The notes: a model not told the origin generated them from the letters alone. Positions 1 to 58,162 are shown, counted from the first letter of the whole stretch. The stretch: 58,162 bases of DNA, filler included, from Nemertoderma westbladi (GCA_032718475.1; 2 parts of 2 records of this genome joined end to end with filler, not necessarily neighbours in it); one strand, 5' to 3'. A program made the numbers and translations.

Positions 1-27
1 ATAATGATAATATTATAAATACAATAA

Positions 28-312
28 CCTTACTTCGCCGTAGCTCGCCCCACAACTCATTAATGGCGCCCATATGCTAAGGCTTCACTCGCTTCATGGC
101 TCGCCCCATTTTTTCAATGTTGGAAAGGAATGAAGGGGACGTCGGGTGATGGTGGTAGTGGTAATGATGTTGTGGGTGAGGAAGAACTCACTTCACGGCT
201 CGCCCCCCATAAGTCTGTGTTTATTTACCTTTTTTAGTTGTTGCGTCATAACCTTACTTCGGCACTATCACTCACACTTCGGCGCTATCACTCACTTCAT
301 GGCTCGCCCCAT
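28..312. repeat. Dispersed repeat fragment with GCTCGCCCC repeats
   Basis: Internal repeats; a reverse-complement relative lies at ~48215-48265. Confidence 0.5.
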
Positions 313-2843
313 AGGTAGAATAATCAAATCATGTTAAAGACTTTTATAATAACAAACGTCTGCAACCCACTTACTATATTGGGTTTTACCTATTGCGGTT
401 CAAGGTCAAACGCCGACCGGTAGACACGAATTAATTAAATTACTTCCGCCTGCAAACTGGTCTTATACCGCGTATGTCACATATATACACAGCGGTGACA
501 TATGTTACATATGCACAATGGTAACCATGGTAACCATAGTAAGTGGGTGGGGCAACAATAGTAATCATAGTAAGTAGGCGGGGCAAGAGCCGTTCGGCAA
601 ATTCTTTAACATGGTAGACTATGGCAGACGCTGTCTCAATCACGTTGTTTAACGTACTACTGTGTTAACAATGTAACCATTGTACTTGTGGAATATGATT
701 CAGTTGGTGTTTGTAGAGTTGTGAGACCGGAACGGTTTTTAACCGTCATTGTGGTCAACATTACCGTGCTATTATATTCTGACTGTGCAATTATTATGTT
801 CTGTGATTATAACAACTGACAGTAAAACCTCAGTTATTTCAACGGCCTTCAGCCTCAATATCCAGACCACAGCCTATCAGCAGCATATGGATACGGCGAC
901 GCGTATAGCATCAAACACACACACCGGTTGGGATCCATACTGCCAACTCAAGGATCCCGTCACAACTACGTTTCTGTCAAAAACTCAGAGCTGGGATGAC
1001 GAAATCTACCAGCGGTTTCGTTGTGTGAAGGATCTGGGTTGTTGTTGACATATTTCAGCCAATCAGAGCGATCTCCCTTCCCCTGTGCTCTGTGCCCTAT
1101 ATGAAATGACGCAATGCGGCAAAATTCTGAGAATTCATTCATTCTGAGAATTCATTCATTCTGATGTTCTGACTGTTCTGACTTTGCCCAAAACATCAGT
1201 GGCCTAAGAGAGTCATAAGAACTCAAATCTATTAACGTATTTCATAACTCATTTCAAATGCATCTCATTTCATACACTGCAACGCACTACCCTACCCTAC
1301 TCTGACATACTGTTTTATACTATTGTTAATTGTTCTTATATATTAATGAATGTTTTATTTAGAGAATACTGATGAATAATCGTTAAATCCCCCTTAACTT
1401 TCTTAATTACTGAGGTAAGCAGAAGTAGCAATTGTGGCTCAATTCATAGTGGTCTGTGTGAATTTAATGCTATTTCATAACCCCAACGTATGTGAGTCGC
1501 AATCCTCCTTATATATGACTAAAATCGGTGACAGACGGTAAATCAGTGTGCGTTAGTGTAAATATTAGTGCAGAAATTTAGTCTGAAGGTTAATAAAGCA
1601 TTCCTAAAGAATGCGCCATTTGCGTTATCTTATTGCCACTAGTTGGAATTAGTGTCAGTCGTAACTCTGCTTGATACTTAAAGCGCCACGCCCCAAAGGA
1701 ACTGTAAATATTTCCCCGAAAGTAAATATAGTTGTCCGAGATTATATAGTAGTGATCAATTGAATAATACAAAGTAGCCTACTGTTCTATTTATAATAGG
1801 ATCCAGTCTCCCACACCCATGGGTCATACGCCGCGCTAGACTGGCTTCAGCTGATGTCAATTAGTACGGGCAATAGTCAATTCCTAAAACACTTAAATTA
1901 GCAGGTTAAACTGTTAAAGGTCTAAAAGCGCGAACAATATTCGATGACATAATTGTTATATTAGTCCATGGGCCAGCCAGCATAGGGGATTTTTTTTTTT
2001 GTAACCACCCGGAACTTTTTGGGAAGACCTAGCTTCTGGCCATTCATTTTGATATGATAACAAATCTGAATCGGTAGCTGACTTGGTGTTATCACCGGTT
2101 GTCATGGAAATGGTAAAACAACAAACATGCCCTAGTATTCTAGTAACTCAATATAAATTCATTGCATCTTTTGAAAAAGATAGCTACTGGTCTAACAATT
2201 CTAAATGTGACATAAAATTCTGGAATATAAGTATTGTTACCTTGGGAACGCTGCTAAATGAAAACTGACATGTTTTAGAAAAATAGCTACTATTCTAGAA
2301 CAATACCATTATTTTAAAAACAAATTGCCACATTTTATTGAATATTAGTTTTGGAAAATTTTGGTATACTGAGAGCTAAACTTGTTTTGTTATAACGGTG
2401 ATATATGGTTCCAAAGATATACCCATGTTTGAAATATTTTTATTTTTCATCAATTTAATCTCATTCCACTCTGTTTCAAAATAATGACTTTATAACAAAT
2501 ATTTATGCCAATAAAAAAAAACAATCAGATGTGACTACAAATCACTTTAAAATGACAAGTGACATCTAAATGGAATTTCAGACAACACTCCTTCACACAG
2601 GTTACCATGACTACCCCTACAGATGCAATTGAAGATGACTCAGATATGACACAAACAAATGACTTGACACCTACCACAAAAGAGAGGTTAGTTCTTTTAG
2701 TATATTCACTTCAATTTATATATTTATCATAATTGTTCCTAGATGATTTCAGCAAAGATGATTCCTTCGATAATGACATTTTTGAATACTAAATCCTCTT
2801 TATTTAATCCTACTTGGGCCGGGGGGCGTATTCCCAAACCTTA

Positions 2844-4241
2844 CAATTCAATTCATTAGTTTAATTCAGATAAACTGACAATAAAAACAATTATAAAAAT
2901 GCACGTTTTATAAGACATAAACGAATTCGCACGAATTACGACGGATCTAGGACAACTCCCCCCCCCCCCCCCCCCCCCCCAGGAGAGCCCCCCCCCCCCG
3001 GACACTTCCCCACCATAAAGGGGGAAGTACCCCGGGGGGGGGGGGGGAGTGTCCGGTCACCATAACGACAGATATAAGGCTTGAAGTAAAAGGTTTGACA
3101 ATATGTGACAGAATAAAATATTTAAAATCCATATAAAATCCATAAAAGTGTGATTGAGTCTGAGTCCCGAAACTGAAATAAAATGTGACGTATTAAAATG
3201 GATAAAAACGAATATGCGTGGAACGAATGAGGAATGTAGGTCGTTAAACTCGGTGTGGTTAAATATTAAATTAAACAATACAAAAGTAATCCTTGATTCG
3301 TCGCCGTTTGTCCGCCAAAGGAATTGATTGAAGATCGAAACACGCCGAGATAAATTCTGCGTAGAGGTTGGTGCGCCAAGTGTGAGCCGTTCCACGAGCG
3401 ATTTCTTGACGTAACGGTACATGAGCACCGATTCGATCTGTGGCAGCGGGTGCTCGGCTGCTGCGCTCCTGTACCCACTGAGCACCCCTTTATAGCGACC
3501 CTTGGCTCGGCTAGCTGCCAGACTGGCTGTAGCTAGACTGGTGAAGGCGCTGTTGAGCGCAATGTTAGGGCACTCGTTATGGCGCGCTAGCGTACCCACG
3601 ACCTGTCGGTAAGCTTCCTGGGAGATTGGTCTCAGATTGGTCAAGTTATATAGCTGCCCGATATAGCTGCCGACATTCAGTAGACTCCGGATGGCGTTTC
3701 GATAAACAACATCTAATTTATCGAGATCGCGTTGGTTTAAGGTACCGATATCGAGTTTCATAGAGTACATTATTGCCGGCAGGGCCAAGCTGCGCCACAA
3801 CTTGTAAACTGCCGCCACTGGCAGCCACCTCGTCGACCAACCCTTGGCCTGCAACATCTGTGCCAGGGCCACGATCTTCTGTACCGAGGCACCCAGGGGG
3901 TTAGTCTGCATCTGGGCCAGGTTATAGCCCAGGAAGTTGTACGGTTTGCGTTGAGCGACTAACTCACCACCGAGGTGAAGGAAAGTCGGCAGGTGAGAAT
4001 TCTTATTCCTCGAGAAAACAGACCAATTAATTTTATTATTTTCTACCGACAATTTTATTTCATTTGCGCTTCTTTTAAATATTTCGAATAATATTTCCAT
4101 GTCCTTTGAGGTGTCAGTCATCAGTAGAAAGTCGTCAGCGTAGGATATGGCCCCCAACCAGACAGATTTAATGTAACAACCGGCGTTAGATATCTCGAGG
4201 TTGTCCATGATGCTACGCGTGTATAATAGGTTAAACAACAC
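2844..4241 (-). mobile_element. 5'-truncated non-LTR retrotransposon (RT C-terminal half), open ORF 3057-4241
   Basis: GCYIKSVWLGAISYADDFLL (YADD motif) and thumb-like YNFLG motif. A 3' tail-like GAATTAAA/(TGAAT)n sits on the minus strand near 2844-2875. Confidence 0.8.
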
Positions 4242-4459
4242 ACTAGACTAGACACTATACTACACTATTAGGAAAAAATGATGTAAGGAATGGAGATAGG
4301 GTTCGAACTAGTGTAAGAGTTTTATACTCAGTTTGCAGGTAGAAAGTGTTCCAAACGCTGTAAGGAATGGAAAAATTGGGTGAAATCATGTAAGGGTTTT
4401 TACACCAACAGTATTGCATGAGTAGACTTAACATTTGATATTATTCTAGGCAGTAGAAC

Positions 4460-4670
4460 ATTGGGTTATGGTTTATACAGGGCTGCATGAGCTGCCCCCA
4501 CACATAAGGACCACACTGGCGCACAATATTGTTCTTTGGCAGCCCCATAGAAAAATAAGCATGATGGACAGCCCATGACTTTCTTAAGGCGCCTCCTAAA
4601 GGACACTGGCGTTGAAGATGCAGCTAATCTCACGAAAGTCTTGGGGGATAGGGAATTGTGGCGGAACTAA
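4460..4670 (+). mobile_element. Degenerate RTE LINE 3' fragment
   Basis: Encodes LWQP..GQPMTFLRRLLKDTGVEDA..DRELWR and is homologous to 37700-37815 and to 30892-31100. Confidence 0.75.
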
Positions 4671-6398
4671 GCTTATATACGATTGATAGTTGGCTCTGGA
4701 TAGGTGTCTCTCTTTAAACAATATTTACAAGGTGGCAGCAAGGTTGACTCGATTTCTCCATGTTTTGAACTGAAAAGACGACACTGAAGCTCGTTCACGT
4801 CATTAACTTCTGACATTCATGTAAAGCAATAAGTATTATGCATAAGTCAGGTCCAAGATTAGATGATATAGTGTTTATGTTACAATGCGTTTTTCTACTT
4901 TGAGATCAACACTTTTGATAAACCTGGCATTTCAGGACATCGTTTTCATCCCTTGTATTGTATTTGAGTTGGTTGAAGGTCATGATGGCATTGATTTGTG
5001 TCCATTTATTGCCGACACCCTCATTATGATCTCGAATATGAATGTCACATACTTGATCTAGTCTTTGACGTTTGCTATTGGATACACCCCCCCCCCCCCC
5101 CCCCCACCCCCACCATCCAGTGAGACCTGCCTCTGCACTGATGTCTATATTATTCTTAACTTTCCAACACATGTTAATATTCATCATAGGCGAACATCAG
5201 AATCGCAACTATCAGAATCGTATCTAGAGATTTAGAAAGTTTTATATGACAATTATATCTCAGGTGGTCAGATATTAATGACGTGAACGTGCTTCACTAT
5301 CGTCTTTTAATCTCAAAAAGTGGAGAAATTGAGTCAACCTTGCTGCCACCTTGTAAGTATTGTTTATACACCTGTATCCAAAGCCAACTACCAAGCGTAT
5401 ATTTGGAAAAAAGTTCAGTATCCATCATCAATGTACCTTCTCCCATTATACTGTAGGTCTGTCTGTTAGATGAGGAGGATATGATAATACCTGATTGGAT
5501 CTATGTTCTTCCAGCTCCATCATCAATCCTCTCTCTCTCTCTCTGCTGTATTGAAATTGTACTATGTCATGTAAACCACTAACGCATCTGCCTACAAAAT
5601 AAACTTCATTGCATTGAGTTGTACAAATCCAAGTAATGCACCAAATGGAAGGAGGCGGAACTGGAATGAATTGATGCACTTGACACTTCAGACGATGAAG
5701 ATGATTTCTAATACAGCAATAATTGTATCACATACATTACCTACTCGACTAAGAATACTCTATTTGCTCGGATGAAATCATACCAATTAAGAATACATAC
5801 ATACAAAATTATGTATTTATTATTAAATAAAGAGGATTTAGTATTCAAATATGCCATTATCGAAGGAATCATCTTTGCAGAAATCATCTAGGAACAATTA
5901 TGATAAATATATAAATTGAAGTAGTGAATATACTAAAAGAACTAACCTCTCTTTTGTGGTAGGTGTCAAGTCATTTGTTTGTGTCATATCTGAGTCATCT
6001 TCAATTGCATCTGTAGTGATAGTCATGATAACCTGTGAAGGAGTGTTGTCTGAAATGCCATTTAGATGTCACTTGTTATTTTAAAGTGATTTGTAGTCAA
6101 ATCTTGATTGTTTTTTATTGACATAAATATATATAGTGTAAATAAATGTATAGTGTTTTGGTTTATGATTTACTGTTTTTAAATTATTTTACATTATGTA
6201 CTGTGCAAATATAATTAGTGGCAGTGGTTTTCTAAGTAGTAGTTTGTATCACTAATGTAGTAAGTTCATTTATTTATTTGTGCTATTTACTATATACTCT
6301 CTTGACTCACTGTTGACTTAGGCATATGAAATGTTTTGACAAAAATCTTAAAAATTCTGAAGTATTAATTTTATAATTTTTTTATGCTTAAAATATAG

Positions 6399-6524
6399 AA
6401 GAACAACAACACAATGAATGCAGTGGATCTAAGAGTCAGTGGTATGACAGAGACGATCCTTCAGGAACTGGAGACTACGAGGTTCTTAAGGGACTCATGT
6501 CAACAAATGCCCAAGCTAAAGAAT
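6399..6524 (+). CDS. CysD (Mucin2_WxxW) domain exon A, copy 1
   Basis: The tag| acceptor is followed by EQQHNECSGSKSQWYDRDDPSGTGDYEVLKGLMSTNAQAKE, containing the W-x-DRDDPSGTGDYE CysD signature. The donor AAT|GTTAGA is weak but has the right phase. Confidence 0.85.
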
Positions 6525-9500
6525 GTTAGATGATATATTATAATATTAACGATTGTAACATAAATTAATCAACTCTCAATAAAGGTGAAATGTAGGGAAT
6601 ATCCTATTCCACTAGCTAAAATATTGACTTTTTTTAGCTACTCTGATGTATTTTTTAAATGATCTGAACGACTACTATAATCGGTCTGTTGCATTGAAAC
6701 TGCACATTTAGATGCTATGCCAGCCCAACAAAAACATTTTGTCACCACCGTGCAATCCACAATTGGCATGTCCAGTCCAATGCAGCGTGCATTAAGAATG
6801 CTATGCCGTCTTATCAACTGATACTGTTGTAATTCCTGTACATAGATAAAATGTAAATAGGAACAGTAAACCAACCAAATGCATCATTAAACATGCTAAG
6901 TAAGTAATAAGTATGTAGCCTTTGACAAATTAAATAAAGTTATGTTAAATATGGATGAGACAAGATATACAGTAGGAAAGACATTAAATCAGTCTAAAAA
7001 TAGTTGTATCTCATTACTGATAAGGTATCCTATGGCCATATGTGCAAATGAGTTCTGAAATAATTTGGTACGAACGTTGGGCATTATATATTTGCTGCAA
7101 AGTCAATGGTGACTCTATGACTGTGGAATTCAGTGTCTGACACACTGAAACTGAAAATTCCTATATTTACATTTTATATATATATTATTATATATTATAT
7201 ATTATATATATATATTATATATTATTTTACATATATTTATATTTACTTTATATTTACATATCATTCGAAATATTATTTCTACAGGGTTTTCTCAACACAA
7301 TTGTTTGGAACCAATATCATCCGAAGCTCGAACAAAACAAACACAAATCGATGCCAGGGCTACTGGAGATAGTTTTTCTATGTATTCAGCTGATGGTCTT
7401 ATTTGTAAAAACATTGAACAGAGTAGTGGACGTTGGTGTCACGATTATGAGATACAGTTTTGCTGCCCTGGTATGTATTAGTCCCACATAATATTACTTT
7501 ACTAGAAAGCCAGCAAGCTGGCTTTAATCGAACCTGCCCCTCAAACCATTACCCTGAGTGCGCGAAAATGAAAACACGAAAATTGCCATCAACTCAACGA
7601 TAGAAACACCAGCTGCTGGTACTCATGTGGGCCTAGTAAGCTACTACTATTTATTGAATGGAAATAGGCCCAAACTGCAGAGAAGTATATTACTTGCCAA
7701 TTTTATTACTATTTCACTCTAACCCAGACAGTAATCAAACATCAACTGTAAGTTTGTATAATGTATTATTACCCCACCAGATGAATAACTCTTCCCAGTG
7801 AATCCTATGGGAATATCATTGTAGGCACTGGGCCGTTCAAATGTTTTATAGGATGATGATAATGAATGATGAGGGACCCAACTACACTACGTTTGTCTAT
7901 ATGGACGGTCGTTTCTAGTTGAATCATAAATGAATGAATTTACTCTTTTAGACGAATTAGTGCGTTTTTTTTGCCGGAATAACATATTTTGTCGACGTTC
8001 TGTGCGAGATTGGCGATATTTGAAAAAATTCTGAGGCACAAATATGTTGCTCAGATGACTGAATATCTCAAATAAAAAAGTTGGTGCATACTCGACGAGT
8101 TGAAATCGGTGAAATTCGACTTTAAATTTTCAAAACCGCTATTTTTCAGTGACCCCGTGATCGAAACGCCACAAAAAAAATACAGTCTTGTGCACAACAA
8201 AAATTTGTTATTAAAATTCTTGCGTACCTGCTTGAGTTTTTGAGATATTGGATGGTTATACATATATACACACACACATAACCACATCGTGTTTATCGTG
8301 CTCAACTCTTGACAAGAACTACCCTGGCCTATTAATAGGCAGGTCCGTTATAATGTCCTTATTAATAAGTGATATAGAACCGTTCATAAAAATACCATTT
8401 ACTTTCATTTTGTTGAATATTGGAGATACAGATGGCCTAGTGCAATTCCTGGAGACCAACTTACAGTATAGTTGTAGCTATACAACATGTATGTTGCAGT
8501 CGTTTCACAATTTAGTGGTAATCAATAATTATTATCCCAGACCCAGACCTAGGCAAATGAATTTTGCATGGGATTCGCCCAACCCAAACCCAACTAAGGT
8601 AATGATCCTAAATTCGTCAACACTGGGGTCAATTTCTTTTAATAGCTAATAAATATCTGAGTTTATTTTTGTACCATCACATTGTTGTATTTTATGGATT
8701 TAATAGTGTTTAATTGAGAATTGGTAACATTTTTTCAAAATCCTACTCTAAAGATTTGTATCTATTTTCTGACAATTATTGTTTTAGATTACTTAGGGCT
8801 TGGAATATTAATGTGCGAATTATTTTTAAATTGTCATTTAACTCACATAGATTTATAGATTTATAATTGAACAGCTTTTACCTTTTGAACATCTATGTAT
8901 TATGATGCAGTCTCGGTTTGTAAATTTTGCAGATAGTTTACAATGTTCATCCAAACGCGCTATTAGATTTCTTGGTAACTTATGTTTATATGATTGCAGG
9001 TCGCTAATGAATGTAAAGTACATTTAAGTAATCTTCCAGTTGAACCAACTGATGTTCAACAATCCATTATAGAAAAAACCATAATAAAATTATATAGAGA
9101 TGTGTTCTAAATAGAAAATGATCTGTCTGCGATGCACATCCCAGACATGGATATTGCAATGGTGATACATCTTAAAGAAAATGCTTATGCTGTTCATGGA
9201 GCAGGACCAATATATATATATATCAGCATATATATACCATTATATCAGTATCATTGTAAACACTGCCCACCCTCCCACTCCTCCAAAACTAGGTTATGGA
9301 GCATCTACTAGCTCTGCCAGTGTCTACTAGCTTTGCTATTAGCTAGCTTACTGTTTCCTTACCTATTTCCACCCAAACACTCGATCCCTATTGTCAATAT
9401 TTAACTATGACTAAATTAAGTGGTGTAGGGTTTTGGAGTTACAACATCATATACTATAAAATTTTCTTCAGTTATTCTGTTTCTTCGGTTCTGACCATTG

Positions 9501-12500
9501 AAAGCAATCCTCATGAGGCAGGCAGTGCAGTTCATAAATATGCAGCATAAATTTATTTGATCTTATAACAATGTATTGAATGAAGCCTGCGAAAACTAGA
9601 ACTAAAACTAATGAGCATATTATTATTGTTAATCTGATATTTGAACATCATGGATGGGCTACCCATAACCATACATTTTTAGCTCTATCCAGTTAAATAT
9701 GTACATTTGCGATAATATTAGAGAATACTATTATATATAATGAAATTGTAAATAATAACTATTTTATAGTGAATCCTTGCTATGGTATTGATTGTAATGG
9801 TAAAGGAACATGTAACAATGTGGGAGGTGGTGCTGTATGTGACTGCAGCGTAGGTTATGATTCTGTTGGGGGCACTTGTGTTGGTAAGTAATATATTGTA
9901 TGTAAACTGCAATATACTGTAGCCTGTATATCTGTTCTTTTTCATACTATTATATAGTTTTTATTGACAAATATGTTACACAAAGGTAAGTAAAGATAAT
10001 GGTAGATTCTATATAATTAATTTAAATTAAATTAACGAGTATATTTTACAATTCTGTAATGTTTTCATAATTTGTTTCAATGTCATCATCTGTTGATTCT
10101 ATCTTGGCATCAATTTGGGTTGAACATATTCGTTCTGGTGTTCTTGTTATGGTTTTTTTTTTCTGATGGTCAGTTATTTTCCCATTCCAAAGCTTCATTG
10201 TCAAAATTGTCCAGACCGCCAAGACCATCTTACCTGTTTTCATACGATCATAAATCCTTCTCCATAACACACCATGAATCTAGGATTAAAACAATATTGG
10301 TGTGTCCTAGTCATCTTTAAACTTACTCCTTTCTTGATATTATAGATGAATTTCAAACTCATCCTTGAATTATTTTGAATAGACTGGATCCCGTATTTAT
10401 ATATTCTTTCTTAATTCAAAAATATTTCAAGACATCTGATATATTAGAACTACGTAAGATTTAAGCAATGAATCACTTTAAGAAAATATGTTGCATATAT
10501 TTTACTTATCATAATGTATTAAACACTGCAAAAACTATGTGTCAGTAATATTTTATTAATCAGTCATTGAAGATCATGGATAGGCAAAGCAATTCGTAAA
10601 ATGGTCATGGTCAGTTTTTTCAGCAATGTTTTCCCACGTTACCCAGTAAAAATAAATGTACCATTGAGGTAATATAAAAAAAGTAATTTAATGTAACTAA
10701 AAACCAACCACAACTATAATTAATATATAATAACTATTTTATAGTGAATCCTTGCCATGGTATTGATTGTAATGGTAAAGGAACATGTAACAATGTGGGA
10801 GGTGGTGCTGTATGTGACTGCAGCGAAGGTTATGATTCTGTTGGGGGCACTTGTGTTGGTAAGTAATATATTGTATGTAAACAGTAATATACTATAGCCT
10901 GTATATTTATTCTTTTTCATATTATTATATCTATTATATAGTTTTTATTGAGAAATATGTTACACAAATGTAAGTAAAGATAATGGTAGATTCTATATAA
11001 TTAATTTAAATTAAATTAACGAGTATATTTTACAATTCTGTATTGTTTTCATAATTTGTTTCAATGTCATCATCTGTTGATTCTATCTTGGCATCAATTT
11101 GGGTTGAACATATTCGTTCTGGTGTTCTTGTTATGGTTTTTTTTTCAGATGGTCAGTTATTTTCCCATTCCAAAGCTTCATTGTCAATATTGTCCAGACC
11201 GCCAAGACCATCTTACCTGTTTTCATACGATCATAAATCCTTCTCCATAACACACCATGAATCTAGGATTAAAACAATATTGGTGTGTCCTAGTCATCTT
11301 TAAACTTAGTCCTTTCTTGATATTATAGATGAATTTCAAACTCATCTTTGAATTATTTTGAATAGACTGGATCCTGTATTTATATATTCTTTCTTAAGTC
11401 AAAAATATTTCAAGACATCTGATATATTAGAACTACGTAAGATTTAAGCAATGAATCACTTTAAGAAAATATGTTGCATATATTTTACTTATCATAATGT
11501 ATTAAACACAGCAAAAACTATGTGTCAGTACATATTTTATTAATCAGTCATTGAAGATCATGGATAGGCAAAGCAATTCGTAAAATGGTCATGGTCAGTT
11601 TTTTCAGCAATGTTTTCCAACATTACCCAGTAAAAATAAATGTACCATTGAGGTAATATAAAAAAAGTAATTTAATGTAACTAAAAACCAACCACAACTG
11701 TAATTAATATATAATAACTATTTTATAGTGAATCCTTGCCATGGTATTGATTGTAATGGTAAAGGAACATGTAACAATGTGGGAGGTGGTGCTGTATGTG
11801 ACTGCAGCGAAGGTTATGATTCTGTTGGGGGCACTTGTGTTGGTAAGTAATATATTGTATGTAAACAGTAATATACTATAGCCTGTATATTTATTCTTTT
11901 TCATATTATTATATCTATTATATAGTTTTTATTGAGAAATATGTTACACAAATGTAAGTAAAGATAATGGTAGATTCTATATAATTAATTTAAATTAAAT
12001 TAACGAGTATATTTTACAATTCTGTATTGTTTTCATAATTTGTTTCAATGTCATCATCTGTTGATTCTATCTTGGCATCAATTTGGGTTGAACATATTCG
12101 TTCTGGTGTTCTTGTTATGGTTTTTTTTTCAGATGGTCAGTTATTTTCCCATTCCAAAGCTTCATTGTCAATATTGTCCAGACCGCCAAGACCATCGTAC
12201 CTGTTTTCATACGATCATAAATCCTTCTCCATAACACATTATGAATCTAGGATTAAAACAATATTGGTGTGTCCTAGTCATCTTTAAACTTAGTCCTTTC
12301 TAGATATTATAGATGAATTTCAAACTCATCTTTGAATTATTTTGAATAGACTGGATCCTGTATTTATATATTCTTTCTTAATTCAAAAATATTTCAAGAC
12401 ATCTAATATATTAGAACTACGTAAGATTTAAGCAATGAATCACTTTAAGAAAATATGTTGCATATATTTTACTTATCATAATGTATTAAACACTGCAAAA

Positions 12501-15500
12501 ACTATGTGTCAGTACATATTTTATTAATCAGTCATTGAAGATCATGGATAGGCGAAGCAATTCGTAAAATGGTCATGGTCAGTTTTTTCAGCAATGTTTT
12601 CCCACATTACCCAGTAAAAATAAATGTACCATTGAGGTAATATAAAAAAAAGTAATTTAATGTAACTAAAAACCAACCACAACTATAATTAATATATAAT
12701 AACTATTTTATAGTGAATCCTTGCCATGGTATTGATTGTAATGGTAAAGGAACATGTAACAATGTGGGAGGTGGTGCTGTATGTGACTGCAGCGAAGGTT
12801 ATGATTCTGTTGGAGGCACTTGTGTTGGTAAGTAATATATTGTATGTAAACAGTAATATACTGTAGCCTGTATATATGTTCTTTTTCATACTATTATATC
12901 TATTATATAGTTTTTATTGACAAATATGTTACACAAATGTAAGTAAAGATAATGGTAGATTCTATATAATTAATTTAAATTAAATTAACGAGTATATTTT
13001 ACAATTCTGTATTGTTTTCATAATTTGTTTCAATGTCATCATCTGTTGATTCTATCTTGGCATCAATTTGGGTTGAACATATTCGTTCTGGTGTTCTTGT
13101 TATGGTTTTTTTTTTCTGATGGTCAGTTATTTTCCCATTCCAAAGCTTCATTGTCAATATTGTCCAGACCGCCAAGACCATCGTACCTGTTTTCATAAGA
13201 TCATAAATCCTTCTCCATAACACACCATGAATCTAGGATTAAAACAATATTGGTGTGTCCTAGTCATCTTTAAACTTACTCCTTTCTTGATATTATAGAT
13301 GAATTTCAAACTCATCCCTGAATTATTTTGAATAGACTGGATCCCGTATTTATATATTCTTTCTTAATTCAAAAATATTTCAAGACATCTGATATATTAG
13401 AACTACGTAAGATTTAAGCAATGAATCACTTTAAGAAAATATGTTGCATATATTTTACTTATCATAATGTATTAAACACTGCAAAAACTATGTGTCAGTA
13501 CATATTTTATTAATCAGTCATTGAAGATCATGGATAGGCGAAGCAATTCGTAAAATGGTCATGGTCAGTTTTTTCAGCAATGTTTTCCCACATTACCCAG
13601 TAAAAATAAATGTACCATTGAGGTAATATAAAAAAAGTAATTTAATGTAACTAAAAACCAACCACAACTATAATTAATATATAATAACTATTTTATAGTG
13701 AATCCTTGCCATGGTATTGATTGTAATGGTAAAGGAACATGTAACAATGTGGGAGGTGGTGCTGTATGTGACTGCAGCGAAGGTTATGATTCTGTTGGGG
13801 GCACTTGTGTTGGTAAGTAATATATTGTATGTAAACTGCAATATACTGTAGCCTGTATATCTGTTCTTTTTCATACTATTATATAGTTTTTATTGAGAAA
13901 TATGTTACACAAAGGTAAGTAAAGATAATGGTAGATTCTATATAATTAATTTAAATTAAATTAACGAGTATATTTTACAATTCTGTATTGTTTTCATAAT
14001 TTGTTTCAATGTCATCATCTGTTGATTCTATCTTGGCATCAATTTGGGTTGAACATATTCGTTCTGGTGTTCTTGTTATGGTTTTTTTTTTCTGATGGTC
14101 AGTTATTTTCCCATTCTAAAGCTTCATTGTCAATATTGTCCAGACCGCCAAGACCATCTTACCTGTTTTCATACAATCAAAAATCCTTCTCCATAACACA
14201 CCATGAATCTAGGATTAAAACAATATTGGTGTGTTCTAGTCATCTTTAAACTTACTCCTTTCTTGATATTATAGATGAATTTCAAACTCATCCTTGAATT
14301 ATTTTGAATAGACTGGATCCCGTATTTATATATTCTTTCTTAATTCAAAAATATTTCAAGACATCTGATATATTAGAACTACGTAAGATTTAAGCAATGA
14401 ATCACTTTAAGAAAATATGTTGCATATATTTTACTTATCATAATGTATTAAACACTGCAAAAACTATGTGTCAGTACATATTTTATTAATCAGTTATTGA
14501 AGATCATGGATAGGCAAAGCAATTCGTAAAATGGTCATGGTCAGTTTTTTCAGCAATGTTTTCCCACATTATCCAGTAAAAATAAATGTACCATTGAGGT
14601 AATATAAAAAAAGTAATTTAATGTAACTAAAAACCAACCACAACTATAATTAATATATAATAACTATTTTATAGTGAATCCTTGCCATGGTATTGATTGT
14701 AATGGTAAAGGAACATGTAACAATGTGGGAGGTGGTGCTGTATGTGACTGCAGCGAAGGTTATGATTCTGTTGGGGGCACTTGTGTTGGTAAGTAATATA
14801 TTGTATGTAAACAGTAATATACTATAGCCTGTATATTTGTTCTTTTTCATACTATTATATCTATTATATAGTTTTTATTGACAAATATGTTACACAAATG
14901 TAAGTAAAGATAATGGTAGATTCTACATAATTAATTTAAATTAAATTAACAAGTATATTTTACAATTCTGTATTGTTTTCATAATTTGTTTCAATGTCAT
15001 CATCTGTTGATTCTATCTTGGCATCAATTTGGGTTGAACATATTCGTTCTGGTGTTCTTGTTATGGTTTTTTTTTTCAGATGGTCAGTTATTTTCCCATT
15101 CCAAAGCTTCATTGTCAATATTGTCCAGACCGCCAAGACCATCTTACCTGTTTTCATACGATCATAAATCCTTCTCCATAACACACCATGAATCTAGGAT
15201 TAAAACAATATTGGTGTGTCCTAGTCATCTTTAAACTTACTCCTTTCTTGATATTATAGATGAATTTCAAACTCATCTTTGAATTATTTGGAATAGACTG
15301 GATCCTGTATTTATATATTCTTTCTTAATTCAAAAATATTTCAAGACAACTGATATATTAGAACTACGTAAGATTTAAGCAATGAATCACTTTAAGAAAA
15401 TATGTTGCATATATTTTACTTATCATAATGTATTAAACACTGCAAAAACTATGTGTCAGTACATATTTTATTAATCAGTCATTGAAGATCATGGATAGGC

Positions 15501-18500
15501 AAAGCAATTCGTAAAATGGTCATGGTCAGTTTTTTCAGCAATGTTTTCCAACATTACCCAGTAAAAATAAATGTACCATTGAGGTAATATAAAAAAAGTA
15601 ATTTAATGTAACTAAAAACCAACCACAACTATAATTAATATATAATAACTATTTTATAGTGAATCCTTGCCATGGTATTGATTGTAATGGTAAAGGAACA
15701 TGTAACACTGTGGGAGGTGGTGCTGTATGTGACTGCAGCGAAGGTTATGATTCTGTTGGGGGCACTTGTGTTGGTAAGTAATATATTGTATGTAAACTCA
15801 AATATACTGTAGCCTGTATATTTGTTCTTTTTCATACTATTATATCTATTATATAGTTTTTATTGACAAATATGTTATACAAATGTAAGTAAAGATAATG
15901 GTAGATTCTATATAATTAATTTAAATTAAATTAATGAGTATATTTTACAATTCTGTATTGTTTTCATAATTTGTTTCAATGTCATCATCTGTTGATTCTA
16001 TCTTGGCATCAATTTGGGTTGAACATATTCGTTCTGGTGTTCTTGTTATGGTTTTTTTTTCAGATGGTCAGTTATTTTCCCATTCCAAAGCTTCATTGTC
16101 AATATTGTCCAGACCGCCAAGACCATCTTACCTGTTTTCATACGATCATAAATCCTTCTCCATAACACATTATGAATCTAGGATTAAAACAATATTGGTG
16201 TGTCCTAGTCATCTTTAAACTTACTCCTTTCTTGATATTATAGATGAATTTCAAACTCATCCTTGAATTATTTTGAATAGACTGGATCCTGTATTTATAT
16301 ATTCTTTCTTAATTCAAAAATATTTCAAGACATCTGATATATTAGAACTACGTAAGATTTAAGCAATGAATCACTTTAAGAAAATATGTTGCATATATTT
16401 TACTTATCATAATGTATTAAACACTGCAAAAACTATGTGTCAGTACATATTTTATTAATCAGTCATTGAAGATCATGGATAGGCAAAGCAATTCGTAAAA
16501 TGGTCATGGTCAGTTTTTTCAGCAATGTTTTCCCACATTACCCAGTAAAAATAAATGTACCATTGAGGTAATATAAAAAAAGTAATTTAATGTAACTAAA
16601 AACCAACCACAACTATAAATAATATATAATAACTATTTTATAGTGAATCCTTGCCATGGTATTGATTGTAATGGTAAAGGAACATGTAACAATGTGGGAG
16701 GTGGTGCTGTATGTGACTGCAGCGAAGGTTATGATTCTGTTGGGGGCACTTGTGTTGGTAAGTAATATATTGTATGTAAACAGTAATATACTGTAGCCTG
16801 TATATTTGTTCTTTTTCATACTATTATATCTATTATATAGTTTTTATTTACAAATATGTTACACAAATGTAAGTAAAGATAATGGTAGATTCTATATAAT
16901 TAATTTAAATTAAATTAACGAGTATATTTTACAATTCTGTATTGTTTTCATAATTTGTTTCAATGTCATCACCTGTTGATTCTATCTTGGCATCAATTTG
17001 GGTTGAACATATTCGTTCTGGTGTTCTTGTTATGGTTTTTTTTTTTCTGATGGTCAGTTATTTTCCCATTCCAAAGCTTCATTGTCAATATTGTCCAGAC
17101 CGCCAAGACCATCTTACCTGTTTTCATACGATCATAAATCCTTCTCCATAACACACCATGAATCTAGGATTAAAACAATATTGGTGTGTCCTAGTCATCT
17201 TTAAACTTACTCCTTTCTTGATATTATAGATGAATTTCAAACTCATCCCTGAATTATTTTGAATAGACTGGATCCCGTATTTATATATTCTTTCTTAATT
17301 CAAAAATATTTCAAGACATCTGATATATTAGATCTACGTAAGATTTAAGCAATGAATCACTTTAAGAAAATATGTTGCATATATTTTACTTATCATAATG
17401 TATTAAACACTACAAAAACTATGTGTCAGTACATATTTTATTAATCAGTCATTGAAGATCATGGATAGGCAAAGCAATTCGTAAAATGGTCATGGTCAGT
17501 TTTTTCAGCAATGTTTTCCCACATTACCCAGTAAAAATAAATGTACCATTGAGGTAATATAAAAAAAGTAATTTAATGTAACTAAAAACCAACCACAACT
17601 ATAATTAATATATAATAACTATTTTATAGTAAATCCTTGCCATGGTATTGATTGTAATGGTAAAGGAACATGTAACAATGTGGGAGGTGGTGCTGTATGT
17701 GACTGCAGCGATGGTTATGATTCTGTTGGTGGCACTTGTGTTGGTAAGTAATAATACTGTCTTGTAGCCTGTATGTATATATTGTATATTTGTTCTTTTT
17801 CATATTATATGTAGTTTTTATTTACAAATTTGTTACACAAAGGCAAGTATTAAATTGCCTAGGTAATCGTTTTTATATTCAGTAGGTAATAATAATGCGA
17901 ACAATATTCGATGATATAATTGTTATATGTAGTAGTATAGTGTTTTGGTTTATGATTTACTGTTTTTAAATTATTTTACATTATGTACTGTGCAAATATA
18001 ATTAGTGGCAGCGGTTTTCTAAGTAGTAGTTTGTATCACTAATGTAGTAAGTTCATTTATTTATTTGTGCTATTTACTATCATTTTGGAGAAACCTCCCC
18101 ACACAGCCACATATGCTGCTGTACTGCTGTACTGTTTAAACTCTGAAATATTGCTGTATTGTCGGAATTTTGAATTTTGTTATTTTATTACATTGGTATA
18201 TTGTCGGTTCCCAGTTTATTGGGATGTCAACCCCGCTCCTTGTAGAAAATGGAGTGTTGTGTTTCTCCTTCCTACGTCTTCAACGAGGGACTCCGTACAA
18301 TGAACTTCTAGAAACCATGCTATGCTATACTGGGTTCTCAACGGCTCACTTCGAGGAGGGTCGATCTCAGCTCCTGGAGCTCATTCCTGACTGTCGAGAC
18401 ATCAGAAAGAAATTTGGACAGAAACATACTGGAGACGGAAAGCGCCGCCGGTTTATTGGCGACATATTGGATTTTTTTGAATCCGCTGAATTCCATGCCC

Positions 18501-21500
18501 TGGATCCAAAACCTCGATTCGTTGTGGAAGATTTCTCAGTCCTCCCTCCGGTATCGACTTCGGGTTCAATTATTTCAACGCTAATGAAGGATATGGATAC
18601 ATTGAAGGCGAAAGTGGCAGTACTCGAGTCTGCAACACCTACGCCCCAAGGTCTCTACTGAATACGTCGGAAATAGGCGATCGCGTTCAGGTTAACGTTC
18701 AACAACCTCCCAGACCCAAACTGGGGGTGAGCTGGGCATCGGTAGCACATTCCAATACCCCCGTTGATGAAGATGGGATGACACTAGTAGGACCTCGTGG
18801 TAGGCCTGCGCGAATAACTCGCTCCAGCAATGACCGGGGCCAGGGCCCGGTCGTCAGGACTGTTAATCGACCAACGCGGCATCCTCAGGTTCGTGGTACT
18901 GGTAATGGACTCTCCCTTCGAGTTGTGGCTCCAAAGGCAAAGGTGTTCAGTTCATATCTCGACTCGAGGTCGATGTAACTGCATTGGTGTTGCTGGATTA
19001 TATTAAGGAAACATTCAAATTCGACGTTGAGTGCAAAGAGTTCAAGTTCAAATATGAGACAAATTACCTCTTTTGTGGTTTCCGGAACACGTGATCAAAT
19101 GGATACCCTGAAATCGGAATCCTCCGCCGATCTGTGGCCAAGCGACTCTGTCGTCCATGAATGGTTCGACAGATCACATCAGCAAAGCGATCAGTCTCCC
19201 TCCACGCATCCAGTCGATAATAATAGTCTACAATAACTGATAATGAGAATAGGATCATACAATGCAAACTCTGTACGAACCAGTAGTAGTCGTCTAGTTT
19301 TAGATAAACTCTGTGAATCATGTGACATTGTTTTTATCCAGGAACATTTACTTCCTAAACAGGACATTCCTTACCTGGGAAAGATAAATAATGAATTTGA
19401 ACATTATGGAACATCGCCTGTAGATCTCGCTAATGGGTCCCTTGTTGGTCGTCCATACAGCGGATTAGGAGTGATTTGGAAACGTACTTTCGCGAGTGCA
19501 ATTGAAGTCGTAGATTCCTCGGATCCACGATTTCTGGCAATAAAAGTTTCGCAGAAGGGCGGTAATGACATTGTCTTAGTTAATGTATACCTGCCTTATG
19601 AGTGCAAGGACAACCAGGATGAATATTTGGAATGTCTCGGAAAGATTCAGGCCCTTATCGAAGCTATCCCTGTAAACCATGTAGGGTTTATTGGCGACTT
19701 TAATGCTGATCCTCGACGACAATTTTATGTCGACTTACTGGCAACTTGCATGGAAACTGGATTGAGAATTATCGACGTGGAATGGCTGCCGCCGTCAACG
19801 TTCACATACGTCAGTGCATCCTACAACTCGACATCCTGGCTTGACCACTTCATATGTAGTGGTACAATGGAATCAATTGTTATGAATATCAGTGTAGATT
19901 ATGACGTATCAACGCTTGATCACATGCCGCTAATAATCGATCTCGACATGGAAGTTGTTTTACCCAAATGAGGAGTCCTCTCCGCATGGCCAACAGGCTC
20001 CCGGGTTCAGTAAACCGGCCTGGGATCGGGCTTCAGACCAGGACAAAGTCAATTACCGACAGGCAACGGCATGTCATCTTAAATCGATAAATTTACCTTG
20101 GGAGGCGTTACAGTGCCGTAACCCGCAGTGTTCGGGTCATCGATCAGACCTTGAACAGTTATACGACAATATTACATCGGCACTGAATTTGGCCGCCGAT
20201 GAAACGATTCCCCATTCTGGAGCTCCGACCATTTCGAAACATGGAATTCCGGGTTGGAATGACGAGGTCAGTGAACTCCACAGGGAGGCTCGCGAACAAT
20301 TTCTTCTATGGCGGGAGGCCAATAGTCCGCGGTCTGGTCAGGTGCATCGATTAATGGTGCTGTCTAGATCGCGGTTTAAACTGGCCTTGCGGCGCTGTAA
20401 AAAGCAACAGGATACAATTCGCAACGATAAACTAGCGTCCTCTTTGATGACCGATTCTAGTTACACGTTCTGGAAAAATATAAAACGCGATGTACAGTAT
20501 AAAACCCCATGTGCCGCTAAAGTAGGGGGTGCATGTGGAGATTATAATATTGCCAACATGTGGAAGGATCATTTTTCTGATATTTTTAACTCAAACCACT
20601 CCAGTGCAGATATTTCTCATATTTTTAACTTTTTTACGGATCTTGAATTTAATAATGAAATGATTTTTAATGTAAGTGAATTACTCAGTGCAATGAATAA
20701 TCTAAAGGAACATAAAGCATGTGGCAAAGATGGTATCTTTGCAGAACACATAATTTTATCGAACCAATATTTACATGGCCTACTATCGCGTTGAGTATTG
20801 ACCTCACCAATACTGAGGTAGGATGTTCCTTTGACGGTACTTGTGTCAATCACCTTTACTATGCTGACGATCTGGTTTTAATTACAACGACTCCTACTTC
20901 CTTACAGCTTCTGTTAGCTATCTGTATGAAATTTGCACACATCAACTTCATTAGCTTTAATCCTAAAAAGTCGAAGTGTCTTATTATACGCAGCAAAACT
21001 CGCAGTGGCTTTGGGGAAGGCAGAATTTTCATATTAGATGGTAAGGTCTTAGAAGTAGTTCAAAAGTTTAAGTACCTTGGACATATAATAACAAGTGACT
21101 TTTGTGATGACGAGGACATCAAGGCCCAGACAAGGAAGTTTTATTCGCGTCCAAACCAATTAATTCGTAAGTTCAGTGGGTGCTCCGATAATGTAAAAAT
21201 ATAACTCTTTTCTAGTTATTGTTCATCTGTTTATTGTAATGCTCTCTGGGCTGACGGTTACTACACACGTAACGTGTTTAATAAACTTTGTATAGCACTA
21301 AATAAATCAGTTAGGAAGTTATTTGGTTTTAAATTGTATGAGAGTATTACAGACACTCGGTGCCAGTTATATGTTAATGTCACTTAGGATTAATTCAATT
21401 AATCATATTCATCGCTTTGCCTTACATAGTCTGTTTTTTAGAGTCAGGAATTCTAATAACTCAATTTTGTCACTTGTACATTCTGTTTGCGTGCCTCAGT

Positions 21501-24500
21501 CAATGCTTTTTAAAACGTATAACCGCCTCCATCTGTAATTAGTTATTTATTTATTTATTTTTAAACAAATTGACGTATTTTGTTGGATAATATATTTCAC
21601 GTTTTTATTAACAAGTCTATGTGAATTGATGATGATAATATTGTGATTTTATTGACTCTATATATTTTTAAGTAAGCAGTATCAGGTACAACAATATCAT
21701 TTTTTTACTAAATGTGCTATAATTATGTAGGCTATGTCATTTATGATGAATATAAAACGATTATTATTACTATATACTCTCTTGACTCACTGTTGACTTA
21801 GGCATATGAAATGTTTTGACAAAAATCTTAAAAATTCTGAAGTATTAATTTTATAATTTTTTTATGCTTAAAATATAGAAGAACAACAACACAATGAATG
21901 CAGTGGATCTAAGAGTCAGTGGTATGACAGAGACGATCCTTCAGGAACTGGAGACTACGAGGTTCTTAAGGGACTCATGTCAACAAATGCCCAAGCTAAA
22001 GAATGTTAGATGATATATTATAATATTAACGATTGCAACATAAATTAATCAACTCTCAATAAAGGTGAAATGTAGGGAATATCCTATTCCACTAGCTAAA
22101 ATATGGACTTTTTTTTAGCTACTCTGATGTATCTTTTAAATGATCTGAACGACTACTATAATCGGCCTGTTGCATTGAAACTGCACATTGAGATGCTATG
22201 CCAGCCCAACAAAAACATTTTGTCACCACCGTGCAATCCACAATTGGCATGTCCAATGCAACGTGCATTAAGAATGCTATGCCGTCTTATCAACTGATAC
22301 TGTTGTAATTCCTGTACATAGATAAAATGTAAATAGGAACAGTAAACCAACCAAATGCATCATTAAACATGCTAAGTAAGTAATAAGTATATAGCCTTTG
22401 ACAAATTAAATAAAGTTATGTTAAATATGGATGAGACAAGATATACAGTAGGAAAGACATGGAACATTAAATCAGTCTAAAAATAGTTGTATCTCATTAC
22501 TGATAAGGTATCCTATGGCCATATGTGCAAATGAGTTCTGAAATAATTTGGTACGAACGTTGGGCATTATGTATTTGCTGGAAAGTCAATGGTGACTCTA
22601 TGACTGTGGAATTCAGTGTCTGACACACTGAAACTGAAAATTCATATATTTACATTTTATATTTTTATACATTTATATTTACTTTATATTTACATATCAT
22701 TCGAAATATTATTTCTACAGGGTTTTCTCAACACAATTGTTTGGAACCAATATCATCCGAAGCTCGAACAAAACAAACACAAATCGATGCCAGGGCTACT
22801 GGAGATAGTTTTTCTATGTATTCAGCTGATGGTCTTATTTGTAAAAACATTGAACAGAGTAGTGGACGTTGGTGTCACGATTATGAGATACAGTTTTGCT
22901 GCCCTGGTATGTATTAGTCCCACATATTATTACTTTACTAGAAAGCCAGCAAGCTGGCTTTAATCGAACCTGCCCCTCAAACCATTACCCTGAGTGCGCG
23001 AAAATGAAAACACGAAAATTGCCATCAACTCAACGATAGAAACACCAGCTGCTGGTACTCATGTGGGCCTAGTAAGCTACTACTATTTATTGAATGATTA
23101 GGGCCAAACTGCAGAGAAGTATATTACTTGCCAATTTTATTACTATCTCACTCTAACCCAGACAGTAATCAAATATCAACTGTAAGTTTGTATAATGTAT
23201 TACCCCACCAGATGAATAACTATTCCCAGTGAATCCTATGGGAATATCATTGTAGGCACTGGGCCGTTCAAATGTTTTATAGGATGATGATAATGAATGA
23301 TGAGGGACACAACTACACTACGTTTGTCTATATGGACGGTCTTTTCTAGTTGAATCATAAATGAATGAATTTACTCTTTTAGCCGAATTAGTGCGTTTTT
23401 TTTGCCGGAATAACAAATTTTGTCGACGTTCTGTGCGAGATTGGCGATATTTGAAAAAATTCTGAGGCACAAATATGTTGCTCAGATGACTGAATATCTC
23501 AAATAAAAAAGTTGGTGCATACTCGACGAGTTGAAATCGGTGAAATTCGACTTTAAATTTTCAAAACCGCTATTTTTCAGTGACCCCGTGATCGAAACGC
23601 CACAAAAAATATACAGTCTTGTGCACAACAAAAATTTGTTATTAAAATTCTTGCGTACCTGCTTGAGTTTTTGAGATATTGGATGGTTATACATATATAC
23701 ACACACACATAACCACATCGTGTTTATCGTGCTCAACTCTTGACAAGAACTACCCTGGCCTATTAATAGGCAGGTTCGTTATAATGTCCTTATTAATAAG
23801 TGATATAGAACCGTTCATAAAAATACCATTTACTTTCATTTTGTTGAATATTGGAGATACAGATGGCCTAGTGCAATTCCTGGAGACCAACTTACAGTAT
23901 AGTTGTAGCTATACAACATGTATGTTGCAGTCGTTTCACAATTTAGTGGTAATCAATAATTATTATCCCAGACCCAGACCTAGGCAAATGAATTTTGCAT
24001 GGGATTCGCCCAACCCAAACCCAACTAAGGTAATGATCCTAAATTCGTCAACACTGAGGTCAATTTCTTTTAATAGCTAATAAATATCCGAGTTTATTTT
24101 TGTACCATCACATTGTTGTATTTTATGGATTTAATAGTGATTAATTGAGAATTGGTACCATTTTTTCTAAATCCTACTCTAAAGATTTGTATCTATTTTC
24201 TGACAATTATTGTTTTAGATTACTTAGGGCTTAGAATATTAATGTGCGAATTATTTTTAAATTGTCATTTAACTCACATAGATTTATAGATTTATAATTG
24301 AACAGCATTTACCTTTTGATCCATGTATTATGATGCAGTCTATGTTTGTAAATTTTGCAGATAGTTTACAATGTTCATCCAAACGCGCTGTTAGATTTCT
24401 TGGTAACTTATGTTTATACGATTGCAGGTCGCGTAGTGGTGCGAATTTTCGAACGATAGGAAATTTGTGCAATTTATATAATCTTACTGATCTTACTGCT

Positions 24501-27500
24501 AAAAATGTAAAAAGTTTAAATTATATTCCACTTTTGAGTACTAATGAATGTAAAGTAAATTTAAGTAATCTTCCAGTTGAACCAACTGATGTTCAACAAT
24601 CCATTATAGAAAAGACCATATAATAGGTGTGCGAGGCAGGCAGTGCAGTTCATAAAATATGCGGCATAAATTTATTTGATCTTATAATAATGTATTGAAT
24701 GAACCCTGCGAAAACTAGAACTAAAACTAGTGAGCATATTATTATTGTTAATCTGTTATTTGAACATCATGGATGGGCTACCCATAACCATACATTTTTA
24801 GCTCTATCCAGTTAAATATGTACGTACATTTGCGATAATATTAGAGAATACTATTATATATAATGAAATTGTATATAATAATAATTTTATAGTGAATCCT
24901 TGCCATGGTATTGATTGTAATGGTAAAGGAACATGTAACAATGTAGGAGGTGGTGCTGTATGTGACTGCAGCGAAGGTTATGATTCTGTTGGTGGCACTT
25001 GTGTTGGTAAGGAATATACCGGTACTTGATAATAGGCCATATATCAGTTCTTTATCATATAATTATATATAGTTTTTATTTAATATTATACTAAACAAGG
25101 GAAGTAAAGTAAAGGCGATGGTATAGATTCTATATAATTGATTTAAATATATTAATGAATATTTGTTAAGGATTTTATTTGAGATTGTCAGTTATTTGCC
25201 CATTCAAAAGGTTCCTTGTCAACATTGTCCTGGCTACCACCACGATCATTTAACCCTATCCAACCTGAGTGTTGGCGTTTTCCGCCAACATTTTATAATG
25301 CTGTGAATTTGAGATATTTAAGGGCTATGCACTTGAAAATTGTTGACTTTTCCTAAAATTTACTGGTGAATCTCGTAGTGTCATTTATTTTTTTGTGCGA
25401 TTTTTAGTTTTTTTGCAAATGAGAATTTGTCAAAGGGAAGTCGAGAATTTTATCCAAATTTACTAAAATAATTCTTGGTGCTGTCACAATATTCCTAAGT
25501 TCTTAATTAATGTGATTCTGGTTGGACAATGCCTTAGCCTTGACACCCAATCAAATACCAAACTATTCAACCAGTTTTACCTGCCAGACAGATATTATTG
25601 AATTGAATTAAATTACAAGTGAAGGTAGATAAGGCATTGTGTTTGTTTACCTCATGCTGGAATTGAGATACCTAAAACACAGCTGGATAGAAAACTGGGT
25701 TGAGATCTGTAGCCAAGTTATCATCTAAGGATGTATTGAATTAAGTCACCAGGAGTCTGAAACTGCCTCAAGCAAAATAGCAAATTAGGTTGGCTTCCCA
25801 GGTTGCTGTTGCAGCATGCAGACAAGCTAATATTGTCTGACCACTTTATTCCAATTATTTACCAATCTTTGTAGTAGTGTACAGAATAGCCCCCAGCCAT
25901 CTGTCCTTTACTAGACTATAATATGAAACACTAAACCCAACATCTCATACAAGGTAGGAGGAGGGAGTAATTTGGTAAAGATAGGCAAATAGCAACTCTT
26001 TCCATTGAAACTATATGATATATTTTTTGAATGGTGCACTCTAATTAATTATTTAAATATTGGATAGTTAGCCATAATATTTTACATTAATTTAAAATCC
26101 ACTATATGCTCCATATATGTGTCTGTTTCCATGCGAAAACGCAACTAATTTTGAACATTTCTACCTCATTCAAAATGTATTCAAAATTGTTGGCAGAAAA
26201 CGCCAACACCCAGGTTGAATCTCGGATAGATTAGCCCAGGTTGAATAGGGTTAAACTGTTTTCATTCCATTCCAAATCCATCTCCATTACAGGATTAGGT
26301 TGAATCTTGGATTGGCTTATATTGATGTTCCATAGTCATGTAGGAATTTACTCCTTTCTGAGTAAGATTGATGCAATAACTCAACTTAAGAAAATAAGTA
26401 AATATATATTCCCCCTTATAACAATGTATGAAACATTGCGAAATATGTGGTCAGAAAAAATATATTGTTAATATGTCATTTGAAGATCATGGATGGACAA
26501 GGCAACCCATAAAATTAACTGGCATGGCCTGTTTTTTATCCACAGTTTTAGCTCTATCTAGTTAAAAATGTACATATGAGGTTATATATAAAAATATCAC
26601 AAAATTATAGTAATTGTAATATAATTGGAACGAAGTCCGACTTCCACTTTCCATTGTCCAGACTTCCAGATTTCCACAACAGGTCATTCATCATCAGTTT
26701 ATTGAGTTGTTTGTTGGCCTGTTTGGATATATAGCAGACTTACGACCTCCAAATATGAAAGAGCAAGCTTGCCTTGCTAAACTAAACTATCTAGGGTATG
26801 GAAATCATCTTGAATAAAGCCTTCTCTGAAGGTAAGGTCTTTTTCCAGGCAGCAGTAAGCTTCTGTTGTTGCGGATGCTTCTCAGGTTTCATCGCATAAT
26901 ATACAATGCCCACTTAACAATCAAGGAACTGTACAATCTCGGTAGCGACCGAGAATTGACACAGCCGAGGGCCACCCAGCAGGCACTGGAGAGGTGACTT
27001 ACCGGTCACTATAGAGCAGCCAGGCGAGGGAAAATGTTGTGGTCAGCCATTGACATTCCCGCAACGTCTTTTGAAAAACCCTGATCTTGATAATGCAGAT
27101 GGATTGGAAGTTATATTGCTGATTGCGAACAGTGGAGAGGTATTGCGTGGCATAGCCATCCCAGTAGTATGGCCAATGTATATATGTATTCGTACATAGA
27201 AGTCCCTTTCAAAATTCTGGAAGCTGCTGCGCTGAAGAGGCTCAACCCTTTGCTGATATCAAACCAAATCGCTACTCTATCTCTGGATATTTGAATCATT
27301 TTTTTTTTTTTAATGTTCTTCATGCATTTTGCATTGTTCATTTTTTAATACTATAATAAAATTATATCATATTCTAGAACATTAATCAACATTAAATAAT
27401 GGAAAATTGCAAGTAAAAATTCTCGAAATTTGGTCGTATTGGGAGGAGGGAGGGGTTGGGGGTGGGGATGGTGGTTTGGGCTTTGGGTCCCTGAATATCG

Positions 27501-27861
27501 ACATTATATTAGGAGAGATAGTGTAATAATTAAACATATGTCAAATTATCTCATCTTAATGGGGTTTTTTAATTTTAGTCAAGTGCATTATAATATACAT
27601 TATAGCTATATAGTAAGTATATTTATGAGGTAGCCTTGCACCAACATTAAATTACTATTTGTTAGAAATCGCAAACTAACAATTAATTACTGCTTTGTTC
27701 CTCACAATTTAGAGAGTCTTTGTGATGGCGTTATGTGTAAAGATGACCAAGTTTGCCAGACTGATCATGATGGCCACCATTGTTATTGTAGTGATCACAG
27801 TCTAGCTATAGATGAGAAGAGTGGTGTATGTAAGGCATGTGATGGAGGATCAAACATAGAG
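6399..27861 (+). CDS. Partial multi-exon gene for a mosaic extracellular protein: CysD-EGFx9-CysD-EGF-EGF-like (15 exons, ~1.9 kb coding; start and end not found in the window)
   Basis: Exons 6399-6524, 7285-7470, nine EGF exons 9770-17743, 21879-22004, 22721-22906, 24893-25006 and 27713-27861. All have AG/GT boundaries, all junctions are phase 1, and the joined frame is open. Confidence 0.85.
7285..7470 (+). CDS. CysD domain exon B, copy 1
   Basis: Boundaries ttctacag| and |gtatgt. Translates WFSQHNCLEPISSEARTKQTQIDARATGDSFSMYSADGLICKNIEQSSGRWCHDYEIQFCCP, matching the C-terminal CysD pattern GLxCxNxxQ...CxDYExxFCC. Confidence 0.9.
9770..9883 (+). CDS. EGF-like exon 1 (114 bp, phase 1-1)
   Basis: Boundaries ttttatag| and |gtaagt. 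Translates VNPCYGIDCNGKGTCNNVGGGAVCDCSVGYDSVGGTCV, with six Cys in EGF spacing. Confidence 0.88.
10745..10858 (+). CDS. EGF-like exon 2
   Basis: Same splice sites; VNPCHGIDCNGKGTCNNVGGGAVCDCSEGYDSVGGTCV. Confidence 0.88.
11729..11842 (+). CDS. EGF-like exon 3
   Basis: Same 114-bp exon, intact AG/GT. Confidence 0.88.
12714..12827 (+). CDS. EGF-like exon 4
   Basis: Same exon with one synonymous change (GGG>GGA). Confidence 0.88.
13699..13812 (+). CDS. EGF-like exon 5
   Basis: Same 114-bp exon, intact AG/GT. Confidence 0.88.
14675..14788 (+). CDS. EGF-like exon 6
   Basis: Same 114-bp exon, intact AG/GT. Confidence 0.88.
15660..15773 (+). CDS. EGF-like exon 7
   Basis: Same exon with an N>T change (AAT>ACT). 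Confidence 0.88.
16644..16757 (+). CDS. EGF-like exon 8
   Basis: Same 114-bp exon, intact AG/GT. Confidence 0.88.
17630..17743 (+). CDS. EGF-like exon 9
   Basis: Same exon with E>D and synonymous changes; intact AG/GT. Confidence 0.88.
18081..21766 (+). mobile_element. Non-LTR retrotransposon (RTE group, Proto2/RTEX-like) with both ends, disrupted ORFs and an internal RT deletion
   Basis: 7-bp TSD TTACTAT at 18074-18080 and 21767-21773; the empty site is at ~6287-6293. It has a (TTA)n tail, a broken ORF1 (~18170-19236), an APE domain at 19243-19971 (YNANS, IQEH, VYLP, GDFNA, LDH, DHMPL), a PGWN linker and YADD at ~20860. Confidence 0.92.
21879..22004 (+). CDS. CysD exon A, copy 2
   Basis: Appears identical to 6399-6524, including splice sites. 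Confidence 0.85.
22721..22906 (+). CDS. CysD exon B, copy 2
   Basis: Appears identical to 7285-7470, including splice sites. Confidence 0.9.
24893..25006 (+). CDS. EGF-like exon 10 (after the second CysD)
   Basis: Same peptide as the array consensus, with synonymous changes only; boundaries ttttatag| and |gtaagg. Confidence 0.88.
25254..26250. mobile_element. piggyBac-like non-autonomous element
   Basis: TTAA on both sides (25250-25253 and 26251-26254). TIRs CCCTATCCAACCTG and CAGGTTGAATAGGG match at 13/14. A subterminal IR is present (TGTTGGCGTTTTC). The rejoined flanks match the array intron. Confidence 0.85.
26700..27160 (+). mobile_element. Highly degraded RTE LINE fragment
   Basis: Remnant peptides LSRVWKS, KVFFQAAV and GQPLTFPQRLLKNPDLDNADGL resemble the RTE C-terminus at 37380-37815. 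Confidence 0.55.
27713..27861 (+). CDS. Divergent EGF-like exon
   Basis: A phase-1 acceptor (ttag|) precedes ESLCDGVMCKDDQVCQTDHDGHHCYCSDHSLAIDEKSGVCKACDGGSNIE. The first five Cys have the same C-x4-C-x5-C-x8-C-x-C spacing as the array exons. The donor GAG|GTGTGT is probable, not certain. Confidence 0.75.
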
Positions 27862-28610
27862 GTGTGTTCTTATGTTCAAGTTTTTTTAATGTCATTCATT
27901 AGAGTATTGAGTGGGTCAATCACTTTTCCCTTAAATTCCTCACGAATGGTGCCAAAAGTGGTAAATAGGGTATTTCAATAACCAATTTCAAAAATGAATT
28001 GACTTTGGTCCTGAAAATGCGGGGCAAAAGTATTTCGCATCTTGGCATAGTGGTTAAATCCGTTTGCCTTGAATTCATATCTCTCGAAAGGTTCTGGGTT
28101 AAACCCCGTATTGGCATCGAAGAGTTTTCGTTTCGGCACAAATGCTTTAAGTGGACTAGCCAGGCACCAAAGAGTTTTCGTTTCAGCACAAATGCTTAAA
28201 GTGGACTAGCCAGAGCGCATCTCTATAAAACGCGTTATGGTTCACTGGTAATCAATCCGGTTGAGAAACAATGTTATCAAATCGCTGAACACTGCTATCA
28301 GAAGGAGTTACCAACCTATGGTATCTACAGGACCGCCGAGAGGGGGAGTGGGGGAGGCATAGTGAGCAAAATCACCAGCCCCGGGAGATGCCCAGGGGTC
28401 CTAGAACGAACCCGCTGAGAAAATTTTGGAACACTGACACACACACCAACACACCCCCAACACACTGACTTTTAGAAAACAGCCACAGTATAATTATTAC
28501 AGTTTGCTGATGACTCGCAGTTTTGACTCGCCCCACATCCACATGGCATCAGAACCTTGGTACTGGCCTCAGAAGGATACAGGCCTATATCTATATTTAT
28601 TGGTGAGCTG

Positions 28611-28710
28611 NNNNNNNNNNNNNNNNNNNNNNNNNNNNNNNNNNNNNNNNNNNNTTAATTAATTAANNNNNNNNNNNNNNNNNNNNNNNNNNNNNNNNNN
28701 NNNNNNNNNN
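28611..28710. other. Assembly gap with artificial six-frame stop linker
   Basis: 44 N + TTAATTAATTAA + 44 N = 100 nt. Confidence 0.97.
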
Positions 28711-28881
28711 CTAGTCTGCACTGTATGTCATTTGGTATTGCAGTACAGTATTGTAGGTGTAGCTGTCCTGTACTGCAGTACTGCTGTGTTATGCTGTAGG
28801 CTCTATTCATCACATCACGCGTCAATCTGGCAATTTTGACAAACTCAGAGAGTGGACTGGAGCTGGACTACCTGAACCGGT

Positions 28882-30447
28882 ATGGCAATGGCATCTAATG
28901 AGGACTTATTTCTCGACAAAATTGGCAACGACATGAGCAACAACTCCATCGATGTGCCGATGTGGAACTGCTCCTGCAGTCTCCATCTCTGCTCCCCGCA
29001 CACCACATGTCTCACGCCGAGCATGTGCCACTCCACTGTAATTCTCAACAGCACAAGCGGCGTGTTTGCGGGAAGTAAAGGTTGCCTCGATGTACCCCAT
29101 CAGGCGAACATGCAATGCAATGCGAAAAATACATCGAAAATCGAAACTATATGCTGTAAGGAAGATATGTGTAACGATAAGGTCACTCATACATTACGTG
29201 GATCCAAACCGGATGTCTTGAATCCGGTCTCACACCCTCCCAATTATCTCCCCGCCTTCATTATCGTTCCCTTTGTCGTTATAATCATCTTTGTGGTCGC
29301 CCTCATTTACTTTATAAAACGACACCGACGGGAGAAGCGTTCGGCTGATAGGGTCCGCGGGGAGAGAGAGTTGCCTCGCGAGTTGTTGGGACCACTGGTT
29401 CCCGCGGGGGATTCAACCCTCCAGGACATCTGCGGCCAGTCGTGCACGAGCGGGAGCGGCTCGGGGCTGCCGGTGTTGGCGCAGCGCACTGTCGCTCGCG
29501 CGGTCACGCTGCAACGATGCGTCGGGAAGGGACGTTACGGGGAGGTTTGGCGCGGCGTGTGGCACGGCGAGTCGGTGGCCGTTAAGATATTCTACTCGAG
29601 GGACGAAGCCTCGTGGTCCCGCGAAACGGAGATCTACAACACGGTGTTGCTGCGACACGAGAACGTCTTGGGTTACATCGCGAGCGACATGATTTCCCGT
29701 AACTCGTGCACGCAGCTGTGGTTGATGACGCACTTCCACGAGAACGGATCCTTGTTCGACTTTCTCGGGCGGACGCAACTCACTCCGGAGCTCGCCGTCC
29801 AGATGGCCTACTCTACCATCTCCGGACTCAACCACCTTCACACCGAGATATTCGGGACCCAGGGTAAACCAGCGATCGCGCACAGAGACCTCAAGTCGAA
29901 GAACATCTTAGTTAAAGGGAATTTGGATTGTTGCGTCGCTGATTTGGGTTTAGCGGTCACTCATTCTCAATCGTCCGGCCACATCGACCTCGGGAGTAAC
30001 AACAAGGTCGGCACTAAGCGATACATGGCCCCGGAGATCCTCTCGGACTCCCTCCAGACGTGGCGCTTCGACGCGTACAAAGAGGCGGACATCTACGCGT
30101 TCGGGTTGGTCCTGTGGGAGGTGGCGAGTCGCACGGTGACCCGGGGCACCGGACACCCGTATCTGGACGGACATCGGCCGCCGTACTGGGACGCGGTGGG
30201 GGCGGATCCCTCCTTCGAGTTGATGCATCGGATCGTGTGCGCGGAAGGGAAGCGGCCCACCGTGCCGAACGGGTGGGCCAGCGAGCCGACACTGTGTCGC
30301 ATCGGGAAGGTCATAGAGGAATGTTGGGCGGGGAATCCCGCGGTTAGACTCACGTCGCTGAGGATCAAAAAGTCCTTATTGGAATTATCGTACACCTTCG
30401 TAGACAAGAAGGATTCCTACCCGAATCTACACGATATGATTATATAA
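28882..30447 (+). CDS. ACVR1: TGF-beta/BMP type I receptor, ALK1/2 (ACVR1/saxophone) subfamily; uninterrupted 521-aa ORF
   Basis: 10-Cys ectodomain ending in CCKEDMCN; TM helix AFIIVPFVVIIIFVVALIYF; GS box TSGSGSG; kinase motifs GKGRYGEV, VAVK, HRDLKSKN, DLG, GTKRYMAPE. The L45 loop SDMISRNSCTQ is of ALK1/2 type. Confidence 0.95.
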   Translation: MAMASNEDLFLDKIGNDMSNNSIDVPMWNCSCSLHLCSPHTTCLTPSMCHSTVILNSTSGVFAGSKGCLDVPHQANMQCNAKNTSKIETICCKEDMCNDKVTHTLRGSKPDVLNPVSHPPNYLPAFIIVPFVVIIIFVVALIYFIKRHRREKRSADRVRGERELPRELLGPLVPAGDSTLQDICGQSCTSGSGSGLPVLAQRTVARAVTLQRCVGKGRYGEVWRGVWHGESVAVKIFYSRDEASWSRETEIYNTVLLRHENVLGYIASDMISRNSCTQLWLMTHFHENGSLFDFLGRTQLTPELAVQMAYSTISGLNHLHTEIFGTQGKPAIAHRDLKSKNILVKGNLDCCVADLGLAVTHSQSSGHIDLGSNNKVGTKRYMAPEILSDSLQTWRFDAYKEADIYAFGLVLWEVASRTVTRGTGHPYLDGHRPPYWDAVGADPSFELMHRIVCAEGKRPTVPNGWASEPTLCRIGKVIEECWAGNPAVRLTSLRIKKSLLELSYTFVDKKDSYPNLHDMII

Positions 30448-30849
30448 AGTAACACTTTTTATATTTTTTCGAATTCGCCTTGTACGATGAATCACTTAGG
30501 ATGCCGTTATAATAACCATCGGTACTTATTAAATGTTACTAGTTACAAAGTCACGATATCCTCCCGGGAATGACGGATATTTTGGCTTATTATTATATCA
30601 AGGTAAAAATTGACGAAATAATACATTATTTAAAAAAATAATTAAATAATATAAAAAATGTAAAATAAAAAAATAGATCATCTCTAAAAATGATTTATTA
30701 ATATGGCAATAATTAATAAAAATATATAATGTAAATGACTTTATAACCTTTCATATTTTCGTTTAGAAATGTTTAATATAAAACAATGATATCAGGTCCA
30801 ACCATATTAATTATAAAGTTTGGGCGTTAGTAGGACAATGTGTTACGAA

Positions 30850-31420
30850 CACGAGGTATCGACCAACTACTAGGATCGGCATGCTGCATTTTTAAGAATG
30901 CTGTGCCGGCTTGTCGACAAAATTGCGCCGCCACAACTCCCTATCACCCATGACATTTGCTAGATCATCCGCATCTTTAAGGCCAGTGTCCTTTAAGATG
31001 CGTCTCAAGAAAGTCATGGGCTGTCCACCATGCTTATTCACTCCATGAGGCTGCCAAAGTACAAGATTATGCACTGGCTGGTCCTCACGGCGAAAGCAAT
31101 GTCCTGCAAAGCGGAGGCGATTTTGTTCTAGTGTCAAGCTTGGGGGAACCAATGAGACACCTCCAATGTTATATAGTGTCTGGTTGGATGTGTGCATTGC
31201 ACTTGACACAATGAACCCGGCGTAGCATTCTTGTGAATGTGCCATCCAGAGATTTGGTATCCTCAGCAGTTAGAGCCCAGCATGGACTCCCATAGAGGAC
31301 TACTGCTGCTCTAAATAATCGGACCTTAAGTTTCCGATTAATTCTTGGTGACTTCCAAATCCTGGAAAGCCTATTCAAGGCTGCCCATGCCTTTCCCTTA
31401 CGTATTCGAAGGTCCTCACC
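30850..31420 (-). mobile_element. RTE LINE 3' fragment
   Basis: Near-identical inverted copy of 37340-37880 (AWAALNRLSRIWKS; RLRFAGHCFRR; WQP), with frameshifts. Confidence 0.9.
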
Positions 31421-33239
31421 TGGCATCGACCAAACACCGACTGACAAAATGTTTTATAAAATGTTGTATATTATTTTACACAATCGCTAGTGGCATTACT
31501 TATTTATAGCTGATTCCAATATTTTGCCTTAAATACTATAGTATTAGCTCAATCACTTTGTAGTTTTTTGTTCAGGTCGCCTATATTACGTGATAATAGT
31601 TTATACAATTAACTTTCGTGTTTTCAAATATTTGATATTTTCTATCTGAGGTTTTTAGCATAACGTAAATTGTTTGAGCATACATTATAGCCATTGTATG
31701 CTAAGTGTGAGATAGTTTACCAATTTACCTTCGAGTTGTTCTGTTGTAGTAAATGCAATTGGTTGCATTAATGAAAATTAATTTCGCCAATATTTCTGAA
31801 CAATAGAGTATTGGGGAGTTTGATTAAGTGGCTCCCTCGTTTATTTATGTTAACCTCCTCGCTACGCTCGCATCGCATCGCTTCGATACACGCCGATCTC
31901 CTATTTTTCACACAATTATGTAAATACTTTGTTGGTGGACTGCCAACTTACATCACCACCACACGTGCAATTGTTTTCATTCAAAACGTAAATATTTAAT
32001 ATATCATTATATTGAAAATATATACTGTTTGCTGTAGTTTCAAGATCAACAATTGGCTGTTGTAATACGGAACAGCCCCACTTTCATTTTCTATTTAACC
32101 TTTTTTTATTGCTAAATGTGCACAGTAATTGTTCTTAGTAACTAAATTTCCCATCTATTTACATATATTTATTATATACGGCTGTGTTTGTATGTTATTA
32201 TTATTTATATATCTGATAGTTGCTGACTGGGCCAGTTTCACTCCTAATGTTATTAGTTCAATAAAGGTTCGCTTTAACTGTATATTATTTATTAATATTA
32301 ATGTTATATTATAATATTATACATATCACTGGCATTTATTTGCTTTTTTATTTAGTTTTTTAATAAATAATTGGTTTTATTATTCTTCGTTTCGTAGTTA
32401 CATGACTTCCGGTATTGATTTCGTGGATTTTAATTGTGTTAAATAGCAGCTGCCAGCCACATTATCCTTATGGATGGGGCATTCTGTGTTGAGCATTATT
32501 ATACGTGATATTGTTTTATATTGGTGGTTTACAAATTCATTGTCTACTTTCTAGATCTATTCATATTATTAACATAATTGGTGTAAATAATGCATATACA
32601 TATATCGAAATATATTTCTTTATATTTCCAAACCTTCGAAATGATTTGGTTGTTTCAATAATATATTTTCTCCCAATTTTCAGATAACTATTTTTTTTCC
32701 GTGTCGTATAAACCTTCAACTTTAGAAGTCCCGATAATCGAGTCTTTAGCATTGATCTGTATAAAACTCGGATTGTGCGAATGGTTCGTATGGGGGTTGG
32801 TATTCGAAATGATGACAAAGTCTAGTTACTCCCAGCAGTTCTACAAAGGTTGTTCGTTCATTCGGAATTATCGCGATAATCACAAGCGATGACCGTAATG
32901 TCCGAAATTAAACAAAATTTCTTAGATTAGAGCTTCATGACTTAGGGTTACATTTCACTTTGAATTAGGGTTTCGGACCGCCACTCTGATAATATGGGGT
33001 GAAAATGCACTGGGGGTGGGGGGGGGCGCATATGGCGCAAGCCGCTAGGCAAAAATGCCTGGGGGGGGGGGGGGGATTTAGACTGTGGCAGCGGTACTTT
33101 ATACCTTTACTAACATCAGTGAACGTAAATGTTGTATTTACTGAATGCAGCGTCCAGTTTGGTACAGTACCGCTACCGGTACCATATAGGTAAACTATGA
33201 CGTATTTTGAAATACCATGAACGATCAGCTAAGTTGTCT

Positions 33240-34107
33240 GTGGAGTCTGTTCGGTCTTTTAAAGTCCCTACTATCAATTTATATGCTAACACACTCAATG
33301 ACATGATGCCACTGTCTCAACAGATATCTTCCGAGTTGATGTAGAGTCTCTTAGACACAGCCAATGTTCCTAAAATTGAGTTCCCAAACTCCCCTGCCAT
33401 ACACACACAGGCGGTAGAGAGAACTGTGAAGTTATCTAGTTGTATCTAGTTGGTTTTCATGGGAGCAGGTAGGGGGGGAAACTTGACGCAATAAAAATTA
33501 ATCACTCTCCATTGGAAATTCGACGCAAATACTGTAATAGCTGATTACTCTCAAAAATAAAACTGTAACATGTTCTATTGTGTTTAGTTTATTGTTTTGG
33601 TTAAAATAACTTGCCACTGTAACCTGTTCCTTTCCCTAAATTGGGAAAATTTAACATTGAGGCGGGATATTAATTCGCCAAGGCGGGTTTTGCGTCCAGT
33701 CCCCCCCCCCCCCCCCTTTCTCCATGGGAGTGACGAGTTATAAGGAACACAATAAGATCACGGCAGAAAATTTGAATATTTCAAACCAAGAGTGACTATA
33801 ATATTTCATATAAGCTTATTTGTAATTTAGATTCAATATATTGGATTCTCTTGTAATCTTAAAATTATTTGTTTTGTCTTTTAAATTATTTGTCTTACTT
33901 TTGATTTCACTTAATAATTAATATAATGTTCAAAAGACCCGAGTTCAAATCCTGCCGGGATAAAAAGTTTTATTGCAAAATTTTAAATTTCGTTGAGGCC
34001 AAGCAAGTAATCCAAAATTTATTATTTTTTTGAGCAATCATTTTACACCAAAATGCGGTAGCCGATCTCAAAATTTAAAAAAAAAGTTTTTTTTTCACTC
34101 CACCCTA
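33240..34107 (+). mobile_element. Degenerate DNA transposase C-terminus and right end (hAT-like, hATm-type; tentative), interrupted by a MITE
   Basis: Remnants VRSFKVPTIN..DM, PCH..QAVERTVKL and IRNTIRSRQ..FQTKSDY. It ends in CACCCTA (reverse complement TAGGGTG). Confidence 0.5.
33466..33722. mobile_element. MITE-like dispersed repeat with poly-G/poly-C and GACGCAA inverted ends
   Basis: Flanked by duplicated CATGGGAG (TSD length ambiguous). A close copy lies at 43897-44138, with related pieces near 35240, 35950-36125, 55650-55750 and 57500-57560. Confidence 0.7.
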
Positions 34108-35126
34108 AAGGTATACCCCCACCAGTACTGCTTATGAAACTGTTGTAAATTATTTTTATTCCAAAATTGTAACATTACTCAACGCCGTTGGTAATAACAG
34201 CGAGTTGCACTACACTTTACAACATTTAAGGACATTACAGCATTGTATTGGCCTGTACATTTTTTAGTATTGTATTTGGTGTTATTGTTTACGTGGTAAC
34301 CAATGACGGCGTTAAGTTATGTCCACTACGGGGACGTCCCTTAACGCCGTCAATTGTTACCATGTAAACAATAGGTGGAAATTTGTCTGACAGCCATAAA
34401 TATAAGCTAACTTATTTATAACATAATTTATGTCATTTTTACATTTATTTATACAACAACTAATATAATTTGTGCAGTTTCTATCACTTATAATGTATAT
34501 GTACAATCATTACGTAATGTTAAAATTTTGGAATAAAACTACATACCGGTACATAGGCCTGCTTGTAAAAAAAACTACTGTAAAAAAAAACTGTAAAAAA
34601 AACTACATACATACTTTTTGCAAAGAACTTTACAGTGTTCTGATCCTCGTGGCTTTATTTTCACTCACTCACTAACGTTCGTTCGTGTAACAAAGCCACT
34701 CGGATCGTCACACTGTAAAGTGCTACTTTACACACAAGTATGTAAATAGTTATTACAACAATCAATATAAGATTGTTATTCTTGGGGAATTCAATGCCTC
34801 TGCCTTTTTTTTTCTGGTCAATTACTATACGTCTTGGGTGTCAGCAAACATGTGAACCAAAGATTAAGGAATTTTACAAGATGTATTGTATTCCTTACTA
34901 TTGAACTGTTTTCGGCTGGTACAGTTTCAGTTTTAGAATGTCTGGGATACTGTATAGTACCCACACAGGCTCTAGTCTCCGATCCTATAATGAAATTTGG
35001 GATTATAAATTGGGATTAAATAAAAGGCGGGTGATCTGGTCTACTGTAATAGCCGTATTACAACGTGCTGAACTTCCGATGATTTAGGAAATTGATGCGA
35101 TAGGCTATGATACAGTAGTTGATGAT

Positions 35127-35397
35127 GGTTGGGTTCAATCTTCGCCCACGAACCACCATCGCCCGCGTCCAAACTTCGCCCGCGTACAACCTTCGCCAGG
35201 GGGATCTGAATCTTATGCCCAATAAGATTTTTGGTACTAATTGAGGGAAAGGAGCAGGTTACAGAGACGACTTTTCAAACCAAAACAATAATTGTTTATT
35301 GGGCGAAGGTTGCTGGCGGGCGATATTTAGGTGCTCATTTTGAGGGCGAAGATTGCCCTGGGCGTAGAATGGACGCGGGCGAAGTTTGCTGCGTAAC
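35127..35397. mobile_element. MULE-like MITE
   Basis: 9-bp direct repeat GTTGATGAT at 35118-35126 and 35398-35406. Imperfect TIRs carry CTTCGCCC/GGGCGAAG subterminal repeats. Confidence 0.7.
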
Positions 35398-36127
35398 GTT
35401 GATGATTAGTATTGGAACATAAAATATTAATTTATTATTTGATTTATTCATTGTAGCGAGTGGTTAACGACGTCCATGTAGGCCTACTGTAGGGATGAGC
35501 ACAGTGGCAGTAGATGATGGTATTGGCAGATAAATTGCGCGGACACATCCAGGTAGTGTTTCCACGTCTACCTTTTACCTGAGCCGCCAGCTGAATGGTT
35601 AGAGGGTCAGACTTCCGGAGGTCACCAGTTCGATTCCACCTGGACGTCTTGTCGATGCAAAGCTTTGCCCAACAAAAGATATAAAAATATTTATTGGATC
35701 ATAATATATCATTTGGCACGAAGTAGAGCGTGATTAACCACCTCAAACAGCAGGCTGAACGACTTCAAGGGGAGTTTTTCACTTTCACTTACACACATTT
35801 CGCCTTCTAGCGTTAGACTGTGGAACTACAGTACATATTTCTCAGCTTCCACACAAAGATACGAGGCTTATGATTTAGTACAGTACATGTCAAGTTTCAG
35901 CTAGAGCGGATCATAAAGAAACAAATGATTACGTTTAAATTACCAGATAGGGGCAATCAAAATTCATCCCTCTCCAGGGGAAAAATAATAGCTGATTAGG
36001 CCTACACTCAAAAAAACTGTAAACTATTTTATTAACTTTAGTTTACCGTTTTGGTTAGGATAACGTACCCTACAGTACTACTGTAATGTAACCTTATGGT
36101 TTCCCTTAATGAATTGATCCCCCCCCC

Positions 36128-37880
36128 CAGCCCCAGGCATGGAAATCGATCAATCTGCTTACTGGGCGGAAAAGCCAACCAACCACCAAGGTTAAGGCTG
36201 AATCACCAGCCGATCGCCTCAATGGTTGGAAAGCCCACTTTGAAAAGCTCCTCAATAATGACAGGGTATTGCCTGATAACTTTATAGAAGTAAAGGTGTC
36301 TGAGTCTGTACTCCCAGATATTCCCATTGGCGATATCTCCTTTGCAGAAGTGAAGGCTGCTGCAAAGAGCATTAAGACCAATCGTGCCAGTGGAGTAGAT
36401 GGTGTTCCCCCTGAGGTCTTTAAAATACCTGAGTGTTTAAAGCTCATCTATCCCATCATAGTAGACATGTACCGTACAACAAGAGTCCCACAAGAAATGA
36501 AAACAAATAAGTTGGTGCCAGTTCCCAAGAAGGGCAACCTAACACTCTATGGTTCTTTTCGGGGAATCTCATTGATCTCGATTGCTGCAAAACTATACAA
36601 TAGAATTCTATTAAATCGCATCAGGGATCCCATTGAGAGACTGCTACGTGGAAATCAGAATGGGTTCCGTAAAGGTCGTGGGACCATGGAGCCCATTTTG
36701 GCACTTAGAAGGATAATTGAAGAGTTATCAAAAAAGAAAGACAGGCATCTGGCTGTTATCTTTGTTGACTTCTTCAAGGCCTTTGATTCAGTCTCTCGCT
36801 CACGTATGTTCAGCATACTTTCATTATATGGGATTCCTGATGAAATTATTGCAGCAATCAGATCAGTATACGATGGTTCGACAACATTTGTGTCTACTGT
36901 TGACGGTGACACAGAACCATTTGAAGTGTTATGGGGCGTCCTCCAAGGAGACACACTTTCACCATTCTTGTTCATTATTGTGGTTGACTATGTTCTACGC
37001 ATGTCCTTAGATCATCATAATGATGATGGGGTGATGATAACTCCACCTACTGGCTCCAGAAGTCGAGGAAATCCTGCCAAGTACCTAACTGATCTAGACT
37101 TTGCTGATGACTTAGGAGTACTCTCAGAATCATTAGAGGGAGCCCAGCGGCTCCTCAGCTCATTAGAACATGCTGCTTCTAGTGTTGGTCTTTTTACTAA
37201 CTCCAGAAAGACCAAAATTCTGACAGTTAACTTTGAAAGTCCTCAGCAAGTCTCTGATCGGATGAGCATAAGCTCAAAGGATGGTATGCTTGAGCATGTG
37301 GACGACTTCTGTTACCTGGGATCATGGATCCGGAAGTCAGGGGAGGACCTTCGAATACGTAAGGGAAAGGCATGGGCAGCCTTGAATAGGCTTTCCAGGA
37401 TTTGGAAGTCACCTAGAATTAATCGGAAACTTAAGGTCCGATTATTTAGAGCAGCAGTAGTTCCAGTACTCCTCTACGGGTGTCCATGCTGGGCTCTAAC
37501 TGCTGAGGACACCAAATCTCTGGATGGCACATTCACAAGAATGCTACGCCGGGTACATTGTGTCAAGTACAATGCACACTTCTCCAACCAGACACTATAT
37601 AACATTGGAGGTGTCTCATTGGTTCCCCCAAGCTTGACACTAGAACAAAATCGCCTCCGCTTTGCAGGACATTGCTTTCGCCGTGAGGACCAGCCAGTGC
37701 ATAATCTTTTACTTTGGCAGCCTTATGGAGTGAATAAGCATGGTGTATAGCCCATGACTTTCTTGAGACGCATCTTAAAGGACACTGGCCTTGAAGATGC
37801 GGATGATCTAGCAAACAGCATTCTTAAAAATGCAGCTGCAATGCAGCATGCCGATCCTAGTAGTTGGTCGATGCCTCGTG
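36128..37880 (+). mobile_element. 5'-truncated RTE-clade LINE (RT domain; premature stop at 37748-37750)
   Basis: RT motifs PVPKKGN, FRGISL, QNGFR, FVDFFKAFDSV, GVLQGDTLSP, FADD and YLGS; C-terminal RLRFAGHC. Confidence 0.93.
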
Positions 37881-38229
37881 TAATGGACGCGGGAAATGGA
37901 CGCGGGCGAAGCTTTCTCGCGGGCGAAGTTCCCTTCGCATTGTTGTTGTTGTTGTTGTTTATTTCGTACTAGTAGTACATCATGTTTAGACAGATAAATT
38001 ATTGATAGCACAATAAGTTAAGTAAATAATTATTCACAAAGAGTACAGGGAGACCTTTTAATACAGTATAATATTAGTATAGTTACAGCAGTATTATTAG
38101 TATAATAATACAGTTTAATACATACTGTACAATACAAATATACATACAGTATGAGTATACTGTGTACTGTATACTTTATGGCGTTGTTGTTTAAAATATT
38201 ATATATCTAACAGTATAATATACTGTAAT

Positions 38230-38810
38230 AATAAAAAATAAATAAACAGTAAACACATGTTGACATAAAAACAGAATATATACCTGTACAATGAGTTAAA
38301 ATGAGTTAAAAAGGCGCATCATGGTACTCGCGTTGAAATAAAACAGTTTTCAGTTTCGATTTAAAAATTGTCAATGTAGTGGCTGATCGCACGTCGTAAG
38401 GTAGTGAGTCCCTAACACGTGGCCCGGCAATGGAAAAGGCGCGCCTACCATAGTTCTCTAACGAGTACCGAGGGATTACCAAAAGATTACCCGCGCTCGA
38501 GCGTAATTCTCTACCGGGTGTGTATGGCGTCAATAAGTCGCTGAGATAAAGCGGTGCCAAGCCATTCAGACTCTTGTAGCACAACATTGCCAATTTGAAT
38601 TCCACGCCGTCTAATAATAGGGCCAGGGAGCCGCCAATGAAGTCGTGTTAGAACGGGAGTTATGTGTTCTCGCTTTTTGACGCTTTCTAATAGTCGCGCG
38701 GCAGACATATTGCTTATTACATATTGCAACTTTTTCATATATTTGGGAGGCAATCCATAATAGAGAGAATTATTATTATCCAATTTACTTGCAATAAAAT
38801 CATGTATTAA
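38230..38810 (-). mobile_element. L2-clade LINE, 3' part
   Basis: HITPVLTRLHW, FKLAMLCYKSLNGLAPLYLSDLL, RELRS and GRRAFSIAGP, with frameshifts. Confidence 0.88.
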
Positions 38811-40349
38811 CCCCTTAACGAATTATCCCGAATAAATTCGGGTTCAAGAAAATGGATAATTCAGACTAACCCGAGTTAACTCGTGCAAACAGTTTTCTGT
38901 TGAAAACTGAAACCAAACTCGAATATAGCCGTGAATTATTTGATTGGATATCTAAAAATAGCTTACCTTAGCCAAGTGGAAAACTTTAACAATGATATAG
39001 ATGCTGATTTGTGATTGGTTTTATGACGTAAATGGATTGTTTGTGGCCTCTATGAGACACACAACTTCCAGCCCTGCAGATCAATTTCTTATTGGTTGTG
39101 TTCCAGCAATAATAACTTAGTTAGGTACGGGTAGTTACAACAATAACATGCAGATCTATTGTATATTGGAGATTTCATTATTTACATTCTTCATTCTTTA
39201 TATTTTATCCTTTATTTGTTTTGTTACCGCACCGGTACGTTGCCAAATTACTTTTTAAAAATTGTGACGCTCCAATACAGTATGTGTAGTTCCGTGTTTC
39301 CGTGAATATCACACAAAATTTCTATAAGTTTTGAAAATATAGATTATAAGTAGGCCCAGATCCAGTAGATAACTGGTACACAACTGGTACAACAGTTGAC
39401 AAGTTCGCATTGTAAGCTACTGTAGGTGGTTAAGCTTATGTCAGATTTGTTCAATGAATTGTCCTATACTGAATAAATAAAAACGGTGGTATACAAATAT
39501 TCATTCAGTTTTCACTGCCGAATAAATACCCTAAGTATAAAGTAATAAATACTGAGAGTATAAATTACTGATTCGTTACCTAAATCGTGTAAGAGCTTGG
39601 AAGTAGCTGTAATGGTGTCAAGTTACAAATTATTTCAAATAACTGACAATTTTGTCTGACAAACAGACAACCCTCAAATCAGTCTTACAAACAAACGAGA
39701 AAACACACTGGACAGAAAAGTGTGCAGTAAGCTTGTTTTACAAAGAGTCATTCGAGATGCAGTCCATAGATTTTCAAAAATTTCAGTAAATACTGATGTC
39801 TACACAAGCAAATGCACAGACAAACAGACCGACGGACAGACAAACAGACTTGCAGACAACTAGACGAAGAGTAAACAGATCGACATACTTCAGAACAACT
39901 ATTATAGAACTAGATGAAAGAAATGAAAATATACTGTATGTGCTTGGAAATTTTGTCATTGTGTGTAAATACAAATAGTTGCACTTTTTTTGTTTCAGAA
40001 ATCGGACAAATTTTGTCGGACAACAACAGATGTACAAACAGACTTATAGTACAGACTTTAGTGTGAATGTTATTTATCAAACCAATACTTATATGGTGCA
40101 CACTTTTTCATTATTATTTTTATTTTTATATTATTTTTTCGCGAATTTACATGATTATTTCATGCACGAGTTAACTCGGGATGAGTTCTTGATAGCTTAT
40201 AGAAGGCTGGATATTTCACTAAATAATGCATATATTTTACTGGAAATATATTTTTTTTCATCCGCTAGTTATAGGCTATCGAAAATGACAATAAAAAAAA
40301 TAGGTCATTTTTTGACAGGCTGCCGCTAAAAAAGTGGTTCGTTAAGTGG
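38811..40349. mobile_element. piggyBac-like non-autonomous element inserted into the L2
   Basis: TTAA at 38807-38810 and 40350-40353; TIRs CCCCTTAACGAA and TTCGTTAAGTGG match at 11/12. Removing it restores the L2 frame DLEIL-IHDFIASKLD. Confidence 0.85.
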
Positions 40350-40980
40350 TTAAGATTTCCAAGTCGGGTTTGCAGAGATATCGCTTGATTTTTGAGAGGT
40401 TCCGAAGATGGTAGGACGAGTCCCGTACAACATTGGAGATTTGTTTTTTAAAGGTAAAGTGCGGTAAGGTTATACTTACAGCATCCACATAATTTATAGG
40501 TTTCAATGATATATACAACTGCGTGTCGTCAGCATACAAATGGAGAGAAAGACCGTATTTTCTGATTACCTGTGATAGTGAACGAGTATATATCGAAAAA
40601 AGTAGTGGACCAAGCTCTGATCCTTGGGGTAATCCAAACTTAATATCTTGGTGCTTGGAATAAGACTCCCCAATCCTGACTCCTTGTGTTCGTCCATGGA
40701 GATAAGATTTGAACCAATCCAATGCTGTCCCACTCCAACGACCCCCGATTATCCATGATAATATATACAGTATTAGTTTATTGTGATCGGCAGTGTCAAA
40801 TGCCGCACTTAAAATCTAATAATATCAGAAGCACTGTTGCGCCACCATCAATTTCACGCAATATATCGTTGTTGACCTTCAATAAAGCAGTTTCAGTGCT
40901 ATGAAACTGCCGCCGGTAGGCACTCTGCATTGGCTCATATAAACCATGACTACAATAGACATGTTCTAATAGAACGACAC
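40350..40980 (-). mobile_element. L2-clade LINE, RT part
   Basis: WFKSYL..RTQGV, GLPQGSELGPLLFSIY and HLYADDTQLY; HSTETALLKV upstream. Confidence 0.88.
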
Positions 40981-43297
40981 GCCGACTTAAGGGGATTTCG
41001 GTACATTGTTAAGAAAGATTAGGTTCACTATGCAAATATTTGTTATTTAGTATTCTTAGGCACTGTACAGTAGTTCTATATAAATAATACTGGTAGGCCT
41101 ACCTACTGTATCTATTAATAAACTGTATCTATTTTTAAATTTGTGATATACTGTGTATATATATGTAACATTTACTGTATGTATTATTCATAAGTAACTG
41201 TAACGTCCTTAAAAATGAGACTAGCCCTCGAAGTGAATCGGAGAATTATTCTCCGATCTCCGAGAATATACTGTATACTGTATACTATAGACATGACTGA
41301 CACGACATGACTGGAATATTACTATATACTGTATATCAAATCTATTGTACACTAGTTTGAAATACAGTAGTGAGTGCACCTATAATATATTGAATGGAAA
41401 TTCAATGGCGAGCGAAGAGAGCAGATTAATTTTTCCCACATTTCCGCGTATGACACATGTCATGGATATCATATTTCCTGACTTTTTACCGATTTGTCCT
41501 ACATATTTTTACAAGAAATTCCTGACATTTCAGCACCCTGGGTGAGTGCGCCCGGGCTGCCGGGGATCGTTCCCCCCCTCCCCTCGACACGCCTCCGGCA
41601 GACTGCAACCTTTCCAGAGAAGTTGTTGGGTTGTGGCCAAGGCGTACTATATACAAGGCCATGCCATCGAGTAGCCTGGGGGCGGTGACCGGGGGCAAGA
41701 GTTTCTTAAGAGGGCGGCCAACCTTTATTTCATCAGATTTTTTAATGTGTTTTCCGATGTGAATTTTTATGGTGATTACAAATCTTAAATGAGTTCTTCG
41801 ATAAGTTGTTTTGTTCTTGAGATATGCAACTTTTTTAAATTTGCAATTTTAAATTTCGAAATATTTTGCCATTTTCGGATCAGCGCCGATAATTTGCATG
41901 AATTTAGGTATCAAAACCGCAAAAGAAGGATCATTTTTGAAAAATATTAAAAAAAATTCACTTTTGGTGCATGTTTGGTCAGTTGTAATCAGGAGGAAAT
42001 TTAAATGTCATTTTTCTCGCGTTGGCTTTTTTTGGGACACTTTTCTCTCTCTACTTTTTAACTACTTAACCGATTTTCGTACTGTTTGCAGAATTATGTA
42101 GAGGAAATTCAAAATTTCATAATTCTGTCAAAACAATTTTTGCAATTGTTTTGACAGAATTTTGAAATTTTGTTTAAAAAAAAAGTTATGGTAAAAAGTT
42201 GTTTAGATGGCTTGAAAGTCCAGATGGTTGATGTACAAACCAGCCAATCACAGCCAATTCCATTCCAGCATTGTATATACTGCGCTCTCATTGGCAGTAC
42301 AGATGCCATTAGGGGTGTAGCAATAATTACAAAATTTAGGCAAACTATCTTTGCTGCTAACACTTTGCACTGACTTTATACTTTCTTAGGGGAAGGGATC
42401 CCGTTTTGTTGCATAGTTTTGATCCGTTTTGATCCGACAAGTTGAAGGATGGGTGTTCAAGTAGGAATTCCAATTCCGTAGTACACTTCATATGAATTGG
42501 ATATACGTCAGTTCAGAATATGTTGCCACATTGTTTAAAATTTATAAAAAATTAAAATTTTAGATTTAATTAATTAAAGTACCCGGTAGCTTCATTAATT
42601 AAACAATGAAAAATAATTTATTAATTACTCAGGAAACCCGTCGATATAGGCCTAGTCAGATAGTGGGAGTAGGTGCATTCGTCACCCATCATTATCATAA
42701 CATGAACCAATGAACCAGTTATTTGCTATGGCATGTATGGTAATGAAACACGATTCATAACATTGACCATTCGAAAGTGCATACATCAAGCATTCAGACT
42801 GGTGACAAGAAATTGAGGAAGAGCAAGAAAGATAGTTTATTGCGGTGAAGCATTCTGCTCATCCTCAATATCTAATATTATGCTGTTATGTCAGCAGTAC
42901 CGGTACTGCAGTACTACAGGCCCTTCAGCCTTTGCAGTAAATTCCGCGCTCTGTTTAGTTGTCAATGGCTACCGGTATTTCGGTCAGGTTTTCGGTAGGC
43001 CTATTGCCCTGCCCGACTGCCCGACGGCCGACAGAGTGAATTGCGATTTAGACTCTCTTTAGCTATTCGTTAGGCTTACCTGTTACCGTATTCCAGTATT
43101 CATCAGATCATAGCAGCATACTCATACCTGCATACACAGATACAGGCATAGCAGCATAGTGCTAGTGCAGTAGTCAGGTAGTGCAGTACCTAGCGCCTAG
43201 TGAGTGATGTAGGCCCCCCTAGTCCATAGTCGTGTAGCAGTGTAGTGACATATCAGTATATACCGGTACTGCAGTACTGAGTGTATCCGTGATCACA

Positions 43298-43538
43298 ATG
43301 TACGTTGTTGTCCAATGCAATATTTCGCGCTACAAAGGTAACCTCAGACTGACTGTAGACGACAGCGACACCATCGAGACGACTGCAGCTGAGTTTTTCC
43401 GGAAGTTGGGTAGACCCCCGTTGGAAACCTCCCAGTTCGTAGTCCGCAACGATGAAGGGGAGTTACTCGAAAACAACCAGAGTTTAGCGCTATGTGCCAT
43501 AGAGGACGGCGATCGCCTGTATATTTCTTACTCCGAAG
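43298..43538 (+). CDS. Ubiquitin-like domain exon (putative ENTPD exon 1)
   Basis: acaATG start; 80 aa MYVVVQCNISRYKGNLRLTVDDSDTIETTAAEFFRKLGRPPLETSQFVVRNDEGELLENNQSLALCAIEDGDRLYISYSE. It aligns by eye to ubiquitin (LEVEPSDTIE, KEGIPP, GKQLE). The best phase-1 donor is AAG|GAAAGT. Confidence 0.7.
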
Positions 43539-46500
43539 GAAAGTTCAGTTATATAATTTATTGTTTATTTATACAACAATCTAATAGTTTATTACAGTAT
43601 TTTACAGCGGCTGTAGTTAGTAGAGGGTAGGGTAGGGTAGGCCGGGCAGCCGGGCTGTGTTTACTTACACACTATGGGTAACTGTAATTATACGTCCTGA
43701 ATTAAACAGATAAGGGTGGGGGCCGGGGGGGGGGGGGGGGGGACTGGCATAACTTCAGTTTCAGTTTTGATATTGTTCCTTATGTTCCTTATTGTTCCTT
43801 ATGTAATGTTTGTTGTTATTTAATAATTGTGTTATTTTAATGTTCCTTTTAATGTTATACTTTGAGCACCATTAAACCAATACCAATACCAATACCAGAC
43901 TGGACGCAATAAAAATTTATCTCTCTCCAGGGGAAATTGGACGCAAATAACAGTTGATTACTCTCAAAAATAAAACTATAACCTGTTCTATTGTGTTTAG
44001 TTGATTGTTTTGGTTAAAATAATGTGCCACTGTAACCTGCTCCTTTCCCTAAATTGAGAATTTAACATTGAGGCGGGATATTAATTCGCCAAGGCGGGTT
44101 TTGCGTCGAGCCCCCCCCGCCCCACCCCCCCCTGTCTCGAAATAAATATATAAACATAAGTTTATTAATTAATAGGCCTTATATGACTCTTAAGCTGTAA
44201 GCCTAACAGCTATATCAGTATATCACTGACACTTAGTTACTACTGTACTAGTGACTAGCGCCTAGGCCTACATCAGTACATCAATATTTAGATGGACCTA
44301 TGTTTTTCACAAGAATAATGATAAATTATTAATATGAAATAAATGTTTTTAAAACGAATTCTATTTATTTTAGTTAACTTATTTTAATTTACCGGTAACT
44401 TTTTTCTGAATGAGGGCCTACTTTATGAATATGTTTGAGATATTTGTGTAGCATACTTTACAAACCTACAATAACTGTACAACAATACAATACCTGTCAG
44501 CCGGTAACTATTAGGTTTCCTTGCAGATGGATCTGATGCCGATGTTGAGACCGTAGAAGTAAACTTCGGTGTTTGCTGTTGGATTGGTCTTATTCTCGTT
44601 ATAGTCGGCGTAGCTGGGATCACAACTACCGTATTTCTCAATAAATACACAACTTCCATCGTTACAAGCGTAAGTAAGCGACGGTAGCGGTCTGGTGGTC
44701 ATTATTCATCCGAAATTCTAAGAATAATTATTAATTGTAGATTCTTATTTATTATTAATATAATCGAAAATGTAAGTTCAATTATTTAAGTGGTGGCAAA
44801 AAGTGTACTTTTTTGTCCAGCGTTTTTATTTGGTGAGCGTAGCGAGACAAATACTAAAGCAAGATTTTAGTTCTTCTTACTAGATAAACCAGCGAGTTGG
44901 CTGTAAACGAAACTGCATACATTTTAAATAGATCCGGATTTATGGTATTAGAGTTATCTGGATCTCCTTCGGTGTTATTCATTTACTAATCAGTTCAATC
45001 CGAATTGTTTTTTGATTTATTTTCAGTACGGTATTGTAGTCGATGCGGGGTCCTCGCACACTAAACTCTTCGTCTACAAATGGGACGCGGCGATGCCCAA
45101 AGGTACTGGTGTGGTCAGTCAGGTCTTCCACTGCCGGAGTAACACCAGCAGACCGCTGGACCAGTACGCGGACAACCCCGGTCAGGCCGGTAAGGACATG
45201 GACGACTGTTTGGTCTTATGCACCGGGGTGATTCCCGCTGAGAAGTGGACTAATGCCAGTCTCTACCTGGGTGCAACAGCTGGGATGAGATTGTTACGGT
45301 AAGTTCGATATCTAAGTGAGTAAATCGTCATTATTTAGAGAGTTTGTAGACGCGTTGCAATACATTATATGTCTGGTTGGTCGTGGTCGTCTACTGTCTT
45401 CATCACTGGGATAAACCAGAGAATAATGGCCCAATTTTAGCTTTTTAATGGTCAATTTTTTGGGAGGTGGGGGTGGAGGGGTGGTGATGATAAAGATATA
45501 TAATTAGAATTATTTACAAAGTTGAGATTTTTTCATATTTTACTACTAATTACAATAACTATAAAAGTATTTATAATCTATCACTTATGTAATGTATGTC
45601 CGCCAACCCACCAGGCCGACAATCCGCCAACCCAGCAGTCCGCCAACCCAGCAGTCCGCCAACCCACCAGTCCGACAATCCGCCAACCCAGCAGTCCGCC
45701 AACCCAGCAGTCCGCCAACCCAGCAGTCCGCCAACCCACCAGGCCGACAATCCGCCAACCCAGCAGTCCGCCAACCCACCAGGCCGACAATCCGCCAACC
45801 CAGCAGTCCGCCAACCCAGCAGTCCGCCAACCCAGCAGTCCGCCAACCCACCAGTCCGACAATCCGCCAACCCAGCAGTCCGCCAACCCAGCAGTCCGCC
45901 AACCCACCAGTCCGACAATCCGCCAACCCACCAGTCCGACAATCCGCCAACCCAGCAGTCCGACAACCCAGCAAAGTCCGACAATCTACTGCCATGCACT
46001 CCACCTACCAGCCAAATCGACGCCGACAGTCTGTTCATGTGTGCTGTGAAAAGTATATAAATGATGGAACTGTAAAAAGGGACATTACAGGCACTATAGC
46101 TTGTCCCACTTGTTTATGGACTTGTAATTTCTTGTATGGGAGCATTATAATCATGTCAGTGTCCATGTCTTATAGACAATTAATTCACATGGCTTTCAAA
46201 CGGTTATAACAATGTGGATAAATAATGAAACCATTCTTTAGGTCCCTTGTTAACCGAAAAGTAATTTTATTGTGAACACCCATAAAATACAATTTTTTCA
46301 GCTTTCAACCTAAAAGTCAGTATGACAACTATAGATCCACTGCCCTCCAAAATAGCTTCCACGTAGTTTTTTATGCTCCATTTGTGTCAGAACATTTTAC
46401 TGCATCAAATTTCATTGATCCAATGGCTAAATATTGCATCAACATCCCCTAAAGTCATTTGGGCCAGAATTCTCCGGTTTCACCCCACTGTCTTCATTTC

Positions 46501-49500
46501 TTGACACCATCCGCGCTGGTTCGTTTTAGTTTAAGCCCGATGATTTTATATTATCCTAGGTAATTTCATACTGTTCTTGTTATGTAATGTATTTATATAT
46601 AGTTTATTTTGGGTGCGGTGTCGGTGTGTGATTTAATTCAATTTCCGTGTGAATAATACACCGTAATCTCCATATTAGGTCTGTTAATGTACAGTTTCGG
46701 GTATTTTCTTTGATCTGTGAACAGCTTTCCGCAATTCAGATAATTCAATAACTCTATATTTACCTGACAGGGGAGCGGGGAAGCTTTGCTTGACGCTTTC
46801 AAAACTCACCCCTAGGGGTTGATGGGAGTTTTCCTGCTAAATATTATAAGATCATAATTTCCGATTCATCGAAGCCAATAATCCAAAACTTGTAAATCTT
46901 GAATATATTGTATTTTATAATCAAAAACTTTTAGTTAATGAAATCAACTACACGTTGCCGGTCACAGACGCGGTTCTCACCAAAGTATAAATAATAATAT
47001 CTTTATAAATTAATGCGAGAACTTCTAGTTACATTGCCGACGTTTTATAAACAATGAACTTAAACACTTTTACACTAGAAAACACGTTTTAAAGTATTTA
47101 TAACGCGTACATCATTTAACCCTATTACCACGGGGTGATTGACCATTAGCAGCACTGGCGGGGGGTCGATCGTCATCCAATAAAATCCTACGAAATTTGG
47201 GCTGAAGGTGAAAAAATTATCGAAGAACATTTTAAAATCCAAAAAAAATGAAAATTTATTAAGGGGCTGGGTATAATAATTTTCATGAAAAATAGAAGTA
47301 GTCCTAGGACAAAATATACATTTTTTTGATATTCTAAAAACTGATAGTGTGGCATTGTAGTCTAGCATTAGTAGGGTTTTCACTACGCTGAATCGAATGT
47401 GATTATATTCCATTTCCGAAAATTGAACTGGATGCTATTTTTCGTGCACCTAAGAAGTGGGCGTGGCACTTCAAATTTTGAAAAATACGAGATTCGAAAA
47501 ATAAACCAAAGTTGAGATTTCAACGCACATTTATAGGTTTTCTGGACCGCTGAATCTTTTGAAAGTATTATAGAAGCCTGAAGACTTAGTGGTTCGGCAT
47601 TTTTGGTGCACCAAAATTAGGGAGTGGCACTTATTCAAATTTTGAAAAAGTACCACGCCCTAATTGTGGTGTACCAATAATGACGTACCACTAAGACTTG
47701 AAGCTTCAATATTACTTTCAATTGATTCAGCGGTCCAGATAACCTATAAAAATGGGTTGAAATGAAAACCTTGTGGTATTTTCTGAATATCGTAATTTTG
47801 AAAATTTGAAGTAAGCCTACTTGCCACATCCTAATTTTGGTGCACCAAAAATAATGTACCACTAAGAATTGAGTCTTATATATTACTTTCAATCGATTAA
47901 GCAGGCCAGAAAACCCATAAAAATGCGTTGAAATCAAAACTTCGGAGTATTTAACGAATATTGCAATTTTGAAAATTTGAAATGCCACGCCCTAATTTTA
48001 GTGCACCAAAAATGACGTACCACTTCCCTTACATACTTATATAGAGTAGTAGAGTGCTCCATACGAATCAGAATCAATAAAAAAAGCCTCAACATACATT
48101 ACTAACTCTCAAATGACCTTGTAAAATTCGAAAAATTTTAAAAAAAATATCTGCTTGGGACCAACACTATGTTTACCCTCATGGTGCTATCCCTTAATAT
48201 TACATATTACAAATTTTTGGGGCGAGCCACGAAAGTAAGCGAGCTTAGCATACGGGTACCACTAACTCAATCGGTGTGTCTGTCGTTCTGTTGTTCTGTC
48301 GATCTGTCGTGTTAAATTTTAAACGTTAATAACTCAGCCAAAATGTTAATGAAATTTATCCAAACTTGGTACACATGTAGTCTGGCAATAGCTTCGAATT
48401 TTTTCAAGTTGAATTTCCGTGTGGCCTTCGAGAAGTACCCCATTCCATTATAGTTTTTAATTAGTTCAAGTGATTTGCTTTAAGAAATGTGTCTTTAATT
48501 GATCTAAACATTATTAACTTATTAAAATGCCCCTTCTCCCCACTGTACTTCCATCTGCCTCATTTCATTTGCTATTGCCTAGCTGGGAATCAGTCCACCT
48601 CACCACCTGGAATCAGTCCACCTCACCACACTACTCGAACAAGGGAATCAGTCCACCTCACCACAAACTCGAACAAAGGTTGATTACATCTATAGGACGG
48701 GCAGCATAAGGAGCCAGACTAATAAGACAGCTTGCTTATTGTTTATTTCGCAAAATGATTGGCTAGAGTATTTAATGGTGATTCTTTAGAAATAGCTAAT
48801 TTCGTACCGGTAGAGGCATGGCAGTATCAATACTATCAGCATAAGGTGAGTTTATATTTCTTACAAATAGCTAATTTCGTACCGGTAGAGGCATGGCAGT
48901 ATCAATACTATCAGCATAAGGTGAGTTTATATTTCTTACAAATAGCTAATTTCGTACCGGTAGAGGCATGGCAGTATCAATACTATCAGCATAAGGTGAG
49001 TTTATATTTCTTACAAATAGCTAATTTCGTACCGGTAGAGGCATGGCAGTATCAATACTATCAGCATAAGGTGAGTTTATATTTCTTACAAATAGCTAAT
49101 TTCGTACCGGTAGAGGCATGGCAGTATCAATACTATCAGCATAAGGTGAGTTTATATTTCTTACAAATAGCTAATTTCGTACCGGTAGAGGCATGGCAGT
49201 ATCAATACTATCAGCATAAGGTGAGTTTATATTTCTTACAAATAGCTAATTTCGTACCGGTAGAGGCATGGCAGTATCAATACTATCAGCATAAGGTGAG
49301 TTTATATTTCTTACAAATAGCTAATTTCGTACCGGTAGAGGCATGGCAGTATCAATACTATCAGCATAAGGTGAGTTTATATTTCTTACAAATGGGGTCG
49401 CCTCCACGCCTAAAATATTTATTCTATTACTTCATGAGTTTAACATGTTACCAATAACATGAGTTTATTGATTTCTTTGTTGGTTAAGTGGGATTAGTCC

Positions 49501-52128
49501 TACAATGCGCCAATAAAAGATAAGTTATTTTCGGTAAAATAAACTTATCATTCGAGGTTAAGACCCCTAGATCCCTTCCTATAATAAACGAAACATTGGG
49601 CAAAGTACCGTCTGTACAAGACTGTTATTATTTTAATGTTGTAATGAGTTACGAGCATAAGCATGGTAGTCTAATAAGTAATAACGTAATGAGAACCCAA
49701 TAGTTGTCAATGTTGAGCAGACAGCTATCTCAATTACACTGCTACTTACTTACCTCCACACTGAAGCTCCAAAAGGATGTGGCAACGATATTCTGGGATG
49801 GGCTAGCCAGTATGATAATAGTATATAGTATAATACTGTAGGGCCTATGTTAAAAAAGTTTGTTAGAAATGTATCTACTCATACAATTCTAAACGAAATA
49901 AAGCGAAATTTTGCATAAAGCATGTCCAATAGAAGCTCCCTATGGGGTGTCGACAGAATTTTGATTGAGTGAATTCTACAATTATGATCGTTCATTCTAG
50001 AATTAATTTCACTGTTGCAAGGCAACCAACAGGTCCCTCGCAACCAAAACCTTACATACACAACTAGGTCCGTAATGAACCTATCATCAAAGTTTCATCC
50101 AATTTCATCAACATTAAGTGCAAGAAGTTGTGTGTACAACCAAACACACAAACAACCAAAATGACAAATTTTATGTTAATACCTCTGCCTTTCATCAATC
50201 CTGTGTGCGCCTTTGGGTTGGGGTGGTGCAGATTAAAAGGGAGACTAAGAGGGGGGGGGGGGGGGGGGGGGCTTTTAGCTCTCTTTGATTTACTGGTGTT
50301 TGATTAAATTTATTAGATACCGAGTTTGTGATACAGTAGAATCGCTCAATATTAATATGTATCTCATAACTGAGCCTCGTGCTGTGCGAAGGCCCCACGA
50401 ACGTGTACAATATACGTTAATCTGTCAACCTAAACAACCCGCTGCATTATTTTTAATTAAAGACATACTTACATTATATTATACTGTCGGTTTTTAATAA
50501 TGTTTAGTATTTTGTGAGAAAAGGGACCTTAACAGTTTATTCGTAAATTGAGTTTAATTGGGTTGATTTCTGATAGATTATTTTTTTGGCAGTATCTTGA
50601 AACTAAAAGCATTCGACTTGGTCAACTATTCGCAAAGTTAACTTGTGCAAATGGTACCTGGTTAATAGCCAATTTTCAGAAACTGAGAAAACTCACTTTA
50701 AAGTTGTCAATCTTGTTGATCTTCTTTATCTGTAGGTACACTATGTATGTATGTATGTTTGTATGTCTGTTAAAAAAATAAGAAATGGCCACCAATTAAC
50801 TAAAATTTCCGCCTTTGTGTTATTTCTGATCACTGATTTCAATTCCGATGCCAGTGTTCACGTTTGATGTAATATAGTCCGTCTGCATTCCTCTCTGTCG
50901 GTTTGTCTGTCAAAGGACAAACAGACAGCCTGTTGTTGGTCTGGTATGAAAACTGCCATCAAAATTAACCTAGGAAAATTATATTAAACTAGGAAAACCC
51001 CATATCAGAAATTTTAGCTAGATGGTGGTTCCTTATTTTTGACAGACAGATTGATGTACAGACAATCGGAAAACTAGAAGATGAAGTAAAATTTTGTCAG
51101 CATATTTGAAATCTCCATTAAATTTTAACTAAGAATATTGAAAAAAAATTTCAAAAAAATGTTAAATAATTTTCAATTGCAATTATCTCAGTTTTAATTT
51201 TAGGACTAAGGTCCATTTTCCCATGGAACGCCACATATTTACATAATTAATAAAATGTTAACATATCACCTGTTTATACTTGTAGAGCTAGACACCCGGT
51301 TGCCGCTAGCAACATATTGGGCAACGTAACGTCCCACTTGTCCAACTACAACTTCCAACTGAAGGATGTGTCTATACTGCCCGGGGACCAGGAAGCTGTT
51401 TACGGTTGGATAACAGCGAACTTTATCACCGATCGGATAGAGACAGACACCTACAGACTTTCAGCACATCTACAGCAGCTACCATCGTGGCTTCAAGGTC
51501 AGGTTATTTTTATTTCTAAATTACAGTAGTTATTCTTGTTAACTCTGTATATACAGTAACTGGTTGAATATTGGAAATTTGCATAATTGAAAATCGATGT
51601 TCGAATTCGATTAAATGAAACAAAATGCTGAAACGCTTAAGGGATGGAGGCAGGGGGGGGGGGGGGGTCGAATTTCGTGAAAAAAATCATTTTTTTTTAT
51701 TATTTCATTAAGACCGAAATTTTATGGAGATTTCAAATATTTACGCGGCTTCGCAATATCGCTTTTAGTTTTCTAGATGTTGGGTTTTTTTTCACTACTT
51801 GCACGTTTCGTACCATATTCTGTCTAATTACGCCAATTTTAATACTTGTGGGGTTTTTGAGGTCGATGAATCCGATGGTAACACTTTTAGAAAAATCTGA
51901 ACCAAGTCATGCCTGTTATTTTTTACTGTTTTTTTGTAGTACTTGCACTTTTTCGTTCTATATCAAAATTTCAAAATGATGGACAAACAGACATACATAC
52001 AGACACGAAGCCTATAGATTCTGCCAAACACAAAAATAACATCAGAAATGAAATCTCCGCCCAGAAAACCCCAAAACAGATATTTTAGTTAGGCAATGTG
52101 ATTTATTATAATTTGACGGACAACTAGC

Positions 52129-52168
<40 letters not shown>

Positions 52169-55100
52169 TGATAGACAGACAGCCTAGATTCCACCAAACT
52201 TAATAATGGCCTACTTAAATACGGCCTGCCGAATGGCAGCAAGGCCAAAAAATTAGTGGGTCGATTTTTCAAAGTTGTCGTGGTGGTTTATATATTTGGG
52301 TAAAGGCAATCAAGTTGTTGTATATTATCTGAAATTTTATGGAGAATTCAAATATGCTATTGGTTTTGTCATACCTTTTTTAGTTTTCGATATATTTCAC
52401 GAAAACGAATGGGTACCCCAAAAGTGGGTTCATCGTGAAAGGTTCAATAAACCACAATCTTTAAAACGCACTCAGTCACCCATCACTTGCGACCTATAAA
52501 GGTTCTCAAGGATGGCGAACGTGATGGAAATATTTTCCTGACGAATGGTTTATCCGGTATGCTACTTTTCACTGGGTGCCCCCAAAATTTTTTTTTTTTC
52601 GGATACATATAATACTCATTTATTTGCCATGATTTAGAAAAAAAACCCTGAAAAAAGTAAAATATCCTGCTAGATTATTTGCCGTGGCAAAAAGTACTAC
52701 TTTTCATTACTATCCCACAACTGTCAGATTTATTAGACTACTCGTAGTGGAAAGTAAAATAAACTGTTTACTTGCCGTGAAAAAATTTATACTTTTTATT
52801 ACTCTCCCATAACGCGCAGATTTATAAGACTACTCGTACTGCAAAGTAAAAATGCCGCGAAGTAAATTGATTTTTCAATAGTTATTTATTGATTTCAAAC
52901 GAATAGTATCGTCACTATCGTCTAACCTCTACGTCGCCATCGTGTTCTATAATTTAAAATAATGGTAATTATTCGCAGACGATTCGCCCAGCTTCCCTAC
53001 AGCGGGGGCCCTGGACCTGGGAGGGGCGTCTACCCAGGTAACCTTCGAGCCAACAGCCGCCGCGAACACCAGCCTGCTGGTCCTGTACAACCGCGACTAC
53101 CACGTTTACTCCCACAGTTACCTATGCTACGGGCTGGACGAAGCTCAACGCCGATTGGCTGCTCAGTTGGCCCTGCCCGCCGTCGTTGACAATGTCTCGG
53201 AGATTGCGAACCCGTGTTTGCGGTCAGGCCACTCGGTGGTTCTCAATGGTTCCTATCTGTTCGAGGCTCCGTGCTCGAAAACGTTGCCCAACACCTCGGT
53301 GGAGTTGTTGTCGCAGCAGTTCCAGTTCGTGGGGAGCGGGAATGGGAGTGAGTGTGCTGAGGAGGTCGCTCAGCTCTTCAATACAAGGTTGGTGGTTGTC
53401 TACTGCCCCGCTAGTACGGGTTATATAGGTGTGTGTCATGTGAGGTGAGTTCTGTATTCTAACTACTTCAGCAATTAATATCGACCGAATACCGACTGGG
53501 AAATTTTGATAAATTGGATGGAAAATTTGGCAAAATTGTTAGAATTTAAAATATGGTCTTTTTGATGTGGAAATAAATATGTTAAGTTTTGATGGGAAAA
53601 TATATATGTTACATTTTGGCGGGACTGCAATGTACTACGGAACGGAACTACTTTATTTTGGGTATCGTAACTTACTTATGTAATATAAATTATATGTTTA
53701 CTGTGCAGTACCAACTAGGGATGCACAGGATATATTGTCCGTCTCCGGTATCCGACCGGATATTCGGCTGTATTTGGCCGGATAATCGAACAATACTATA
53801 TTTTAAGCATAATGTAATGCGTTAGTTACCATTACACCCACCACGATTACACTTATAGCGCTGTACCGGGTTACAAAGACCTATAAGGAAATCCGTAGCT
53901 GTTATTGGCTAATGTTGTTTGTATGCATTATTAAGAGTTTGTGAGGGCAGGTCAGACCATTGTTTATAAGGGTTCTAGAACACTTCCCTCCAAGACAATT
54001 CCCCCGGACAGTTCCTCCCCGTCAATGTGGGACACTTCCCACCAGTTTAAGTGTTAAAATTAATCTGGCATCAAAGCAATAAACAAAAGTTAAAGACTTA
54101 AAGTTAAACTAAGTTAAACTAACTAAGTTAAACTTAAAGTTACAGGACAAGTTGTATCTAGTCAAGTTTTTTCAAAATTACAAAAGAAACATTTTTATAG
54201 TCATATTTTGTTTGTTTTTATTTTTATTGGGGGCTGCCACTCCCCAAATCCCGGCATTTCCCTGTGTGCCATAATTTTTCTCTCATGTTCACCCGCGGTG
54301 AGCTTGGCTCACCTAGGTTCACCGCTGGTGAGCTTATACCACTTTAATTGAAACCATTTTTTATATTAAAGTGACCACATTCAGCCACCGTACGTACATC
54401 TAATGTTAATCTAATATAATATACGCTATTTCATAAGGTACAATTACATAATTATTCTCATAAGGTGAAGAGGACGAAATTAGCTATTACCTGTTTTATA
54501 TATTTGTTTTATATATTTGCTTTATATATAATAATATTTTATATAATTTATAGGTTAAATTGCGATAAAGTTAATTAAATAAATAAATAAATTAATTTTA
54601 TGTTTTTTATTTTAATTAATTAATTAAATTAATCCAACTTTGTTCCCATTTAAGTAACTGTCCCAAGAAATGCTGCTGTTAAACATGGATTTTACATGTT
54701 TCGTTATTAAACGAATATTAATACATAATGACCCGTAAAATAATGTCTTTCATGACCAAGATGCTATGGATAGATGTTGTAAATCTTAGTAGTGATGGAA
54801 ACAAGTCAGTGGGAAGTATGTTGTGAGTATATTTGTAACATAAAGATCCCACTTCCTTTATAAAAATTGACTGTATTGTTAGTGGGTTAAAGTTGATGTT
54901 GCCCCTAGATATGACAATTTGTTTGGCCCTTTGAGTTCCTATAGTCGCTGCCGGTTTGTCTCTATTATGATGCCTACGTTTTCTTTTGTAATGGTCGGTT
55001 TGATGCAGTATTGTTGGTTGGTAAGGGTACTGAATATGAGCTTCCACCTTGATAGGCCCAGATAGCATTACAGTAATGAAGGTATGGGTTTATTATAGTT

Positions 55101-58100
55101 TGGTAGAGTGTAGTCAGAACGTGTGGTGTTGCGAAATTTTTTACCTTGTTCAGGATACCTATGTTTCTGCTTAGTTTAATGCGGATGTTTTGATAGTGCG
55201 ATTTCCATGTTAATCTTTCATCATTGAGGACACCTAGAAATTTGATAACTTTGTGTTGTTCAATTTGTGTACCATTGATGTTAATGGCATTTTTACCAGT
55301 TTTAAGTAGGTTTCTTGTTTATTATTTGTCCTGAATATTATATAGTTACATTTTTTAGTATTTAGTGATAGTCTGTTTATTTTGAACCAAACTGAAAGTT
55401 TTTCCAGTTGGATATTTACTTCTGTTATCATTTGCTGCAAATCATTGTCGCTAGTTAATATATTTGTATCATCGGCAAATAATATAAATTTTAATTTTTC
55501 GGAGACATTGACAATATCGTTACAGTACACAATGAAAAGGAGGGGACTTAGTAGTGATCCCTGCGGTAATCCTATATTAAGTTTTCGCTTCGTTGATTGA
55601 TCGGATCCTATTGCAACAAATTGTTCTCTATCAGTAAGATAGTCTGTAATTCAGCAATCGAGGGAAAGGAGCAGGTTCAGTTCAGAGGTTACAGAGACAG
55701 GCTTTTCTAACCAAAACAATAAACGATCACTTAACCAATTGAGGGAAACCATATGGTCAGACAGTTAGCAGTCACATGGTCAGACACTCAGTTGTCACTC
55801 TATACAGCTATATAACAATAACAAAAAAAATCAGGCATTCAAGCAATAGGTACCGGTACGCCAGGCTGCAAATGGAGTGCAAAAATCGCAACGGTTGGCG
55901 TTGTGCGCGGTAAAAGTGCGCGGAATTGAAATAAAAGTGCGCGGAATTGTGTGAAAAACACCAAAAGTGCGCGGTAATCTGTGCAAAATATTAAAAGTCC
56001 AAGTGCGCGGACTGGCGGATGAGGTGTAAAAAAAGTTATAAAGTGTGTGCAAAACTGCAATTTAATGAGAAAAATTATAAAAAATTTCACTCGCTTCGCT
56101 CGCGTTTCTTTTCCATATTTTGCATTGTTAAAATAAAAAAATTTCGCTCGCTTCGCTCGCGTTTTTTTTATTTTAGACCTACTTACAGGTGACAGAGTGA
56201 CAGACTGACCTAGATGCTACATATCAAAACTTTAAATTTCACATGCTTCGCTCGCGTTTCGTTTTAATTTTACATTGTTAAAATGAAAAATTTCGCTCAC
56301 GTTTTTTTTTCATTTTGCATTGCTTAAATTTATTTTTTTTTATTTCTTTACGTTAATACAGTAATAACTGAATAAACAATACTTTTTTTGATTTATTTAT
56401 TTATTCGTATGTTCAGATGTTTGTGTGAATTGAATTGTTTTTCAGCTGGGTGTGCGCGTTTTTTCAGTCCATGCCAGGTATATTGTCAGATATTGCGCGA
56501 CTGAAAACTTGTGCGCGGGCGTTGTGCGCGGGCGTTGTGCGCGGTTCAGTGGTGGTTTGCAGCCTGGCCGGTACGCAGCTGTAGAATGACAATTGAACTG
56601 TAGAAACGGTTGAAAAGGTCGGTCCCCAAAGTAATATGACCCGGTGGTTACTCGGCCTACTACTACTACTGTACTATGTCAGCCAGACAGGCGTAAACCT
56701 TTAAACAGTAGTAGTTATAGTAAGACGGATTATCCGTTATCCGCCTCTTATTCTATAAGTAAAATGTATCCTTGAGTTAATAATCCTTTGACTTGAGTTT
56801 ATTGTTTTGATGAAACTAAAGGAACCTAAAAATCACAGGTAACTGAAAGGTTTTCTCTTTCAGACTTTTCGCCCTCTAGCGCCAGACTTGAGGACTGCGG
56901 AGCGGACCGATCACCTTCTTCATAAAGACGTAGCATGTGTGGTCTGGTAGACTTACTGTATATTCCAAGATACACTAAACAGATTAAGATCAATGAAATG
57001 GGAAAGCTTATCACTTTCATACATTTCGCCCTCTAACAGCCGACTGGAGAACTGCAGACCGATTACTGATCCCACAAATACACAGTGTCTGTTCCAGACA
57101 AGTTTCAGCTTGAATGAATCATAAATATCGGCATGAATGGGTCACAGATTTCACTTTTAAACATAGATACTAGACACTTTCGCCATCTAACGACAGACTA
57201 GAGAACTGCAGACGGATTGGCCTCCTTTGAAGGAACAGAATGATGTAGTACCAATCAGCTTGAACGGATTAAAAAAGCAAAGAAATGGGAGGACATATAA
57301 TGTTTTAACATGTTGCCCTCTAGCGGGTGACTGTTGAATTGATGGTGTCTAAAGTTGTCTACAAGTTTCTAAAATATGTCAACTTTTGGTCTTATTGATG
57401 GCTACAATTTTTCAACTCGATATCTTTAAAAGTGAAAATTTAACTGTAATCTGTGAGACTTTTAACTTTCGTTCATTGTTCTGGATTTAATTAACACGGC
57501 ACGGTAACAACCTGTGTATTTGATTTTTGTTTATTGTTTTGGTTAGGACAACGCGCCACTGCAGAATGCTCCTACGGTAGAAATTGTATAAGATGATAGC
57601 ACCGCCTACAATAGAAAGGTGACGGCCCCACTCTAGTTAGTTTATCATTACTGCGACAGACGTCTGCTCTATCCATTGCTATTATATGCACGTGCTTCCT
57701 GGAATTTAATTATCTTATTGGTTTTTGTCTGCTATTCGTTACATTACCATGTCAGACGAGGCGAGTGGCTTGGTGTGCGGCATGTTATATAATTATTAGT
57801 TAAAATGACCCTATTTCACGACCTTATTCTATTTATTATGACCTTAGCGTTATCGTGAGTTAAATGTAGGGGATATTATCAGGAATTTGTTTGTTAAGGT
57901 AAAATGACGTGAATTGGTCTGGGGGTTGCGTTAAACCGATTGTTTTTTATGCTGTAAGATATGGGTGGGTGATTGTGCGTGCCGAGGTATTAATTCGCTG
58001 AAATGGAATTTGTGACAAGTTTTACCCCCCTGTCTCCCTAATATTAAGTATAAGTACCAAAATACTTAATACTGTCACTGTCAGTAATATCGATAACTTT

Positions 58101-58162
58101 CGCATCTATACTGTATTTTTGTATGTTTCAGCGCTCCCTGCCCGAATGGCCCTTGTTCCTGG
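43298..58162 (+). CDS. ENTPD: CD39/ENTPD1/2/3/8-family ectonucleoside triphosphate diphosphohydrolase, 5' part (continues past the window end), with a predicted N-terminal ubiquitin-like domain
   Basis: Exons 43298-43538, 44527-44669, 45027-45298, 51286-51497, 52979-53387 and 58132->58162 have compatible phases (1, 0, 2, 1, 2). TM1 and apyrase conserved regions ACR1-4 are present. Confidence 0.9.
44527..44669 (+). CDS. ENTPD: ENTPD TM1 exon
   Basis: Boundaries ccttgcag| and |gtaagt; DGSDADVETVEVNFGVCCWIGLILVIVGVAGITTTVFLNKYTTSIVTS. There is no in-frame Met, so an upstream phase-1 coding exon is needed. Confidence 0.85.
45027..45298 (+). CDS. ENTPD: ENTPD exon with ACR1 and ACR2
   Basis: YGIVVDAGSSHT ... 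LYLGATAGMRLLR; boundaries tttcag| and |gtaagt. Confidence 0.95.
45596..45985. repeat. GC-rich minisatellite built from 8-bp subunits
   Basis: Mix of CCGCCAAC, CCAGCAGT, CCACCAG(G/T) and CCGACAAT forming 16- and 24-bp units. Confidence 0.95.
47455..48025. repeat. ~165-bp diverged unit in inverted and direct copies (probably inside a DNA element)
   Basis: 47455-47630 is the approximate reverse complement of 47652-47810, which recurs at 47822-47985. Confidence 0.7.
48790..49393 (+). repeat. Perfect 75-bp tandem repeat, 8 copies, in an ENTPD intron
   Basis: Unit AAATAGCTAATTTCGTACCGGTAGAGGCATGGCAGTATCAATACTATCAGCATAAGGTGAGTTTATATTTCTTAC starts at 48790, 48865 ... 49315. Confidence 0.97.
51286..51497 (+). 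CDS. ENTPD: ENTPD exon with ACR3
   Basis: ILPGDQEAVYGWITANF; boundaries ttgtag| and |gtcagg. Confidence 0.9.
52108..52182. repeat. (GACA)n microsatellite
   Basis: Run of agac/gaca tetramers. Confidence 0.85.
52979..53387 (+). CDS. ENTPD: ENTPD exon with ACR4
   Basis: GALDLGGASTQVTF, YSHSYLCYG, NPC, GSGNGSEC..LFN; boundaries ttcgcag| and |gttggt. An alternative in-frame donor lies at 53445. Confidence 0.92.
54600..55650 (-). mobile_element. CR1/L2-group LINE RT fragment
   Basis: GLPQGSLLSPLLFIVYCND..FILFADDTNI..WFKINRLSLNTKK, with frameshifts. Confidence 0.85.
55861..56567. mobile_element. hAT-like MITE
   Basis: 8-bp TSD CCGGTACG (55853-55860 and 56568-56575); perfect 12-bp TIR CCAGGCTGCAAA/TTTGCAGCCTGG; internal GTGCGCGG and TTCGCTCGC repeats. 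Confidence 0.88.
56860..57340. repeat. Diverged ~155-bp tandem repeat with a (C/T)GCC(C/A)TCTA core
   Basis: Cores at 56870, 57027, 57181 and 57314, followed by similar gact..agaactgc segments. A related copy lies at ~35801. Confidence 0.65.
58132..58162 (+). CDS. ENTPD: ENTPD next exon (truncated by the window)
   Basis: Phase-2 acceptor gtttcag| followed by (S)APCPNGPCSW, matching the CxxxxCSF segment of CD39-family enzymes. Confidence 0.8.

Follow-up and report, generated by a model that had tools for sequence, protein, structure and literature searches.

The stretch of DNA analysed here (the window) is 58,162 nt of Nemertoderma westbladi (GCA_032718475.1), two record parts joined by filler. 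It contains the 5' part of a split gene of the NTPDase1/2/3/8 type (Table 1). The six exons joined by coordinates give a stop-free frame of 436 codons. Three of them exceed the curated Pfam cut-off for GDA1_CD39 (PF01150), and the four motifs which we take to be apyrase conserved regions (ACR) 1-4 are intact. ACR5, the second membrane helix and the C-terminal tail lie 3' of the window end. The first membrane helix, TM1, spans residues 94-112, where hydropathy peaks with a mean of 2.61.

About 1 kb upstream of the TM1 exon, an ATG at 43298 with A at position -3 and an in-frame stop before it at 43235 opens a frame of 80 codons. Translation bears out the first-pass annotation of both exons: the upstream one contains the ubiquitin-like motifs and lacks a C-terminal di-glycine, and the TM1 exon has no in-frame Met and requires a phase-1 partner. 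Human ENTPD1 also has a phase-1 intron before its TM1 exon. The 80-codon ORF likely opens the coding sequence of an enzyme of the CD39 type (NTPDase1/2/3/8-like) as its first exon; joined as modelled, it gives an N-tail of 93 residues before TM1. The exon is unique within the window, and a repeat fragment was rejected on this ground.

Table 1. Coordinates of the candidate UBL-NTPDase gene and of other features in the window.
Feature	Position	Strand	Description
TGF-beta/BMP type I receptor ORF	28876..30444	+	intronless
Coding exon 1 (241 nt)	43298..43538	+	predicted ubiquitin-like beta-grasp domain, residues 1-80, and first base of split codon
Inferred non-canonical 5' splice site	43536..43544	+	AAG/GAAAGT; phase 1; 8/9 consensus positions, mismatch at +2; deduced from sequence
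Exon 2 (143 nt)	44527..44669	+	acidic linker, juxtamembrane Cys-Cys, TM1; phase 1 to phase 0
Exon 3 (272 nt)	45027..45298	+	GDA1/CD39, apyrase conserved regions 1 and 2 (motifs at residues 134, 211); PF01150, E 2e-23
C-rich minisatellite	45598..45986		intron 3
75-bp tandem array	48786..49393		intron 3
Exon 4 (212 nt)	51286..51497	+	apyrase conserved region 3 (motif at residue 252); Pfam E 3e-7
Exon 5 (409 nt)	52979..53387	+	apyrase conserved region 4 (motif at residue 302); Pfam E 1e-20
Inferred exon 6, start only	58132..58162	+	frame continues, Cys-Pro motifs as in relatives; runs off window end
Repeated block, copy 1	6287..9087		Mucin2_WxxW exon at 7155-7478
Repeated block, copy 2	21767..24623		Mucin2_WxxW exon at 22624-22914
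Near-identical ORF fragments	10060..16215		AT-rich stretch
LINE-type remnant	18140..21201		
LINE-type remnant	36113..37747		
LINE-type remnant	54974..55650		judged by eye

In Pfam, the 80-aa peptide matches only families of the ubiquitin clan (YukD, E 5e-5; ubiquitin, E 0.044), all below the curated cut-offs. A scan of 1.84 billion representatives with the ubiquitin-like domain (UBL) of the window returned 41 matches at E<=0.001. Twenty of these representatives were scanned and 19 contain a ubiquitin family, while the NTPDase profile is matched by none of the 41. Given an alignment of 39 rows (the window and 38 of the relatives described below), AlphaFold predicts the beta-grasp fold expected by the first-pass annotation with pLDDT 96 and pTM 0.84; from the single sequence the pLDDT is only 48. 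Foldseek matches ubiquitin-fold proteins with E about 1e-6 (TM-score to ubiquitin 0.73-0.83). In the VIA comparison the PDB matches reach Z about 12, with ubiquitin the best at Z 12.2 (rmsd 1.9 A, 73 aligned residues) and in practice tied with TINCR, Rad60 SLD2, kindlin F0 and YukD (Z 11.4-12.2). The beta-grasp is common to the window UBL and to Rad60 SLD2, kindlin/talin F0, YukD/EccD, TINCR and the UBLs of parkin and Rad23 (rmsd 1.4-2.4 A over 69-79 residues). However, no single one of these integral ubiquitin-fold families is clearly the closest (all tied at Z 10-12.2), and the window UBL forms a sequence family of its own. The Atlas assigns it to UBL-type clusters at 0.91-0.93; a query with the Strigamia N-terminus gave no usable match there. 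A prediction of a homodimer of two UBL copies, run without use of the alignment, scored 0.00. As modelled, the domain is a ubiquitin-type beta-grasp of no named family.

The same domain was found in other NTPDases. A search with the exon 3 protein gave 1,946 matches, and among the best 120 was the centipede model P0001 (Strigamia T1IIW9), whose residues 49-128 align with the window UBL with score 77, none of 5,000 shuffles exceeding 48. A profile built from the window and Strigamia UBLs and the start of the catalytic domain gave 2,042 matches among 7,996 scored, and again the best 120 were considered. Out of 46 N-termini inspected, which were picked by coverage or length, 40 have the UBL, and the six without it are all vertebrate. 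Overall, the order UBL-TM1-ACR1 is seen in 41 of the 206 fetched NTPDases, which is not a frequency, because the UBL was part of the query and only the best 120 matches were considered. Of these 41 relatives, 27 are proteins of 26 named species belonging to Arthropoda, Mollusca, Annelida, Nemertea, Brachiopoda and, within Chordata, amphioxus; the other 14 are sequences on contigs of 2.0-3.7 kb, inferred to be transcripts. One such contig of 2,079 bases encodes a whole UBL-NTPDase as a single intron-free ORF of 600 codons. An earlier word-indexed search for the UBL alone in longer proteins, a method of low sensitivity, found none in 56 candidates, although the profile search later found the family.

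The UBL profile built from the 41 relatives, with the window left out, scores the window at 38.6 bits (E 1e-11). The best unrelated protein, a multi-ubiquitin, scores 25.5 bits, while the other 165 NTPDases all stay below 10.8 bits, the score of the last row shown. The start Met of the family aligns with the window ATG, some 15 residues separate the UBL from TM1 in every relative, and two membrane helices are found in 37 of 40 UBL-bearing relatives, as in vertebrate E-NTPDases when the relative is complete. Domain order and start position are the same as in the window in Strigamia T1IIW9, Branchiostoma belcheri P0184, Lingula P0168, Tubulanus P0162, Owenia P0167, molluscs, odonates and pycnogonids. 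Since relatives with this order in a single ORF occur in six phyla, the UBL-TM-apyrase fusion proposed in the first-pass annotation is strongly supported. It is not peculiar to this gene, however: it is a real architecture and a widespread trait of a family which, among the fetched NTPDases, spans six invertebrate phyla including amphioxus. The relatives are mostly annotated only as ENTPD1/2/3/8-like; P0179 is named ubiquitin-like domain-containing in UniRef, and P0178, P0196 and P0183 have precomputed YukD or TUG-UBL1 matches. Two models, Strigamia P0001 and Patiria P0004, chain three and two NTPDase units, respectively, and are probably merged tandem paralogues; in Strigamia the UBL is confined to the first unit.

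The Nemertoderma copy is divergent. Its end branch in the trees described below is 1.13-1.27, and its UBL is 14-32% identical to those of the relatives, from which it differs by a 2-residue loop insertion, Phe at a helix position occupied by Cys in 40 of 41 relatives, and a longer linker (60 residues from UBL to ACR1, as against 53-58 in the relatives and 70 in one). The closest catalytic domain by identity is that of amphioxus (45% over 196 columns), and any placement of the window copy in the tree is provisional.

A further difference from the relatives is the donor of intron 1. At the exon 1 boundary proposed earlier, 43538/43539, the phase fits, but the donor is AAG/GAAAGT and not a GT site. 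It matches 8 of 9 consensus positions, compared with 7-8 of 9 for the other four donors of the gene, all of which are GT. Four GT sites could replace it in frame upstream of the stop at 43628, but each of them agrees with the consensus at only 3-4 positions. GA sites of equal quality occur only twice in 116,324 positions (both strands). Because of this match, the poor GT alternatives and the rarity of such sites, AAG/GAAAGT is almost certainly a present or former donor of intron 1, as judged from sequence. Passages in PMC7072748 and PMC5714493 describe GA donors in Eurytemora and Oikopleura with an upstream AG and a downstream A. The GA at 43539 is likewise preceded by AG and followed by A. 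Beyond these two species GA donors are very rare (14 among 222,263 human introns, a figure quoted by PMC5714493).

On balance we slightly favour removal of intron 1 through a functional GA donor at 43539; a base error or a variant of GT is possible but doubtful, and a dead site is less probable again. It might also be that exon 1 is not joined as modelled in this animal or haplotype. The GA would then be a base error or a mutated GT, with splicing at a weak cryptic GT at 43548 (same phase, three extra residues) or from a tiny alternative first exon, or the gene would be decaying. This reading, to which we attach rather little probability, draws on the rarity of GA donors and the divergence of the window copy. 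Alternative phase-1 starts are available at chance level: intron 1 contains two Met-initiated GT donors with 6 of 9 positions, and upstream an in-frame ATG accompanies 4 of the 19 donors that match at least 7 of 9 positions. On the other hand, all six exons are free of stops, the UBL is still predicted to fold with high confidence, and a GA site of such rare quality stands exactly at the expected boundary and in the expected phase. Moreover, GA use, a base error or GT variant, and the cryptic GT at 43548 all lead to a fused protein. The family fusion very probably applies to the origin of the Nemertoderma gene, and on the sequence at hand N. westbladi probably makes the fused UBL-NTPDase protein.

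With its position ahead of TM1 and without a signal peptide, the UBL would face the cytosol. The di-glycine is absent from the end of the UBL in the window and in all 41 relatives, as it is from integral (type II) ubiquitin-fold domains. A stand-alone ubiquitin-like modifier was rejected on this ground, and cleavage or conjugation is unlikely. In the reading preferred here, the UBL would be an uncleaved docking domain. Conservation within the family falls mostly on core positions. As surface residues and net charge vary, no conserved binding site stands out; the charge range of -8 to +4 (-5 in the window) also speaks against membrane binding via a basic UBL, which was rejected. The outward positions 48, 56 and 75 are hydrophobic in 28, 33 and 25 of 41 sequences, respectively, and may form another, semi-hydrophobic surface and a possible partner patch.

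One possibility is that the UBL is a built-in ubiquitin mimic. A patch of the Ile44 type would then serve to hand the enzyme over to the proteasome, to p97 or to ubiquitin receptors. Indeed, ubiquitin is among the best structural matches by both TM-score and Z, and the HMM and MAFFT alignments set Ile44 on the conserved Leu of the family. However, the three aligners differ in this register. The conserved Leu (Val49 in the window) is hydrophobic in 41 of 41 sequences, with the low entropy typical of a core position; its outward neighbour, Arg50, is Arg or Lys in 26 of 41, and position 77, equivalent to Val70, is hydrophobic in only 7 of 41. The pattern of inward and outward residues favours Arg50 as the equivalent of Ile44, which speaks, if not decisively, against a proteasome-shuttle patch. 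Although the aligners disagree on the register, the exposed hydrophobic patch of ubiquitin (Ile44/Val70) looks replaced in these UBLs. The tie of ubiquitin with the other four folds in the VIA comparison also tells against mimicry, which seems very improbable. Proteasome targeting, one of the options of the first-pass annotation, is disfavoured accordingly by the missing di-glycine and by the patch.

The C-termini of the relatives point to a different role. A terminal motif of the type YG[AST]-hydrophobic, which resembles a sorting signal, ends 32 of the 38 complete UBL-bearing tails and none of the 150 UBL-less ones, a contrast that amounts to about one independent comparison, since nearly all UBL-less sequences are vertebrate, with bird ENTPD8 strongly represented. 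Any terminal YxxPhi is found in 33 of 38 UBL-bearing and 7 of 150 UBL-less tails, and 25 of the 38 have a second YxxPhi just upstream of the terminal motif. These counts omit incomplete tails (2 of 40 UBL-bearing, 15 of 165 UBL-less) and the tandem model P0001. Among odonates, Hetaerina P0170 ends with a YGAI-type motif, while Hetaerina P0171 and Ischnura P0169 do not; the Hetaerina isoforms have the same UBL, hinting that the odonate motif is switched by alternative splicing. At least one Cys is present in the linker or at the start of TM1 in 37 of 41 relatives. The YxxPhi motif binds mu2 of the clathrin adaptor AP-2 (part of PMC6912373), and the N-tail of CD39 undergoes palmitoylation and also interacts with RanBPM, an interaction that reduces activity (part of PMC7859358).

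The tail contrast, the adaptor binding of YxxPhi, the cysteines at the membrane edge and the palmitoylation and RanBPM binding of the CD39 N-tail together favour a role in trafficking. The UBL would be a permanent docking module that, along with the YxxPhi-like C-terminal motifs of the family and the juxtamembrane cysteines, recruits a cytosolic partner or adaptor. This partner would set surface versus endolysosomal residence and hence the place where ATP and ADP are hydrolysed. We would put the chance of this proposal, which is built on sequence features, at about even.

The fusion could also be real with the UBL mainly tuning catalysis or oligomer assembly, a bound cytosolic partner acting through movements of the TM1 helix. 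The constant short spacing between UBL and TM1 fits such a coupling, as do the often hydrophobic positions 48, 56 and 75. In the consulted part of the review PMC7954995, transmembrane dynamics and oligomers are said to control NTPDase activity, and the effect of RanBPM on CD39 is of the same kind. However, control of catalysis leaves the sorting-type tail motif that accompanies the UBL unexplained, and its partner is only hypothetical; we regard it as a minority possibility. The readings are thus ranked with docking in trafficking first, allosteric or oligomer control second, a broken or differently spliced gene third and ubiquitin mimicry last.

No UBL was found in the vertebrate ENTPD1/2/3/8 sequences fetched. 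ENTPD1 (CD39), ENTPD2, ENTPD3 and ENTPD8 share with the window gene the GDA1/CD39 domain, conserved regions 1-4 and the N-terminal TM1, and the window exon 3 is up to 56% identical to vertebrate E-NTPDases among the best 120 of its 1,946 matches. The window also has juxtamembrane Cys residues, as does palmitoylated CD39. The N-tails differ: the 165 UBL-less rows, almost all vertebrate, have a median of 46 residues before ACR1, in agreement with the short vertebrate tail described in the first-pass annotation, compared with about 126-140 here. The vertebrate enzymes also differ in lacking the terminal YG[AST]-type motif.

In a tree of the catalytic domain (33 rows, 12 fewer than in the 45-row set; LG+G4, unrooted, weak backbone), vertebrate ENTPD1/2/3/8 form one clade (100/99) among the UBL-bearing rows. 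This clade lies within a larger group (86/90), to which amphioxus, spiralian sequences and the window also belong. All UBL rows fall on one side in 0% of 200 bootstrap trees. The vertebrate clade was also recovered in a quick unrooted tree of 45 rows (support 98). For the invertebrate rows that lack the UBL (Patiria P0004, Oppiella P0005, Strigamia repeats 2-3), possible reasons are an incomplete model, a real UBL-less gene or a further loss. As the UBL is present in both protostomes and amphioxus, it was likely lost in vertebrates, subject to the trees being unrooted. The arrangement would then be ancestral to protostomes and chordates, and the loss would fall on the vertebrate stem. A bolder suggestion, which we hold only tentatively, is that the ancestral bilaterian CD39 was UBL-capped, that the UBL and the C-terminal tyrosine motifs formed a single switch that shifted the enzyme between surface and endolysosomes as needed, and that vertebrates lost both together, their short tails now being under palmitoylation and RanBPM. 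If so, the control of purinergic signalling in most invertebrate phyla would rest on a mechanism that nobody has studied.

CD39, a drug target on which much work has been done, is described as an enzyme with short cytosolic tails. A literature search, which covered titles and the starts of abstracts in mainly open-access papers and no supplements, found no description of a UBL-NTPDase fusion. The term 'ubiquitin' does not appear in the E-NTPDase review PMC7954995, and a UBL domain is absent from the examined part of a study touching on CD39 evolution (PMC9857879). UBL-NTPDase is a real and apparently undescribed domain architecture of a well-known enzyme, and probably an ancient one. The sequences are already public and automatic pipelines flag a few of them. 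Two circumstances may have kept the architecture from notice: the Pfam scores below the cut-off and the restriction of Drosophila to an NTPDase6-like gene, as stated in part of PMC9738970. The presence of a UBL on CD39 relatives in six invertebrate phyla, including amphioxus, changes how the ancestral enzyme is to be pictured. It also suggests that molluscs, annelids and several groups of arthropods control extracellular ATP in an unstudied way.

Several other features of the window were observed (Table 1). Intron 3 of the NTPDase gene contains a C-rich minisatellite with 16/40/56-bp units and a 75-bp tandem array (8.1 copies, 99% matches). Each 75-bp unit has a perfect 9/9 donor (AAG/GTGAGT) and an acceptor-like stretch; the exon-like part of the unit does not match the exons of the NTPDase gene. 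The receptor ORF, with an activin-receptor ectodomain, a GS motif and a kinase, lies 13 kb upstream of the NTPDase gene on the same strand and is presumably ALK1/2-like by its motifs. A block of about 2.8 kb occurs twice (96-98% identity), each copy with a Mucin2_WxxW exon. Near-identical ORF fragments recurring every 985 bases or so in the AT-rich stretch (GC 0.28-0.29) suggest a tandem array with a long unit. Endonuclease and reverse transcriptase domains were confirmed in the first two of the three LINE-type retrotransposon remnants.
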